From Candidatus Micrarchaeota archaeon (GTDB lineage Archaea > Micrarchaeota > Micrarchaeia > Micrarchaeales > CABMGC01), in contig JAJYOL010000001.1 of NCBI GenBank assembly GCA_021796225.1, positions 3,471 to 67,470 on the forward strand: a stretch of DNA of 64,000 bases. The letters run 5' to 3'. The position numbers and the translations under genes are program-made. Under the pieces are notes generated by a model. That model ran no database searches. It saw nothing but the letters and a program-made list of their open reading frames with translations, and had not been told where the DNA came from. Shown here piece by piece: positions 1-64,000 of this stretch (positions are counted from its first letter, which is position 1; each line of letters begins with the position of its first letter).

Positions 1-87
1 TTTTGTATTTCAGATACGAGCTTTTCCACAGGGGCAAGTTCCAGCATAAAAACACAATACTTATAATATACGTCAACACTTTAAATT

Positions 88-759
88 GTGCGTATGATTA
101 TGGAAGTTGAACGGTTGTTTAACGGAGTATTCCGCATAAGCGGCAAACTTGCCACGGAGAATCTTGCTCCAGGAATAAAGGTTTATGATGAAGAATTGAT
201 ACGTGACGGGAAAAAAGAATACAGAACATGGAATCCTTATAGGAGCAAGCTCGCTGCTGCCTTGCAAAAAGGGCTCAAACACATGGAAATCAACAGCGGA
301 GACAACGTTCTGTATCTCGGCGCGGCAACCGGTACGACCTGCAGCCACATAAGCGATATAATAGGAGACAATGGCAGCCTGTTCTGCATAGAAATTTCCG
401 AGAGGAGCATGCGCGACCTGTTGAAATTGTGCGAACACCGGGGCAATGTCCTGCCGATGCTTCAGGATGCGCGGAACGTATCCGCTTACGGAAAGGATGT
501 CGGCACCGTTGACGTGATATACGAGGACGTAGCCGCGCCGGACCAGGCGGAGATGCTGCTATACAACAGCGAACTGCTGAAGAAAGGGGGATTGGCGTAC
601 GTTGCGATAAAATCACAGAGCATAGACGTATCGAAGGCACCTGCAGAAGTTTACGATGCATTCATCAAGAAAGTATCAAAGAATTTCAAACTGATCGAAT
701 CAATCAACATAGAACCGTTTGACCGAATGCACCTCTTCGTTGTTTTAAAGAAACTTTGA
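88..759 (+). CDS. flpA: Fibrillarin-like rRNA/tRNA 2'-O-methyltransferase
   Basis: 223 aa. Full-length similarity to archaeal fibrillarin; SAM-binding motif VLYLGAATGTTCSHISDI; conserved C-terminal region. Confidence 0.9.
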   Translation: MRMIMEVERLFNGVFRISGKLATENLAPGIKVYDEELIRDGKKEYRTWNPYRSKLAAALQKGLKHMEINSGDNVLYLGAATGTTCSHISDIIGDNGSLFCIEISERSMRDLLKLCEHRGNVLPMLQDARNVSAYGKDVGTVDVIYEDVAAPDQAEMLLYNSELLKKGGLAYVAIKSQSIDVSKAPAEVYDAFIKKVSKNFKLIESINIEPFDRMHLFVVLKKL

Positions 760-805
760 TACCGGGAAGAAATGGCGCGTATACCTACTATGCCATAATC
801 AATAA

Positions 806-1717
806 ATGGTTTCCAGTAAAAGAAAAACCATGCACAGGCTACAGTCCGCGATGGAATACCTCATGACCTACGGATGGGCGATATTAGTCATAGCGGTTGT
901 TCTAGGCGTTCTCTATTCCCTCGGGATATTCAGTCCTTCGAACTTCGCGCCGAAGGCTTCTCCGGGATCATGCCAAGTTTTCAGACCAAATGGGCCCGGG
1001 ACGGGTTATGACGTTAATCTGGAAGGGACGTGCAGTGGCGAACTGCCGGAGTATGTGGCACAGTTTATTCAAGGTAAAAATTCATGGATTGAACACACTT
1101 CCTCAGTACTTCCTAATGGCACTAGTAACGCCACCATAATGGCATGGATAAATCCGGAAGTACTTCAAGGTGGCGGATCATATTCCGGGATTGCCAGAAT
1201 AGATGGTGAAAGTTCAATACAAGGGAGTGGTCTCCTTTTGTCCATACAGAATGGTAGTGGGAGGCCTTCAATGGCTACATGGTCCAACGATTATGTTCCT
1301 TCAACTGGACCTAGTGTAAATTATAATTCATGGAATTTCATTGCTGTAACGGTAAATAACAAAATCGTTACTTTATACTTGAATAATCTGTCCGAAACTG
1401 GTACACTCGCTGTGCCGATGTCACTAAAGCAAAATGGGGCTATCAAAAATTTTGCAATAGGTTCTACTGATGATCCAGGCAGGCTTTTTTATGGCTCAAT
1501 CGCAAATGTACAAATTTACAATACCTCTCTCACAACAAATGATATTACTGCTCTTTATGACGAAGGAATAGGCGGTGCGCCAATCGACATCCAAAACCTT
1601 GTTGGGTGGTGGCCGCTCAACGGAAATGCGAACGACTACAGCGGAAACAACAATGACGGTGTGCCTACCAATGTCCTGTTCACCGGTTCGTGGCAGTCGG
1701 GATATACTGCTCCTTAA
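806..1717 (+). CDS. Class III signal peptide (type IV pilin-like) protein with LamG-like jellyroll, paralog 1
   Basis: N-terminus RLQ|SAMEYLMTYGWAILVIAVVLGV matches the archaeal prepilin signal and hydrophobic helix. Conserved Cys pair GSCQVF...EGTCSGELPEY. LamG_3-like motifs AQF.G..S.I ... ANVQIYN.SL...I.ALY. C-terminal WWPLNGNANDYSGNNNDG motif. The true start may be a downstream Met (MHRLQ...). Confidence 0.8.
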   Translation: MVSSKRKTMHRLQSAMEYLMTYGWAILVIAVVLGVLYSLGIFSPSNFAPKASPGSCQVFRPNGPGTGYDVNLEGTCSGELPEYVAQFIQGKNSWIEHTSSVLPNGTSNATIMAWINPEVLQGGGSYSGIARIDGESSIQGSGLLLSIQNGSGRPSMATWSNDYVPSTGPSVNYNSWNFIAVTVNNKIVTLYLNNLSETGTLAVPMSLKQNGAIKNFAIGSTDDPGRLFYGSIANVQIYNTSLTTNDITALYDEGIGGAPIDIQNLVGWWPLNGNANDYSGNNNDGVPTNVLFTGSWQSGYTAP

Positions 1718-1800
1718 AGGTCTGTGAAAAAATTAATCTGATAATGCAATGCAAGTCTAAATGCAATACTAATTAAATCCTTCCGAGTGCATTATCAAAC

Positions 1801-2637
1801 ATGCGTGTAAACAAATATTTGAAGGACATAAAGAACATGCATTTCTCGGAACTAGAGTGCGATTGTTGCGGTTCTCCTGTTTACAGTACGCATCCGGATT
1901 CAGGCTCATTCTGTCATTTCTGCGAGGCATTTACCACCACGCTCAAAGGGCAATCGCCGAATCCCGATGCAGTTGTCATATTCAAGGCGCAGTCACTTAT
2001 GCGTGCAGGAAATCATTCCGCGGCGGCTGACACTCTCGAACAGCTTTCCAAACCTGACGATATACAAACCTTGTTTGGTGCAGGAATGGTTTATTGGGAA
2101 CTTTCAGATGCAATTTACGGCGCAGTAAACTACACCCTTCCAGGATTTATGGAAAAGAATGCCCTTCAAAGAAATGATGAATTTGACAAAAACAAGTATA
2201 ATGCAATGCATCTGCTGTCCAAATCAAAATCCCTGTTGTTCGAATTGCTTTACAACGCAAAGCATGAAGGCACAAACGTACTACCATCCGTGCAATATCT
2301 CGTATTCGCAGCGCAGATGAAACTCCATAGGAGGCTTGATGCTGAACAGTCACTTAAGATCATGCTCTCCGCATCAAAGGATTCACTAACATCCCACTAT
2401 TCTTCAATGGTTTATCATGTAGATACTGAAGGAGAAAAAGCAGATACGTACATAAACAGCGTATCATCGGTAAACGAGATAAATGCGTTGTTCTATCTTG
2501 CACGAAATCTCATAAAGAAACATAACGTTCCCGAAGCCCGCAAGGTCCTCGAATCTCTGGTTTCCATGGTATACATGCCAAAAGCACTGACACTGCTCGG
2601 AAAGATACAAGATTTAGAAGACAAGATAAGACTTTAG
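1801..2637 (+). CDS. Hypothetical protein with N-terminal zinc ribbon (CDCCGSP...CHFCE) and helical repeat region
   Basis: 278 aa ORF with four Cys in CxxC spacing near the N-terminus. No confident family assignment. Confidence 0.45.
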   Translation: MRVNKYLKDIKNMHFSELECDCCGSPVYSTHPDSGSFCHFCEAFTTTLKGQSPNPDAVVIFKAQSLMRAGNHSAAADTLEQLSKPDDIQTLFGAGMVYWELSDAIYGAVNYTLPGFMEKNALQRNDEFDKNKYNAMHLLSKSKSLLFELLYNAKHEGTNVLPSVQYLVFAAQMKLHRRLDAEQSLKIMLSASKDSLTSHYSSMVYHVDTEGEKADTYINSVSSVNEINALFYLARNLIKKHNVPEARKVLESLVSMVYMPKALTLLGKIQDLEDKIRL

Positions 2638-2708
2638 ACTGTTGGATTTAAGGATCCACTCGGTAACGCAAAACGGAGGCAAACGATATTAACCGCAATC
2701 GCAATTAT

Positions 2709-3959
2709 ATGTTGATACGTATATGTAAGAAAGATGTGGTTATAACGGACTGTCCAAGAGCCTACAAATTCAGAATCTATCCCGATGCAGCAAGGCAGGG
2801 AGAGATAGACGAGAGACTAACTCTTGCGCAGCAGTTCTACAATAAACTTCTTGAGAAATCGATTCAATCATATAAGAACGGCAATCACAAAGTATCAATG
2901 GCGCAATTCAACAGATTCGTAAAGGAGGTAATATCGGAGGACAAGAAATTCCTGAAACTCTATTCGCAGACAAGATGCGAGATAGAATACAGGCTTATGA
3001 AGGCATACCAGAACTTCTTCAGGAGAATCAAGGAAGGGAACAAGAAGGCAGGTTTCCCAAGATTCAGGTCAAGAGACAGATACAAGTCAATAACTTATCC
3101 ACAGGACAACGGTTCCTTCTCAATTCACAAAGGAAGGCTCAGGGTTTCAAGGATAGGGACTATGCCGATAGAATTGCACAGGCCAATAAAAGGCAAAATA
3201 AAGACGCTTTCAATCAAGAGGGATGCCGATAAGTATTACGCAATTTTCACTGCTATGACTGAAATCAAGATTCCAGAAGTGGAAAATTCAAATCCGGTAG
3301 GAATAGACCTGGGGCTAAATTCATTCATCGCACTTTCTGACGGAACAAAGATAGAAAAACCGAAGTTCATGCAACAAAAGAGAAAGAGGATTGCCATCTG
3401 GCAAAAAAGAGTTGCAAGAAGAGATAGGGGTTCGAAGAGACGGGAGAAGGCAAAGGCAGGTCTCCGGAAGGCGTACGAACACATAACAAACCAATCGGAT
3501 GACTATCTGCACAAGTTGTCGAAAACACTGGTGACCTCAGGATACACTTCATTCGCAGTAGAAGACCTTCAAATTCAGAATATGGTAAAGAATCACAGGT
3601 TGGCAGGTGCGATTCATGACGCTTCATGGAACAGGTTCATCCAACTGCTCTCATACAAGGCTGAAAGTGCTGGTTTGAGTGTAGTCAAAGTGGATGCAAG
3701 GAACACCTCAAAGGAATGCAGTAATTGTGGCAACATCCAAGATATGCCACTCTCGGAGAGGACATACAACTGCCAGAGATGCGGAATGTCAAAAGACAGA
3801 GATATAAACGCATCGATAAACATATTGCATAGGGCAACTACCCTCGGACAGAGGGAAGGTCACGCTCAGGGAGAGAATGTAAGACCTCAACAGGAGGCAG
3901 TTCTCGAAGAACTGAGAACCGATAAAACACATCCTTTGCGGGATGCAGTGATTGCATGA
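2709..3959 (+). CDS. tnpB: IS200/IS605-family TnpB (OrfB, RuvC-like RNA-guided nuclease), solo copy
   Basis: N-terminal YKFRIYPD motif. Central RuvC-like region. C-terminal zinc finger CSNCG...CQRCG followed by DRDINASINI, typical of the TnpB RuvC-III region. Confidence 0.85.
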   Translation: MLIRICKKDVVITDCPRAYKFRIYPDAARQGEIDERLTLAQQFYNKLLEKSIQSYKNGNHKVSMAQFNRFVKEVISEDKKFLKLYSQTRCEIEYRLMKAYQNFFRRIKEGNKKAGFPRFRSRDRYKSITYPQDNGSFSIHKGRLRVSRIGTMPIELHRPIKGKIKTLSIKRDADKYYAIFTAMTEIKIPEVENSNPVGIDLGLNSFIALSDGTKIEKPKFMQQKRKRIAIWQKRVARRDRGSKRREKAKAGLRKAYEHITNQSDDYLHKLSKTLVTSGYTSFAVEDLQIQNMVKNHRLAGAIHDASWNRFIQLLSYKAESAGLSVVKVDARNTSKECSNCGNIQDMPLSERTYNCQRCGMSKDRDINASINILHRATTLGQREGHAQGENVRPQQEAVLEELRTDKTHPLRDAVIA

Positions 3960-4010
3960 ATGCAGAGGAAGCCCACACCGTTTACGGGTGGGAGGATGTC
4001 ACACTCCATA
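3960..4010 (+). ncRNA. Putative TnpB-associated omegaRNA / right-end element (hairpin CCCACACCG-TTTA-CGGGTGGG followed by AGGATGTCACACT)
   Basis: Immediately 3' of the tnpB stop. The same hairpin architecture and the GGGAGGATGTCA(C/G)ACT motif recur after the second tnpB at 54313..54345. Confidence 0.45.
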
Positions 4011-4039
4011 TCGCATGTATGTAACGCGCAATTAGATCG

Positions 4040-5819
4040 GTGGATATCATGGCAGGCATTCCTGAAAACAAACGCGCATTTCTTTCAAATGGGCTGACTT
4101 CCGCGATAGAACTTTCCGGCTCTATCGATTGGTTTCCTTGTCCGCGTTTCGATTCCCCCTCTTTATTCAGTAAAATACTTGATGAAAAATCCGGGGGGAA
4201 GTTCTCAATCCGTCCGGAACAGGAATATTCCGTTGAGAGCGTATATCTCCCAAAGACTCTTGCACTGGAAAGCACCTTTACAACAAAGGACGGGAAATTG
4301 AAACTTACGGATTTTATGCCAATAGGCGTGCCTTCGATAATTCGGATGTTTGAATCAGAAATTCCTTTCATAGCGGAAATAGATCCTATCTTCGACAATG
4401 CCATGACACGCCCATCCATTGAGGAGTTGGAACAGGGTTACGTATTCAAAAATTACAAAACGTCAGAAAGTTTTGAGGTCCGCTTTACCGGAAACTATGA
4501 GATATTAGGGCGGGGTCTCGTAAGATTTCTTCCCGGAAATGGGCACATACTCTCCATATATTTCAAAAACTTCAAATACGGCCTTTTCAGCAAGAAGGGT
4601 TTCGTATATCCATTTCCAAAAGAGGCTCTTGGGATAACCACGGAATATTGGGAGAGCCAGGTATCTGCAGCACGCGACGTGAAAAATTTTACGGATGCGT
4701 ATTACAGGTCTATAGCTGTAATGATAGGGCTCATGTATTTTCCATCGGGCGGAATTATAGCGGCTCCAACCTCATCGATACCGGAAATAATCGGGCAGAG
4801 CAGGAATTGGGACTACCGTTACGTGTGGGTAAGGGATTCTGCATATGCGATAGAGGCTCTTGCAAATGCGGGTCTTGTATCGAAAGCTTCCAGAATACTT
4901 AATTTTCTGATAAGCGTTCTCGACCCATCATCAAAGAGCTTTGATCATCCTCTTTTTCAGATAGACGGCACCGCCCCCCCCTCCAGAGGAAGAATTGGGA
5001 TGGCTGCAGGGATACAAATCGTCAAGACCCGTACGCATCGGCAATGCGGCATATCAGCAGGTCCAAATGGATTGCGAAGGAGCGTTCATCGACGCTTTGC
5101 ATACGTATGTGGCTAAAACACAGGATTTCAATTATCTTAAAGAGAACATGTGGGCCGTGCATTCGATAGCGAAATGGACGGAATCGTCATGGAAATTGGA
5201 CGGTACTTCATTATGGGAAGAACGCGAAGTAGGCAGGCATTACGTTCATTCGAAGGTCATGTGCTGGGTGTCCATGGACAGGGCGGCAAAAATGGCGCAA
5301 ATGCTGGAAAACAACACTGAAGCTGCCAAATGGCACGCGGAAGCCGACAAAATAAAGAAAGACATTTTGGAAAAAGGGATCTCGAAGACGCATGGCGGAT
5401 TTACCAAATATTATGACGGAGAAGAAACGGATTCATCCCTGCTTCTGCTTCCCCTCTACGGATTTGTCGATGCAAATGATCCTGTATTTTCAAAAACGCT
5501 GCGTCAGATAGAAAAGGAATTGATTACAAAGGAAGGGCTCATGATTCGATACAAATCCGACATGATGGGCAGCATAGTAAACCCGTTTACGCTTCTGAAC
5601 GCATGGCTGGCAAGAGTCTACATAAAACGTGGCGAAATCGACAAGGCTAAGGCAACAATAGACACCATGCTGAGTTATGCCAACGATCTGCTCCTTTTTG
5701 CAGAGCATGTAAATGCCGAGACAAGGGAACCTCTTGGGAATTTCCCGCAACTCTTTCCACATGCTGGTTTAGTACAGGCAATACTTGAATACGAGGATGC
5801 AGTTTCCTCTAAAAAGTAG
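4040..5819 (+). pseudogene. GH15 glucoamylase-family glycoside hydrolase, interrupted by a +1 frameshift in a C8 homopolymer (4974..4981)
   Basis: The N-terminal SIDWFPCPRFDSPSLF region matches archaeal GH15. The C-terminal part continues in another frame with PPPEEELGWLQGYKSSRPVRIGNAAYQQVQMDCEG (GH15 motif) and then DYRYVWVRDS. The two ORFs, 4040..5116 and 4995..5819, overlap. Confidence 0.7.
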
Positions 5820-7259
5820 TCAACCCTTTATTACTGCTATTGGTTCGTTTCGCGATACGGGCGCGGCAAGATTTGCCCTTTCCACTACGCCTATCACACT
5901 GTCAATGTCCTTGTAAGTCCACTCGGATTCTTCGCTTACCAGCTTGCGGGTGCGTATCCTTATCTCAATGCCTTTTTTGCTCAACGAATCGAATGTCGCC
6001 GATGCCGGTATTTCCCTCAATGCCTGGTGCCTTGACATGACTCTTCCGGCACCGTGGCATGCGGATCCCAGCGTTTCTTCCATCGAGCCTTCCTTTCCGC
6101 AGAGAACATAACTTGCCGTGCCCATGCTTCCCGGTATGATTACCGGCTGTCCGAAATCGCGGAAAGCTTTCGGAACTTCCTTCATGTTCTTCGGGAATGC
6201 TCGTGTGGCGCCTTTTCTATGGACGTACAGCTTCATTTTCTTTCCATTTACCGTATGCTCCTCAAGCTTCACTATATTGTGCGCCACGTCGTATAAAACC
6301 TCCATGCCCATCGAATCGGAGCTCTTTTCGAATACTTCTTTAAAGCTGGTTCTTATCGAATTTGTTATAATCTGCCTGCTTGTAAATGCGAAATTGACTG
6401 CGCATTTCATCGCTTTAAGATAATCTTCAGCTTCCTTATCCTCTATTCTGGCATAGCTCAGTTCTCTGTCCACGAGCGTTATCCCCTTTCTCTTTTGATA
6501 TTCGTCAAGAAGTCTCACATAATCGCTGCATATTTGGTGCCCGAATCCGCGCGATCCCGTATGCACCATGACAACCATCTGCCCTTCATAAAGACCGAAG
6601 GCCTTTGCGGTTTTTTTGTCAAAAACCTTCCCTATCCGTTGCACTTCCAGAAAATGATTTCCCGCTCCCAGGGTTCCGAGCTCAGTGAGCCCTCTCTTCC
6701 TTGCCATCTGACTTACGCTTGAAATATCCGCGCCTTCCATAGCTCCGTTTTCTTCAGTATGTTCAATATCCTTGTCAATGCCGTATCCCTTTTCCACTAT
6801 ATAACCGGCTCCTTCTTCGACGACTTTTTTCAAATCCGATTCCGTCAATCCTATTCTCAGTCTGCTGCCGACGCCGCTCGGTATGTTCTTGAACAATGCA
6901 TCAGAAAGCTGTGCGATTTTCGGCCTTATTTCCTTTTCATCAAGATTGGTTTTTATTAGACGTACTCCGCAATTAATGTCAAAACCGACGGCTCCGGGAG
7001 AGACTATCCCCTCATTAGCGTCGAAACCGACGACTCCCCCTATGGGGAATCCGTATCCTTCATGCCCGTCAGGCATTACCATGACGTCCCCGGCTATTCC
7101 CGGGAGAGTTGCCGCATTCCGCGCCTGCATTAGCGTATGGTCCCTTTTCATCTTTTCAAGCATCTGGTCGTCGGTATAAATGGTCACGTTGGTCTTCATT
7201 CCAAGCGATTCGTCCTTCTCTATCCTGAACTTTACGTCGTTAATCTTTTTGATCTCCAT
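5820..7259 (-). CDS. rtcB: tRNA-splicing ligase RtcB
   Basis: 479 aa. Motifs MPDGHEGYGFPIGGV, DINCGVRL and HTGSRGFGHQ. Confidence 0.92.
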   Translation of the reverse strand: MEIKKINDVKFRIEKDESLGMKTNVTIYTDDQMLEKMKRDHTLMQARNAATLPGIAGDVMVMPDGHEGYGFPIGGVVGFDANEGIVSPGAVGFDINCGVRLIKTNLDEKEIRPKIAQLSDALFKNIPSGVGSRLRIGLTESDLKKVVEEGAGYIVEKGYGIDKDIEHTEENGAMEGADISSVSQMARKRGLTELGTLGAGNHFLEVQRIGKVFDKKTAKAFGLYEGQMVVMVHTGSRGFGHQICSDYVRLLDEYQKRKGITLVDRELSYARIEDKEAEDYLKAMKCAVNFAFTSRQIITNSIRTSFKEVFEKSSDSMGMEVLYDVAHNIVKLEEHTVNGKKMKLYVHRKGATRAFPKNMKEVPKAFRDFGQPVIIPGSMGTASYVLCGKEGSMEETLGSACHGAGRVMSRHQALREIPASATFDSLSKKGIEIRIRTRKLVSEESEWTYKDIDSVIGVVERANLAAPVSRNEPIAVIKG

Positions 7260-7387
7260 CCGCTCACTGGCACTGTTATATCGACATTAGGTGCGAAAAA
7301 TAACATAAACTATAAATATAAGTTAAGTTAACATATAGAAGGGGTTCAAGTCTTTTAATAATATGTGTTAGATAATTAATGGATGTT

Positions 7388-7485
7388 GCAGGGGTGGCGG
7401 AGCCTGGTCAAACGCGGCAGACTCAAGATCTGCTGGCTTAGGCCTGCGGGAGTTCAAAGCATTTGAACAAATCTCTCCCCCTGCA
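7388..7485 (+). tRNA. tRNA-Leu(CAA) with a putative 13-nt non-canonical intron in the T-loop (7459..7471)
   Basis: Acceptor GCAGGGG/CCCCTGC. D-arm GCGG/ACGC. Anticodon stem GCAGA/TCTGC with loop CTCAAGA. Long variable arm TGGCTTAGGCCTGC. T-stem GGGAG/CTCTC with the loop interrupted by GCATTTGAACAAA, which pairs with exon GTTCAAA. Discriminator A. Confidence 0.65.
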
Positions 7486-7506
7486 CATCTATATAAACGT
7501 GATAAT

Positions 7507-8274
7507 ATGGCAGCAAAATCAAAAACTCACCAAAAGGCAAACAGGACTGGGAAGGTCTCAAGGGCAGCATCAAAGACGAGCATATCGAGAACAAGCCCTT
7601 CAAGACAGAGACCGCAGCATTCACCTAAGAAGGCAAAGATGAAGGACAGAGTAATGCTTGACATACCTCATTACCCGCAGACCGAGGATTTCACGAGCTC
7701 GGCGGCATGCGCCATGATGGTATTGAAGTTCATAAACAACAATTTCCCATTCAAAAAGGACAACGAATACGATATCTGGCAGGAAGCCGTAAACGGGAGC
7801 GTATGGCACGGATCAAAATACGGGCTTGCATATGCATTGGCAAAGCGCGGTGCGGATGCTAAGATAATCAGCAATACGAAGGACGAAGGATACGATAAGA
7901 AGCTCGCAGTTTATGAAAACATAAATCTCGATACGCTTACCGCATCATACAACGAAATAAAGCAGAAATCGGAAGCGCACAACGTCGGGGAGGAACACAG
8001 CATAGTGACCATAAATTCGATAAAGAAGGCATTGTCGTCCAACAACATACCTATAGTGCTCATAGATGCGAATACGATAAACCCCTACATGGATTCATCG
8101 CCGCACTGGGTTGTCGTAAAGGGCTATGACAAGGATGCATTCTACATAAATGATCCTTATTCGGACAATACGATAACGCTTGATCCTGAAATATTCAAGT
8201 CCTCTCTCGGGTTTGACAACAACTATCACATGATACTTGTAAATTCGAGATCGAGAGGCGGCGGAAGAAAGTAA
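7507..8274 (+). CDS. Peptidase C39-like (papain-fold cysteine peptidase-like) domain protein with Lys/Arg/Ser-rich N-terminal tail
   Basis: C-terminal HWVVVKGYDKDAFYINDPY pattern is typical of C39-like domains. N-terminal 45 aa is basic and low-complexity. Confidence 0.5.
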   Translation: MAAKSKTHQKANRTGKVSRAASKTSISRTSPSRQRPQHSPKKAKMKDRVMLDIPHYPQTEDFTSSAACAMMVLKFINNNFPFKKDNEYDIWQEAVNGSVWHGSKYGLAYALAKRGADAKIISNTKDEGYDKKLAVYENINLDTLTASYNEIKQKSEAHNVGEEHSIVTINSIKKALSSNNIPIVLIDANTINPYMDSSPHWVVVKGYDKDAFYINDPYSDNTITLDPEIFKSSLGFDNNYHMILVNSRSRGGGRK

Positions 8275-8312
8275 CGCTTCTCCACACTCAAATTTCGCCG
8301 GGTGCGCATCAA

Positions 8313-8639
8313 ATGCGTGATGAGAAGATAATAAAGGAAATTGCGTCGGAGAGGATTACCCGGCTCATAGAGCTCTCCGAAAAAACGTATCTTTCAAAGA
8401 ATCCCGATCCCATATTATGCAAGAGATACGTCGCGTTGGCACGTGAAATCGGTTCGCACTACAAGATACGCATACCGCGTTCCGAAAAACTCAAATTCTG
8501 CAAAAAATGCGATTCTGTGCTCATTCCAGGAAGGAATTGTACGGTAAGGCTTTCCAAAGCGTCGGCAATATACAAATGCGATTGTGGGAACGAAACGCGT
8601 TTTTTCTACGGCAGAAAGGGCAAACATTCAGACAAATAG
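8313..8639 (+). CDS. rnp4: RNase P protein component 4 (Rpr2/Rpp21 zinc-ribbon subunit)
   Basis: 108 aa. Helical N-terminus plus zinc ribbon CKKCDSVL...YKCDCG. Confidence 0.7.
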   Translation: MRDEKIIKEIASERITRLIELSEKTYLSKNPDPILCKRYVALAREIGSHYKIRIPRSEKLKFCKKCDSVLIPGRNCTVRLSKASAIYKCDCGNETRFFYGRKGKHSDK

Positions 8640-9164
8640 CTATTCTACTCCTAATTTATGGAGCAGACCTGTAAGAAACTGCGGAAGCGCCTCTGGCTTT
8701 CCAAGCGTTATTACGGTCTTTTCGGTTTCTATCGGATTTTTCGTGAGCACTCCTCTGTACAGGGTAGCAAGCCTTCTCGATTCCTCATCTTTAGGCGCGG
8801 CTATCTTCAAATCCGTTATAATGTTGGCACGGGCGAGTATCTTAATCGCATTTCCAACTCCTGCCACAATCTTTCCCCCTTCGTAGAAATGCCTTACGAT
8901 ATCAAGCAGAGGCCTGTAATCATACATCTGATACTGGTCAATTCCGGGACCGTCGGCAAGAAATATCCCGTCAAAATCGACCGTCCGCACCATGTCCACG
9001 TTCAATGCCTGATGAACGACCGCACCATGATAGCCGTGGCACATCGTTCCCTTATCCGGGCTGACTATTACCGGCTCTATGTGCCATTTTTGCAGGAAAT
9101 CACGCACCGCGACAACAGTTTCGTCCCTGAATCCCTTATGCGGTATTACAAGTGCTATCCTCAT
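8640..9164 (-). CDS. DJ-1/PfpI family protein
   Basis: 174 aa. Nucleophile-elbow Cys in MCHGYHG; class I glutamine amidotransferase-like fold pattern. Confidence 0.75.
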   Translation of the reverse strand: MRIALVIPHKGFRDETVVAVRDFLQKWHIEPVIVSPDKGTMCHGYHGAVVHQALNVDMVRTVDFDGIFLADGPGIDQYQMYDYRPLLDIVRHFYEGGKIVAGVGNAIKILARANIITDLKIAAPKDEESRRLATLYRGVLTKNPIETEKTVITLGKPEALPQFLTGLLHKLGVE

Positions 9165-9230
9165 GACTTACCTTCGGATAAAACAAATAAAAATGTGCGC
9201 CCGCATTTCCATTGCACGTGAAATTGCGGT

Positions 9231-10040
9231 TCATACCTTTTCGTGGTCGACTCCTGCATCGTTCAGAGACTTCAGCACTTCATTCCTTGCCGCAACGTTA
9301 AGGCTCTTCCATTCTATCACGGCAAGATCCAAATCCTTGGTTTTTTCTATCGCTTGCGATATCATGTGGAAATTGCCGCTTCCATCCTGATTGAACATCG
9401 CATATTTCGGAAACATGTATGAAAATGCGTATCCCTTTTCCTTTGCCAACTTGGAGAACTTTTCCGGATAGTGATTGCTCCCAATGCCTATGACTATCTT
9501 CTCAGAATCCGTTTTTCCATCGGCGATATCCAAAGCCGTTTCATACGCGGCAGATCCGACACGCTCCGCAAGTTCGTTATTATTTATTATATCATCGGAA
9601 CCTCCGAGTTCGGCGAAGAATGAAGGAACGTTCAGCAACGGGCCGTGATGCGTAGCTTCATACACCTTCTCCATGTCGGCGTCTATTCCATTGAGCCTGC
9701 GAAGCATCATAAGCATCTGCTCTGGCGCCGATGCAGACAGCATGTGCGGTTTGCCGCCAAGTTCGTTTCTGTCATTCCAATTGCCAAGAGAATGTGTCGT
9801 AAGGGCGGGTATCCCTTTCGCACTCTTGTGTTTGCTCAGAAAAATGGCAAGGTTCACCCTCAATTCATCCGCTCCGGTAAATTTCCAGGATTCCGTGTCT
9901 ATGATGAATAGGGACAGGTTTCCGATGGAAAAGGCTTCCTTAACGTGATCCACTTTTATCTCTGTTTCTGAAAATCCGTACTCTTTTACAATGTATCTTG
10001 CCATATTGGATGAGGCAACATCCTTAACGGAACTTATCAT
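9231..10040 (-). CDS. dtdA: D-aminoacyl-tRNA deacylase, archaeal type (DtdA)
   Basis: Motifs PALTTHSLGNW and YEATHHGP...VPSFFAELGGS match archaeal DtdA. The start was moved to Met MISSVKD; the ORF track extends to 10082. Confidence 0.8.
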   Translation of the reverse strand: MISSVKDVASSNMARYIVKEYGFSETEIKVDHVKEAFSIGNLSLFIIDTESWKFTGADELRVNLAIFLSKHKSAKGIPALTTHSLGNWNDRNELGGKPHMLSASAPEQMLMMLRRLNGIDADMEKVYEATHHGPLLNVPSFFAELGGSDDIINNNELAERVGSAAYETALDIADGKTDSEKIVIGIGSNHYPEKFSKLAKEKGYAFSYMFPKYAMFNQDGSGNFHMISQAIEKTKDLDLAVIEWKSLNVAARNEVLKSLNDAGVDHEKV

Positions 10041-10142
10041 TCCAACATCCATAAAATCAACAGCACATCGGTAAAAAGTCACATATTAATACTTTCTGTT
10101 GCCTTATATCTCATCGGTTATCTATTTAGTTGTAGTGGTTGC

Positions 10143-10886
10143 ATGTTTGAGATTAAATTGGACAACGCAAAGTATTGGAGGGACTGCATAGGAGCGATCG
10201 GCAGCTTGATAGATGAGGGTCTGTTCAACATATCAAAGGACGGAATAAGCCTTAAGGCAATGGACCCGTCAAGCATAAGCATGGTTTCGTTCACTATGCC
10301 TGGAAAGACATTTTCAAAGTTCGATATAGAGAAGAATGCCTCTGTAGGGATAAACCTTGAGAACATGGGCAAGATCCTTTCAAGAACGAGAGACGACGAA
10401 TCTCTCGTGATAAAGGATGCCGAAGGAAAGCTTACACTTGAATTTATAGGGTCAAACAGCAGAAGGAGATACAAGCTTCCGCTTATAGAAGTTAAGAAGA
10501 GCGTAGAAAAGGAACCGAGCGTAGAATTCGATGCGCATATCGACATAAGCGGGGATCCGCTCAAGGACATTCTCAAAGACGCGAGCCTTCTTTCGTCTTA
10601 TATCGCATTCAAGGCAGCGAAGGATCAGTTTACCACAAGCGCTCACGGCGATTCCGGCGAGCTTGAGGAACTGCACAGCAAGGACGGCAGCATAATGAGG
10701 AAAATCGATGCATCAAAGAATGCGGATGCCGTATTCAATCTCGAATTTCTTGAGAATATGGTCAAGTCGTGCCCTGCAGGCAATGTCGTATCCCTTTCAA
10801 TGAAGTCAAACGAGCCGCTCAAGCTGAGCTACAAGATAGGCGATTCGGAAATCATATACTATCTTGCACCTTACATGGAGGACTGA
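10143..10886 (+). CDS. pcn: DNA polymerase sliding clamp PCNA
   Basis: 247 aa. Typical PCNA N-terminus MFEIKLDNAKYWRDCIGAIGSLIDEG and two-domain length. Confidence 0.9.
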   Translation: MFEIKLDNAKYWRDCIGAIGSLIDEGLFNISKDGISLKAMDPSSISMVSFTMPGKTFSKFDIEKNASVGINLENMGKILSRTRDDESLVIKDAEGKLTLEFIGSNSRRRYKLPLIEVKKSVEKEPSVEFDAHIDISGDPLKDILKDASLLSSYIAFKAAKDQFTTSAHGDSGELEELHSKDGSIMRKIDASKNADAVFNLEFLENMVKSCPAGNVVSLSMKSNEPLKLSYKIGDSEIIYYLAPYMED

Positions 10887-11153
10887 ATGGAAGAAGAATC
10901 TTCAAACGGCGAAAACGGGAACGTAAGGAGAAGGATAGAGAAGGACATATCCATCTTTTCCTCAAACATAAAGCTGATAAGAAACGCAGATCTCACTCCT
11001 ATAGAGCAGCATGTGGTCGAGCTTTCCGAAATGTATGCGAAGGATTCGGAATCATGGCTCGAAAAGGGCGATTACTATACGTCATTTTCAAGCATATCAT
11101 ATGCGCACGGCCTTCTCGATTCGATATTGAAGATCAAAGGGATGTCCGAGTGA
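10887..11153 (+). CDS. Small hypothetical protein downstream of PCNA
   Basis: 88 aa helical ORF, tightly coupled to the pcn stop. Confidence 0.4.
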   Translation: MEEESSNGENGNVRRRIEKDISIFSSNIKLIRNADLTPIEQHVVELSEMYAKDSESWLEKGDYYTSFSSISYAHGLLDSILKIKGMSE

Positions 11154-11157
11154 GACG

Positions 11158-12237
11158 ATGGCCGAATATACCGAAGGCAAAGCCGTTATCAAACAGGACA
11201 AGGGGGTATTCCTCAATCCGAACATGCATGCACTGCGCGACATCTCCGTTCTTTTCCTGAAACACGCAGCGGAGAAAGACGCAAAGCTTCTCGATGCGAC
11301 TTCCGCTACCGGAATACGTGGCATAAGGTATTCGCTAGAAGCCGGGATACGCGACATTACGCTGATAGACATAAACGAATCCGCTTACAAATCATCCAAG
11401 CAAAACCTTAAAACCAACAAAATAAAAGCGGTTTTGCTCAATCAAAGCCTCGAACATTTCGTTTCCTCAACCGAAGAGAAGTTCGACATCATAGATCTGG
11501 ATCCCTTCGGCACTCCCGTACCTTACGTAAACGATGCGATGAAGATTGCGTCAGGCAACGCTATTCTCATGGTTACCGCAACCGATACCGCGGTGCTCTG
11601 CGGTGCGCATTCTAACGCATGCCTTAAATTGTACGGGGCGAAACCGTTGCATAACGAACTGTGCAAAGAAGCCGGAATAAGAATACTGATAGGATTCATC
11701 GCAAGAGTCGCTGCGCAATTCAACAAAGGCATTTCCGTGATGCTCAGCGTCTCCGATTTGCACTACATGCGCGTTTTCATAAGACTGCTGCCAGGCGCAT
11801 CAAACGCGGTGGCATCTGTGAAATCAAGCGGCTTCGTAGCATTCTGCCCCTCCTGCCGCAGTTTCGAGACTGTCGAAGGATTGGTTTCCACGCTCAAAAA
11901 GGAATGCAGATATTGTGGGGCGAAGCGCGAAATGGCCGGACCTATGTGGCTGAAAGGAATATATGACAAGGCTCTCGTGAAGAAGATGCTTTCCGATCCT
12001 AAAGGCATGTCTGAAAAGGCCTTGGAGCAGCTTGAAACCATCCTAAACGAGCCTGACTCCCCGTTCTTCTACTCCGTCTCAATGCTTACCAAAATGTTGC
12101 GGAAGAGCTCCATATCTCCGAGGACAGTTATCTCAAAGCTCTCGGAGCAGGGATACCGCGCTGCCGGCACGCAGTTCGGCAAGGACTGTGTAAAGACCGA
12201 TGCCGCCTTGGAAGACGTCCTATCCGCTTTAAGTTGA
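11158..12237 (+). CDS. trm1: tRNA (guanine26-N2)-dimethyltransferase Trm1
   Basis: 359 aa. DLDPFGTP motif; C-terminal Zn-binding CPSC...CRYCG. Confidence 0.85.
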   Translation: MAEYTEGKAVIKQDKGVFLNPNMHALRDISVLFLKHAAEKDAKLLDATSATGIRGIRYSLEAGIRDITLIDINESAYKSSKQNLKTNKIKAVLLNQSLEHFVSSTEEKFDIIDLDPFGTPVPYVNDAMKIASGNAILMVTATDTAVLCGAHSNACLKLYGAKPLHNELCKEAGIRILIGFIARVAAQFNKGISVMLSVSDLHYMRVFIRLLPGASNAVASVKSSGFVAFCPSCRSFETVEGLVSTLKKECRYCGAKREMAGPMWLKGIYDKALVKKMLSDPKGMSEKALEQLETILNEPDSPFFYSVSMLTKMLRKSSISPRTVISKLSEQGYRAAGTQFGKDCVKTDAALEDVLSALS

Positions 12238-12408
12238 TGCATTCTACCAGATACTTTATCCAAATATTGTTAAAATATGCTAATTTCCAAGCCTAAAACG
12301 TATTAATATTACATATTAAGTGCTTAATACGATACATTATTACCATAAGGCATATATATCAGCAAACCTCCATATAAACTTGACAGTGAAGGAAAGTGGG
12401 GGTATAAA

Positions 12409-12792
12409 ATGGGGGACTATAAACAAATAGGATTTGGTTCCTTCGGTGGCCCTCTGGGCTTCCAGGAATCCGGACCGTCTGCGCCTGCAGAACTGCACGC
12501 AGACATGGAGGAAAAGGATCTGAGGTACCTTGTCGAGAACAGTTGCATATCATGCAACCATCCCTTGCAAAAGGGCTCGATAAAGATAGTACCTCCCAGC
12601 TACATACAGGAACGCGACCCTTATGTCAGAAAGGGGCTTGTCGGGAAGAGAATGATGTGTGTTTCCTGCTACAATAATGTAGGGGTAACACGCAGAAACA
12701 AGGCGAGAATCAAGTCCGCAGGCATGGGCCGCAGACAGGTGCACCCTCTCATAAGGGAAGCACTCAACTCATTCCTGTTTGAGAAGTTTTGA
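12409..12792 (+). CDS. Hypothetical zinc-ribbon protein
   Basis: 127 aa. CISCNH ... CVSCYNN; preceded by an AT-rich promoter-like region. Confidence 0.4.
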   Translation: MGDYKQIGFGSFGGPLGFQESGPSAPAELHADMEEKDLRYLVENSCISCNHPLQKGSIKIVPPSYIQERDPYVRKGLVGKRMMCVSCYNNVGVTRRNKARIKSAGMGRRQVHPLIREALNSFLFEKF

Positions 12793-13582
12793 TCTCCGAT
12801 GGCAAGCTGTTCGGTGCATTGTCGCCGTTTCCGGTCGCACCGCCCGCTGTCAGCATGTCGCCTTTGGATCTGAGCCATCTTCTGCTCTCAGCATAGCTTG
12901 GCATGTTTATTTCTACCATCTTCCAGAACCGTTTTCCATGGTTGCGTATGTAGTAGTGGCACAGCTCGTGCACTATCACATAATCCATGACGTGCGCAGG
13001 CGCAGTAAGCAGTTTAACATTCAACATCAACGTGCCTGTTTTCGGGGAATAACTTCCCCATCTGGATACGAGATTCTTGATCCTCACTTTTGAAACCTTG
13101 GAATTCAGCGACTGGGCATTCAATTCGTTTATCCTTTTCGTAACCGAAGGAATGCTTACCCGTTCCATCAATTTTATTATCCGCGTTTCCACCGCTTTTT
13201 CCTCGCGGTTTCCGGAAAGGGAATTCGCCAACGAGATTCTAAACTCATTTCCGTAAACTCTGGCCGTCGTTCTGGTCCGTTCGGGATCCTTGTTCATCCT
13301 TATTACGTATTCGGTGCCGAGCACGTTTACAACATGTCCGTCATTAAATGCGGGTTTCTGCCTTTGGAATCTTTCCGGATGCTTTTCCAGCGCTTTCTGC
13401 ATTCTCGCAACAAGATTTCCAAGCATTCTTGCGCTTTCACTCCTGTTCATCCAGCGTGGCATGCGTATAACTATCACGCCGTCGCGCACCGTCGCGCTTC
13501 CGCTCCTTTTGTTAAGGTATTTTACCACTACGGGGTATTCTTTTCCGTTGACTATTACCCTTTCGTTTCCTCCGAAGCGCAT
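12764..13582 (-). CDS. YgjP/DUF45-family metal-dependent hydrolase (HExxH)
   Basis: VIVHELCHYY zinc-binding motif. N-terminus resembles the YgjP family (..RSGSATVRDGVIVIRMP). Confidence 0.7.
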   Translation of the reverse strand: MRFGGNERVIVNGKEYPVVVKYLNKRSGSATVRDGVIVIRMPRWMNRSESARMLGNLVARMQKALEKHPERFQRQKPAFNDGHVVNVLGTEYVIRMNKDPERTRTTARVYGNEFRISLANSLSGNREEKAVETRIIKLMERVSIPSVTKRINELNAQSLNSKVSKVRIKNLVSRWGSYSPKTGTLMLNVKLLTAPAHVMDYVIVHELCHYYIRNHGKRFWKMVEINMPSYAESRRWLRSKGDMLTAGGATGNGDNAPNSLPSEIKTSQTGMS

Positions 13583-13624
13583 AACCTATTAATATCTTGA
13601 ACTTTTTATAAAACATAACTAACG

Positions 13625-14284
13625 GTGCAGTATATGGATGTAATAGAATGGATAGGGCATGCGAGTTTTATTTTCAGGACGAACGGGCAGGTTATATACG
13701 TAGATCCGTTCAGGCTTACCACGGCAGTTGAACATGCCGACATTATTCTGATAACGCATCCGCACTTCGATCACATGAGCGTAGACGACATAAAGAAGAT
13801 TGCCGATGAGAATACGGAAATATTTATTCCGGAGGACAGCGTGTCAAAAATCCCAATCGGTAAAGTACGTGCAGTTAAGCCTAATTCGAAATACGCATCG
13901 AACGGCGTCAATTTCAATACGGTGCCTGCTTACAACAATGTAAAAGAGCGACTAGATAAGCATCCCAAAAAGAACGGCTGGGTTGGTTATATAGTCGAAG
14001 TGGAAGGCAAGAAGATATACCATGCTGGAGATACCGATTTCATAGACGAGATGAAGGGCCTGAAGGCGGATACCGCGCTTCTTCCAATTGGCGGAACGTA
14101 TACCATGGATGTCGAGCAGGCGTCGGATGCGGCAAATGCGATGGAATTGAACCGGGCCGTCCCGATGCATTACAAGGCATTGCTTGGAAAGGAAGGCGCC
14201 GCTGTCGCGGAGAAAAAGTTTCTACAACGCGCCAGAAATTCATCCATCATTAAACAGATTCAGGAAGAATCTTTTTCTTTCTGA
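13625..14284 (+). CDS. MBL-fold metallo-hydrolase
   Basis: HPHFDH metal-binding motif; downstream HAGDT and conserved His residues. Confidence 0.75.
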   Translation: MQYMDVIEWIGHASFIFRTNGQVIYVDPFRLTTAVEHADIILITHPHFDHMSVDDIKKIADENTEIFIPEDSVSKIPIGKVRAVKPNSKYASNGVNFNTVPAYNNVKERLDKHPKKNGWVGYIVEVEGKKIYHAGDTDFIDEMKGLKADTALLPIGGTYTMDVEQASDAANAMELNRAVPMHYKALLGKEGAAVAEKKFLQRARNSSIIKQIQEESFSF

Positions 14285-15048
14285 TACTCGAAAATTTTCC
14301 TTGCCGTTTCGAGAATTTTTTGCGGAGGCATCTTGAACAGCCGTTCTTCGCCGTTTTCAAGGTTTGACGAGAGCTTTTGAATGTCATTCCTATCGAGTCC
14401 CAGGCTCTTTCGTGAATCCTCAATGGCATTTTTCAGCCTTTTTTTCTTATGCTGCATCAACGCCCCTATTATCACTGACTCGCGCGCTGTCATCCCGGAA
14501 CTTAACGGCTTTATGTAAATTATTGTCGAATCCACTTTCGGAATGGGCCTGAAATTCCCTCTTGAAACTTCATATATTTTTGTGACGCGGAATGAAAGTG
14601 ACGTTATCACGCTTAATTTCGAATAATCGCGCGTATTCTCCTTTGCAAGCATATGGTCCACGAATTCCTTCTGTAGACAAAGTACGGCCTGCATGTTTCT
14701 GTCAGAAAGCCATCCTATTACCTTTCCGGATATGGAATAGGGCACGTTGGATATTACTATGTCCGTATCCTTAAGCAAAACTTCCTCATCGGTTGCGTCT
14801 AGAAAATCTTTGTTGATAAGTACAAGTTTCTTCGAATGCAATGTCGATTTGAGTTCGCGATACAGTCGTCTGTCTTTCTCTACGGCAACTACCTTTTTTG
14901 CAAGTTTGCAAAGTTCTTCGGTAAGAATTCCCGGCCCCGGACCTATCTCGAGCACATGCTTGTCCCTCGCATGCTCTGCTTCCATCTTCGCAATGTCCTT
15001 GTTTATGAGAAATATCTGTCCCATCCTATGTGTCCGTCTGTCAGTCAT
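14260..15048 (-). CDS. ksgA: 16S rRNA (adenine1518/1519-N6)-dimethyltransferase KsgA/RsmA (Dim1)
   Basis: GQIFLINKDIA, EIGPGPGILTEEL and ISNVPYSISG motifs. Start assigned to Met MTDRR; the ORF track extends to 15087. Confidence 0.85.
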   Translation of the reverse strand: MTDRRTHRMGQIFLINKDIAKMEAEHARDKHVLEIGPGPGILTEELCKLAKKVVAVEKDRRLYRELKSTLHSKKLVLINKDFLDATDEEVLLKDTDIVISNVPYSISGKVIGWLSDRNMQAVLCLQKEFVDHMLAKENTRDYSKLSVITSLSFRVTKIYEVSRGNFRPIPKVDSTIIYIKPLSSGMTARESVIIGALMQHKKKRLKNAIEDSRKSLGLDRNDIQKLSSNLENGEERLFKMPPQKILETARKIFEYQKEKDSS

Positions 15049-15152
15049 AACAAGGGTTTCCCTTTTCTGTTTAAATAATCTTTTCATTTATGCCCTTTAA
15101 TCTGTGTTTTCAACCGACAACATCTTTATTTACTTTTCACTGTATGGTACTC

Positions 15153-16040
15153 ATGAAGATCATGAAAGTGCGTGTATTACGTTTCAAAAGCAATACCTTA
15201 ACCAAACTCCAATCGGCAATGGAGTATCTGATGACTTACGGGTGGGCAATACTAGTCATTGCGGTTGTTCTAGGCGTTCTCTATTCCCTCGGGATATTCA
15301 GTCCTTCAAACTTCGCACCTAAGGCGTCTCCTGGTTCATGTCAGATATTTCGACCGAATGGTCCTGGAACGAATTACGATATAAATCTCGAAGGAACGTG
15401 CAGCGGCGAACTGCCGGAATATACCGCTCAGTTTAACGGTGCCAGCGCTTACATATCGTTGTCTTCCTCCGCTCCATCAAAAAGCTATACGCAACTAAGT
15501 GTTTCCGCATGGGTTACTAAACCTGCAGACACGTCAAGAAATGAAATTCTGAATTTTTTCGGTTTTTATTTTAATGTGCAGCAAGGAAATGAAGCATGCC
15601 TTTACGTAAATAATATCAATACAGGATATTTGTGTTCAACTCCTTCCTTAATATCAGGATATAATTTCCTTACAGCAACACTAAACGGCAGTACCGAAAC
15701 CGTTTATGTGAACGGCAAGCTTTCCAATACTACAACTGTTTCAGGGACCGGATCTGGGGTTCTTGGGGGAACGGTTGGCGTATGTTCCTATTGCGGAAAT
15801 ACGGATTATTTCGACGGGCAAATAGCAAACATACAATTTTACAATGCCTCACTAAATCAGAACAGCATAACCGCCCTTTACGATGAAGGCATAGGCGGTG
15901 CACCTGTTGACATTCAGAATCTCGTAGACTGGTGGCCGCTGAACGGAAATGCGAACGACTACAGCGGAAACAACAATGACGGTGTACCTACCAATGTACT
16001 ATTCACTGGATCGTGGCAGTCAGGATATACGTCACCATGA
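15153..16040 (+). CDS. Class III signal peptide pilin-like protein with LamG-like jellyroll, paralog 2
   Basis: Same conserved N-terminus (KLQSAMEYLMTYGWAILVIAVVLGV...GSCQIFRPNGPGTNYDINLEGTCSGELPEY) and C-terminus (NLVDWWPLNGNANDYSGNNNDGVPTNVLFTGSWQSGYTSP). Variable core. Divergently transcribed from ksgA. Confidence 0.8.
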   Translation: MKIMKVRVLRFKSNTLTKLQSAMEYLMTYGWAILVIAVVLGVLYSLGIFSPSNFAPKASPGSCQIFRPNGPGTNYDINLEGTCSGELPEYTAQFNGASAYISLSSSAPSKSYTQLSVSAWVTKPADTSRNEILNFFGFYFNVQQGNEACLYVNNINTGYLCSTPSLISGYNFLTATLNGSTETVYVNGKLSNTTTVSGTGSGVLGGTVGVCSYCGNTDYFDGQIANIQFYNASLNQNSITALYDEGIGGAPVDIQNLVDWWPLNGNANDYSGNNNDGVPTNVLFTGSWQSGYTSP

Positions 16041-16131
16041 GGTAGAAATTTACAGGTTAACTGATTTTTCGACAAATAAGAGAATCGACTTCAACCGCAC
16101 TATTTATATATACCGGGTTCATTAAAAGAGT

Positions 16132-16437
16132 ATGAACTTTAGATTGCTATTTACGACATTTTCTATCAGTTTGTCCCTGATCAGCATACTCCTGTTTGCG
16201 CAGGGGGTTGCAATATGCAGTCAAATAGCCTCAATCCCAATCATATCGGTAATTTTTGGTGCAGTATTTCTACTGCTCTTCATATTATTACTGATGAGAA
16301 GCAACGGAAATCAAAATAAGACATTAAAGATGGCGTCATTCGTTTTCTTGGGATTAGCAATACTGTCTTTTCTTATGATTATCTTCGGACCATTTGTTAT
16401 CGGCATGCTCGTGCCTTCAGCAGTCGGCGCGTGCTAA
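16132..16437 (+). CDS. Small integral membrane protein (about 3 TM helices)
   Basis: 101 aa, strongly hydrophobic. Confidence 0.4.
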   Translation: MNFRLLFTTFSISLSLISILLFAQGVAICSQIASIPIISVIFGAVFLLLFILLLMRSNGNQNKTLKMASFVFLGLAILSFLMIIFGPFVIGMLVPSAVGAC

Positions 16438-16577
16438 ATGTCCTCTTGATAAAACTGGGCAAATCGACAGATTTCAATTTATCCAGCAAAGCCACGCAGC
16501 AATCCGGATATACCCCTCCATAAACGGCAATTGTAAAATTTATTAATGTTGAATACGAACGTAAGGTTACTGGTCCT

Positions 16578-17459
16578 ATGTTAGTCATTAGCGGTTCCGC
16601 GGATACGGGAATAGGGGAAAATATTGCGAAATCCTTGGGCGCCGAATATTTATCTTCAAGTTTCAAGACGTTTCCAGATGGAGAAATGCTTGTACGGGCC
16701 GATTGCGATGCCAAGAATGAAGATGTCGTAATAGTGCAATCTACATATGCCCCACAGGACAGGCATCTCATGGAATTATTCTTCCTATCCCAATCCATTC
16801 TGAAGCAAAAACCGTTGAGCATTACGGCTGTGGTGCCATATCTCGCGTATTTGCGCCAGGACAAGCCTTTCACTCCAGGGGAATCTGTAAGTGCGGAAGC
16901 GGTATTGGATTTACTATATTCCGCTGGGATATCGAATCTTGTTGTTGTGCAGCCGCACAAACTCGAAACGTTGGAAAAATTTAAAGGAAAATCAAAAGCC
17001 GTATTGCCTGTCAAGTCCCTAATGGATTATGCATTAAGGGAAATAGAAAATCCGTATCTGCTTGCACCAGACAAGGGGAGTTTTCCATTTGCAAAGGAAG
17101 CGGCGAAGCTTTTGAATTGCGATTGCACTTTCATAGACAAGGAACGTAACATTTCCACCGGAGAAGTATCCATAAAAAACGCGCCTGCCGAAAGATTTGA
17201 CGGCAAGAACGTAATAATATTTGACGACATGATAAGTACGGGGGGCACTACCGCACAGGCAGCCAAGTTTGCATATTCGCGTGGTGCATCCGATGTTATT
17301 GCAATAGCCGTTCATCTTCTGATGTCCGGTAATGCATTCGCAACTCTTAGGGAATCAGGCATATCGGGGATATACGGTGCAAATACCATACCTGCTCCGA
17401 ATACATATCAGATTGACGTATCTGAAGAAATAGCATCTGCAGTGCGCAGCTTGATCTAA
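16578..17459 (+). CDS. prs: Ribose-phosphate pyrophosphokinase
   Basis: PRPP-binding motif IIFDDMISTGGT; N-terminal Prs-type domain. Confidence 0.85.
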   Translation: MLVISGSADTGIGENIAKSLGAEYLSSSFKTFPDGEMLVRADCDAKNEDVVIVQSTYAPQDRHLMELFFLSQSILKQKPLSITAVVPYLAYLRQDKPFTPGESVSAEAVLDLLYSAGISNLVVVQPHKLETLEKFKGKSKAVLPVKSLMDYALREIENPYLLAPDKGSFPFAKEAAKLLNCDCTFIDKERNISTGEVSIKNAPAERFDGKNVIIFDDMISTGGTTAQAAKFAYSRGASDVIAIAVHLLMSGNAFATLRESGISGIYGANTIPAPNTYQIDVSEEIASAVRSLI

Positions 17460-17467
17460 CACTGCCG

Positions 17468-18130
17468 TTATCTGTCTTTCAACTGGCTCTTAAGTTTTGA
17501 CAATAGCGAAGAATATCTCACGTGTCTGCCTTTAAGTTTTGTCACTCTGGCATTTTTGCCGCTGAGTTTATGGTTAAGATTTCTTATCTCGCCTTTCCTG
17601 AAGAGTCTGCTTATGAAACTTGCATTATGCATTGCAATTTCGTTGTATAATCTTTCCATCGAACCGTTTTCCGTATCGATGCGCTTCTCGTATCTTTTCT
17701 GCCTGTTTTCCAGGTTGTCAAAAAGCACGTTTGTATAGTACACTACGGACTGCAAGTTCTTTGCCTTCCTTGCAAGCCCTATCATCAATAAATTGGTAAG
17801 GTCATATCCGATCATGTGGGAATAGCCGAGTGCAATGGTTTCCAGATGGGCAAGGTACGCCTTAACATCGCCTTTGTCCATGCTTGCCGTATTCGAAGCC
17901 ACAAGCGGCATTGCGGATATTTCATAGTCAAGGCTGTCAAGTATGCTTTTCATGTTGTTTGCATGCAAGTCAAGTTGCCAGAGCAGCTGCTTGTCCTCCC
18001 CTCTTGTCTTCGTGTCCCCGTGCCACGTCTCACGTATCACATTCTTGAGTATACCAGCTTCGAAAGTTTCCGATGGAATCCTCTCCCGCTGACTCTCCAC
18101 CCTATCTTTTTTCGTTGACAATGTCGCCAA
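17468..18130 (-). CDS. Hypothetical protein
   Basis: 220 aa ORF, no recognisable motifs. Confidence 0.35.
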   Translation of the reverse strand: MATLSTKKDRVESQRERIPSETFEAGILKNVIRETWHGDTKTRGEDKQLLWQLDLHANNMKSILDSLDYEISAMPLVASNTASMDKGDVKAYLAHLETIALGYSHMIGYDLTNLLMIGLARKAKNLQSVVYYTNVLFDNLENRQKRYEKRIDTENGSMERLYNEIAMHNASFISRLFRKGEIRNLNHKLSGKNARVTKLKGRHVRYSSLLSKLKSQLKDR

Positions 18131-18139
18131 GAACGCCCC

Positions 18140-19855
18140 CTACAGAGAAATGAATACCATATCCTTTCTATCATCAAATTTAAAAAGACCACGCTTATCT
18201 ATGTCTACTATCTGTCCTTCTTTTAACCGTGATGCAAATCCTTCAATTAATCCATCAATTTCCGTTATGCCGTTGCTATTCGGTTTTTCACCGTCAAGAA
18301 GATCCGATATAATAAGCAATTTGCATTTGACTGCGCTTTGTTTTTCCATCCATGCCACGCGCGGCGGAGTTGTCGGTTCGGTGCCTTTGTATTCCGCTGA
18401 AACGTTATCTGTTCCAGATTTTTCCACCTGCACGTTGAATGCATCCTTTAACCGAATAAGCGATCCTACGGTAAGATTCTTCTGTTCGTTTTTATCAACA
18501 TACACCGAATCGGTTATCACGTACTTTCTTTCTTCGTTTCCATTGCGATTGGCTTTCATAGTTACCTCAACGCCTTCCTTCCCTGTCCCGGAAACACGCA
18601 TTTCTACGGGATTTTCCATGAAGAACAACCGTATCGCATCTCCTTCGACGATTCGCCTGTTGATATCAAGGAGTTTTTGCAGGCTGACTTTTGTGTTCGC
18701 CTTTCCCATTCCGAAACTGAGTGCAAATTCCCTTATGGCTTCTGGTCTTATCCCCCGTCTCCGGAGTGCCGATACCGTGATGAGGCGCGGGTCGTCATAG
18801 TTCTTTATCACCCCTTCGTCTATCATCGCATTCAGCGTCCTTTTCGAAGTGACATTGTTAAGTATTTCAAGTCTTGAGATGGTGTGCACTCTCGGTTTTC
18901 TGAGAGCAAGCATATCGAGTATCCTATCATAAAGTTCGTCACGCAGTTCGTATTCCTTGCTGCGTATTATATCCGTCATGCCGTTAAGCGAATCCATTAT
19001 CGGCGTGCTGAAGTTGTATGTTGGCCATACCCTGTATTTTTCCCCCTGTCTGTAATGTTTGCCTTCCTTTATTCGGAACAATGTCGGATCCCTCATCACC
19101 GTGTTCAAGGATTTCATATCCCCATTCAATCTTACTATCGCGCCTTCCTTTATCGCTCCATTAAGCATGTCTTTCCACATTGCAATGCTGGCATCCGTGC
19201 CTTGTGTTTTGTGCACGCACCCGATGCCCTTTTCCCTGCCTTTCTTTATTTCATCGGCACTGCAGTTGCACACGTACGCGTTTCCTTCGCGCATTGCCGT
19301 CTCGGCAAATCCGTACATTTTCTCAACGCTGTCACTGGCGTAGCACTCGGAATCAAAAGTTATACCGAGCCATTTCAGGTCACGCTTTATCGCGTCAACG
19401 AATTCCTGCCGTTCCTTTTCTGGATTCGTATCGTCAAAGAAAAGAACCATTTTTCCGTCGTACTTGTCCGTCAGTTCACGTTCAAGGAACGCGGCCTTTG
19501 TATGCCCTATATGCATATATCCATTCGGTTCCGGGGGAAATCTCGTAGTAAATTCGCCCATGACCGCTTCTGCAATCGATATGTTGGGTTTTGCAGTCTT
19601 CTCGGCCTTTTCCTTTGCTGCAACATCGAATTCATCCGCGTATTTGCCGTATTCCTCCCCTAGTTTTTCCTTAGAATATGCATTTACCTCCGCAACAATT
19701 TCGTTAACTTCGCGTGCGAATTCCTTCATGGAGTTTTTAAGTTCCGGCTTTTCTGAAAGCACCTTGCTTATGACGGTTCCAGCGCGGGCCGTTCCGTAAT
19801 CCCTTGCATTCTTGACTGCATATTTAATTATCAGTTCACGTGTTTCATTGTCCAT
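18140..19855 (-). CDS. gltX: Glutamyl-tRNA synthetase, archaeal type
   Basis: 571 aa. HIGH motif PNGYMHIGHTKAA, class I fold, anticodon-binding C-terminal domains. Confidence 0.9.
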   Translation of the reverse strand: MDNETRELIIKYAVKNARDYGTARAGTVISKVLSEKPELKNSMKEFAREVNEIVAEVNAYSKEKLGEEYGKYADEFDVAAKEKAEKTAKPNISIAEAVMGEFTTRFPPEPNGYMHIGHTKAAFLERELTDKYDGKMVLFFDDTNPEKERQEFVDAIKRDLKWLGITFDSECYASDSVEKMYGFAETAMREGNAYVCNCSADEIKKGREKGIGCVHKTQGTDASIAMWKDMLNGAIKEGAIVRLNGDMKSLNTVMRDPTLFRIKEGKHYRQGEKYRVWPTYNFSTPIMDSLNGMTDIIRSKEYELRDELYDRILDMLALRKPRVHTISRLEILNNVTSKRTLNAMIDEGVIKNYDDPRLITVSALRRRGIRPEAIREFALSFGMGKANTKVSLQKLLDINRRIVEGDAIRLFFMENPVEMRVSGTGKEGVEVTMKANRNGNEERKYVITDSVYVDKNEQKNLTVGSLIRLKDAFNVQVEKSGTDNVSAEYKGTEPTTPPRVAWMEKQSAVKCKLLIISDLLDGEKPNSNGITEIDGLIEGFASRLKEGQIVDIDKRGLFKFDDRKDMVFISL

Positions 19856-19861
19856 TGCGTA

Positions 19862-20488
19862 TCATCTGCCAAGCTCGGTGACACTGAGATTTCCATAAAG
19901 CGTTTCGTTTGCCGTCAAAAGCGCTGCCATCTTAACAGGAATTATGGTGCTCATATTCTGTGAAAAGGTCGTTTCAAACGTGTAGCTTCTTATGTCGTTG
20001 CTCAGATTCAACGCTATGTTTCCATTTCCCGCGGCGAGTGTTACCGTTTGCGGAAGCAATACTGCAATTCCGGAAGTGAAGTTTATGCACGATCTTTCAG
20101 TGGTATTGAACGATGAATACAGGTTTCCGTATATTGCAAAAGTGTTCGCCGTTCCCGATTCTACGACAACCGTGCTTCCCATCGGGTAAAACGTGCTGAC
20201 GGAATTATTATTCTGGAATAACGATATCTTCTTTGAAATCGACTGCACGACGTTTGCCATAACCGAGGAATTCCCGCACGCGGATGTGGCCGTTATATTC
20301 ATGAACGGAGTGTAACCGAACACGATTGCATTTCCGGTTCCCGTAGCGTATCCAACGGGCTTACCGATAGTCGTAGTGCTCGCGCTCTTTATCGGAGCAC
20401 CAAAATTAAATACGGTAGAATAAGAGACTACGAATATGATCCCGAATATCACTGCAAATAGGATTTTGACAAGTTTTCCTTTTTCCAT
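19862..20488 (-). CDS. Secreted or membrane-anchored protein with N-glycosylation sequons
   Basis: N-terminal TM helix, Ser/Thr/Asn-rich, many N-x-S/T sites. Confidence 0.5.
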   Translation of the reverse strand: MEKGKLVKILFAVIFGIIFVVSYSTVFNFGAPIKSASTTTIGKPVGYATGTGNAIVFGYTPFMNITATSACGNSSVMANVVQSISKKISLFQNNNSVSTFYPMGSTVVVESGTANTFAIYGNLYSSFNTTERSCINFTSGIAVLLPQTVTLAAGNGNIALNLSNDIRSYTFETTFSQNMSTIIPVKMAALLTANETLYGNLSVTELGR

Positions 20489-20645
20489 CGATTCACCATT
20501 GTTGATGACCTGCTAAGGGTTATATCCACCGCTACGCGACCATTTTTATATCTTATGCGAGCATTATCTATAAATTCATAGCGGCAGGCACCCCTCTTCC
20601 AGCGGATTCCGCAAAGGAAGCTTTAGGTGCCAATGTTATGAGAAC

Positions 20646-21356
20646 ATGAGTGATTGCATGAGCTTTAAGGATGGAGATTTTGTAAAGGTTGAATACAGCG
20701 CGTGGAGAGGTTCCGACGGTTCTCTTGCTTATACTACGGATAAGAGCGTAGCCGAAAAGAACGGTGCGAGCACGGAAGGCAATACCTACGGCCCGCGTCT
20801 CGTCGTCATTGGCAAAAATACGATAATCAAGGGTGCGGAGAAGGCCATAACGGAAATGAATGTCAATGAGACCAAGAAGGTCGAAATAGAACCGCAGGAT
20901 GCATTCGGCGAACGCGATTCTGCACTCGTGCGCGTAATGCACGTTGCGGATTTCAGAAAGCGCGATATAGAGCCGCATGCAGGAATGCAGGTGGATCTCG
21001 ACGGAAACATCGCAACCATAACGAGCGTGAATTCCGGGAGAGTGACTGTGGATCTCAATCATGTACTTGCAGGAGAGAAGCTTACCTATGAGATAAAGGT
21101 TGTCGAAAAGGTAGATGCACCAGATGCGAAGGTTTCCGCGCTTGCAAAAATGAGCAGCCTGGATCCCAGTGCAGTGAAGGTATCCGGTTCTTCAGCAGAA
21201 GTCTCATTCAACGAAAAGACCGAGAAGGATGCGAATTATTTCATAAACAAGTCCGCCATGGTCAATTCCATATTGAGATACATGCCCGACATAAGCAAGG
21301 TACTGGTTAACGAGGAGTATACAAGGCAGAAGGAAAATGCTCCCGCTAACGCCTGA
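20646..21356 (+). CDS. FKBP-type peptidyl-prolyl cis-trans isomerase (SlyD-like, long archaeal form)
   Basis: DGDFVKVEYSAW...DG, and VDLNHVLAGEKLTYEIKVVEK. Confidence 0.8.
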   Translation: MSDCMSFKDGDFVKVEYSAWRGSDGSLAYTTDKSVAEKNGASTEGNTYGPRLVVIGKNTIIKGAEKAITEMNVNETKKVEIEPQDAFGERDSALVRVMHVADFRKRDIEPHAGMQVDLDGNIATITSVNSGRVTVDLNHVLAGEKLTYEIKVVEKVDAPDAKVSALAKMSSLDPSAVKVSGSSAEVSFNEKTEKDANYFINKSAMVNSILRYMPDISKVLVNEEYTRQKENAPANA

Positions 21357-21380
21357 TTTTGTAAAATAAAAAACGGGGCA

Positions 21381-21572
21381 CTATGCGTTTATGTTTATCG
21401 CATATGTGCCGTTTACTTTTATCCCGAGCTTTTTGGCTATCTCCGATTTCTCGGCATCCAGTATTACTATATAGCCGCTCCATTTGGAAGTAAGCTGATC
21501 GGAACCGCATACAGGGCATACCGTACCCTGCGTTATTATGAGCCTGCAGTTCTTACACGCTTGGTCTACCAT
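21381..21572 (-). CDS. spt4: Transcription elongation factor Spt4 / RNA polymerase subunit E''
   Basis: 63 aa. Zn ribbon CKNC...CPVCGS and conserved SEIAKKLGIKVNGTYAI. Confidence 0.75.
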   Translation of the reverse strand: MVDQACKNCRLIITQGTVCPVCGSDQLTSKWSGYIVILDAEKSEIAKKLGIKVNGTYAININA

Positions 21573-21578
21573 AAAATA

Positions 21579-22172
21579 TCACTTCTTCTTGCCGCCTCTT
21601 CCTCCTCTCGGGGCGCCGCCTCTCCTTTCACGTGCCTTGGTCTCCTTCATCCATTCCGGCTTGCCAAGTCCGTCAGGCCTCATTGTAAGTGCAATCTTCG
21701 TATCCTTTATGTTGTTCTTCAGGCTGATGGTCGATACTTTTGCGAGAACCGTGTCGCCTTTCTTAAGGCTCTTTCCGCTGTTCTTCGACACGAAAAAGCC
21801 CCCTCTCTTGTCATAGCTTATGAAATCGCTAGTAATCTGCGAAAGGTGCACGAGTCCTTCTATCGGCCCTATGCGCACGAAGCATCCGAAGTCTACGAGT
21901 TCAGAAACCTCTCCAGCGACTATCTCATCAACTTCGACATTAAATGTAAGAACGTCAAACGTGACGTCGTTGTGCGTTGCGGGATCTCCCGGAACCAGAT
22001 GTCCGTCGCTGATATCCCTCACATTGAATAAGGCTATTATTATCCCGAGATCCTTGTCTATGGTTCTCTCGTATTTCCTTCTGAGTATCTCTTCCGCAGA
22101 CTTCTTGACGTCTTCCCCAAAATAGTTCGGGGTTATGCTTATCGTATCCTGTATCGTGTTAATGTAATACAA
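21579..22172 (-). CDS. rpoE: DNA-directed RNA polymerase subunit E' (Rpb7-like, S1 domain)
   Basis: S1-domain GDTVLAKV, Gly/Arg/Lys-rich C-terminal tail, adjacent to spt4. The start is uncertain (TTG at 22172 or ATG at 22232; the ORF track extends to 22256). Confidence 0.75.
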   Translation of the reverse strand: MYYINTIQDTISITPNYFGEDVKKSAEEILRRKYERTIDKDLGIIIALFNVRDISDGHLVPGDPATHNDVTFDVLTFNVEVDEIVAGEVSELVDFGCFVRIGPIEGLVHLSQITSDFISYDKRGGFFVSKNSGKSLKKGDTVLAKVSTISLKNNIKDTKIALTMRPDGLGKPEWMKETKARERRGGAPRGGRGGKKK

Positions 22173-22242
22173 TTTCTCACCAAAAGTAACGCGTAATAAA
22201 AAGAAAACCGCAATATAATATGCCAGATGCATATTTATAATG

Positions 22243-22608
22243 TTATCTGAGGGCACCGGTACGTGAAATACTGAATACCGTTATGCCTTTGTTTTTAAGC
22301 CTCTCCTTGAGTTTCATGTCGTTGGTGCATACGGCTTCCTCTCCCGGCTTTACGCTCCCGACAAGCCAGTCGTCCACATTTCCATTGCTGCTTGCAACGG
22401 TGACATGCGCCCCGCTTATAAGGGCAAGGCCTGCATTGGCGTGTTTCGCAAATTTTCCCGTACCCGATCCTATGCCCTTCAATTCTCCAAGCACGCCGCT
22501 GGGAATCACTATCTCGCAACCTGGCAAGCCTTCCCGTATCCCTGCGAGAGGATCCTTCCTATTCGACAGTGCAAATACTATAGAACTGGTATCTACGAAC
22601 ACGCGCAT
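22243..22608 (-). CDS. PIN-domain protein conserved upstream of rpoE'
   Basis: 121 aa. N-terminal acidic D (VFVDTSSIV); PIN-like pattern. Confidence 0.65.
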   Translation of the reverse strand: MRVFVDTSSIVFALSNRKDPLAGIREGLPGCEIVIPSGVLGELKGIGSGTGKFAKHANAGLALISGAHVTVASSNGNVDDWLVGSVKPGEEAVCTNDMKLKERLKNKGITVFSISRTGALR

Positions 22609-22670
22609 AACTATTAAATAGCTTTATCAAAATACATATACGTTTCGCACAGGGCGAATCGGTGTTTTAA

Positions 22671-23540
22671 TTGTTTGACCTATATCAATTATTCGTATCA
22701 GTAGTGCTGGGCATAGTGCAGGGCATATCGGAATGGCTGCCGATAAGCAGCAAAACGCAGATAATCATAGTCTCAACCGAGCTCATGCACATATCGTTCC
22801 AGCAGGCGTATGCGTTCGGCCTCTTCATGGAAATAGGCACGATACTCGCAGCCGTGATATACTTCAGAAAGGAGCTTTACACGCTGATAATGGTGCTCAT
22901 AGGCAGGGCGCACGGAGAAGACAGGCGCCTTTTCAATTTCGTTCTGATATCAACTGCCGTTACCGGGATAATAGCCGTACCGCTTTATCTCATAGTCGAC
23001 AAGATATCCGGTGGTTACAATATAGGCATACCGATGATACTTCTGGGTTTGATACTGTTCGGCGACGCACTGCTTATCAGGCACTCACGCTCAAAATATG
23101 CAATAGACAAGAACAGAAAGCAGCTTAGCAACATAGGCATAAAGGAGTACATACTCGTAGGCATAGCACAGGGTCTTGCGGCCCTTCCCGGAGTAAGCAG
23201 ATCCGGTGCGACTACCAGCACGATGCTTCTATTGAACATGGAAGCGAACGAGGCATTCCGCCTTTCCTTCCTTGACATGATATTCGCAACTACCGCGGCA
23301 GTTTTCGTCACGCTGATATTCAGCGGCGGAAGCGTTCACACTGCCGTAGCCGATGTCGGCATATACGGGCTTCTCGTTTCGATAGTAATCGCAACCATAG
23401 TAAGTTTGTTCCTAATAGATTTCCTGCTCAACATGGCAAAGAAGTCGAAGATAGTTTATTTCATCGCGGCTCTCGGATTCATAGCGCTGATTGGGGGAAT
23501 AATAATAACATTCTTCCCTCTCGGATTCAGTGCGGGCTGA
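22671..23540 (+). CDS. uppP: Undecaprenyl-diphosphatase (BacA/UppP family)
   Basis: GISEWLPISSKTQ and PGVSRSGATTST motifs; 8 TM helices. Confidence 0.85.
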   Translation: MFDLYQLFVSVVLGIVQGISEWLPISSKTQIIIVSTELMHISFQQAYAFGLFMEIGTILAAVIYFRKELYTLIMVLIGRAHGEDRRLFNFVLISTAVTGIIAVPLYLIVDKISGGYNIGIPMILLGLILFGDALLIRHSRSKYAIDKNRKQLSNIGIKEYILVGIAQGLAALPGVSRSGATTSTMLLLNMEANEAFRLSFLDMIFATTAAVFVTLIFSGGSVHTAVADVGIYGLLVSIVIATIVSLFLIDFLLNMAKKSKIVYFIAALGFIALIGGIIITFFPLGFSAG

Positions 23541-23550
23541 GTGAAGTTTT

Positions 23551-23955
23551 ATGGAACTCGACATGTATGCGGAAGAAATGATTTCGAATTACGAAAATCC
23601 TTCTCACAAGCGCAAGCTCGACTCTCCATCCGCAAAAGACCACGAGGAGAACATATCCTGCGGAGACAAAATCGATGTATATGTAAAAATAACGGACGGA
23701 AAGATTGCGGACATGAGTTTTGAAGGAAGCGGCTGCGTCATATCGATGGGCACGGCCAACATGGTTGCCGACGCAGTCAAAGGCAAGCCTCTTTCTTCAA
23801 TAGAGAAAATGGGCAAAAAGGAACTGCTCAAGATAATCAACGTGGATCCCGGCCCCGTGCGCATGCACTGCGCAACGCTTGTGCTCCGCGCTCTGAAGTA
23901 CGCCGTCCTGAGCTACGAGAAAAAACCTATCGATGCGGATACGAAAGATCTGTAA
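23551..23955 (+). CDS. NifU/IscU-like Fe-S cluster assembly scaffold
   Basis: Three conserved Cys (CGD, GSGCVIS, HCATL). Confidence 0.75.
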   Translation: MELDMYAEEMISNYENPSHKRKLDSPSAKDHEENISCGDKIDVYVKITDGKIADMSFEGSGCVISMGTANMVADAVKGKPLSSIEKMGKKELLKIINVDPGPVRMHCATLVLRALKYAVLSYEKKPIDADTKDL

Positions 23956-23959
23956 CTTA

Positions 23960-24682
23960 TCATTCCAGACGTATTTCTATCCTCTTGCTGTGGGCCCCGT
24001 TGTTCTTGTACCCGTTAAGCACGATTTTTCCTAGTTCTTTTATGTTATCAACATGAAGGCCTCCATCCGCTTGCGAGTCAAGCCCTTCTATTTCCACTAT
24101 CCGCACCCTCTCAAGCCTGTTTATCAATTCCCGTCCGGGAGCGGTTCTTGCAAGATCAGGTATTTTCAAGGCTTCATCCCTGCTTATTTCTTTTACAAGG
24201 ACGCGCCTTCCGTTCAAGATTTCTTCGTTTGCCTTGTCTATTATCTGCTGTCCAAGCTCCTTGTTCAGCGTAGGCATGTCAAAATCCATCCTTGCCCTGT
24301 CCTTGTATATCTGGCCGCCGGTCATGATGCCGTTGCTGCTGAAGCTCTTTATGGTTACGGCATCGACAAGGTGCAATGCCGTATGATATTTCATGTAAGC
24401 GTATCTCGTATCCCAGTCTATGATTCCGTGCACACTGTCCCCTTCCTTCAATCCGTTCGCATCCTGAACGGTATGCACAACGTCATCGCCGTCTTTCTTA
24501 ACGTCTACAATCTGTAATTCCCCATTGCCGAATACCAGCTTTCCTATATCATTAGGCTGTCCTCCGCCCGTGGGATAGAACGCAGTTCTGTCAAGATACA
24601 CGGAATTGCCGTCCAGTTTCACTACTGTGGCATCGAACTCCTTCATTTTCATGTCCTTCAGGTAAAGCTTCTCGGTCATCTT
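23960..24682 (-). CDS. alaX: Alanyl-tRNA editing protein AlaX-like
   Basis: Zn-binding HTALHLV and GGLHV motifs. Start moved to Met MTEKLY so that it does not overlap tRNA-Gln. Confidence 0.75.
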   Translation of the reverse strand, partial: KMTEKLYLKDMKMKEFDATVVKLDGNSVYLDRTAFYPTGGGQPNDIGKLVFGNGELQIVDVKKDGDDVVHTVQDANGLKEGDSVHGIIDWDTRYAYMKYHTALHLVDAVTIKSFSSNGIMTGGQIYKDRARMDFDMPTLNKELGQQIIDKANEEILNGRRVLVKEISRDEALKIPDLARTAPGRELINRLERVRIVEIEGLDSQADGGLHVDNIKELGKIVLNGYKNNGAHSKRIEIRLE

Positions 24683-24742
24683 CTCACACGGGTATATATG
24701 TGATAATAAATATTTAAGGGTTCGAGATATAACAGGTATTGG

Positions 24743-24815
24743 ATATATGCAGAGTCCCGTCATCTAGTGGCCAAGGATCGCGGGCTTTGGACCCGCGTAC
24801 GCCAGTTCGAATCTG
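24743..24815 (+). tRNA. tRNA-Gln(UUG)
   Basis: Acceptor AGTCCCG/CGGGACT. Anticodon stem GCGGG/CCCGC with loop CTTTGGA. T-arm GCCAG-TTCGAAT-CTGGC. Confidence 0.8.
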
Positions 24816-24894
24816 GCCGGGACTATCCTGTGATGAGACGAGGTATTTCTGATTTGTGAAGACAAAGAGAGTCGCTGAGGTATATCCAAACTTT

Positions 24895-26370
24895 TCAGTA
24901 GGATCTTGCAAAATTAGCTCTTTCCTCTGCAGGCTTGCCGCAGTATATGCATTTTGAAGAAATTTTCTTCTGCCCTATCGGTATGTTGGTAACCTTCGCC
25001 CCAGTTTCGGATTTTATCTTAGTTTCGCATTCGACGCTTCCGCACCACGGCGCGCTTACCATGCCTTTTTTGCTTGTCAGCATTTCCTTCAAAGTGTCGT
25101 AATCATCCGCTTCGTGCACGTACGATTGCAGCATCTTTTCCGCTTTCTCGTACATGCTTTCGTGCATTTCCGATATTATGCTTTCAATGCGTGATGAAAG
25201 GGAATCGGCGGGCACTTCTTCCTTGGCACCGGTATCCCTTCTCGCAACGGATACGACCTTGCGTTCCATTTCCTTCGGGCCGATTTCTATCCTAAGAGGT
25301 ATTCCCTTAAGCTCCCAGTCATTGAATTTGTATCCCGGCGAATATCCTTCCCTGTCATCCACTCTGCAGCGGAATTTTTTCTTAAGTGAAGCGTTTATCT
25401 CTTCGGCAAACTTTAGCACTTCCGAGCTGCCTTCCTTTCTAAGAATAGGTATTACGATTATCTGTATGTATGCGAGCTTCGGCGGAAGTACGAGCCCTTT
25501 GTTATCGCCATGCACGGCGACCATCACTCCGAGCTCGCGTGTCGATATCGCATAAGTATTCTGCCATGCAAACTGCTTCTTGCCTTCCTTGTCCAAAAAG
25601 CTTATCCCGAACGCCTTGGCGAAGTTCTGCCCGTCAAGATGGAAATCCGGACCTTGCAATGCCCATCCGTCCGGCATCATGTGCTCTATGCTGTAACTTG
25701 CAACCGCTCCCGCAAATTTTTCCCCGTCGCTCTTCTTTCCGAGTATTCCCGGAAGTGCGAAGTATTCCCTAAGCGTTTTAAGATATATCCCAAGTATCGC
25801 GTCGCGTTCAGCCGTTGCTTCCTCTTCCGTTGCGAAGACGCTGTGTCCTTCATTCCACAGGAACTCCCGCGATCTTATGAAAGGCGTAGGATGCTTGAAT
25901 TCCCATCTCAACACATTATTCCATTGATTGAATCTAAGAGGTAAATCCCTCCACGATCTTATCCATTTCGAATAGCTCTTGTACATTATCGTTTCGGAAG
26001 TCGGACGTATTGCCAGCCTCTCTTCCAGTTTCGTATTTCCCGTTTCCGTAACCCATGCAACTTCAGGAACGAATCCTTCAAAATGATCCTTTTCCTGTTC
26101 CAGCAATTTTTCCGGTATCAGGAGCGGAAAGTAAACGTCTTCAACGCCATTTTTCTTGAATTCTGAATCTACAACCTGCGTTACTATCTGCCATGCACCG
26201 TATGCGCTCGGCAGAAACACAAGCGATCCCGAAACGTCGCTATAGTCTATGAATCCGGATTTCAGCAGCACTTGCGTATACCATTCGGAGAAATTTTCCT
26301 CTTTCTTTACAGTAAGCCCTTTCTTATCCTGTTCCTGGTTCTGGCTTTTTGCATCCAATTTAAACACCAT
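24895..26370 (-). CDS. proS: Prolyl-tRNA synthetase, archaeal/eukaryotic type
   Basis: 491 aa. Class II motifs, LAIRPTSE, FIRSREFLWNEGH, C-terminal Zn-binding domain. Confidence 0.9.
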   Translation of the reverse strand: MVFKLDAKSQNQEQDKKGLTVKKEENFSEWYTQVLLKSGFIDYSDVSGSLVFLPSAYGAWQIVTQVVDSEFKKNGVEDVYFPLLIPEKLLEQEKDHFEGFVPEVAWVTETGNTKLEERLAIRPTSETIMYKSYSKWIRSWRDLPLRFNQWNNVLRWEFKHPTPFIRSREFLWNEGHSVFATEEEATAERDAILGIYLKTLREYFALPGILGKKSDGEKFAGAVASYSIEHMMPDGWALQGPDFHLDGQNFAKAFGISFLDKEGKKQFAWQNTYAISTRELGVMVAVHGDNKGLVLPPKLAYIQIIVIPILRKEGSSEVLKFAEEINASLKKKFRCRVDDREGYSPGYKFNDWELKGIPLRIEIGPKEMERKVVSVARRDTGAKEEVPADSLSSRIESIISEMHESMYEKAEKMLQSYVHEADDYDTLKEMLTSKKGMVSAPWCGSVECETKIKSETGAKVTNIPIGQKKISSKCIYCGKPAEERANFARSY

Positions 26371-26966
26371 CAGAAAGAAGTCCGTTCAGTTTTTTCACCA
26401 AGCGTCTGAAGCCTATGTAATGTATGCTGCATATCCCAACTTTACGGGCTTCCCTAACATTCCTTATGTCATTATCTATAAAAAGTATTTCTTCCGGTTT
26501 GACATTGAGTTTTTTCACAACCGTCCTGAATATTCTGCGTTCGGGTTTTGCCATGCGCATGTTGCATGACGTGAATCTTCGGTTAAAGATTGAAAAATCG
26601 AGAATCTTCCTCGTATACCTGTATTTTACGTGATCTATGTTGCTGAGGCATGCTATGCGATACTTTCCCTTGAGCTTCCTGATCAGTGCTACCGTATTGT
26701 CGATTATTCCTACGTGCTTCTTATAAAATTCAAGCCACTTGACATCCTTTCTGTTCATGCCCAAGCTCATCGCAACTCCCCTGTTGAAATCGCGCATTCC
26801 TATGCCGTCTTTTTCCATAAGCCTCGTATACCTGTACACGGTTTCCTTTGCCTTGTGCCAGCTTCTTCCGCTCACCCTGGAAATATAATCTATATAATGG
26901 TCATTGTTAACGTCGACTACGACTCCACCGAGGTCGAATAAGATTACCTTAAATTTTCTTTTCAAA
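26360..26966 (-). CDS. HAD-superfamily hydrolase (subfamily IA)
   Basis: Motif I ILFDLGGVVVD. Start assigned to TTG; the ORF-track N-terminal extension is not hydrophilic. Confidence 0.6.
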
Positions 26967-27054
26967 AAAACACCGAACGGCAACGCCGTACTGTCACAAT
27001 AGATATATAACAACACGTAAAGAATAAATAACAAACAATAGAAAGCAATACCAA

Positions 27055-27197
27055 GGGGTTGTTGCGTAACTTGGCAGCGCGGCAGGCTCCAGATGTTTAT
27101 TTGGAATCTATGAGCGAAATGCGATGATTAAGATTTGGAGCGATGATTTGTGATCAGGCGTTACCTGCAAATTCGGGTTCAAATCCCGACAACCCCA
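27055..27197 (+). tRNA. tRNA-Trp(CCA) with roughly 70-nt intron (about 27093..27162)
   Basis: Acceptor GGGGTTG/CAACCCC. D-arm GCGT/GCGC. Anticodon stem GCAGG/CCTGC with loop CTCCAG-A. T-arm TCGGG-TTCAAAT-CCCGA. Discriminator A. The intron contains internal direct repeats. Confidence 0.75.
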
Positions 27198-27303
27198 AAC
27201 TTTCTTTTCCCTGTACGCTTTCTGCACTGGCTGTGTGTATTCCGTTTCAATGCCGCGTGGTAATGTGTATAAATCTTCATTCAGATGTCTGCACGGGATA
27301 TAA

Positions 27304-27573
27304 ATGGAAAAATTAAGCGTAAAGGGATTGGCATTCGGCATAGGCGCTTCGTGGGGCATATACGTATTATGTGCTGGATGGATGGCATCATTCGGATGGC
27401 TTAACGCATTCGTTTCCGCACTCGGGACGATGTATATCGGATATGCTCCTGGATTCATAGGCGGAATAATCGGAGGCATATGGGCATTCTTCGACGGCGC
27501 GTCCGGCGGAGTGATCCTTGCCCTGGTTTACAACTGCTTTGTGAATTGGGAAAAGAAAAGGTCACGCAAGTAA
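27304..27573 (+). CDS. Small Gly-rich membrane protein
   Basis: 89 aa hydrophobic ORF; the alternative minus-strand ORF overlaps tRNA-Trp. Confidence 0.35.
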   Translation: MEKLSVKGLAFGIGASWGIYVLCAGWMASFGWLNAFVSALGTMYIGYAPGFIGGIIGGIWAFFDGASGGVILALVYNCFVNWEKKRSRK

Positions 27574-27730
27574 ATTCTTTTCATGTGAAGGAACCGTGCC
27601 GTTAGCTGTGTGTATTTAATAGTTGTCACGCATATAGCTTTTGTCAGAACGGTTTCTCTGCAGGTTTGTTTACCGATATCAATAAACGAATAGTGAATCT
27701 TCACACATTCTTTTTAGAAAAAGGGGTCTG

Positions 27731-29485
27731 ATGGTCCAATACAAATGGGTAGCTCTTTCAAACACGACGTTAGGCGTGTTAATGGCTAGCATAAATGCCA
27801 ACATTCTTCTTATTTCAATACCTGCGATATTCAACGGCATACATCTGAATCCGCTATCTGGCGATGCATTCCAGTATCTGCTATGGCTGCTATTCGGCTA
27901 CAACATAATAACGGCAACGCTCCTCGTCACGTTCGGCAAGCTTTCCGACATGTTCGGAAGGGTGAAACTCTACAATTTGGGGTTTCTCATATTCACCGTA
28001 GGTTCTATTCTCCTCGCGCTGACTCCAAGCACCGGTGCCGCCGGCGCAATGGAGCTAATACTCTTTCGCATAGTGCAGGCGGTAGGCGGGGCATTCATAT
28101 TTGCAAACAGCGCGGCGATACTCACGGACGCGTTTCCGCATAACGAACGCGGCAAGGCTCTCGGAATAAACCAGGTGGCGTTTCTCGTAGGGTCATTGCT
28201 CGGCCTTCTGCTCGGGGGAGTTCTCGCCGTAATCGATTGGAGGGTCGTCTTTCTGGTAAGCGTGCCTGTAGGAATAATCGGCACGATATGGTCGTACTTC
28301 AAGCTCAAGGAACTCGGCAAGCCGCAGACCGCTCACATAGACATATACGGAAATGCAACCTTCGCGATAGGCTTGACATTGCTGCTGGTAGGGGTTACTT
28401 ACGGCATGCTTCCTTACGGAAACAGCGTGATGGGCTGGAGCAGCCCGTTTGTACTGGCAACCATAACATCCGGCGCGCTGCTTTTGGTGGCATTCATTTT
28501 CATAGAAAGAAAGGTCAAAGACCCGATGTTCCGCCTTGAGCTCTTCCGCATACGCATGTTCACAGCTGCAAACGCTGCAGGAATGCTGGGTTCGATGGCA
28601 CGCGGAGGCGTGTTTCTCCTGCTGATTATCTTACTGCAGGGAATATGGCTTCCGCTTCACGGATACAATTTCGCCGAAACGCCATTCTGGTCCGGGATAT
28701 ACATGATACCGATGCTTATCGGATTTGTGATAATGGGTCCGCTGAGCGGCTGGCTGTCCGACAAGTACGGGGCTAGGTTTCTCGCCACGGCTGGCATGCT
28801 GATATCAGCATTCGCATTCGTCATGCTTGCAACGCTGCCATTCAACTTCACTTATTTCAGCTTCGCTTCCATCCTTCTCGTAATGGGTATAGGAAGCGGG
28901 ATGTTCGCGTCGCCGAATACCGCATCGATCATGAATGCTGTGCCACCTGAAAACAGGGGGGCGGCTTCCGGAATGCGCGCAACGCTGCAAAACACCGGCT
29001 CTACGGCAAGTCTTGCGATATTCTTTACCATAGTGATACTGGGCCTCGCATCTTCGCTGCCTCATGCACTTTCCAGTGCTATGACCGCCGCCGGCGCACC
29101 GCAGGTCGTATCGACTGACATAGCGCACATACCGCCGACATCCGCATTGTTCGGAGCATTCCTGGGTTATAATCCCGTCACATCCATGCTTGCACAGCTT
29201 CCCGCAAACGATACGCGTTCAATAAGCAACAGCACGCTGGCAACCGTGACATCGACCGATTGGTTCCCAAACACCATCGCACCTTCATTCATGAAATCGC
29301 TTGACGATTCATTTTACATAGGTGCAATCCTTTCATTCGTCGCGGCTTTCGCATCACTCTTCCGCGGGAAAAAATACGTGCATGGCGAAGGTTCTTCACT
29401 GGAGGAAACACTGCATGCTTCCGATGCGGCCGACGAAGCCCGCATACGCAAACTCGAGGAAGGCATCGACAGAAAACGCGGCTGA
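27731..29485 (+). CDS. MFS transporter (DHA2/EmrB-like, 14 TM)
   Basis: 584 aa; MFS signature around [11 protein letters not shown]. Confidence 0.85.
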
Positions 29486-29541
29486 CTTTTTATATCTCTC
29501 AATCAAGAAAGGTTTTAAATTTCCTACTCCTATTCCTTTCC

Positions 29542-30768
29542 ATGGGCATACTGATCAAGAATGCACTTGTCGTTTCTCAGGACAGGAAACGCAGCGTGCG
29601 TTACAACGATGTGTTAATCGAAGGAAATGTGATTGCCGAAGTATCTAAGAAAATACGCGTAAGCACGGATCGCGTGATAGACGGAACGGGCAAGCTGCTA
29701 ATGCCTGGACTGGTAAATACGCACACCCATGTCGCGATGGGAAGAATGCGCGGTCTCGTAGATGACGTTCCTCTCGGAGAATTTCTCAGCAGGACATCGC
29801 GCCTTGATTCAAAACAGACCGGCAAAACGATAAGACGCGGTGCCGAACTGGGGATCAATGAAATGATCCGCACCGGAACGACAACTTTCGTAGATCTTTA
29901 TTATTCCGAAGATATAATCGCAAGTGCCGCAGCAAAATCCGGGATGCGTGCGTTCCTTTCATGGGTCGCACTCGACAAAAAATATACGACACAAAAAGGC
30001 GATCCTTTGGAAAATGCCGAAAGATTCATAAGAAATTTCAGAAATAAGACCGGACTCGTGGTTCCTGGAATAGGATTGCAAGGCGTATACGTATGCGGCA
30101 GGGATACCATACTCAAGGCGAAGGAGATAGCGGAGAAATACGATTGCATAGTTCCGATGCATGTTTCGGAGAGCATATCTGAAATATCAGAATGCAAGAA
30201 ACGCACCGGTGCAACGCCTATTTCGTATCTGGAGAAAATAGGCGCTTTGCATGAAAAGCTCATTGCAGTGCATGCCGTGTATGCCTCTCAAAGCGACATA
30301 AGGAAACTGCGTTCAAATAACGTCAGCGTATCACATAATCCCACAAGCAATATGAAGCTGGGCAACGGTTTTGCCGCTCCTGTAACCGAAATGGCCGAAG
30401 GCGGTATAAATGTTTCATTGGGAACGGACAGCGTTGCAAGCAATAACGGGCTTGACATGTTCGGGGAAATGAAGGCTGCAGCGCTTCTGCAGAAGGCAAA
30501 AACAAGCGATCCGACTGCACTAACCGCACAACAATCGTTGGACATGGCTACCCTAAACGGCGCTAAGGCGATAGGGATGGCCGGCAGGCTTGGAAGTATA
30601 CAGGAAGGCATGCTTGCCGACGTCGTACTGCTTGATCCTGCACCAAACGGGCTTCCGTTGACTCCAGGCAACGCCGTATCTAATATAGTCTATGCACTTA
30701 ACGGGTTAAACGCGTGCGCCACGATAATAAACGGAAAAATAGCATGGCAACGCAAAACGGATTCCTAA
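29542..30768 (+). CDS. Amidohydrolase-family deaminase (MtaD-like)
   Basis: PGLVNTHTHVAMG metal-binding motif; about 408 aa. Confidence 0.7.
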   Translation: MGILIKNALVVSQDRKRSVRYNDVLIEGNVIAEVSKKIRVSTDRVIDGTGKLLMPGLVNTHTHVAMGRMRGLVDDVPLGEFLSRTSRLDSKQTGKTIRRGAELGINEMIRTGTTTFVDLYYSEDIIASAAAKSGMRAFLSWVALDKKYTTQKGDPLENAERFIRNFRNKTGLVVPGIGLQGVYVCGRDTILKAKEIAEKYDCIVPMHVSESISEISECKKRTGATPISYLEKIGALHEKLIAVHAVYASQSDIRKLRSNNVSVSHNPTSNMKLGNGFAAPVTEMAEGGINVSLGTDSVASNNGLDMFGEMKAAALLQKAKTSDPTALTAQQSLDMATLNGAKAIGMAGRLGSIQEGMLADVVLLDPAPNGLPLTPGNAVSNIVYALNGLNACATIINGKIAWQRKTDS

Positions 30769-30846
30769 TCCCTCATAAATCACGCTCCGCATTTTCCATA
30801 TCCGTCGAGTGAAGGTTTTTATATCTAAAAAAGAAATACTTTCTTA

Positions 30847-31518
30847 GTGAATTCTATGACTTTTCTTAAGGACAGCGATAGGAAGCAGATAACACAGATG
30901 TTGGCAACTGAAATGTCTGGAGAAGTAAATCTTATGCTATTTCAGGATCCGTCAAAGGAGAAATGCATGTATTGTGCTCAAACTGTAGAGTTGTTGAAAG
31001 AAGTTTCCACGCTCGACTCGCGCATAAAGCTTTCCATATACGATATAAACAACAGTGCAAAGGAAGCGAAATTCCTCGGAGTTGACAAGGTTCCCGCAAT
31101 AGTTGTCGGGGGTAAAAAAATATACAACGTTCTTTATTACGGGATACCTGCAGGTTACGAATTTTCATCTCTGCTCGGAGACATAATTGATGCTTCAAAA
31201 GGCACGACCGCTCTTTCCGATGCTACAAAGGAAAAATTGCGCGGAATAAAGAATCCTGTCGACATAAAAGTTTTTGTCACTCCAACGTGCCCATATTGCC
31301 CTCAGGCAGTAAGGATGGCGCACCAGTTTGCAATGGAGAACAGCATGATACGCAGCAGCATGATAGAAGCGCAGGAGTTCATGGAATTATCTTCCAAATT
31401 CGACGTAATGGGCGTTCCGAAAATAGTCATAAATGATAAAATAGGACTGGAGGGTGCACAGCCGGAGGAAGCGTTCCTGCAATCGGTTCTCGATGCGGGA
31501 GCTTACGTGCGCGAATAA
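30847..31518 (+). CDS. Protein disulfide oxidoreductase with two thioredoxin-like units (CMYC and CPYC)
   Basis: Two CxxC motifs in glutaredoxin-like halves. Confidence 0.75.
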   Translation: MNSMTFLKDSDRKQITQMLATEMSGEVNLMLFQDPSKEKCMYCAQTVELLKEVSTLDSRIKLSIYDINNSAKEAKFLGVDKVPAIVVGGKKIYNVLYYGIPAGYEFSSLLGDIIDASKGTTALSDATKEKLRGIKNPVDIKVFVTPTCPYCPQAVRMAHQFAMENSMIRSSMIEAQEFMELSSKFDVMGVPKIVINDKIGLEGAQPEEAFLQSVLDAGAYVRE

Positions 31519-31540
31519 TGCAATAACACTGGTGAATTGC

Positions 31541-32461
31541 ATGAACATATATAACGGATCAAAGAACGCGGTCATATTTAACGTAATTGCAGCCGCAGTG
31601 ATCGGAATATTTTCAGCACTGCTGTTTCCCGGTTCGGGGATTTTTGTCGGGATAATATCCCTAATATTCCTATTCGCCCTGTCAATTCGCGTCATAAACG
31701 AATGGAATCGTATGCCTGTCCTCCATCTCGGCAATTACAATGGCATAATCGGTCCTGGACTTCTGTTGATTACCCCGTTCATAGAGACTACTCCTTACAA
31801 ATTAGATTTGAGGGTCATAAACACCGCGTTCAGTGCCGAACAGACTCTGACAAAGGATAATGTTCCCGTAAGCGTCGATGCGATATTGTTCTGGCAGATA
31901 CTCGATTCAGAAAAAGCAATACTCAACGTGCAATCGTATTACGATTCTGTGCAGCTTGCTTCACAGACTGCATTGAGGGACGTAATAGGGAAAAGCACCC
32001 TTTCAGAAATGCTCGAGGGGAGAAACATAATAGGGCAGGACATCGATGCGCTGATACAGGACAGGGTTGCAAGTTGGGGAATACGCGCAATATCTGTAGA
32101 AGTTCGTGATGTTAAGATACCTAGGGAATTGCAGGATGCGATGGCCAAGGTTGCGACCGCCGACAGGGAAAAGCTGGCACGAGTGGCGCTCGCGGAAAGC
32201 GAATCCCTTGCCGCAGACAAGATACTCGAAGCGGCAAAGAAGTATGAAAAGGACAAATACGCGATGCAGCTTCGTTCGCTTAACATGATGTATGAAATAA
32301 GCCTTAACGGAAAGAACCAGATAATATTCATACCTACGGAGAACAGGGGATTCAGTCTTCCGACTCCCATGGGCGTACTGGGCATAGAGCAATTGGCAAA
32401 ACCTTCCCAATCCAAATCCCACAAGCAGCAATCTTCGGAGAAGAAGGGCGAAGAGGATTAG
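31541..32461 (+). CDS. SPFH/band-7 (stomatin/prohibitin-like) membrane protein
   Basis: N-terminal TM helix then band-7 domain. Start moved to ATG 31541 after the stop of the upstream gene. Confidence 0.8.
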   Translation: MNIYNGSKNAVIFNVIAAAVIGIFSALLFPGSGIFVGIISLIFLFALSIRVINEWNRMPVLHLGNYNGIIGPGLLLITPFIETTPYKLDLRVINTAFSAEQTLTKDNVPVSVDAILFWQILDSEKAILNVQSYYDSVQLASQTALRDVIGKSTLSEMLEGRNIIGQDIDALIQDRVASWGIRAISVEVRDVKIPRELQDAMAKVATADREKLARVALAESESLAADKILEAAKKYEKDKYAMQLRSLNMMYEISLNGKNQIIFIPTENRGFSLPTPMGVLGIEQLAKPSQSKSHKQQSSEKKGEED

Positions 32462-32506
32462 ACAAACCGTTAAAACATTGATTGACGTTTATGATAGCGT
32501 GATAAC

Positions 32507-33133
32507 ATGGCTCTGTTCTTGATTTTGGCAATCGTTGTAGCGGCTATACTCGGAATCATAGTATTGACTTACAACGGTCTGATTTCAAAGCGCAATTCCG
32601 TGCAGGATGCATGGGCGCAGATAGACGTTCAGCTGAAGCGAAGATACGATTTGATACCGAATTTGATAGAGACCGTCAAGGGCTACATGAAATACGAAAA
32701 AGGCGTAATGACGCAGATAACAAAACTTAGAAGTTCGCTGATGGCGGGATCTGTTCAGGATCGTGCAAATGCCGATAACATGCTCAGCAAGACGCTCAAA
32801 AGCCTGTTTGCCGTGGCGGAAAATTACCCCGATCTCAAAGCATCGGAGACTTACAAGAATCTGCAGGAAGAACTTGCGAATACGGAAGACAAGATATCTT
32901 TCGTACGCACCTCATACAACGATTACGTGCTTCAATACAACAATGCAATACAGCAATTCCCCGGGAATCTCTTTGCCGGACCGATGGGGTTCAAGAAATT
33001 TGATTTCTTCAAGGCTCCTGACGAAGAGAAAAACGTGGTAAAGGTTAATCTCACCGGTGACGGTTCGGAACAGGCAAAATCCCCACAAAAGAAAAATCAG
33101 AGAAAGAAGAACGGTTCTTCTGCGGAAAAATGA
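32507..33133 (+). CDS. LemA family protein
   Basis: N-terminal TM helix; LemA signature NSVQDAWAQIDVQLKRRYDLIPNL. Confidence 0.8.
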   Translation: MALFLILAIVVAAILGIIVLTYNGLISKRNSVQDAWAQIDVQLKRRYDLIPNLIETVKGYMKYEKGVMTQITKLRSSLMAGSVQDRANADNMLSKTLKSLFAVAENYPDLKASETYKNLQEELANTEDKISFVRTSYNDYVLQYNNAIQQFPGNLFAGPMGFKKFDFFKAPDEEKNVVKVNLTGDGSEQAKSPQKKNQRKKNGSSAEK

Positions 33134-33181
33134 CGCTCCGTTCCGATATGCTGCGATAAACGTGCACGTGTACATTTTAAG

Positions 33182-34090
33182 ATGAAACGAATGGCAAGCT
33201 TCTTCACCGAAATAGCGGCAAACAGACTCAAATCCGTAGCTATGCTGGCAATATTTTTCGCGTTTTTCATGGGTATTGCCTATCTTTTTTCATACGTGTT
33301 CGGCCTTGGCATATTCGGCCTAGGCATCGGAGCCGCGATAATCGCGGTCTACGCGATTTTCTCCTATTCTGCAGGTGACAAACTCGTGCTGAAACTTTCA
33401 CATGCAATTCCAGCAGAAAGATCCGAATACCGCACGTACTACGCCGCGGCAGAAGGAATGTCAGCTGCAATGCAAGTGCCGATGCCAAAACTTTACGTGA
33501 TAGACGATCCTAATCCCAACGCATTCGCTACCGGCAGAAACAAGAAGCATGCTTCGATAGCAGCTACGACCGGTCTTCTGAAAATGATGGACAGGCGGGA
33601 GCTCGAAGGCGTCATATCCCACGAAATGTCGCACATAGCAAACAACGATATTCTCTTCATGCTCATCGCCGTCGTATTCGCAGGGGCAATAGGCATACTC
33701 GCGGCGTTCATACGCAGCATATTCTTCTTCGGTCCGATAGGCGACAGGGGAAGAAACAACGGCGGATTTCTCGTGCTGATAGCGCTCGCAATAAGCCTGC
33801 TCGCCCCCATGTTTGCAATACTCTTGAGACTTGCTATATCGCGAAGGCGGGAATATATGGCAGATGCAAACGGGGCAAGAATAACAAGAGATCCGGCATC
33901 CCTCGCGTCGGCTCTGAAAAAAATATCGACTTATTCATCAGCGCCTTCGGCCAAACCCGTTAAACATGCAAACGATCTTACGGCATCATTATATTTTTCA
34001 AATCCATTTTCTAAAAATTCCATTTCAAATCTGTTTTCCACTCATCCGCCGATAAACGAGAGAATAAATCGCCTTGAACACATGTTCTAA
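33182..34090 (+). CDS. htpX: M48-family zinc metalloprotease HtpX-like
   Basis: HEMSHI zinc-binding motif; 4 TM helices. Confidence 0.8.
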   Translation: MKRMASFFTEIAANRLKSVAMLAIFFAFFMGIAYLFSYVFGLGIFGLGIGAAIIAVYAIFSYSAGDKLVLKLSHAIPAERSEYRTYYAAAEGMSAAMQVPMPKLYVIDDPNPNAFATGRNKKHASIAATTGLLKMMDRRELEGVISHEMSHIANNDILFMLIAVVFAGAIGILAAFIRSIFFFGPIGDRGRNNGGFLVLIALAISLLAPMFAILLRLAISRRREYMADANGARITRDPASLASALKKISTYSSAPSAKPVKHANDLTASLYFSNPFSKNSISNLFSTHPPINERINRLEHMF

Positions 34091-34153
34091 TTCAGAAAAA
34101 AACATCGCCGAACTTATAAAAGACAGCTACCCTTTTCACAGTAACCTTTTTAG

Positions 34154-34615
34154 ATGCTCGTGCAATATATATACTATTTGTCAAAGAAAGGTGGGTTCTT
34201 GGCTGGGAAGACTGTATTAAATAAATACAGCATGTTTGTATCCGAAATGCATCATTACATACGCAACAGGTCTGCGGTGGATTTAGATCCGTCCATGAAG
34301 AAAAAAGCGTCATTAATTGCTTCTTTTTCATCAAGCCATTCATGGAAGACGTATGAATATCTTTCAGGAAAGGGTCCATTCGACAAGGATGCGATACTCG
34401 AGGAGAAAAAGCACGCTTTTGAAAAAGGGTGGACTGATATAAACGAAAGCGACATTGAAGAAGTAATGCAGCTTGACATAAGCGACTATGCTGTAAGCAT
34501 GTGGCTTTTTTACACTTTGGAAAAGGATACGCGCGGAGAATACCGCGATTTATTTTCACAGATATGCAAGGAATTTGCGTACGGGCTTGAGCCCATAGAA
34601 AGAGTAATGGACTAA
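34154..34615 (+). CDS. Hypothetical protein
   Basis: 153 aa acidic ORF upstream of kae1. Confidence 0.35.
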   Translation: MLVQYIYYLSKKGGFLAGKTVLNKYSMFVSEMHHYIRNRSAVDLDPSMKKKASLIASFSSSHSWKTYEYLSGKGPFDKDAILEEKKHAFEKGWTDINESDIEEVMQLDISDYAVSMWLFYTLEKDTRGEYRDLFSQICKEFAYGLEPIERVMD

Positions 34616-34628
34616 AACCATTCGTATT

Positions 34629-35612
34629 GTGATACAGATGCGAGTCATCGGAATAGAGAGCAGCGCTCATACTTTCGGAGTCGGCATAGTCGATGATGGA
34701 AAAATCCTGGCGAAAGAGAAAGAAATGTTCCATATAGGAACGACAGGGATGATACCCGCGGAGGTTGCGGAATTCCATACAGACAATGCCGCAGAAGTCA
34801 TAAACCGCGCACTCAAAAGTGCGAATTTGAATTATTCCGACATAGAAGGTATCGGATACACGCGCGGTCCTGGATTGGGACCATGCCTGCAGGTCGGATA
34901 TCTTTCTGCAAAGACTCTGGCCAAGAAGTTGAAAGTTCCAATAGCCCCGGTAAATCACGGTGTCGCCCACATAGAATCCACGCGTTTAATATCGGGAATG
35001 AAGGACCCGATAGCTCTTTATGTCAGCGGTGGCAACTCTCAGATCCTCAAAATGGATAACAAGCCGTTTAAGCACTATCGCGTACTAGGCGAAACGTTTG
35101 ATATAGGGGTAGGCAACATGCTTGATTCATTTGCAAGGGAACTCAAACTAACACCTTCATGGGGCTCTTCGATTGAGAAAAAAGCTTCCGGAGGCAAATA
35201 CGTCGAAATGCCTTACAGCGTAAAGGGGATGGATTTCTCCTTTACCGGTTTGTTAACAAAAGCCGTTTCCATGATCCCTGACGTTCCGGCAAAGGATTTA
35301 TGCTTTTCAATTCAGGAAGCTGCCTTCTCGATGCTTGCCGAAACTACGGAACGCGCACTACTTTTGACGAACAGCGATGAAATATGCGTGTGCGGAGGCG
35401 TTGCGCAGAACAGCAGATTAAAGCAGATACTGAATTTGGTGGCAAAGGAGCATGGGGCAAGGTTCGGATTCATTGAAGGAGCTTTAAATGCAGACAACGG
35501 AGCCATGATCGCAATGGTTGCGGAGCGCATGCTGCTCGCCGGACATTCTACTTCAATTGACAAATGCGATATAGAGCAGAGATTCAGGGTGGATTCGGCA
35601 GAGGTGTTTTGA
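34629..35612 (+). CDS. kae1: tRNA N6-adenosine threonylcarbamoyltransferase Kae1
   Basis: VIGIESSAHTFGVGIV, GPGLGPCLQVG, VNHGVAHIE. Confidence 0.9.
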   Translation: MIQMRVIGIESSAHTFGVGIVDDGKILAKEKEMFHIGTTGMIPAEVAEFHTDNAAEVINRALKSANLNYSDIEGIGYTRGPGLGPCLQVGYLSAKTLAKKLKVPIAPVNHGVAHIESTRLISGMKDPIALYVSGGNSQILKMDNKPFKHYRVLGETFDIGVGNMLDSFARELKLTPSWGSSIEKKASGGKYVEMPYSVKGMDFSFTGLLTKAVSMIPDVPAKDLCFSIQEAAFSMLAETTERALLLTNSDEICVCGGVAQNSRLKQILNLVAKEHGARFGFIEGALNADNGAMIAMVAERMLLAGHSTSIDKCDIEQRFRVDSAEVF

Positions 35613-36196
35613 TGGTTATCGGAGAAGGCGCCGAGGCGCAAATATACTTGGAAAACATTCTCGGCCTTGAGATGGTAGTGAAAGTAAGGCAGAGGAAGGA
35701 ATACCGCATTCCGGAAATCGACGAGCCGATGCGCAGGAGAAGGACGCGAAAAGAAGCCGGATTGATGATTGTGGCATCGAAAGCCGGCATAAACGTTCCG
35801 CACGTAATCGCCGTTGGGAAATTTTCAATATACATGGAGAAAATCGGGGGAAAACTGCTCAAGGACATTCAAAATTCAAAAACATACATGGAAAAAGTGG
35901 GAAAGGAGCTGGCAAGGATGCACGATTCCGGAATCGTGCACGGGGATTACACGCCTGCAAATATCATGATATCTGGAAACGAAACAACCATAATAGATTT
36001 CGGCCTGGCGGACATGAGTCTTGATCCAGAGCAGAAAGCCGTAGATCTTCTTCTCATGAAGCGATCTGTTACGAGAGGCATGTATGCGCATTTCGAGCAT
36101 GCATACGTTAACGCGTCGCGCAACGGCACGGCTGTGAAAAAACAGCTTGCCGAAACGGAGCGCAGGGGCCGCTATCAGTCAAGAACACTTAGCTGA
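35612..36196 (+). CDS. bud32: KEOPS kinase Bud32
   Basis: Small kinase fold, HGDYTPANIM, IDFGLA. ATG overlaps the kae1 TGA (TGATG). Confidence 0.85.
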   Translation: MVIGEGAEAQIYLENILGLEMVVKVRQRKEYRIPEIDEPMRRRRTRKEAGLMIVASKAGINVPHVIAVGKFSIYMEKIGGKLLKDIQNSKTYMEKVGKELARMHDSGIVHGDYTPANIMISGNETTIIDFGLADMSLDPEQKAVDLLLMKRSVTRGMYAHFEHAYVNASRNGTAVKKQLAETERRGRYQSRTLS

Positions 36197-36197
36197 T

Positions 36198-37376
36198 TCA
36201 ATATATCAGCAGCGGTATTTCGACCTCATCCTTTGCAAGTCCGCCATGCTTTCCAAGCTGTTCGTAATCCTTCGGTTTTTCTCCCGGAAAGACATAAGAT
36301 ATCGAATGTAAACCTTTAGCCAGTGCGATATGCGTTCCGAATCTGTAGCGCAACGCTTCATCCACTTTTTTCTTGCCGAAGAGCCCGGCAGATATCGCTT
36401 CCTCGGAATCCATGAGCACGGCAAAGTCCTTGAAGTTTTTTTCAAAATAAGTTTCAAATTTTGCATCCATCCCTTCCCGTGCCTGCATGAACAATGCCCT
36501 GCCGCCTCCCCAAGGGGGCATGCTGAGAAAATCCAGGAACCTATCATTGCTGTCAACGAGTTTTCTTTCCTTGTTCGATACGCATATCTGCCCATGGTCT
36601 GCTGTTATTACGAGATTCCACCCTTTTTTCTTCAGCAGCGGCACCAGATTCCTGTCTATTGAGGCAAGCATGCCTGTCAGATGCTCAAGCACTTCTTCCG
36701 ATTTGTAAGAGTGCAGGTGCTCCAGGGAATCGAGAATGTCGTAATATGCTATTATATAATCGCATCCGTCTTTTTCGATTTCCTTGCGCAGCCTGACAAT
36801 CATCTCGTCAAAGACGGTATAAGGCATGACATTTTCTTCGTGGAACATTGTCCATTGGCCTCTCTTCCTGGTTATTTGCTTCGGATATGCGATCTTAATT
36901 CTCAGACCGGCTTCCTTTGCACCATTCAGTATGTTCGCCTTCGGAAACAACAAGCTGGGATTATACGTATTTAGGCCGAGTTCGTCAGGACTCAGCAATG
37001 CGGACATCTTTATGCTGTTTATCATGATGCCCGCATCTTTGAGGAAGAGCGAGTCTCCGACGATTCCATGCTCCGCCGTGCTCATTGTGCCGTAAATGCT
37101 CGTAAGCCCTGTCATCGTGGTTGTCGGAAACACCGCATGTATCTTTGTGATTTCCGCCTTCTCAAGCATCTTTGCGGCTTCCTTCCTCTCTTTTCGTATC
37201 CTTTCAATCAGATTGTAGCCTAGTGCGTCTACCACGAGAAATATTTTCTTATCCCTGCTTCCGGTAAATTTTCCGTTTGCAAGATTTCCGAGTTCCAGCC
37301 CTGCCTTAAGGTTGGATTTTTCAATATTTGGAACGGCGAAGCCTTCTTCTTCAAGTTCTGACAGCAGTGCCGGCAC
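36198..37376 (-). CDS. Alkaline phosphatase-superfamily (type I phosphodiesterase/nucleotide pyrophosphatase-like) protein
   Basis: Metal-ligand pattern VVDALGYN ... ITADHGQ ... HGGL. Confidence 0.65.
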   Translation of the reverse strand: MPALLSELEEEGFAVPNIEKSNLKAGLELGNLANGKFTGSRDKKIFLVVDALGYNLIERIRKERKEAAKMLEKAEITKIHAVFPTTTMTGLTSIYGTMSTAEHGIVGDSLFLKDAGIMINSIKMSALLSPDELGLNTYNPSLLFPKANILNGAKEAGLRIKIAYPKQITRKRGQWTMFHEENVMPYTVFDEMIVRLRKEIEKDGCDYIIAYYDILDSLEHLHSYKSEEVLEHLTGMLASIDRNLVPLLKKKGWNLVITADHGQICVSNKERKLVDSNDRFLDFLSMPPWGGGRALFMQAREGMDAKFETYFEKNFKDFAVLMDSEEAISAGLFGKKKVDEALRYRFGTHIALAKGLHSISYVFPGEKPKDYEQLGKHGGLAKDEVEIPLLIY

Positions 37377-37690
37377 GATATCCCCGACTTACTTTACACT
37401 CAGGCATTTTAATATCTATCGCGATTGCACGTCTGCACAGCGCTTACGCTAAGCCATAAAGAAACCTGCAGGCTAATCACAGTTCGCCTACTCTCCTCTT
37501 CTGAGCTCTCTTGACTCTTCTGCGCCTTTTCTTTACCCATTTCCAGCGCATTCGTCCTTTCTTTTTCCATTTTCTGGGGATACTTCCCAAATGTGACACC
37601 TGATTAAATAGCTAATTATTATCACAGCATACCTTTATATATTTTCATTAGGAACCTCTTATTTGTCTTTACTTAGGTAGTGGTAATAAT

Positions 37691-38476
37691 ATGGCAAACA
37701 ACCCTGCATCTTATCTTTTGCTGCTTGTAATAGTTCTTGCCGCGATTTTCGCAATATACTACATAACAACGCACTTATTCAAGAATATCCTGCCGTCTCC
37801 TACGGTAAAGCCTACCACGACGGTTCAACTAAATACCACCGGTTCCGGAAGCAATCAATCGATAAACGGAACGTCAGGCAATACAACCGCTACGGGTCCG
37901 GTAGCAGGCAGCTGCATGACGCGCCTGCCCTATTTGCCTATAAGGAATGGAAACTTCTCAACGGGAACGTATGAAGGGTGGAATACCACGGGCAACGGAT
38001 TCGGAGCAGTTCCATTCAACATAAGCTTTGCAAACGTGTACGGATACTACTATGCCGCTCCATGGGCAAATTACAGCGGCTCATTCGTCGCAACGACATA
38101 CAAAATAGGGACGGAGGTAAGCCCCGGCAACATAACATCGGATCAATTCAAGGTTACCGAGCCGTATCTGAACTTCAAGCTCATATCTCCTCAGGACGGT
38201 TATCTTTATGTGGAAATACTGGAAAACGGCAGGCCGTTCATGATAAATCATTATGACACGTTTGCCGCTGCGGGCAACTACAACCCTCAAACCAATTTCA
38301 TAAACATAAGCGTATCCATGGCTCCGATAATGTGCCAGAACGCGAGCGTGCGCATAGTATCCGACGTGGTAAACACGCATACCAGCAAATACGAGTACAT
38401 TGCGGCAGGGGATTTCTACCTCAGCACAAATGCGCACAACACCGCCGGCGTACTTGTAAACACATCGATAATATGA
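37691..38476 (+). CDS. Secreted or membrane-anchored glycoprotein
   Basis: N-terminal TM anchor, Thr/Asn-rich linker, many sequons. Confidence 0.5.
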   Translation: MANNPASYLLLLVIVLAAIFAIYYITTHLFKNILPSPTVKPTTTVQLNTTGSGSNQSINGTSGNTTATGPVAGSCMTRLPYLPIRNGNFSTGTYEGWNTTGNGFGAVPFNISFANVYGYYYAAPWANYSGSFVATTYKIGTEVSPGNITSDQFKVTEPYLNFKLISPQDGYLYVEILENGRPFMINHYDTFAAAGNYNPQTNFINISVSMAPIMCQNASVRIVSDVVNTHTSKYEYIAAGDFYLSTNAHNTAGVLVNTSII

Positions 38477-38519
38477 TACAAATGCGGCCTGTCAGAATGT
38501 TGAATGCAGCTGATGTCCG

Positions 38520-39953
38520 ATGGACAAACCACTTATAATCTACAATACTCTTTCCAGAAAGGAAGAAGAGTTTCATCCTCTATCCGAAAAGGACACGCGC
38601 CTGTTCGTATGCGGCCAAACCGTTTATGACGATGCGCATATAGGGCATGCGAAAGTATACATAAACTTCAGCATAGTCTCCAGATGGCTGAGGCATCTCA
38701 ACTATCCTTTAAGATATGTGCAGAACATCACGGATGTCGATGATAAGATAATCGCAAGGGCGAAAGAGCGCAACATGGATCCGATAGAGCTTGCAAGGCA
38801 CTTTGAATCAAGATTTCTGGAAGACATGGATGCCATTCACGTCAAGGAAGACGTTGACACGTACATACGTTCCCACGATTACATAGATCAGATACGCGAA
38901 CAGATACAGCTGCTCCTTGACAAGGGATATGCGTATCCTCTCGAAGGCGACGTATACTATGACGTATCGAAATTCCCTGATTATACGAAACTTTCCGGGG
39001 TAAAGCTTGAAGAGCTCGAGAGGCACAGGATAGAGCCTAAGGAGGGCAAGAAAAACGTATACGATTTTGCCCTGTGGAAAGCCGCAAAGCCTGGGGAGCC
39101 GTCATGGAAGATAACGCTTAATTACAATAACAAATCCTTATCGTTGGATGGAAGGCCCGGGTGGCATATAGAGGATACCGCCATGACGAATGCCGTTTTC
39201 GGCCCGCAATACGATATACACGGAGGAGCATCCGATTTGATATTCCCGCATCATACCAATGAAATAGCCCAGGCGGAGGCTGCATTCGGAAAAGTCCCGA
39301 TGGTGATGTATTGGATGCATTCAGGAGTGCTTCGCGTCAACGGGGAAAAGATGAGCAAGAGTATCGGGAATTTCATAACTATACGCGATATGTTGAAAAA
39401 ACACGGTGCGGAGGAACTGCGCATGCTGATAGCGTCAACGCATTACCGCAAGGAGATAAATTACACGGAAAAGCACATGGAGATGGCATCGAAGAGACTC
39501 CGTTACATGTATTCAGCAATGTGCATATTTTACAACGCGAAAGAAGACGGGGAACACCAGGACGGCAAAATAAAAGAAATACTCGACAAAATGGAAACCG
39601 GATTCACTTCCGCAATGAATTCCGATTTCAATACTCCTTTGGCATTGTCCGAGCTCTCCGCCGCAATAGACTCATTGCGCCTTATCGCGGAAAGCGGCGC
39701 TGCAGTGGGGAAAGCATCAAAGGAAGAATCAATATCGCACATAGTGAAGCTGGCGCGCATATTCGGCATATTTACCAGCGAAGAATACAAAGAACGCCTT
39801 ACGGAAGAAGAATCGCGCATGCTCAAGGATCGCGAGACTATGAGAAAACAAGGCAACTACGCCTCCGCGGATCTCATACGAAAAGAACTGTCGGAAAAAC
39901 ACGGGATAACGCTCGAAGACAGCGAATACGGGACGTTATGGTATAGAAAATGA
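38520..39953 (+). CDS. cysS: Cysteinyl-tRNA synthetase
   Basis: HIGH (DDAHIGHA), KMSKS (KMSKSIGN), Zn-binding Cys. Confidence 0.9.
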   Translation: MDKPLIIYNTLSRKEEEFHPLSEKDTRLFVCGQTVYDDAHIGHAKVYINFSIVSRWLRHLNYPLRYVQNITDVDDKIIARAKERNMDPIELARHFESRFLEDMDAIHVKEDVDTYIRSHDYIDQIREQIQLLLDKGYAYPLEGDVYYDVSKFPDYTKLSGVKLEELERHRIEPKEGKKNVYDFALWKAAKPGEPSWKITLNYNNKSLSLDGRPGWHIEDTAMTNAVFGPQYDIHGGASDLIFPHHTNEIAQAEAAFGKVPMVMYWMHSGVLRVNGEKMSKSIGNFITIRDMLKKHGAEELRMLIASTHYRKEINYTEKHMEMASKRLRYMYSAMCIFYNAKEDGEHQDGKIKEILDKMETGFTSAMNSDFNTPLALSELSAAIDSLRLIAESGAAVGKASKEESISHIVKLARIFGIFTSEEYKERLTEEESRMLKDRETMRKQGNYASADLIRKELSEKHGITLEDSEYGTLWYRK

Positions 39954-39958
39954 CTGCA

Positions 39959-40405
39959 TTATTCTTCAGTTTCATCTGATGCGCTTTCCTCTTTTGTTGC
40001 AACTGGTTTTCCCCCTCTTTTTTTCTGCTTTTCCATCCTTGCGGATGCAAAAAGTATTTCAAGGTCTTCTCCGCTCGGGACATCCATCCACGCCCTTATG
40101 TACGTTGCAATGTTTTTCAAAGGCTTGCTGTATCTGTCGGTGAAACTATACTCGCTGTTTTCATGCTTGAGTATTCCCACGGTGACTCCGAAGTCAAGGT
40201 ATCGCTTCCATGTTGCAAGCGGCAGTTCGCCGTTGCAGTTCTTCAATCTCAACGAACCGGCTTTCTTTACCTCGCTAAGCGCTTTTGAAAATCTGTATGC
40301 CTTGGTCTCATTGTCGAAATAAATTTTTGCAACGTCCTTGATGTTCGGGCTTTTCATCTTTTCCCGAAGTGCCGCATCTTCGAACTCCCAGTATTTGATC
40401 GCCAT
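39959..40405 (-). CDS. Hypothetical protein
   Basis: 148 aa with acidic C-terminal tail. Confidence 0.4.
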   Translation of the reverse strand: MAIKYWEFEDAALREKMKSPNIKDVAKIYFDNETKAYRFSKALSEVKKAGSLRLKNCNGELPLATWKRYLDFGVTVGILKHENSEYSFTDRYSKPLKNIATYIRAWMDVPSGEDLEILFASARMEKQKKRGGKPVATKEESASDETEE

Positions 40406-40458
40406 GATTCTCTATCCATGTACATCTTAAAAAACCTAACGCCGCCCGAAATGGGGGA

Positions 40459-41574
40459 TCATATCTCCCGGTATACGAGAGTCACCACGTCTTTGTCCTG
40501 CAATACGTGGTCTATTCCCATCTTTTGGTTTCTGAACCTGACGCTTTTTCCGTCAACATACGCGTAGCGCAGGTTCTTGGCAGTTTTGGAATGCAGTGCC
40601 TTCGCAACATCCATGACGGTTGCACCTTCCTTCGATATGAACGGTTTTTCCATATCTGCAATGCCGTCCTTCGGTTTCAGGTATATTCTCATCAGTCTCA
40701 GTCTGCTGAAAAGCAAATCCCCGAGTTCGTCAAGATTCGTGCCGTATGCCGCGCTTATTTTTACAACATCCATCCCGGTTTTCTTTTTTATCTCGTTGGA
40801 TATTTTTTCCGCCTTATTCTTTTCCATCGTGTCTATCTTGTTCAGCACGACGACTCCGTTTATGTAAACGACGTTTCCCGAAAGGATGTCTATCAAATCG
40901 TCTGCCGTTGCATCCTCATAGAAATAGATATCAGCATTGAATATCGAGAATTCGTTCAGTATCCCGACTACCGTATCCTTGTCCGGGATCTTGTGGTTGT
41001 TCGCAGCCACTATTATACCGCCGGTCTGGTGGCGTTCTATTCTGATTCTCGGCGTTTGCCTGTTCGGTCTTATTCCAAGGAGATTGATTTCGTTTATCAA
41101 TTCATACAGTTCTTCCGCTTTGTTTATGTCGACTAGAAACAACAACAAATCAGAAACGCGTATCACGCTTGCTATTTTCGCGCCGTCTCCTTTTCCCGCA
41201 TGCGCTCCGCGTATAAGCCCCGGAAGATCGAGTATCTGTATCATGGCTCCGTTGTGTTCCAGTATTCCGGGTATCACGCTCACCGTAGTGAATGCGTAAC
41301 CGGCGACTTTGGATTCGACTTGCGTAAGCCTTCCTAGAAGAGAAGATTTTCCGGCATTCGGAAAACCGACAAGAGCGACCGTCGCATCGCCGCTTTTTTT
41401 CACGGAGAATCCGATGCCGCCATGGCCTTTTTTTGCAGACAGGTCTTTCTTGAGCTTCGCTATCTTCGCGCGCAATATTCCCAGATGTTTATTGGTCGCT
41501 TTGTTGTGTTTTGTTTTGGAATATTCGTCTTCCAATTCTTTTAATTTGCTTCCTGTTGCATTCTCAGCCGTCAT
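40459..41574 (-). CDS. Developmentally regulated GTP-binding protein (DRG/Obg family) with TGS domain
   Basis: G1 GFPNAGKSS, G3 DLPG, G4 NKID, C-terminal TGS. Confidence 0.85.
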   Translation of the reverse strand: MTAENATGSKLKELEDEYSKTKHNKATNKHLGILRAKIAKLKKDLSAKKGHGGIGFSVKKSGDATVALVGFPNAGKSSLLGRLTQVESKVAGYAFTTVSVIPGILEHNGAMIQILDLPGLIRGAHAGKGDGAKIASVIRVSDLLLFLVDINKAEELYELINEINLLGIRPNRQTPRIRIERHQTGGIIVAANNHKIPDKDTVVGILNEFSIFNADIYFYEDATADDLIDILSGNVVYINGVVVLNKIDTMEKNKAEKISNEIKKKTGMDVVKISAAYGTNLDELGDLLFSRLRLMRIYLKPKDGIADMEKPFISKEGATVMDVAKALHSKTAKNLRYAYVDGKSVRFRNQKMGIDHVLQDKDVVTLVYREI

Positions 41575-41816
41575 AAAAATCATAAAAGCTTGTATCGCGT
41601 TATAGACCATTACAGATTTTATTTAAATAACTGTCGTATGTACTATAGAATAGTTGGTTTCAATGGCCAAGAAAACTTCGAAGAAGGCTTCAAAGAAGGT
41701 AAAGAAAACCTCAAAGAAGACTTCAAAGAAAGCTTCAAAGAGAAAATCAAAGAGATAATTGAAGCAAAGAAAAACAGAATGGTGGGTTGATTTTATTTTT
41801 TTTCTCTCTCTTTATT

Positions 41817-43124
41817 TCACATTTTAGGCATGAATTTTGAAAGATTCCTTCTCAGATCCCGGTTGTTCTTGAACATGTTTGCGAATTTTTTCATCTTGTT
41901 GAAATCATTAAGCAATTCCCTGACGTCTTTTTCCGTAGTCCCGCTTCCTGCCGCGATTCTTTTTATCCTGTTTCCTTCCCTTACGAGTTTTTCATCACGC
42001 CTTTCCTCTTTTGTCATCGAACTTATTATATTCCCGTATTTTTTCAGTTTCGTTTCGCTGTTATCCAGGGTTTCTTTCGGGACGTCCGCCATGCCCATCA
42101 TTCCAAGCATGTTTTTTATCGGCCCCATTTTGTTCATTGCCTTAAGCTGCGTGTAAAAAGTTTCGAAATTCAACTCAGCATTTTCCATGTCTTCCGGTTT
42201 TATGTTTGCTTCCTTTACGGCATTCTGCACGCTTTCGATAAGTCCTTCCAGATCCGGTATTCCGAGTAGTCTGCCTACGAATTTTTTTGAATCGTAAAGT
42301 TCCAGCGAATTAAGTTTTTCACCAGTTCCGATGAATGCGATCTGTGCCTTTGCTGCGGATACCGCGCTTAACGCACCTCCTCCGCGTCCGGATCCGTCGA
42401 GACGCGTGACTATCACCCCGTTTATCCCTATCGCCCTGTCGAATTCGGATGCCTGCTTTCCGGCAATCTGTCCGATATCTGCCGTTATCACGAGGAATTT
42501 TTCATCGGGATTGAATACCTTATTGATCCCTTTCAATTCCTCTATCAATTCATCATCAAGTGCACTCCTTCCGCTGGAATCGCATATGATTACCTTTCTG
42601 TCCTTCAACCTCACAAGCCCTTCTCTGGCAATTTTCGAAGCGTCAGATTCGCCCTTTATTCCGAAGAAACTGACGTTTGCCTGCTTTGCGAGCGTTTCAA
42701 GCTGTTCATATGCCGCAGGCCGCGTGACGTCGCAGCATATCACTCCCGCACTGAATCCTCGATCCTGGTAAAATTTTGCGAGTTTTGCAGCAGTCGTGGT
42801 TTTTCCCGAACCATACATTCCGGCAAGAAGGATCTTTTTCGGTTTTACCTCCGGGGCATATCCGCGGCCCATCATGGCAACAAGCTGTTCATACACCATG
42901 TTCGTTATGTAATCCTTCGGACTTACGCCCTTGGGCATCTTTTCCTTAAGGGCGGCATCCTCTATTCTTTTCGTAAATTCGAATACAAGACCTACTTCAA
43001 CATCCGCGGAAAGCATCGCCTTCTGCAGCTCTTTTGAAAACTCCCTGATGGTCTTCGCATCTATGATGGTGGCTCCGCTCAGCTTTGCGAGCGCTTTCCT
43101 AAGACCCTCTCCCAAATCCATCAA
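41817..43124 (-). CDS. srp54: Signal recognition particle protein SRP54
   Basis: N-G domain (GMYGSGKTTTAAKLA, DTSGR) and M domain. Confidence 0.9.
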   Translation of the reverse strand: MMDLGEGLRKALAKLSGATIIDAKTIREFSKELQKAMLSADVEVGLVFEFTKRIEDAALKEKMPKGVSPKDYITNMVYEQLVAMMGRGYAPEVKPKKILLAGMYGSGKTTTAAKLAKFYQDRGFSAGVICCDVTRPAAYEQLETLAKQANVSFFGIKGESDASKIAREGLVRLKDRKVIICDSSGRSALDDELIEELKGINKVFNPDEKFLVITADIGQIAGKQASEFDRAIGINGVIVTRLDGSGRGGGALSAVSAAKAQIAFIGTGEKLNSLELYDSKKFVGRLLGIPDLEGLIESVQNAVKEANIKPEDMENAELNFETFYTQLKAMNKMGPIKNMLGMMGMADVPKETLDNSETKLKKYGNIISSMTKEERRDEKLVREGNRIKRIAAGSGTTEKDVRELLNDFNKMKKFANMFKNNRDLRRNLSKFMPKM

Positions 43125-43211
43125 AAAGACCTTGACCTCGAAAATAGAGCTGTTTAAACAGCTGTAACAGACACATTTATTAATAGTTTTTGTTATATAA
43201 AGATATCTTGA

Positions 43212-43320
43212 GGGCTCGTAGCTCAGCCTGGTTAGAGCGCTGGTCTTATACTGCTCTTTTGGTTTAAATCAAAAGGCATAGGCAAGCCAGATGTCGAGAG
43301 TTCAAATCTCTCCGGGCCCA
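43212..43320 (+). tRNA. tRNA-Ile(UAU) with 34-nt intron after position 37 (43251..43284)
   Basis: Acceptor GGGCTCG/CGGGCCC. D-arm GCTC/GAGC. Anticodon stem CTGGT/GCCAG with loop CTTATA|intron|A. T-arm GAGAG-TTCAAAT-CTCTC. Discriminator A. Confidence 0.7.
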
Positions 43321-43427
43321 TTCATTTCTGTCGTCGAATTTTCAATATGAAAAAAAGTTCCGCCGTTTTGACACATGTTTTTGCACTGCAGGAATGTCCT
43401 GCCGCATACGCATGTGTAAAACATCGG

Positions 43428-43610
43428 TTATCTCCTCACGACTTCCTTTGTCTTGAGGGTGTCTGCCTCAATGCCTATCTTGGCATTTGCCGTCATGTCC
43501 TTTCTTTGCAGTTCCAACGTCTTCTGATATAGGAAGAACTGCCTGTCAACTGCCGCATGGGTGCCTATACCGATGCCAGCTACCTTTAGGGGTTTTCCAA
43601 CGTGTGTCAT
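43428..43610 (-). CDS. Small hypothetical ORF inside a 470-bp intergenic region. It may be spurious, and the region may instead encode a structured RNA
   Basis: 60 aa; no family recognised. Confidence 0.2.
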   Translation of the reverse strand: MTHVGKPLKVAGIGIGTHAAVDRQFFLYQKTLELQRKDMTANAKIGIEADTLKTKEVVRR

Positions 43611-43800
43611 GTTTTCACCTCTTATCGCAATCTGTTCTGATGTGAGCCAATACTCCTATTCCGCAAGCCCGAAACGGGCTCATATCGCCTTACGTGGAAT
43701 ATGCGTGTCTAACCTTATTAATGCTTTCCTGGTAACATCTGCCTATATTCTCTTATCTGAACTTTAAAGAACGCCCTGCCACACAATAAACATTTACTTT

Positions 43801-45597
43801 TTACGGATTTCTTTTGTATAAAACAGCCGTATTTGTATTATTCATATCATATGAATTGCCAAACTGTGTTTCCGATTGTGACAAGTTCGGCGAGAATACC
43901 ACATGCAGATTAGTACATGACAGTACTTTGTTATCATATGGTACGCTGTAAATCCCGATAATATAATTACCGGTAAGAGAACTGCAATTGTCGAAAATTG
44001 TCGAATAATTTACATTTACTTTATAATTTGCATAACTTTCAATGATCATCCAATAAAGGAAATTAAATGTATTTATGGATTGGTACACGGATGTGAATTC
44101 ATCTGGATTCAACGCCGGCTGTATCACGTCAGTTTTGTTCAGTCCTGAAACGATATATATCGTAGCATTCTTTGGCAGTGCGGCAATGGCCTTTGAAATT
44201 TGTGACCATCCGTCAGTTAAAATACCATTTTCCTGGTGAATGGCTCCCATCAAAAGAATGGCATTTGCTATCAATAACATATATCCAAATATTATGACCA
44301 TGAGTAAAGCTTTTGAGGATAATGGTATAGATTTTCGTCCTTTTTTGTGTTTTATTATTTCATTAAGGCCTTTGCTTATTGCTATCCCGATGATTATTGA
44401 CAACGGGGGAATCACTATAATCATGAATCTTGGAAGAAATAGCATATACCCGTTAAACGGCAGACTGTCCACCCCGAATGACATATAAGCGGACAACAGT
44501 AAAAACCATGCAATTGGGATTAAAGCGGCATATTGTTTTTGTTTGATTGAGAGAATTACCAGAAAAACAATGCTTATTATCATAGCGTATCCGAAAAATC
44601 CGATAATATTCGGATATACATTAAGTGAAAATTTGGAAAAATCTCCAAATTCGGAAACGAATGGCCAGAAGAACGGATAAGATACGTTATTGTATGCGTC
44701 GTGTAGCGGTAGCAATAGCGAAAGAAACGCACCGATTCCGGGTGTGCTGGAAGATATATATGTACCAGGTCTACCATTATTTTGAAAATGGGTAATGAAA
44801 TAAGCCATAGCATTCGACTGCAAAAGATAACCCAATGTGAATATCATTGCAACTGCCAAAACCATTCCTAAAAGAAACGCAAAGGACCGTATCAACTGGA
44901 CCTTATTCCTATTTTTTACAAATACGTATGTCAGATATGGTATTAGAAACATGAAAACTGTAAAATTCAACACGCTTCCCCCCAATATGCCTGTGAGCCC
45001 TATAAATCCGGACAACGCATAATATCCAATCTGCTTTTTTCTAATTCCCAGTAGAATTAAAAGTACTGCCAATGTTGCGAAGAATGCAACAGGCATGTTG
45101 TCCCCGGAAGCTGCGCCTTCGGCAGCAATCAAGGGCACAAAAATAAATGTACATGCCGAAATCAGACCTGCGAACGTGCCATCAAGAATTTTTGCGATAA
45201 AAAATATGCATATTATCGTTCCAATCAGGCAAATCATGCTAAACAGTCCTTCGGTAAAAAGACTGATTCCAAACAGCCTGAATAGCAATGCCTGCACTCC
45301 TGACAATATGTATTTGGTTAAGAAATTTGCATATATGGAATTGCTGAAACCGTGTGTTGTTATCTGATGTGAAAAATACAAATAATATACGTCATCCATT
45401 AAATCTAAGTACATACCCGGACCAAGAACGGTCTTTATGCTTAGATAAACGCCCAATACCGCAATAATCATCAGGGCAGGGATCCAGTATTTTTTTGTCA
45501 GACGCGTTTGTTTTATTTTTTCGACATTAACAATTGCGCGAACGTATACAGCCAAGGTAACAAGGAATTTTTTAATTATCAAATTAAGCTTTGACAT
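43801..45597 (-). CDS. GT-C fold glycosyltransferase (PMT/ArnT-like, GT39/GT83-like) polytopic membrane protein
   Basis: 598 aa, 12 or more TM helices plus C-terminal extracytoplasmic domain. No WWDYG (not AglB). Confidence 0.55.
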   Translation of the reverse strand: MSKLNLIIKKFLVTLAVYVRAIVNVEKIKQTRLTKKYWIPALMIIAVLGVYLSIKTVLGPGMYLDLMDDVYYLYFSHQITTHGFSNSIYANFLTKYILSGVQALLFRLFGISLFTEGLFSMICLIGTIICIFFIAKILDGTFAGLISACTFIFVPLIAAEGAASGDNMPVAFFATLAVLLILLGIRKKQIGYYALSGFIGLTGILGGSVLNFTVFMFLIPYLTYVFVKNRNKVQLIRSFAFLLGMVLAVAMIFTLGYLLQSNAMAYFITHFQNNGRPGTYISSSTPGIGAFLSLLLPLHDAYNNVSYPFFWPFVSEFGDFSKFSLNVYPNIIGFFGYAMIISIVFLVILSIKQKQYAALIPIAWFLLLSAYMSFGVDSLPFNGYMLFLPRFMIIVIPPLSIIIGIAISKGLNEIIKHKKGRKSIPLSSKALLMVIIFGYMLLIANAILLMGAIHQENGILTDGWSQISKAIAALPKNATIYIVSGLNKTDVIQPALNPDEFTSVYQSINTFNFLYWMIIESYANYKVNVNYSTIFDNCSSLTGNYIIGIYSVPYDNKVLSCTNLHVVFSPNLSQSETQFGNSYDMNNTNTAVLYKRNP

Positions 45598-45654
45598 AAC
45601 TTATTGCCACACAAAACGTATTTATTAAATGGTTATTATCGCATTTATGATAAA

Positions 45655-46707
45655 TTATAACATATCAGACAATGATTTTTTGTACGGATGTCTTGCAATT
45701 CCCTTTTCGGTCACAATGGCGCTTACGAGATCCGGTGGTGTTATATCAAAAGCGGGATTCAACACGGGAACGTCGGGCACCGTGATTTGGAGTTTTCCAA
45801 GCACAGTTCGCACCTCATCGGGCTTTCGCATTTCTATCGGTATGCTGCTGCTCTTCGAATCCACCGTTGACATAGGCGCGGCGACATAAAACGGTATCTT
45901 ATGGTGATTTGCAAGCACCGCAAGCTGATACGTGCCTATCTTATTTGCAACCTGCCCATCCATGAGAATCCTGTCTGCGCCAAGGAAAATCTTCGTTATC
46001 CCTGCATTTTTCATGGCATATGCCGCCATATTGTCCGTTATCAGCGTGACCGGAACTCCGGCCTTCATGAATTCCCACACCGTGAGCCTTGCTCCTTGAT
46101 AAAGAGGGGCTGTGTAAGTCGCAATAACCTTGAAATCTTTTCCTTCCTCCCATGCCGAAAGGATGACCCCTGTTGAAGTGCCTATGCCTCCGCATGCAAG
46201 CGGCCCTGTGTTGCAATGCGTCAGTATGACATCGCCGTCCTGTATCAGGTCCTTTCCGTTCCTTCCCATGCGTATGCTGTCTTCCGTATTTTCCTTTTGT
46301 ATCGCAACTGCTTCCGCAAGTAGCCCTTTCTTTATCGCATCCACACTTCCGGAATTTTTTACAAGTTCCGCCGTTTTTTTGGACATGCGATCAAGAGCCC
46401 AGAACAGGTTAACTGCCGTAGGGCGCGTCTTTGCCAACCTTCCCCTGTCATTTTCGATGTGGCGTGCCATTTCATCAATGTCATTTCCATTGTAGTTGCT
46501 TGCCGAAAGTGCAATGCCGTAAGCTGCTGCAATTCCTATCACCGGAGCGCCGCGTATTTCCAACGTTTCTATTCCGCGCGCGAGTTCCTCTATTGACGAG
46601 CTTTTCTTCCATGTTTCCTCCCACGGGATTCTATTTTGCAGTATCCATTCGACTTTCTGATCGTTCCACCTGACAGGTTCCATGCTTTTTATCTCTCTGA
46701 TTGGCAT
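45655..46707 (-). CDS. eIF-2B alpha/beta/delta-like protein (MtnA / ribose-1,5-bisphosphate isomerase family)
   Basis: Family pattern includes GAPVIGIAAAYG and TGPLA. Start set at Met MPIREIK; the roughly 110 aa N-terminal extension on the ORF track was rejected. Confidence 0.75.
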   Translation of the reverse strand: MPIREIKSMEPVRWNDQKVEWILQNRIPWEETWKKSSSIEELARGIETLEIRGAPVIGIAAAYGIALSASNYNGNDIDEMARHIENDRGRLAKTRPTAVNLFWALDRMSKKTAELVKNSGSVDAIKKGLLAEAVAIQKENTEDSIRMGRNGKDLIQDGDVILTHCNTGPLACGGIGTSTGVILSAWEEGKDFKVIATYTAPLYQGARLTVWEFMKAGVPVTLITDNMAAYAMKNAGITKIFLGADRILMDGQVANKIGTYQLAVLANHHKIPFYVAAPMSTVDSKSSSIPIEMRKPDEVRTVLGKLQITVPDVPVLNPAFDITPPDLVSAIVTEKGIARHPYKKSLSDML

Positions 46708-46846
46708 AATCTCATCCGAAAACTCTACAAAATACAATCCGCAAAGCGCTATGGTAAATCCAGCATCTAATTTAGAACATCCTTTACGCATAAATAAACG
46801 CGTAGACAAACTTATTATTTGTATAATGGTATGTTGACTTGATGGT

Positions 46847-47485
46847 ATGATGGCAAAAGCGAACAAAAACAGTATGCTTGATGACATATACAGGATAATC
46901 TCATTCTCTGACAAGGTGATATACAAGACTTCATCGATAAGACGGTACAATACGACGCAGATAATACAGCAGCAATCCGTCCTAGAACACGAAGGAAGCG
47001 TCGCACTCATCGCCATGCTGATATCGGATTATCTGATTAAGAAAGGAGTGAAGCTTGACACCGAGAAAATAATGCGCATGGCAATCATACACGACCTCGA
47101 TGAAGCCATATACGGCGACATACCCTATGATGCAAAATACGAATTCGGAAAAACATCTGAAGAATTTCGCGCGGCCTTGGAGAACATGAAGATATTCACC
47201 CTTAAGATGATACTGAATACGATCGGGGACAGCACGCTTGCCAACAAGTATTTCGACCTTATGATGGAAGAGAAGGAAAAAGGAACGCTGGAAGCGAGGA
47301 TAGTAAAGCTTGCCGATTACATCGACGTGCTGATATTCATAAATCATGAATTGTCTCTCGGAAACAAAAGCGTTCTTGACATAAAGAAGAAGGCGGAGAA
47401 GAACATACACCAGCTTCTGCTAAAACTTGCCGAAAATGCCGGTCAAGGTGCCACCGGCAAGCCTGTTTTTAAACGTACCAAATAA
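46847..47485 (+). CDS. HD-domain phosphohydrolase (YfbR-like 5'-nucleotidase family)
   Basis: H..HDLDEAIYGDIP motif. Confidence 0.7.
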   Translation: MMAKANKNSMLDDIYRIISFSDKVIYKTSSIRRYNTTQIIQQQSVLEHEGSVALIAMLISDYLIKKGVKLDTEKIMRMAIIHDLDEAIYGDIPYDAKYEFGKTSEEFRAALENMKIFTLKMILNTIGDSTLANKYFDLMMEEKEKGTLEARIVKLADYIDVLIFINHELSLGNKSVLDIKKKAEKNIHQLLLKLAENAGQGATGKPVFKRTK

Positions 47486-47558
47486 ACAAGCTTTTATAGC
47501 AGTTTGCAAACTTTCACAGCGTTTAAATATCAGAAATTACCGCATTATTTCGGATTAC

Positions 47559-48398
47559 ATGAACATTTTCAAGAGTAGACCCGCAAAGGCAACGTTGTCA
47601 GAGCAAACAAGGAATTCTACGGTATCAAAGATTGCAGCCGGAGCAGCCCTTACAGCTGCGTTGGTGTTCGCATTTCCTCCTCACGCTGCATCAGCCGTGC
47701 CTGAAACGGAATCATATACCCCAGCAACAATCTCGGTATTGGATGTCGTGCCAAATCTGGAAAAAGGGCAGACCGTATTTGCAGGCATATCCGGCAACCA
47801 GTACAGCAAGCCCGGAGACGGTTATTCCCTGGAATTCGTTTCTACAAAGAAGGAGAGCATAATCTTCAAGGTATATACAAATCCCGATCTTTCAGAAAAC
47901 GCTCCGAATGGACATCTGATGGGTGAGGCAAGCTTAAAACTCGGCCATACTGTAAACATAACTCCTTCATATTGGAAATATGTTAAGAGCTCAGATGCGA
48001 TGCCTCCTGCAGGATCGCTCTCTATATCCTTCACCGGAGTTAAGATGCACAATGGCGTTCCCGGCGCAGTTCTTGTTTTCGGCTACACCGCTCCTGAAGT
48101 CAAGCTTCCTATTCTTAACGAAGGCGTTCCTGTGAAAAAAGGCACGAACAGCGAAATAATATTTTTCGGTACAAGCAAACACTTAAAGGAAGCAATAGTC
48201 GCAGCACACGACGTTACCCAGTCAACCGGCAAGTTTGTCATACTCAGCCTTGCGGTAACCGGTGAAAACGGCACGTCTGCCGGGCAATCCCAAACGGTAA
48301 CCGTGCCTGGAAGAATGACGGGGATATTCCCTACTGAAGGATCAGGCGTGTCTGTATATGTTGGAAATCCCGAACTTGACATTCTTGTCCGCAACTGA
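47559..48398 (+). CDS. Secreted protein with N-terminal signal/anchor
   Basis: Start assigned at MNIFKSRPAKA..., upstream of a hydrophobic segment AAGAALTAALVFAF. Confidence 0.45.
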   Translation: MNIFKSRPAKATLSEQTRNSTVSKIAAGAALTAALVFAFPPHAASAVPETESYTPATISVLDVVPNLEKGQTVFAGISGNQYSKPGDGYSLEFVSTKKESIIFKVYTNPDLSENAPNGHLMGEASLKLGHTVNITPSYWKYVKSSDAMPPAGSLSISFTGVKMHNGVPGAVLVFGYTAPEVKLPILNEGVPVKKGTNSEIIFFGTSKHLKEAIVAAHDVTQSTGKFVILSLAVTGENGTSAGQSQTVTVPGRMTGIFPTEGSGVSVYVGNPELDILVRN

Positions 48399-48436
48399 AC
48401 GTCTGCAAAATCCGCACAGCTGGAAACGGCATATTA

Positions 48437-49753
48437 TCAGGCCGGAGCTACGCTTTTAGCCTGCGGCTGCGGTTGTTCTGGTTTCTTAATGTTTCTTGAA
48501 GACAGGAAGACTCCTACTCCTGCAGCCACGTTTGAAAGAAGTATTATTATGAATATTAAATTTAGGAATCCCGGGATGTGTATTCCTAACGCTTCAGGCA
48601 ATGTTGCTACTATCGCGGGGGACAATCCTCGCGGAACGTTGAAAGATACCAGCCTCCTGACTCCTGTCTTGTCGTCTTGCATGTATTTTTTAAGTATGAG
48701 CGTGAAAACGCTGCGCAATATTATCATCAGTATTACCGCACCCACTCCTACTCCGAGCATCAGCAGGCTTATATTGTGCAAATCGAAAAGCATCCCGATG
48801 TAAACGAAGAAGAAAGTGCTCGTGAAGAACTCTATTTCACGCTGGTAATCCCTTATGTATTCTATATTCGTGAAGTGGAAGAATGCCTTTATTATCGCAT
48901 TGAATCCCTTTCTTATGCTGTCGCTTTCTTCCTTTTCGTTCTTTTTCTTATGCAATCTTATTGTTCCGAAATTCGAGAATATTATGCTGAATACGAATAC
49001 GGTTATGGCGCCGCTGTAGTTCAATTCCTGTGCTATTCCATAAGCCGCTATTACCATGCTTATCGTAAGCATCCATCCGTACGTCTTGCTGTATTTCTCG
49101 AACCTTTTCAGGACATAAAGCCAAAATATGGCGAATAACGATCCGAGCACCACGGAACCGATTATAACTTCACCGAGCAGTTCCGCCGCACCGTTTAAGG
49201 TTAAGGTTACCTGAGAATTTACGAGAATCCCAAGCAGCAATATCGGAACCGCAAGCTGCAGGGAATCGGACATCACGCTTTCGTATATCAGCGTCGTTTT
49301 GATATCCTCTCCGAGGTTCGCGACCTTCATGATCGAAGGGACTACCGCACTGCTCGGCCCGCTCAATGCGAACCCGAATATCAGCGCTTCTACTATGCTC
49401 CACTTGAATACGAAGAAAGCGACGCCGGCGAGTACAAATCCCGTAACTATGACAAGCAGCATGGTGAAAATCGTACCACGTACTATTATCTTGCGGAGCC
49501 TGTGTATGTTGATGTTCAATCCCACGTCAAAAAGAATGAACGATATTGCTATTGCGGTTATCAGCGGTGCAAGATTCGCAATCGTGCTGTTCGGTCCTCC
49601 ATTTACGATGCCGAGAACCGGTCCCGCAAGCAGTCCTATAAGCATGAGCGGAAGCATCTTGGTTATGTGTATCTTGTCGAACAGCGCATTTATTACGAAA
49701 CCGAGAAACGCTATGCCCGCTATGAATATGAACAGCAGATTAATGTTAATCAT
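48437..49753 (-). CDS. Monovalent cation:proton antiporter (Na+/H+ exchanger family)
   Basis: 438 aa, 12 or more TM; CPA-like pattern. Confidence 0.75.
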   Translation of the reverse strand: MININLLFIFIAGIAFLGFVINALFDKIHITKMLPLMLIGLLAGPVLGIVNGGPNSTIANLAPLITAIAISFILFDVGLNINIHRLRKIIVRGTIFTMLLVIVTGFVLAGVAFFVFKWSIVEALIFGFALSGPSSAVVPSIMKVANLGEDIKTTLIYESVMSDSLQLAVPILLLGILVNSQVTLTLNGAAELLGEVIIGSVVLGSLFAIFWLYVLKRFEKYSKTYGWMLTISMVIAAYGIAQELNYSGAITVFVFSIIFSNFGTIRLHKKKNEKEESDSIRKGFNAIIKAFFHFTNIEYIRDYQREIEFFTSTFFFVYIGMLFDLHNISLLMLGVGVGAVILMIILRSVFTLILKKYMQDDKTGVRRLVSFNVPRGLSPAIVATLPEALGIHIPGFLNLIFIIILLSNVAAGVGVFLSSRNIKKPEQPQPQAKSVAPA

Positions 49754-49892
49754 TGACTTCAGATACTCTTTCTGTGCAAAATAATAAAAAGCACGCCTAT
49801 ACCTTCCTTATTGGCATCGTCTCTCTTTGTTGTTTGGTACAAAATATAAATTTTCCCAACGAGGTTAATTCAGCAAAGAGGCTTGTTGGCAA

Positions 49893-50783
49893 ATGTTACG
49901 GGGAAGAAGCACATCAAAAATCCAGAGCGCAATGGAGTATCTGATGACCTATGGTTGGGCCATACTCGTCATTGCCGTTGTCCTTGGAGTTCTCTATTCA
50001 CTCGGAATTTTCAGTCCTTCGAACTTTGCACCGAAGGCACAACCCGGATCGTGTCAGGTATTCCGCCCGAACGGCCCCGGCACAAGTTATGATGCGAATC
50101 TCGAAGGAACGTGCAGCGGCGAACTGCCTGAATACGTGGCAAATTTCAGCGGAAGGTCGTCAATATCAAACATTAACGTGAGTTACCTTAAAACAAACAA
50201 CGGAACGATAAGTTTGTGGTATAAAGGAACCGGCACAGGAAGACAATTCATTTGGTCAATGGGCACCGACGGCAGTGCAAACGATATGGATTTGATATCG
50301 ACAAGCGGTACCGGCAGCAACGTTATTTTTTATTTTAGGGTTTTCAACGTTTCCGATGTTCAGTTCAATACTAACGTAAGAGTCGATCCGTATTCCCCTT
50401 CAACTTTTTACAATCTAGTTGCACAATGGACCAGCACAAATTCTATTTATTTGTACCTGAACGGCATCATGATTAGCGATAAAGGCGGCGTAGTATATCC
50501 GCAATCTTTCGGATGTCCTGAAAAGATCGGAGGATCCTGTAACGGCCAAGGGCTGATAGCAGACCTTGCAAACGTGCAGGAATACAATACTTCTTTATCA
50601 ACAAATGAAATACAGGCACTCTACCAGGAAGGAATAGGTGGTGCACCGATTAATCTGCAACATTTGGTGGCATGGTTCCCGCTCAACGGCAATCCGAATG
50701 ATTACTCTGGCAACAATAATGACGGTATACCTGTTAATGTAATCTATACTGGAACATGGCAAGGAGGGTATTCCGCACCATAG
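49893..50783 (+). CDS. Class III signal peptide pilin-like LamG protein, paralog 3 (first gene of the tandem triplet)
   Basis: Conserved N-terminus (SKIQSAMEYLMTYGWAILVIAVVLGV...) and C-terminus (HLVAWFPLNGNPNDYSGNNNDGIPVNVIYTGTWQGGYSAP). Confidence 0.8.
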   Translation: MLRGRSTSKIQSAMEYLMTYGWAILVIAVVLGVLYSLGIFSPSNFAPKAQPGSCQVFRPNGPGTSYDANLEGTCSGELPEYVANFSGRSSISNINVSYLKTNNGTISLWYKGTGTGRQFIWSMGTDGSANDMDLISTSGTGSNVIFYFRVFNVSDVQFNTNVRVDPYSPSTFYNLVAQWTSTNSIYLYLNGIMISDKGGVVYPQSFGCPEKIGGSCNGQGLIADLANVQEYNTSLSTNEIQALYQEGIGGAPINLQHLVAWFPLNGNPNDYSGNNNDGIPVNVIYTGTWQGGYSAP

Positions 50784-50792
50784 GTAAGGCAC

Positions 50793-51677
50793 ATGAAATC
50801 AAAACTTCAATCCGCAATGGAATACCTCATGACCTATGGATGGGCAATACTCGTCATTGCGGTTGTCCTTGGCGTTCTTTATTCACTCGGAATATTCAGT
50901 CCTTCGAACTTTGCGCCGAAGGCACAGCCTGGAAGCTGCCAGGTCTTCAGACCTAACGGCCCTGGAACGAATTATGATATAAATCTTGAAGGCACGTGCA
51001 GCGGTGAACTGCCGCAGTATGTCGCACAGTTTGACGGGGCATCGAGTTATTTCAAAACTCTTGGATTTTCTACTATGCATCCAATAACATCATCATCTCA
51101 AATATCTATAGCGTTTTGGATGTACCTTACAGGTTACCCTCCAAACACACTTGACAATAATTTCATCCAAATCAAATCCGATGCGGGCGGTATAAGTTAT
51201 AGGATAGCATATAGCGTTGCAGGAAACGGAGCATGTGCGAAAAATACAGGAATATGGGTTCAAATATGCTCAAGCAACGCCATTCCGTTGAATAACTGGA
51301 CGGAGATAGTATACGCTTATAATGCACTCTCAATGCAAATATATTTTAATGGTAAATATTCTGACGGAGGAAATTGGACAGCAATAAATAACAACTCAGG
51401 AAGCATGTATTTTTTTGTCCCTGATTTTGCAACTGGTTATCAGATCCCTCCTTATCGTATTGCCAATGTCCAAATTTACAACACGTCACTATCCGCAAAT
51501 GATATTTCCGCACTGTATCAGTCAGGCATCGGGGGATCTCCTATCCATATACAAAATTTGATTGCATGGTATCCATTAAATGGAAACACAAACGATTATT
51601 CTGGTAATAATGAGGAAGGGTTTCCAGTTAACATGATGTATGTCGGTACATGGCAAGGAGGGTATTCCGCACCATAG
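50793..51677 (+). CDS. Class III signal peptide pilin-like LamG protein, paralog 4
   Basis: Conserved termini; core AQFDGASSYF...AFWMY...NVQIYNTSLSANDISALY (LamG_3-like). Confidence 0.8.
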   Translation: MKSKLQSAMEYLMTYGWAILVIAVVLGVLYSLGIFSPSNFAPKAQPGSCQVFRPNGPGTNYDINLEGTCSGELPQYVAQFDGASSYFKTLGFSTMHPITSSSQISIAFWMYLTGYPPNTLDNNFIQIKSDAGGISYRIAYSVAGNGACAKNTGIWVQICSSNAIPLNNWTEIVYAYNALSMQIYFNGKYSDGGNWTAINNNSGSMYFFVPDFATGYQIPPYRIANVQIYNTSLSANDISALYQSGIGGSPIHIQNLIAWYPLNGNTNDYSGNNEEGFPVNMMYVGTWQGGYSAP

Positions 51678-51686
51678 GTAAGGCAC

Positions 51687-52526
51687 ATGAAATCAAAACT
51701 TCAATCCGCAATGGAATATCTCATGACATATGGATGGGCTATACTAGTCATTGCGGTTGTTCTAGGTGTTTTGTACTCGCTAGGAATTTTTAGTCCGTCA
51801 AACTTCGCACCGAAGGCACAGCCTGGAAGCTGTCAAGTATTCAGACCGAACGGCCCTGGAACGAATTACGATATAAATCTTGAAGGAACGTGCAGCGGCG
51901 AACTGCCTGAATATGCTGCGCAATTCGATGGCAAATCAAGTTACATAAATGCCGGCGAGAGTTCGCTGCTGCAATCGAATACTTTTACTATAACGGCATG
52001 GGTAAATCCCGCAACGCTCGATTTAAGCGGAAATGCCATAACCGGCAGCTCTTCTCCAAGCGGCGTCGAGTTCAGACTGGCAAATTCCGGGGGGAAATTA
52101 TACCTGCAAGCACTCAAGGAAGACATAACTGGAATAGGGACATCTACAGGATACGTATCTGCAGGCACTTGGAGTTTTGTCGCAGTAACATACAATTCAA
52201 GTGCAAATGGTGCTTATGCCTATTACGTAAATGGGGCAAATGCAGGTTCCGGAAACAACTTGCAAACTTTCTCATGGAGCAGCCAATACATAGGAAAACA
52301 ATCAAGCAACACGGAATACTTCAACGGCATGCTCTCAAATGTGCAAATATACAACGTTTCGTTATCGGGAAATGATGTTGCCGCTTTGTACGCCGAAGGC
52401 ATAGGGGGAACACCTACAGATTTACGGCACATATGCGGCTGGTGGCCGCTGAACGGAAATGCGAACGATTACAGCGGAAACAACAACGACGGCATACCAA
52501 CTAACATTATTTACAAAAATACCTAG
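51687..52526 (+). CDS. Class III signal peptide pilin-like LamG protein, paralog 5, 3'-truncated by IS insertion
   Basis: Ends ...NDGIPTNIIYKNT* and lacks the conserved TG(S/T)WQ(S/G)GY(S/T)AP tail. A remnant of the tail sequence is found after the IS right end, at about 54352..54380. Confidence 0.75.
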   Translation: MKSKLQSAMEYLMTYGWAILVIAVVLGVLYSLGIFSPSNFAPKAQPGSCQVFRPNGPGTNYDINLEGTCSGELPEYAAQFDGKSSYINAGESSLLQSNTFTITAWVNPATLDLSGNAITGSSSPSGVEFRLANSGGKLYLQALKEDITGIGTSTGYVSAGTWSFVAVTYNSSANGAYAYYVNGANAGSGNNLQTFSWSSQYIGKQSSNTEYFNGMLSNVQIYNVSLSGNDVAALYAEGIGGTPTDLRHICGWWPLNGNANDYSGNNNDGIPTNIIYKNT

Positions 52527-52632
52527 CAGAAAGCCCACGATTTCCAATCGTGGGATGAATGCGAATGTCTTGAAATTTGATAGAAACATATCTATATAAA
52601 TTAGAAGGGATATACAGTATCTAAGAATTAAT

Positions 52633-53025
52633 ATGGGATACAAACATAAGCGAACAAGTGTGGCAATGGTAAACTACCACATAGTATTCTGTCCGAAATA
52701 TAGGAGAAAGTTATTGGTAGGTGGCATAAAGAAAAGGCTTGAAGAGGTTATGTTTGATGTCGCACTTGAAAATGGGTGGAAGATTATTTCAAAAGAGGTC
52801 ATGCCAGATCACGTCCATCTATTCGTCTCTGCTGATGTAAGGTCAAGACCAGAGATAGTAGTCAAGAGATTCAAAGGCAGAAGTTCAAGGTATCTGCGCA
52901 ATGAGTTTCCAGAGCTCTTGAAGATGCCAACATTGTGGACTCGCTCATACTTTCTTTCAACCGCAGGAAATGTGTCCGCTGCGACAATCAAGAAATATAT
53001 AGAACAACAATGGGATAAAGTATGA
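52633..53025 (+). CDS. tnpA: IS200-type Y1 HUH transposase TnpA
   Basis: 130 aa; HUH motif HVHLFV; catalytic Tyr region TLWTRSYF. Confidence 0.85.
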   Translation: MGYKHKRTSVAMVNYHIVFCPKYRRKLLVGGIKKRLEEVMFDVALENGWKIISKEVMPDHVHLFVSADVRSRPEIVVKRFKGRSSRYLRNEFPELLKMPTLWTRSYFLSTAGNVSAATIKKYIEQQWDKV

Positions 53026-53038
53026 AACAAAAACGTTA

Positions 53039-53260
53039 ATGGTCTTGGGCATAATCTCAATACTTTTGGATTTGATAATCTCTATCAGTAGTGCCATTTC
53101 CTACTTTAACAGAGCGTGCAGCTGTCCTGCTGAAATTGTAGGGCAACCTCCAATACCTTGTTGCACAGACCCGTCTGCAATCTATCTTATATATTTTGGC
53201 ATAGCCCTTGTAGTAATTGGTCTGATTGCAATAACGGTAAAATGGTTTTATAAAAAGTGA
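53039..53260 (+). CDS. Small hydrophobic ORF between tnpA and tnpB (possibly spurious)
   Basis: 73 aa, Cys-containing hydrophobic peptide. Confidence 0.25.
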   Translation: MVLGIISILLDLIISISSAISYFNRACSCPAEIVGQPPIPCCTDPSAIYLIYFGIALVVIGLIAITVKWFYKK

Positions 53261-53261
53261 T

Positions 53262-54284
53262 ATGATGATTCTAACCTTCAAAATAAAACACGAAAGAAAT
53301 TTCTCCCCTGAGTTAGGAAAGGCAAGAAAGATTGCGGAGTATGTCTTGACACACAAAACAAGGTCTTCTAAGGATGTAAAACAATTCGGTCTAAAATCCG
53401 CAATCGCAAATCAGATACTCAGGAAATATGGAAACAACGAAACAATCAAGAATGTCAATAAGATAAAACTGACTGTTCCTTCTCAGTCGGTCAACGCAAA
53501 CAAAGAGCATAGGACAATAGAAATTCCGTGTCTAAAGTTCACCGCGCCATATAACTTCAGGAACGACTACGATAAGATAAACCAGATAGAACTGGACAAC
53601 GAATACGCCTATGTTTCAGTAAATGTAAAGGAAGAGCCACAAATAGTTCCTCAAACATGGATAGGCGTAGACAGAAACACAACAGGTCATATTGCAGTAG
53701 CAGGAAATCCAGAGACAGGGAAGATTCTGAAACTCGGAAAGGAGGCACTCCATATTCACAAGAAATACAGAAACATAAGAAGGAAGATGCAAAGAGAAGG
53801 AAAGTATAGCGTGGTAAAACGGATAAAGGACAGGGAATCAAGAATAATCAAGAACATAAACCACAACGTCTCAAAGGCAATAGTTGAGGCTGCAAAGGAA
53901 AATAATGCAGGGATAAAGTTGGAGAAACTGGAAGGCATAAGAAAAAACAGGAAGCACATAAGGAACTTCAACTACGGTCTGCATAGTTGGTCGTTCTACC
54001 AATTGCAGACGTTCATTGAATACAAAGCAAAATTATATGGAATACCTCTAACCTACGTGGAGCCTAAAAACACGTCCAAGGACTGTTCAAGGTGCGGAAA
54101 CGAAGGTATTAGAGATTCAAAAAAATTCGTGTGCCAGTCGTGTGGACACGTAGACCATGCCGACGCAAATGCATCGTTCAATATATCGCAGCGTCCTCCA
54201 ATTGGAGAAGGCAGAAGTCAATTGAATGCAGACAGGGATGCATTCAAGGGCAGCACTGATACGCCCCAAGGTGCAACTCTATGA
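53262..54284 (+). CDS. tnpB: IS605-family TnpB (RuvC-like nuclease with C-terminal zinc finger)
   Basis: RuvC-like motifs; zinc finger CSRCGN...CQSCGH; DADANASFNI. Confidence 0.85.
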   Translation: MMILTFKIKHERNFSPELGKARKIAEYVLTHKTRSSKDVKQFGLKSAIANQILRKYGNNETIKNVNKIKLTVPSQSVNANKEHRTIEIPCLKFTAPYNFRNDYDKINQIELDNEYAYVSVNVKEEPQIVPQTWIGVDRNTTGHIAVAGNPETGKILKLGKEALHIHKKYRNIRRKMQREGKYSVVKRIKDRESRIIKNINHNVSKAIVEAAKENNAGIKLEKLEGIRKNRKHIRNFNYGLHSWSFYQLQTFIEYKAKLYGIPLTYVEPKNTSKDCSRCGNEGIRDSKKFVCQSCGHVDHADANASFNISQRPPIGEGRSQLNADRDAFKGSTDTPQGATL

Positions 54285-54352
54285 ACGCAGAGACACCAAA
54301 CCAAAGAGGAACCCCACGAATTTATTCGTGGGAGGATGTCAGACTGCTTCAT
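54285..54352 (+). ncRNA. Putative omegaRNA/right-end RNA of the IS605 element (hairpin plus GGGAGGATGTCAGACT)
   Basis: Same architecture as the 3' flank of the solo tnpB at 3960..4010. Confidence 0.45.
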
Positions 54353-54477
54353 GGGCTTCAACGTATAGCGCTCCTTGAAAGTTGCATTTTAACGAAATTC
54401 TGTCAATAAAGCGTATAAATGCACTCATTTAAATACCACCTCGGTCATAATATGTATCGACCACAGAGGGTTCGAAT

Positions 54478-54681
54478 ATGAACGACAAGTATACGGAACT
54501 TGAACAACAGCTGACGGTGACTGATGCACAGCAGGAGAATCCTGAGATTGCACAGATGCCCTCAAAATTTTCATATCCGAATCCCACTGGTGGCAATAAA
54601 GGCGGCGGGGCATCCAACCCTCTTAATCTGAGAATATTCTCGGCAAGGGACCCGGGGCTCAAGACCGCACTGCGCAAGTAA
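54478..54681 (+). CDS. Small hypothetical protein (low complexity)
   Basis: 67 aa ORF with an upstream purine-rich stretch; uncertain. Confidence 0.25.
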   Translation: MNDKYTELEQQLTVTDAQQENPEIAQMPSKFSYPNPTGGNKGGGASNPLNLRIFSARDPGLKTALRK

Positions 54682-54765
54682 CCTCTGGATTCTTCGCGGC
54701 TAATATGAATAAAGACCCAGCGTCAGCACGCAAAGCTTAAAATCCTTTAATTCGCAAGCAGAAGT

Positions 54766-55674
54766 ATGTCCGCAAAACAATACGTCTGGTTCGACGGCAA
54801 GTTCATCGATTACTCTAAGGCCAACGTGCACATTCTTACGCATTCGCTCCAATACGGAACTGGCATGTTCGAGGGAATACGCGGATACAAGACCGAACGC
54901 GGCACTGCAATATTCAGATTAAAGGATCATGCAAGGCGCTTCATGCGCACGGCGAAGATACTCGGAATGCCTCTCGGCATAACTCAAAAGGAGTTCGAGC
55001 ATGCCGTAATATCCACGGTTAAGAAAAACAAGCTCAGCGACTGCTATATACGGCCGTTTGCATTCTATAACAATTCGCACATAGGTCTCGGAGTATCCGG
55101 GAAGAAGGTAAGCGTCGCAATTGCGGCAATGCCGTTCGGAAGCTATTTCGAGGACAGGAACAAGGGGATAACGTGCAAGATCTCTTCATGGAACAGGATA
55201 TCTTCAAACATACTGCCTCCTGAAGCCAAGGCCAGCGGAAACTATGCCAATTCGGTGCTCGCTTCGGAGGAAGCGAAGGCTGCGGGTGCCGAAGAGGCCA
55301 TCCTCACGACAGCGGGTGGATACGTCGCAGAAGGACCGGGTGAAAACATCATGCTTGTCGAAGACGGCAAGATAATAACGCCTTCCAAGGAATCGGATAT
55401 ACTTCTCGGGATAACCCGTGCATCACTTATCGATCTGGCTGAAGAATTGGGGATTGTCGTCGAAGAAAGGCTCGTCCACAAGGAAGAGCTGTTCACATGC
55501 GACGAATTGTTCTTCTGCGGCACAGCCGCTGAAGTAACGCCGATAATATCTGTGGATTCGAGAGCCGTCGGAAGCGGAAAACAAGGACCGATTACAAAAT
55601 TGCTCTCGGATAAGTTCTTCGCTATTGCACGGGGGCAGGTTCCTACTTATACGAAGTGGCTGACCTATCCCTGA
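54766..55674 (+). CDS. ilvE: Branched-chain amino acid aminotransferase
   Basis: Class IV aminotransferase pattern (FEGIRGY, EAKAAGAEEAIL, FFCGTAAEVTPI). Confidence 0.85.
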   Translation: MSAKQYVWFDGKFIDYSKANVHILTHSLQYGTGMFEGIRGYKTERGTAIFRLKDHARRFMRTAKILGMPLGITQKEFEHAVISTVKKNKLSDCYIRPFAFYNNSHIGLGVSGKKVSVAIAAMPFGSYFEDRNKGITCKISSWNRISSNILPPEAKASGNYANSVLASEEAKAAGAEEAILTTAGGYVAEGPGENIMLVEDGKIITPSKESDILLGITRASLIDLAEELGIVVEERLVHKEELFTCDELFFCGTAAEVTPIISVDSRAVGSGKQGPITKLLSDKFFAIARGQVPTYTKWLTYP

Positions 55675-55687
55675 CCGTTAAAAAGAA

Positions 55688-56044
55688 TTACAGCAGCTTC
55701 AATGACGACGTAAACGCGTCTATCTCGCTGTTTTTCCAAGGGCCGATGCCAAGCGCCGTGACGGTGCCAGGCGGCAATTCCGTAAGCCCGGCGTCTGTAA
55801 CAAGCGCGCACGGCACGTTCTTGAATTTGAATGCATCATTCAGTTTCCTGAGCGAAATTTCGTTTTCTACCTTCAGCACTATTTTCTTCTCTCCAGCGGC
55901 AAGCCACTTTTTAACGACTTCCTTGTCTGTCTTTTCCGCTTCGAAATAGCTCATCAAAGAAGCGTGTGCGACCTGTGCGGCAAGCTTGCCCTTGCCCATA
56001 TCCAAGTCATTTCTTACTACTATTACCTGCTTGATCTCGTCCAT
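55688..56044 (-). CDS. pth2: Peptidyl-tRNA hydrolase Pth2 (archaeal type)
   Basis: VVRNDLDMGKGKLAAQVAHAS signature. Confidence 0.85.
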   Translation of the reverse strand: MDEIKQVIVVRNDLDMGKGKLAAQVAHASLMSYFEAEKTDKEVVKKWLAAGEKKIVLKVENEISLRKLNDAFKFKNVPCALVTDAGLTELPPGTVTALGIGPWKNSEIDAFTSSLKLL

Positions 56045-56379
56045 GATCTTCACCGAAGCTTCTTACCGAGACTATTGAATACGCATCTTTAAATATGCGT
56101 GCGCCCTTTCCCGTTCGAAAGGGAAGGATTTTAACCCTATTATAATATACTATAATATTAATATGGGGATGAACGCGGGAAAATCATTGCCCGTGCGAAG
56201 CTCCGTTCCAAGCGGTAAACATGGATGTTAGACACTTGCCGTATATGCGGCAAAAGTGCTTTGTCGTCGGTAACACCCTGCTTTTTGACGAAGAAATACG
56301 TCATTTCGAGAAGTCGTTTCTAACGTCTGACGAATATATACCACAAATATACAAATTAAAAATTAAACAAAACGCAGTG

Positions 56380-56387
56380 TTTAAATA
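56380..56387 (+). promoter_or_regulatory. Putative TATA box (TTTAAATA) of the S-layer-like gene
   Basis: AT-rich element about 45 nt upstream of ATG 56432. Inverted repeats (ACGCAT..ATGCGT, CCCTTTC..GAAAGGG) lie further upstream at about 56085..56135. Confidence 0.3.
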
Positions 56388-56431
56388 CTTTACACCTAAG
56401 ATGTATTCACAAAAAAATGTTAAGTGATAGA

Positions 56432-59392
56432 ATGAAAAGTCTAAATGCAAAGAGAATAGCCGCTGTTGCGGCAAGTTTGGTAATGGGCATAGCCGTTGCT
56501 GGACAGGGTGTAACCTTCGGTAACATCCCTATCATAAGCAACCAGGGCCAGCCAGTCGTGCAGATAGTAGTGGGAAGCCACGCAGCACCTAGCGACGGAG
56601 TTGTCGCTGCGAACATCGCTGCGGTAATAGGCAACCTGGCACTTACGACCCAGAACGTAACCGCAACGGTCTCGACCGTTAATGGAACGTCCGCATGTGT
56701 CGTAACAACGCCTAAGTGCACACTGACAAACCAGCAGGTTTGGCTTGGCGAAAGTGGACTGTCCGCACCTAGCGGATCGTACTCATTCGGTGCGTTGATT
56801 GGTTCTGTAATAAACAGGGCTATACAGCTCAACACGCCTGCCAACACGAAGTCTCTGCAGGGATCAAGCTCACAATATGTGTATCCTGAATCCACTTCTT
56901 TGACTTCAACGCCTGCACCTAGCCCTTACTACGGAGTCGGTGTTCCACTGACAAACGCAGTAACTGCTAACTACAATGGAGGAGGCGTCGGCTTCGGCTC
57001 AACATTCACGAGCGGAGGTTCAGACAACATACTTCAGGTAAGCAGCGCACAGCTCCCTGCACTTTTGGGCAATTCTGGCTCAAACGGTGAAAGTGAGTAT
57101 CTGTGGCTTACGGGTTTCCCTGTATACAACCAGGAATCTACGGTAAACAACTTCCAGGTATTCGATGCCGGAGGTGCATACCAGATGACCTTTAACAAGC
57201 CTATACAGAACCAGACATCATCTGGCTCAACAAGCATAAATGTTCCTATAACATTGCTTGGACAGAGTTGGACAATAGTGAACGAAACTGGAGCAGGAAA
57301 GACCTCTTCAGTATCAAGCCAGCAGTTCACGACTGGTGGTAGCTTGTGGCTCGCATCTTCATTGACCCCTCTGCAGACTGTATACGTTGGTCACAACGTT
57401 TCAAACAGCTCTGTCGGCGGATTCAATGTAGAACTTACGGACCTTGGTCAGCCTAACTCCAACGGTGTAAGCACTGCAGCTTTGCAGGTTTACTACAACG
57501 GAGTGCCTACGAACACAACGCAGGTCAATGCGTACTCAACACAGAAGTTCAACGTTTCCGGACACATCTTGTATGTGCACGTAAACCAGACCTTCGCAGG
57601 GTTGTATGCATACCAGAAGTGGGCAAAGGTTCAGCTCTATTCCAACCTCGTACAGTTGAACAACGGTAAGAAGTTCAACCAGACTGGCGACAATGGATGG
57701 TACACGAACCTGTGGTGGACAAACACGTCAACATCAGGACAGGCAGATGCATTGCAGAGCATTGTAATATACAATACCTCTCCAACAACGCTGTCAACCG
57801 GACAAAGCTTGACGTTCTTGCCTAACCCTTCAAAGTATCAGCTTACTTTCGTAGGAGACAACCTCGGCAACAACTATGATCCGATACAGGCGCAGACTGC
57901 GTATTCGTCATCATTGCAGTACCAGAACCTCGGTACGGTAAGCGATGCACCTACAAGCCTGCAGATATCCAACATAACGGAACCTGCACAGGAACTTGTA
58001 GTCACAAGCTCAATACCGAACGCATTCAGCTACGCGGGACAGACAAGCTCAAGCGTAACATACGACTTGACTCCATACCAGCTCAATGAATACGGCAACT
58101 CAGTGACGACCAACACGATCGACACAGTGGCATGGAACTTTGCGGCTGCAAGCAGCACTGGTGCATGGATATCAAGCACGAACCCTGTTACTGTCAGAGT
58201 AACTGGATACGCAAGCAATACTGCAACTGCGATGACTTCCGACCCTGTAACATTCGATTCGATGTCAGGGAACGCCGTGCTTAGCACGAACCTGTACAAT
58301 GTTACTGGAATACAGCTCCAGCAGACACTTCCTGCAGGAACGTTGAGCATATATGCTGGAAACAGCGTAGGTCTCAATGGTGCAACGAACGTGATTTCAG
58401 GAACGCAGCTCGCTGCAAGCTTGACAGCAACAACGTCAGCACCTGGTCCGTCAATAGTGTATTCACTGAGCGGCAAGAACTATGATTACCTTGCCCCTGT
58501 AAGCGGAAACACTGTGATCTACAACCAGCAGAACGGTCAGTCAACAAGCAACTTCGTGCTTGCGACCGCGACGCCTTCTGGAACGTCTGCATCAACGTAC
58601 TTCACCTATACTCTGAACGAGATAGCGGTACCGACGAACACGGCTGCACAGGACTCGCTTGCATTCGGAATAGACAACACGACTGCTGGAATACAGCAGG
58701 GTGGAGCTCTATACCAGCTGAACTACTCTAAGACTGGTACGCACAACAACGCGACGTACACCTCAACGCAGGGAACGTCACTCAGCGTGAAGCAGGGCTT
58801 CGTGACTGAACGCGGAAGCAAGGTCGCTTCAATAACGCCTTCAAGCGTTACATTCGACCTGGCAAAGGCCGTCGACCAGTTGGAGTTCGTAGTAGGGCCG
58901 GCAACGACCAATACGACAGCATTGTCAACAACGACAAACTATGGTCCATACACAGTTGGACAGCAGACAAACCTGGCTAACGTAACCATAGCGGAGGTCA
59001 ATGCAACATGTGCATTCACCGCAACAAGCTGCTCAGTAAACACGAGCGACTTGAATGCAGTGCCTTCAGTGTCGCAGGCAGTAGTGTCTTCACACCTCAA
59101 CACGGCGACAACGCCTCTTGCGGTGCTTGACGCGAATGCAAACAATGCATCCACGCTCGTCGTAGTAGGAAGCGCGTACGTGAACTCTGTCGCAGGACAG
59201 ATATTCGCGGACAACCCACAGTTCGCTTCAAGCTTCGACAACGGAGGAGTGTCAGGGCCTAATGCGGTCACAGTGCAGTCGTTCGGTGCAAACAGAATCC
59301 TGGTAGCAGGGTTCAACGCAAGCCAGACGGTAGAAGCTGGAAACCAGTTCATAAACCAGCTCCTGACGCAGGCAAGCAGCACCACGGGCTAA
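56432..59392 (+). CDS. Large secreted surface glycoprotein, candidate S-layer protein
   Basis: Sec signal peptide (MKSLNAKRIAAVAASLVMGIAVAGQ). About 985 aa. Extremely Thr/Ser/Asn/Gln/Val-rich with many N-x-S/T sequons. A strong terminator follows. Confidence 0.6.
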   Translation: MKSLNAKRIAAVAASLVMGIAVAGQGVTFGNIPIISNQGQPVVQIVVGSHAAPSDGVVAANIAAVIGNLALTTQNVTATVSTVNGTSACVVTTPKCTLTNQQVWLGESGLSAPSGSYSFGALIGSVINRAIQLNTPANTKSLQGSSSQYVYPESTSLTSTPAPSPYYGVGVPLTNAVTANYNGGGVGFGSTFTSGGSDNILQVSSAQLPALLGNSGSNGESEYLWLTGFPVYNQESTVNNFQVFDAGGAYQMTFNKPIQNQTSSGSTSINVPITLLGQSWTIVNETGAGKTSSVSSQQFTTGGSLWLASSLTPLQTVYVGHNVSNSSVGGFNVELTDLGQPNSNGVSTAALQVYYNGVPTNTTQVNAYSTQKFNVSGHILYVHVNQTFAGLYAYQKWAKVQLYSNLVQLNNGKKFNQTGDNGWYTNLWWTNTSTSGQADALQSIVIYNTSPTTLSTGQSLTFLPNPSKYQLTFVGDNLGNNYDPIQAQTAYSSSLQYQNLGTVSDAPTSLQISNITEPAQELVVTSSIPNAFSYAGQTSSSVTYDLTPYQLNEYGNSVTTNTIDTVAWNFAAASSTGAWISSTNPVTVRVTGYASNTATAMTSDPVTFDSMSGNAVLSTNLYNVTGIQLQQTLPAGTLSIYAGNSVGLNGATNVISGTQLAASLTATTSAPGPSIVYSLSGKNYDYLAPVSGNTVIYNQQNGQSTSNFVLATATPSGTSASTYFTYTLNEIAVPTNTAAQDSLAFGIDNTTAGIQQGGALYQLNYSKTGTHNNATYTSTQGTSLSVKQGFVTERGSKVASITPSSVTFDLAKAVDQLEFVVGPATTNTTALSTTTNYGPYTVGQQTNLANVTIAEVNATCAFTATSCSVNTSDLNAVPSVSQAVVSSHLNTATTPLAVLDANANNASTLVVVGSAYVNSVAGQIFADNPQFASSFDNGGVSGPNAVTVQSFGANRILVAGFNASQTVEAGNQFINQLLTQASSTTG

Positions 59393-59421
59393 TCTGTAGC
59401 GACATAGCGGATATACAAACT

Positions 59422-59459
59422 GGCGGGGCCTTTTTGGCCCCGCCTTTTCTTTTTCTTTT
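59422..59459 (+). terminator. Hairpin GGCGGGGCC-TTTTT-GGCCCCGCC followed by a T-tract
   Basis: Perfect 9-bp GC-rich stem immediately after the 56432..59392 gene, then an oligo-T run (an archaeal termination signal). Confidence 0.6.
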
Positions 59460-59611
59460 GGTTTTAAATCTTTCAGCGTAAGCTAGGTCTCAAATGCTCT
59501 GCATCTCACGAAACCCCTCTTTTCCTCTTCAAAATTCGCATATTCTTTATAATTCACGGCTTAAGAACCAACAATAGTATATTTTATATATCAAACGGTT
59601 GGAACAATAAT

Positions 59612-61744
59612 ATGCCTAAGCACATGCGCAAACGCGCGCATACATACGTCAAAGACGCTTCAGCTAAAAGCAGGAGGCATAATCACACATTCGCCCAGGC
59701 AGCAATAGAATATCTTACCACTTACGGCTGGGCAATCCTAATTATAGCAATTGTCATATCCCTCATGTATGCTTTCGTTTTCGCACCTTCATTCGTAGTG
59801 CCGCAGAAATGTACTTTCGGATCGGGCGCATACTGCAACGACGTAATTCTCGGTACTGCGACAAACACGTCAAAAATGGTTTTGTTGCTTTCGAATTCGC
59901 GGCAATACGCCTTAAATAATCCGGGAATTATCTTATCTATAGAGAATGTAGGAAACGTTACCGGGACTTGTTATCCTTCATACGTGCTTCCTGGAGGCAC
60001 GATGGTGTGCAATGCCACAATACCTGCAGGATATTCTGCAGGATCTATAGTATCGTCTGAAATGTATCTGAGCGGAACAACTTGCACGTCAAATTCCAAT
60101 TTGTGTACCTCAAATCCATTACAGGTCTTTTCGGGTTCCGTTGTTGCGCATTCGCAGCCCATCCTCGCATCAGAACCAGTATCGATATCACTGTATGCCG
60201 CAAATCTGACTCCTGCGATAAATTCCGGCCAGACCATGGTAACAGCAACCGTTACGCTTCTCGGTTATCCTCTTCCAGGTGCAACTGTAAACTTCACCGA
60301 AAACGCAGGCACGAATTTCACGCTTACCCCTTCACAATCAACCACTAACACGAACGGAAAAGCTGTCAGTTACCTGTCGAGTACGAAGACGGGTCCTGTC
60401 ACCGTAAACGCGACATTTGCAGGACATACTTCGTCAGTAACGCTCACGTATCAGTTGCAGAAGTACTACACAACCCAGGAATATACTACAACCGGTTCCG
60501 GTTCGGGAAACGGCACATATACGACGCAGCAATACGCCGTGTTGTGCCAGCCTACCGTTTCATTCTCCGGATTAACAACCATTACCGTTACGTGGTGCGG
60601 CGGAACTCCTCCCTATACTGTTACACTGTATTCCGGTTCGTCTCCAAATTGCGCGCTTGATACAAATGTCGTCGCAGTAAACACAGGGGTTACCACAACG
60701 TCAACATCATTTTCAATATCTACAGGAAGTGCATATTACTGTGCCACCGTTACGGATTCATCTTCATCACAACAGAGTGAAGGCTCCGGTTCTGGCGTGT
60801 CTTCAACTACATCCATTGCGACCGTAGTCACAAACGCTGCAACCAACGCTGCAACCAATGCGGCAACGAATGCAGCCACGACAATCACAAACGCTGCAAC
60901 CAATGCGGCAACGACAATTACAAACGCGGCAACGAACGCAGCAACCAATGCCGCAACAAATGCCGCAACCAGCGGTGCAACTGGGAAGGAAGGGACATGC
61001 ACATATTCAACACCTGTGGCAATTGTCGGATGTGTTTCAGGACCTTATAACTCTACCGAAGAAACATTCCTCCCATGCTCTTGCCTTGGATCCGGTGGAA
61101 CGTGTCAACCTCCATCCTATTCTGTAGGGTATGGTTATTCCGGAACCTACGAAGCCTGCGTGTATCCTTCGACTTCAACAACTGTTGCAACCATTATCAC
61201 CAATGCGGCGACGAATGCAGCAACCAATGCCGCAACCAACGCGGCTACCCATACAACGAACGCGGCTACCCATACAACGAACGCGGCTACTCATTCTACT
61301 AACGCAGCAACTCATACAACGAACGCAGCTTCAGTCAGTGGCGGAGGATCTGTATACGGAAGCACGATGATACTGCTCGCAAACGGGACGTACATACCTG
61401 CAAAGAATGTACAAGTCGGATCTATTTTGGAATCTTATAATTTCGTGCTAAACGAAACGGCACCTTCGGCTGTCATATACGTAACAACTACCATGGTGAA
61501 CAACACCTATGTGATAAACGGAAACCTTTCAGTAGATGCAGACGAAATAATATTCCTCAACGGTGCGTGGAACAGGGCATTCAATGCGAAGGTCGGCGAC
61601 GTGCTTTATGATCCTGTGACAAACAGCAACGTAACCATATACAATATATCCGTGAAGAACACTGGCGGAATCGTGTATGATTTCTATCTGGCTCCGAACA
61701 ACAATTTCGTTGCCGCAGGCTATCTCATAGATGCGAAAGTATAA
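59612..61744 (+). CDS. Pilin-like (class III signal peptide) surface protein with TNAA tandem repeats, Cys-rich module and degenerate C-terminal Hint-like domain
   Basis: N-terminus HTFAQ|AAIEYLTTYGWAILIIAIV, analogous to the pilin paralogs. Two blocks of 12-nt repeats encoding (TNAA)n. C-terminal roughly 130 aa matches the Hint block A pattern (S/T-MILLANGTYIPAKNVQVGSIL) and the terminal YDFYLAPNNNFVAAGYLID. It lacks the Cys nucleophile and the TxxH motif. Confidence 0.6.
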   Translation: MPKHMRKRAHTYVKDASAKSRRHNHTFAQAAIEYLTTYGWAILIIAIVISLMYAFVFAPSFVVPQKCTFGSGAYCNDVILGTATNTSKMVLLLSNSRQYALNNPGIILSIENVGNVTGTCYPSYVLPGGTMVCNATIPAGYSAGSIVSSEMYLSGTTCTSNSNLCTSNPLQVFSGSVVAHSQPILASEPVSISLYAANLTPAINSGQTMVTATVTLLGYPLPGATVNFTENAGTNFTLTPSQSTTNTNGKAVSYLSSTKTGPVTVNATFAGHTSSVTLTYQLQKYYTTQEYTTTGSGSGNGTYTTQQYAVLCQPTVSFSGLTTITVTWCGGTPPYTVTLYSGSSPNCALDTNVVAVNTGVTTTSTSFSISTGSAYYCATVTDSSSSQQSEGSGSGVSSTTSIATVVTNAATNAATNAATNAATTITNAATNAATTITNAATNAATNAATNAATSGATGKEGTCTYSTPVAIVGCVSGPYNSTEETFLPCSCLGSGGTCQPPSYSVGYGYSGTYEACVYPSTSTTVATIITNAATNAATNAATNAATHTTNAATHTTNAATHSTNAATHTTNAASVSGGGSVYGSTMILLANGTYIPAKNVQVGSILESYNFVLNETAPSAVIYVTTTMVNNTYVINGNLSVDADEIIFLNGAWNRAFNAKVGDVLYDPVTNSNVTIYNISVKNTGGIVYDFYLAPNNNFVAAGYLIDAKV
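60829..60969 (+). repeat. 12-nt coding tandem repeat (ACn AAy GCn GCn = TNAA), block 1
   Basis: Direct inspection. About 11 to 12 units with synonymous variation and TTIT interruptions. Confidence 0.8.
61196..61330 (+). repeat. 12-nt coding tandem repeat (TNAA / THTTNAA), block 2
   Basis: Direct inspection. Units ACCAATGCGGCG..., then a 21-nt superunit ACC CAT ACA ACG AAC GCG GCT repeated 4 times. Confidence 0.8.
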
Positions 61745-61871
61745 TTCCTTAGAAATTCTTTTAGGAATCATGCAGTAATTCGGCCAAACACGTGTTTTCG
61801 GTTGCCGACCGGCGTTTATCCTCTGAAAGAGTATTCTAGATATATTTAAATACATTCATTTCCCATACCGA

Positions 61872-63965
61872 TTGATTTTAATGGATGAAAGGACGACCTC
61901 ATTCATTGCAATTGCTCTCGCGATTATGTTTATGGGGACTGTAGGGGCGGCGTCTACGCCTTCTACATCATCTCTTACACTGCTTCACCAATATTCCGTG
62001 CCTAATTCGATAATAACGCATCTTACGCAGGCTAATCTGACTTATAACGGATTAAGCTACGTTGCTCTTTACAACAATGGCGCTCTCGCATTCGTGATAA
62101 ATGGATCCGACAGTTCTTTTGTGACAGGCACGGGCAACATCTACAACGTCATACAGGCGTACACGGTAAATCAGAGCTATTCCAAAGTCAATTTCACGCA
62201 GATAGGTGCGCAGATGCATGCCTACGAAGCATCGTCAGCAGGGCCTCTTGCCGACTGCATGATGGAAACCGGTCTTTCCGGGGGTGCTACATGCACGCTA
62301 TCCAATATATGCGAGTCCTGCAGAACCGTTCCCGTATGTTCGAAAGTGCTCAGTGCAGTAGGCGGCCCTACTACGCCATTCGGCTATGGGTTAATGCAGT
62401 TTGAAAACAACGCCACCGTGCTCGACAACGCATTTGCAAATTTCTATTCATACATTAACAACGTCAACATAGGCAACGCCGCAACATTGTTACCTGCAAT
62501 GAGTGCCGAGGCGCAAAACATCTCCGATATAACCTCATCGCTAGGAGAAAATCCCATATTTCCTCCTCCACAGACTGCCGATTTCCAGCTATGTACTGGT
62601 GCAGGCAGCGGCTTCACATCCAACATACCGCTAAGCGGCGGAGTTCCATGGTACTGCAATGCCGTCGGTTTCTGCCAGTATCTGACATACAACACCACGC
62701 TCATAAACGGCATAAACACCGAACTAACGAATGCGGGTTCATCTTCAATAACAAAGCAGGGCATTGAATCAGTCGCATCGGCTGCAAACACCACCGAAGC
62801 TACATACATAACTCCTGTAATAGTAAAAGAAAAAGGCACGGTACTCTCGGGAATACTCAATACGACTCTGTACGGATATTCCGGCATCGTCAACGGATCA
62901 AAAACACTATTAAGCCACATAAGCAACGCAACGCTATCAAGCGAACTTTCCCGATTGGAGGGCAATTATTCTACTTTGACTAAGAACTATGCAAGCATAA
63001 ATCTTACTTCATACAATTCCATTCTCGCGGGCCAGTTCTCAAACGTGTCAAAACTATATTCCTTTCTCAATTCAAGCTATTCCGCACTTTCATCGACAGC
63101 GCAGAACAACACGAACGACATAACAAACCTTGAACTCAAATCGAAGACTGAAAATCCTACGCTTGCTTCTCTCGCATTCAGGCAAATCTTGATAAACAAG
63201 GAGCTTTCCGGCAGTATAGGCAACACGACACAATTATCCCAGCAGCTCAATGCTGTAAGGCTGGCGCTGAATGGCATGGGGATAAACGAGAATCCTGTCA
63301 GCGCACTTTCAAGATATGTCGGCGGACACATTGCAGTTTCAGTTGCAGGCCTGTTGCATTTGTCATACGATTCAAATGTCGCATTTGCACCATGGTTCGC
63401 ATCGATGCCTGCACTCATACTGTTCATAATCTCCCTTTTGTTGCTTCTGCATGCACTATTCCCTGGGAAAGCGGTATCACAATCCATGCTTCTAAAAGGC
63501 AATGCGAAGAAAAGCAGCAATAAGGGCAAACTGGTCGTTTTCGCATTTGTCATGCTATTGTACCTGATATTATCTCTGGCATTGTCCTCAACAAATAATT
63601 CCAGCGTTACCGCATCAACGGTAAGTCATGCAATCACGTCTTCCAACACTATTGTTATTGCACTTAACGGCACGCAGACAAGCGGCATGCTGTCCTGTGC
63701 ATCTTCGATATCTGCCCATTTGATGGGGATGAACAAAACAGTCATTCGCACAACGATAAACGGGATAAAGTGTGTTTCAAACGGCAGCATAGAAACAACG
63801 AGCGCATGCCTTAACGGCTACGTGCACAGCGGCACCCCTGTCGTGATGCTGACAAATTCTTCCGTTAACAGGGCAAACATGTATTCGTTCTACGGCACAA
63901 TGATAAATTACGGCGGCAATTCCACATATCTTGGCAAATGCACGCCTGATGAATTAATCGGGTAA
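61872..63965 (+). CDS. Large secreted protein with C-terminal TM anchors (surface protein)
   Basis: Sec-type signal (MILMDERTTSFIAIALAIMFMGTVGAAS). About 700 aa, Ser/Thr/Asn-rich. Two hydrophobic helices near the C-terminus. Confidence 0.5.
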   Translation: MILMDERTTSFIAIALAIMFMGTVGAASTPSTSSLTLLHQYSVPNSIITHLTQANLTYNGLSYVALYNNGALAFVINGSDSSFVTGTGNIYNVIQAYTVNQSYSKVNFTQIGAQMHAYEASSAGPLADCMMETGLSGGATCTLSNICESCRTVPVCSKVLSAVGGPTTPFGYGLMQFENNATVLDNAFANFYSYINNVNIGNAATLLPAMSAEAQNISDITSSLGENPIFPPPQTADFQLCTGAGSGFTSNIPLSGGVPWYCNAVGFCQYLTYNTTLINGINTELTNAGSSSITKQGIESVASAANTTEATYITPVIVKEKGTVLSGILNTTLYGYSGIVNGSKTLLSHISNATLSSELSRLEGNYSTLTKNYASINLTSYNSILAGQFSNVSKLYSFLNSSYSALSSTAQNNTNDITNLELKSKTENPTLASLAFRQILINKELSGSIGNTTQLSQQLNAVRLALNGMGINENPVSALSRYVGGHIAVSVAGLLHLSYDSNVAFAPWFASMPALILFIISLLLLLHALFPGKAVSQSMLLKGNAKKSSNKGKLVVFAFVMLLYLILSLALSSTNNSSVTASTVSHAITSSNTIVIALNGTQTSGMLSCASSISAHLMGMNKTVIRTTINGIKCVSNGSIETTSACLNGYVHSGTPVVMLTNSSVNRANMYSFYGTMINYGGNSTYLGKCTPDELIG

Positions 63966-64000
63966 TAAGTATGGCAACGACACAACCGAAACAAAAAGGG

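Follow-up and report, generated by a model that had tools for sequence, protein, structure and literature searches.

A pilin-like surface protein of a Micrarchaeota archaeon that ends in a predicted Hint domain of a histidine-less subtype

Hint domains drive the splicing of proteins, the maturation of Hedgehog and the release of toxins. Block B's histidine is the most conserved residue of inteins and is regarded as the most conserved catalytic residue of Hint domains; Hedgehog is cleaved at a Gly|Cys junction. According to the summary in PMC7765530 of the work of Amitai et al. (2003) and of Dassa et al. (2004) on A-type and B-type bacterial intein-like (BIL) domains, the A-type has a conserved C-terminal His-Asn, and the B-type has all the N-terminal intein motifs, TxxH among them, with no C-terminal motif. 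In BIL2, the Hint (thio)ester is resolved by an external amine and the protein's own N-terminal domain is conjugated, without ATP, to a lysine (PMC8616854). A few minor groups of inteins stay functional in the absence of the block B histidine (PMC6333167), and a group that lacks it naturally, that of Tko CDC21-1, is cited there. The Ssp DnaB intein requires this histidine if Gly occupies position -1 (PMC6333167).

In the 64,000-nucleotide stretch of DNA that we analyzed (the window), an earlier note had placed an ORF at 59612..61744 on the + strand (the strand of all features below unless stated otherwise). The ORF listing bears this out, with 710 aa and an ATG start. Our analysis shows that this Micrarchaeota (DPANN) archaeon encodes here a cell-surface protein of modular build, extending from a pilin-like anchor to a terminal Hint domain. 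Homology searches returned Micrarchaeota proteins as its homologues; neither the protein and genome collections nor the JGI metagenomes contained an orthologue above about 50% identity. An S-layer gene lies immediately 5′ of the ORF, with a terminator-like hairpin of nine G-C pairs and a T-run at its 3′ side (59422..59459) that would split the two genes into separate transcription units. An A/T-rich stretch, TTTTATATA (59583..59591), is found 21-29 nt 5′ of the ATG, and we take it to be a TATA-like element from general knowledge of archaeal promoters. This suggests that the ORF may be transcribed from a promoter of its own, into an mRNA with a short leader or none.

The protein begins with a basic leader of 28 aa, MPKHMRKRAHTYVKDASAKSRRHNHTFA (59612..59695), which ends at a putative prepilin-peptidase site before Gln29. 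The junction reads …HTFA|QAAIEYLTTYGWAILIIAIVISL: a charged leader, a Q-x-x-x-E motif and a hydrophobic stretch of about 20 aa are all present, and A|QAAIEYL is kept in the paralogues. The class-III-signal-like motif QAAIEYL and the hydrophobic helix together occupy aa 29-57 (59696..59782). AF2 predicted a helix at aa 25-57 followed by a beta-sandwich, and T37, Y38, W40 and A41 are invariant across 19 homologues. The N-terminus, FAQAAIEYLTTYGWAILIIAIV, has a close counterpart, QSAMEYLMTYGWAILVIAVV, in five more ORFs of the window; these are small, LamG-type and pilin-like, with nearly the same helix motif. The motif and the predicted topology of helix and beta-sandwich thus support the class III signal and pilin-like N-terminus that had been proposed for this protein. 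No Pfam or NCBIfam model of a class III signal or pilin matched aa 1-189, even at E<=10. The N-domain beta-sandwich (aa 66-180, 59807..60151) has six invariant Cys (67, 75, 120, 133, 158 and 165), and fold searches with its model returned generic Ig-like matches, archaeal pilins scoring no better than other Ig-like domains.

A prepilin-peptidase-type enzyme would cut before Gln29, and the helix would serve as an anchor, either in the membrane or in a pilus-like fibre. An alternative for the N-terminal part alone, to which we give only a little less than an even chance, is that this is a surface protein anchored in the membrane and associated with the S-layer, which has a class-III-type signal or anchor and never enters a fibre. 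The sugar-binding 'bindosome' proteins of Sulfolobus use a signal or anchor of this sort. Several observations are in keeping with such an arrangement: the 710 aa far exceed the size of the major archaeal pilins, the S-layer gene is the direct upstream neighbour, the N-domain matches archaeal pilins no better than other Ig-like domains, and prepilin peptidase, pilus ATPase and platform protein were not found among the 40 window ORFs scanned. However, the genes for pilus assembly can lie apart from those for pilins, bacteria are known to have modular pilins that bear grafted domains, and the near-identity of the helix motif to that of the five small LamG-type ORFs also speaks against this alternative. 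It should be noted that a surface protein outside any fibre would be compatible with an active as well as with an inert Hint domain.

Two further Ig-like domains follow the N-domain. The first is a Big_1 bacterial Ig-like domain at aa 202-279 (60215..60448), which matches PF02369 with an E of 1.3e-11 and scores 44.9 bits, above the cut-off of 34.9. The second, a Cys-containing 'WCGGTPPYTV…YYCATVTD' domain at about aa 310-400 (60539..60811), emerged from homology searches as a repeat unit of NHL/YVTN beta-propeller surface proteins in other archaea; the copy in the 710-aa protein had no Pfam match. Beyond these lie two repeat tracts of the TNAA/THTTNAA kind, within 1-3 nt of where they had been reported. 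TRF and translation place tract 1, (TNAA)n with two TTI insertions (TNAA/TTITNAA), at aa 407-452 (60830..60967), and tract 2, (TNAA)4 followed by (TH[TS]TNAA)4, at aa 530-573 (61199..61330). The corresponding TRF arrays span 60833-60981 (period 12), 60830-60961 (period 45), 61199-61239 (period 12) and 61233-61330 (period 21). The Cys-rich module suspected between the tracts is indeed there: it has six Cys (463, 474, 489, 491, 498 and 516; 60998..61159), no Pfam match, and is conserved as a unit in L002 and L003, two paralogues from another Micrarchaeota genome.

The expectation that the tracts would be prone to length variation fared less well. At the DNA level the 18 TNAA units, all identical as protein, exist in 14 versions; identity at third positions is 37%, and the longest exact DNA repeats in the tracts are 25 and 32 nt. 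Given this number of DNA versions and the shortness of the exact repeats, the repeat is maintained at the protein level and offers a poor substrate for slippage. In a cluster of related proteins (P0037), two length classes (651/652 vs. 666-668 aa) could be traced to start calls and to a single Gly of a poly-Gly linker, not to TNAA-type repeats. An 88-aa ORF on the minus strand (60736..61002, 'VAAFVAAL…') was also rejected as a gene, being the mirror image of the TNAA repeat.

Structure prediction and profile comparisons identify the last 131 aa as a true Hint domain (Hint superfamily, aa 580-708, 61349..61735), as the earlier note had proposed for the C-terminal 130 aa or so. AF2, supplied with a 48-sequence alignment, modelled the last 131 aa with a pLDDT of 94.3 and a pTM of 0.88, and the predicted structure was a Hint and not some other beta fold. 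The top Foldseek matches in the PDB were all Hint folds with a probability of 1.00, the best being BIL2 (6y75; TMq 0.86, E 2e-9) and the C. thermocellum BIL (2lwy; 0.84), with DnaB and other mini-inteins and Hedgehog (1at0) among the further matches.

With the single C-terminal sequence (134-137 aa), Pfam gave only a sub-threshold match to Intein_splicing (E 0.14), NCBIfam gave nothing, and phmmer against the PDB returned chance matches only; no Pfam or NCBIfam model, PF07591 (PT-HINT) included, recognises the Hint of the 710-aa protein. A word-indexed search with the domain found one homologue, P0028, whereas an exhaustive search with a profile of the domain and its single close homologue retrieved 2660 proteins at E<=1e-3; it is the exhaustive profile search that made the family visible. 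The retrieved proteins carry PF07591, PF14890 and PF01079, and the consensus of the top 186 profile-matched domains is canonical (C1, TxxH, VYN, HN). Among the 48 aligned relatives, 24 matched PT-HINT and 23 Intein_splicing; the second Hint of P0028 reached 28.0 bits on PF07591, marginal against the cut-off of 27.7. A profile made from the alignment of relatives (A3) matched 2lwy at 1e-19 and BIL2 at 1.6e-19, aligning Ser580 with Cys1, D..E with T..H, and D707 with the penultimate His.

Position 1 of the domain is Ser580, in GGG|SVYGSTMILLANG, a few residues upstream of the block start assumed in the earlier note. The Cys-1 nucleophile had been considered lost; alignment with Cys1 of BILs and canonical Hints instead puts at this position a serine, a legitimate Hint nucleophile, and the putative scissile bond joins it to Gly577-Gly-Gly579 (61340..61351). 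The replacement of TxxH, on which the same note had also remarked, was confirmed: the aligned block B equivalent reads V-D642-A-D-E645 (D642 to E645, 61535..61546). In the equivalent of blocks F and G, VYD690FYLAPNNNFVAAGYLID707-A708 (61673..61735), alignment shows the block F Asn replaced by D690, the penultimate His by D707 and the terminal Asn by A708. The protein ends …GYLID707-A-K-V-stop, two residues past block G; only K709-V710 and the stop follow the Hint, consistent with the absence of a C-extein noticed previously. With neither HN nor TxxH, the domain fits neither the A-type nor the B-type BIL. We also note that the Gly at -1, together with the missing block B histidine, counts against activity.

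The domain had been called degenerate. In a ranking of the relatives that left the five key sites out of the identity, S-D-E-D-D stood at these sites in the 10 nearest (40-56% identical elsewhere), with the exception of one C-D-Q-D-Q and one Thr1. Below about 38% identity, the S/D/E set interleaves with Cys1/xxxQ subtypes, the full set recurring down to about 34%. In the S1/DxxE group, defined by positions 7, 69 and 72 and comprising 25 members, position 1 is Ser in 24 and Thr in one; at positions independent of the definition, D690, G583 and P618 are each present in 24/25 members and P668 in 23/25. The equivalent residues of the His-type domains are C, T, H and N. Comparison with the L001 homologue gave a dN/dS of about 0.07 (pN 0.21, pS 0.74). 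Rather than decay, these data show a conserved subfamily under purifying selection, with a coordinated switch of C to S, T to D, H to E, N to D and H to D. As judged from the alignments, the Hint is a distinct, conserved, histidine-less subtype that was previously undescribed.

The junction is kept as GGG|S or GGG|C in L001, P0037, L002 and L003; over the S1/DxxE subtype as a whole, residue -1 is variable, with S, C, T, A and G all present. The P0037 relatives have a second, terminal Hint with Ala at position 1 (by-eye alignment). Terminal Hints of this kind are thus, in some cases, certainly non-nucleophilic, which speaks for a structural role of at least some copies.

The combination of a pilin-like protein and a terminal Hint had been called unusual; it turns out to be no one-off, but a family trait of archaeal surface proteins. 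S1/DxxE domains are at the extreme C-terminus in 17 of 25 cases and precede another Hint in the other 8, with no case (0/25) of another kind of tail. Other histidine-less domains are terminal in 54/60 cases, and about half of the His-type domains (51/101) carry a C-terminal tail, with a median length of 229 aa. L002 and L003 have the orthologous architecture with a different histidine-less subtype and GGG|C at the junction. Thus, proteins of orthologous architecture bear different Hint subtypes, only about 28% identical, and the same subtype is also found joined to unrelated N-terminal regions. Literature searches combining Hint or BIL with archaea, pilins, Micrarchaeota or DPANN yielded no description of Hint-capped archaeal surface proteins and, to our knowledge, a Hint grafted as a module on a pilin has not been described.

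We propose, by analogy, that the protein is a modular pilin-like stalk with a Hog/BIL-like terminal Hint that possibly cleaves or transfers at Gly579|Ser580; we consider the chances of this putative activity to be evenly balanced. The Ig domains and the Thr/Asn/Ala spacers would keep the Hint away from the cell, and the Hint would perform chemistry at its N-terminal junction only, as Hedgehog/Hog and BIL domains suggest. Ser580 would attack the carbonyl of Gly579 in an N->O acyl shift, the carboxylates of D642, E645, D690 and D707 standing in for Thr, His, Asn and His, respectively. Reaction of the ester with water would lead to self-cleavage and release of the 131-aa Hint; reaction with an external nucleophile would transfer the new C-terminal Gly of the stalk. 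We know of no Hint with a DxxE block B that has been shown to be active. The residue set nevertheless suggests surface chemistry that may be self-cleaving or self-attaching. A more speculative extension, which we think improbable, is that a carboxylate-based Hint is suited to an extracellular, possibly acidic milieu, histidine being a poor catalyst there, and serves as a single-use, ATP-independent 'harpoon' tethering the DPANN stalk to a target. The Gly579~Ser580 ester at the stalk tip would then be resolved by a nucleophile on the host envelope, the S-layer or another subunit, and the stalk would be covalently tethered, as BIL2 conjugates ubiquitin-like domains.

A serious rival is that the terminal Hint is catalytically inert, a structural cap or a binding/adhesion module at the tip of the stalk, with the Ser, Asp and Glu conserved for folding or ligand binding and not for an acyl shift. 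We regard this as a real possibility, with perhaps a third of the weight of belief. The variable residue -1 and the Ala1 of the second Hint that ends P0037-type proteins (by eye) count in favour of an inert domain, and the lack of both C-extein and Asn leaves no role in splicing. The combination of Gly at -1 with no TxxH is, moreover, inactive in the Ssp DnaB intein (PMC6333167). However, Ser1 and the four carboxylates sit exactly on the catalytic positions of active Hints, and the key set is kept in the 10 nearest relatives (apart from the one Cys/Gln and the one Thr1 variant) while 44-60% of the remaining domain varies. A coordinated switch at four or five sites resembles an alternative catalytic set more than a loss of function, and the conservation of the GGG|S junction, with GGG|C in paralogues, points the same way.

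Two further explanations are far weaker than a junction-active or an inert Hint. It is very unlikely that the domain is, or derives from, a polymorphic-toxin-type (PT-HINT) module whose former task was the release of a C-terminal toxin. The canonical relatives are annotated as polymorphic-toxin-type HINT proteins, and the second Hint of P0028 just passes the PF07591 cut-off. The present Hint, however, is followed by two residues only, has no HN motif for C-terminal cleavage and belongs to a group in which a non-Hint tail was never seen (0/25), and the 127-bp downstream spacer and the next ORF have no Hint or toxin similarity; we rejected this reading for want of a tail. That the domain is an intein, or else an intein or mobile element in decay, can be dismissed as next to impossible despite the similarity of fold and blocks to mini-inteins, as there is no C-extein, terminal Asn, +1 nucleophile, homing endonuclease or insertion in a conserved host protein, block G is D707-A708 and not His-Asn, and purifying selection acts on the Hint as a portion of the protein.

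The histidine-less subfamily would thus represent either a new route to the acyl shift or a reuse of the Hint fold in a non-catalytic role at the surface. The former, if true, would be of use in engineering inteins at low pH. DPANN carriers live attached to host cells, and a self-cleaving or self-attaching stalk tip, if real, would matter for the way in which these symbionts establish contact. Because no curated model recognises the domain, proteins of this kind now carry the annotation 'hypothetical'.

Among known systems, PT-HINT (PF07591) is the Pfam family most often matched by the relatives (24/48); its members are extracellular and tandem Hints occur, but PT-HINT precedes a toxin tail (median 229 aa in the His-type relatives), which the S1/DxxE subtype never does. 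The Tko CDC21-1 group, as far as it is cited in PMC6333167, provides a precedent for an N-X acyl shift without the block B histidine, through compensating residues; its members are genuine inteins that have C-exteins and a bulky residue at -1, whereas the present domain has Gly there and carries changes at several further sites. Hedgehog/Hog (1at0) has a similar overall plan, with a secreted N-terminal 'adduct', a C-terminal Hint, Gly at -1, a nucleophile at +1 and processing of the N-terminal junction alone, as we propose here. Its structural match is weaker (TMq 0.62), and in Hog, Cys1 and TxxH are present and the Hint is followed by a sterol-recognition region, in contrast to the stop two residues past block G in the present protein. 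BIL2, from the Tetrahymena thermophila BUBL1 locus (6y75/6tmm), gives the best match in structure (TMq 0.86); Cys1, His69 and a terminal Asn are all present in it, and it lies between two ubiquitin-like domains, whereas here there is neither a downstream domain nor the His.

BILs, represented by that of C. thermocellum (2lwy), give the best profile and structure matches (E 1e-19; TM 0.84). Like the Hint described here, they occur in variable, non-conserved secreted or surface proteins and not in housekeeping genes; they cleave at junctions rather than splice, and the B-type is similarly devoid of a C-terminal intein motif. They differ in keeping Cys1 and TxxH, where the present domain has Ser1 and DxxE, with Asp at the block F and block G positions; unlike BILs, it is archaeal and always terminal or before another Hint. 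At the other end of the protein, the leader is long (28 aa) for an archaeal type IV pilin-like protein and no curated model matches, but a short charged leader, the Q…E motif, a hydrophobic helix of about 20 aa and a predicted beta-sandwich, itself matched only by generic Ig-like folds, recall that family, and extra functional modules grafted C-terminally are shared with the bacterial 'modular pilins'.

Fold, profile homology and the position-1 nucleophile all place the C-terminal domain (residues 580-708) of the pilin-like surface protein in the Hint superfamily. On their own, the last 134 residues matched Pfam Intein_splicing only at E 0.14, and a word-indexed search with the domain returned one homologue, P0028 (70% identity), encoded on the metagenomic contig L001. 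There the P0028 gene extends upstream as …TNAATNSASSTNGGG|SVYGNTNVLLANG, and its Hint is followed by a second, starting with Cys and scoring 28.0 bits against PT-HINT. The first ~110 nt of L001 (1..~120) repeat an internal segment (~360..468) in inverted orientation, with the same 26-aa peptide on both strands, most likely an assembly artefact; as it cuts the gene call, P0028 represents only part of a longer protein of the TNAA-Hint-Hint type. A profile built from three domains (the query and both L001 Hints) retrieved 2660 proteins from 1.84 billion representatives at E<=1e-3; of these, 556 also reached E<=1e-10. Inspection covered the best 150 proteins of the 2660 and gave 186 full-length domains whose consensus is the canonical Hint pattern: Cys (141) or Ser (40) at position 1, T-x-x-H in block B (104 Thr, 101 His), GT.I.MADG, VYN/D and a terminal H-N.

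The AF2 model of the domain, from a 48-sequence alignment, had a pLDDT of 94.3 and a pTM of 0.88. This alignment included canonical Hints, which could help draw the model to that fold; the homology of canonical Hints to the query family has independent support from HMMER, with E-values down to ~1e-37 for the best TxxH-type match, P0042. The earlier note had proposed a Hint-like module that a non-Hint beta fold would refute, and no such fold emerged: the top Foldseek matches in the PDB were Hint folds only, namely BIL2 of Tetrahymena (6y75, TMq 0.86, E 2e-9), the C. thermocellum BIL (2lwy, TMq 0.84), the Ssp DnaB mini-intein (1mi8, TMq 0.82), many other inteins, Hedgehog (1at0) and Vint (8r2c). 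The alignment profile also matches the 2lwy sequence at 1e-19.

In the alignments, Ser580 takes the place of the canonical Cys1, D642 and E645 those of the block B Thr and His, D690 that of the block F Asn, and D707 and A708 those of the block G His and Asn. When relatives were ranked by identity outside the five key sites, the ten nearest (40-56%) carried S-D-E-D-D, the exceptions being a single C-D-Q-D-Q and a single relative in which position 1 is Thr. Lower in the ranking, the S/D/E set is mixed with Cys1/xxxQ subtypes and recurs down to ~34%. Positions 7, 69 and 72 served to define the S1/DxxE group (n=25), in which D-x-x-E replaces TxxH. Twenty-four members have Ser and one has Thr at position 1, and outside the group definition D690, G583 and P618 are each kept in 24 of 25 and P668 in 23. 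The equivalent residues of the 101 His-type domains are C, T, H and N. A second histidine-less class combines Cys1 with [S/T/A]xxQ, a block F Asp and a terminal D, Q or E. Between our Hint and its L001 homologue, pN is 0.21 and pS 0.74, for a dN/dS of ~0.07 with dS near saturation. These comparisons indicate that S1/DxxE is a coordinated residue switch under purifying selection and not decay; the description of the module as degenerate does not hold, given the residue set kept among the nearest relatives and the low dN/dS.

The histidine-less domains also sit differently in their proteins. Among the domains from the best 150 of the 2660 proteins, 17 of 25 S1/DxxE Hints lie at the very end of the protein (<=12 aa left), eight are followed by another Hint and none by a non-Hint tail; for the 60 other histidine-less domains the counts are 54, one and five, and for the 101 His-type domains 10, 40 and 51 (median tail 229 aa). 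One of the His-type carriers, from an Omnitrophota bacterium, bears the annotation of a polymorphic-toxin-type HINT protein. The S1/DxxE carriers are archaeal, among the few with judgeable taxonomy: P0234 is a named Micrarchaeota protein, and the P0031 gene shares its 209-kb contig with those for L7Ae, S28e, L24e, an archaeal histone and a V-ATPase subunit. Many archaeal relatives (P0030-P0038, P0028) carry two tandem S1/DxxE Hints, 3-8 residues apart, at the extreme C-terminus.

Two paralogues in another Micrarchaeota genome, isolate clean2166 (L002:1248-3371 on DAHWXM010000004.1 and L003:8052-10127 on DAHWXM010000005.1), match our protein domain for domain through the GGG, after which they carry a Cys1/…TPxDQP… Hint ending in GVLVD[TM]K and only ~28% identical to ours. 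Conversely, P0037 carries an S1/DxxE Hint behind an unrelated N-terminal region, with GGGG|S at the junction; that region gives a single weak Kelch-motif match (Kelch_6, E 0.0019). With the same stalk bearing a divergent Hint, and the same Hint subtype on an unrelated N-terminus, the Hint is a terminal module that can be exchanged on a conserved stalk, the Gly-rich junction being kept. A further paralogue on DAHWXM010000005.1 (L003 5714..7252, +) shares the pilin-like N-terminus and the Ig domains, along with a TS-rich spacer, and ends in GGGC and a short Cys-rich tail, CISPSTGIQCCANPCSVYYGDCSNKCLC, with no Hint; here too, the terminal module of the stalk family is exchangeable.

The ORF itself (59612..61744, +) was confirmed as 710 aa with an ATG start, and both repeat tracts lie within a few bases of where the earlier note had placed them (TRF arrays 60830-60981, periods 12, 33 and 45, and 61199-61330, periods 12 and 21). 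Tract 1 (aa 407-452) is (TNAA)n with two TTI insertions, tract 2 (aa 530-573) is (TNAA)4(TH[TS]TNAA)4, and the Cys-rich segment that the earlier note placed between them is present, with six cysteines (aa 463-516). As peptides the 18 TNAA units do not differ at all (100% identity), yet 14 DNA versions encode them; nucleotide identity is 79%, falling to 37% at third positions, which argues for an old peptide repeat kept by selection on the protein and not a young microsatellite. With exact DNA repeats of at most 25 and 32 nt, the tracts are only a modest substrate for slippage, weakening the claim that they are prone to length variation. In the clean2166 paralogues, both spacers differ in length and composition (TS-rich, TNGA/TNSA and TTK runs), so spacer length varies between genes and genomes. 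No N-x-S/T sequon occurs within any TNAA unit of the protein sequence; O-glycosylation of the Thr residues is speculation. An 88-aa ORF on the opposite strand (60736..61002, -; VAAFVAALVAAF…) is the reverse-complement reading of the repeat, a mirror artefact and no gene.

Among full-length relatives, the best come from Candidatus Micrarchaeota/Micrarchaeaceae MAGs; they are hypothetical proteins with 36-47% identity over aa ~1-290. The N-terminus, FA|QAAIEYLTTYGWAILIIAIVISL, is related to the QSAMEYLMTYGWAILVIAVVLGVLYSLGIFSPSNFAPKA segment of five other, pilin-like ORFs of the window, and T37, Y38, W40 and A41 are invariant among 19 homologues. With these homologues, AF2 of aa 1-203 (pLDDT 70.6 overall, core 78-88) predicts a single long helix (25-57) and a beta-sandwich (66-180) with six invariant Cys. 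A Big_1 domain follows (aa 202-279, E 1.3e-11), then a Cys-containing 'WCGGTPPYTV…YYCATVTD' domain (aa ~310-400) also repeated within NHL/YVTN propeller proteins from archaea, Nitrososphaerales among them. Three S1/DxxE carriers of the representative set likewise have a pilin-like N-terminus, Q-x-x-x-E-Y-L. In the five window ORFs (806..1717, 15090..16040, 49893..50783, 50793..51677 and 51687..52526, all +; the last three in tandem) the 39-residue QSAMEYLMTYGWAILVIAVVLGVLYSLGIFSPSNFAPKA segment is identical. A C-terminal Laminin_G_3 (LamG) domain was found in three of the four scanned (those starting at 15090, 50793 and 51687; 49893 had no Pfam match). Identical N-termini versus diverged C-termini suggest gene conversion or a very strong constraint on the assembly helix.

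Directly upstream of the Hint-protein gene lies that of a 991-aa S-layer protein (56417..59392, +; S_layer_C E 3.7e-16, TIGR01564 1.3e-7). The two genes adjoin but are probably not co-transcribed, since the S-layer gene has its own strong terminator-like hairpin (59422..59459, nine G-C pairs and a T-run); the Hint-protein gene is preceded, at 21-29 nt, by an A/T-rich TATA-like element of its own. Downstream, a 697-aa ORF with a TTG start (61872..63965, +) has no Pfam or NCBIfam match; its N-terminal segment is hydrophobic, as are stretches near aa 500-600, and N-x-S/T sequons are numerous. It is probably another uncharacterised envelope protein. ORFs 52633..53025 and 53262..54284 (+), with the pilin cluster on one side and the S-layer/Hint genes on the other, look by sequence alone like an IS200/IS605-type TnpA plus TnpB, and 2709..3959 (+) matches OrfB_IS605 and a Cas12f1-like TNB domain. 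A PMT_2-type (dolichyl-phosphate-mannose protein mannosyltransferase-like) membrane protein is encoded at 43801..45597 (-), and a 575-aa multi-pass membrane ORF, PMT_2-like by eye only, adjoins the L002 paralogue (3390..5117, -); both may bear on glycosylation of the Thr-rich surface proteins. The window has a G+C content of 45.5% and four tRNA matches (7388..7485, 24753..24825, 27055..27197 and 43212..43320, all +), three of which probably contain introns, judging by their length (98-143 nt). tRNA introns are common in archaea.

The order of the domains, the fold, the residue mapping, the conservation and the terminal position are established by these data. Beyond them, we propose that the protein would be exported and its leader removed before Gln29, that the N-terminal helix would hold it in the membrane or a pilus-like fibre, and that the Ig domains and spacers would push the Hint outward. 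Ser580 could then attack the Gly579 carbonyl to form an ester, to be hydrolysed, releasing the 131-aa Hint, or transferred to another nucleophile. Because nothing follows the Hint and block G lacks His-Asn, only N-terminal junction chemistry, in the logic of Hedgehog/Hog and BIL domains, would be possible. A precedent for transfer is BIL2, which matches best in structure and passes its upstream domain on to a lysine (PMC8616854), and some inteins that lack the block B His are active because other residues compensate (PMC6333167). In Ssp DnaB, however, the acyl shift is lost when the His is missing and residue -1 is Gly (PMC6333167), and the residue before Ser580 is likewise Gly. We favour an active Gly579/Ser580 junction over the other readings, at about even odds. 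That the Hint is an inert cap or adhesion module is a possibility we take seriously while leaning against it: it would fit the lack of the block B His together with Gly at -1, as well as the Ala at position 1 of the last Hint in P0037 proteins (by-eye alignment), which implies that at least some such terminal Hints are non-nucleophilic. Intein function (no C-extein, no Asn) and toxin delivery (no tail) are excluded.

We found no account of Hint-capped archaeal or DPANN surface proteins, nor of a Ser/DxxE Hint, in the literature we covered, which was incomplete. The studied Hint lacks the defining motifs of inteins and of A-type and B-type BILs; unlike Hog domains it has no adduct-recognition region, and unlike PT-HINT it has neither the Pfam match nor a toxin. 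In its working, with N-terminal junction chemistry on a variable secreted protein, the Hint would come closest to a Hog domain or a B-type BIL.
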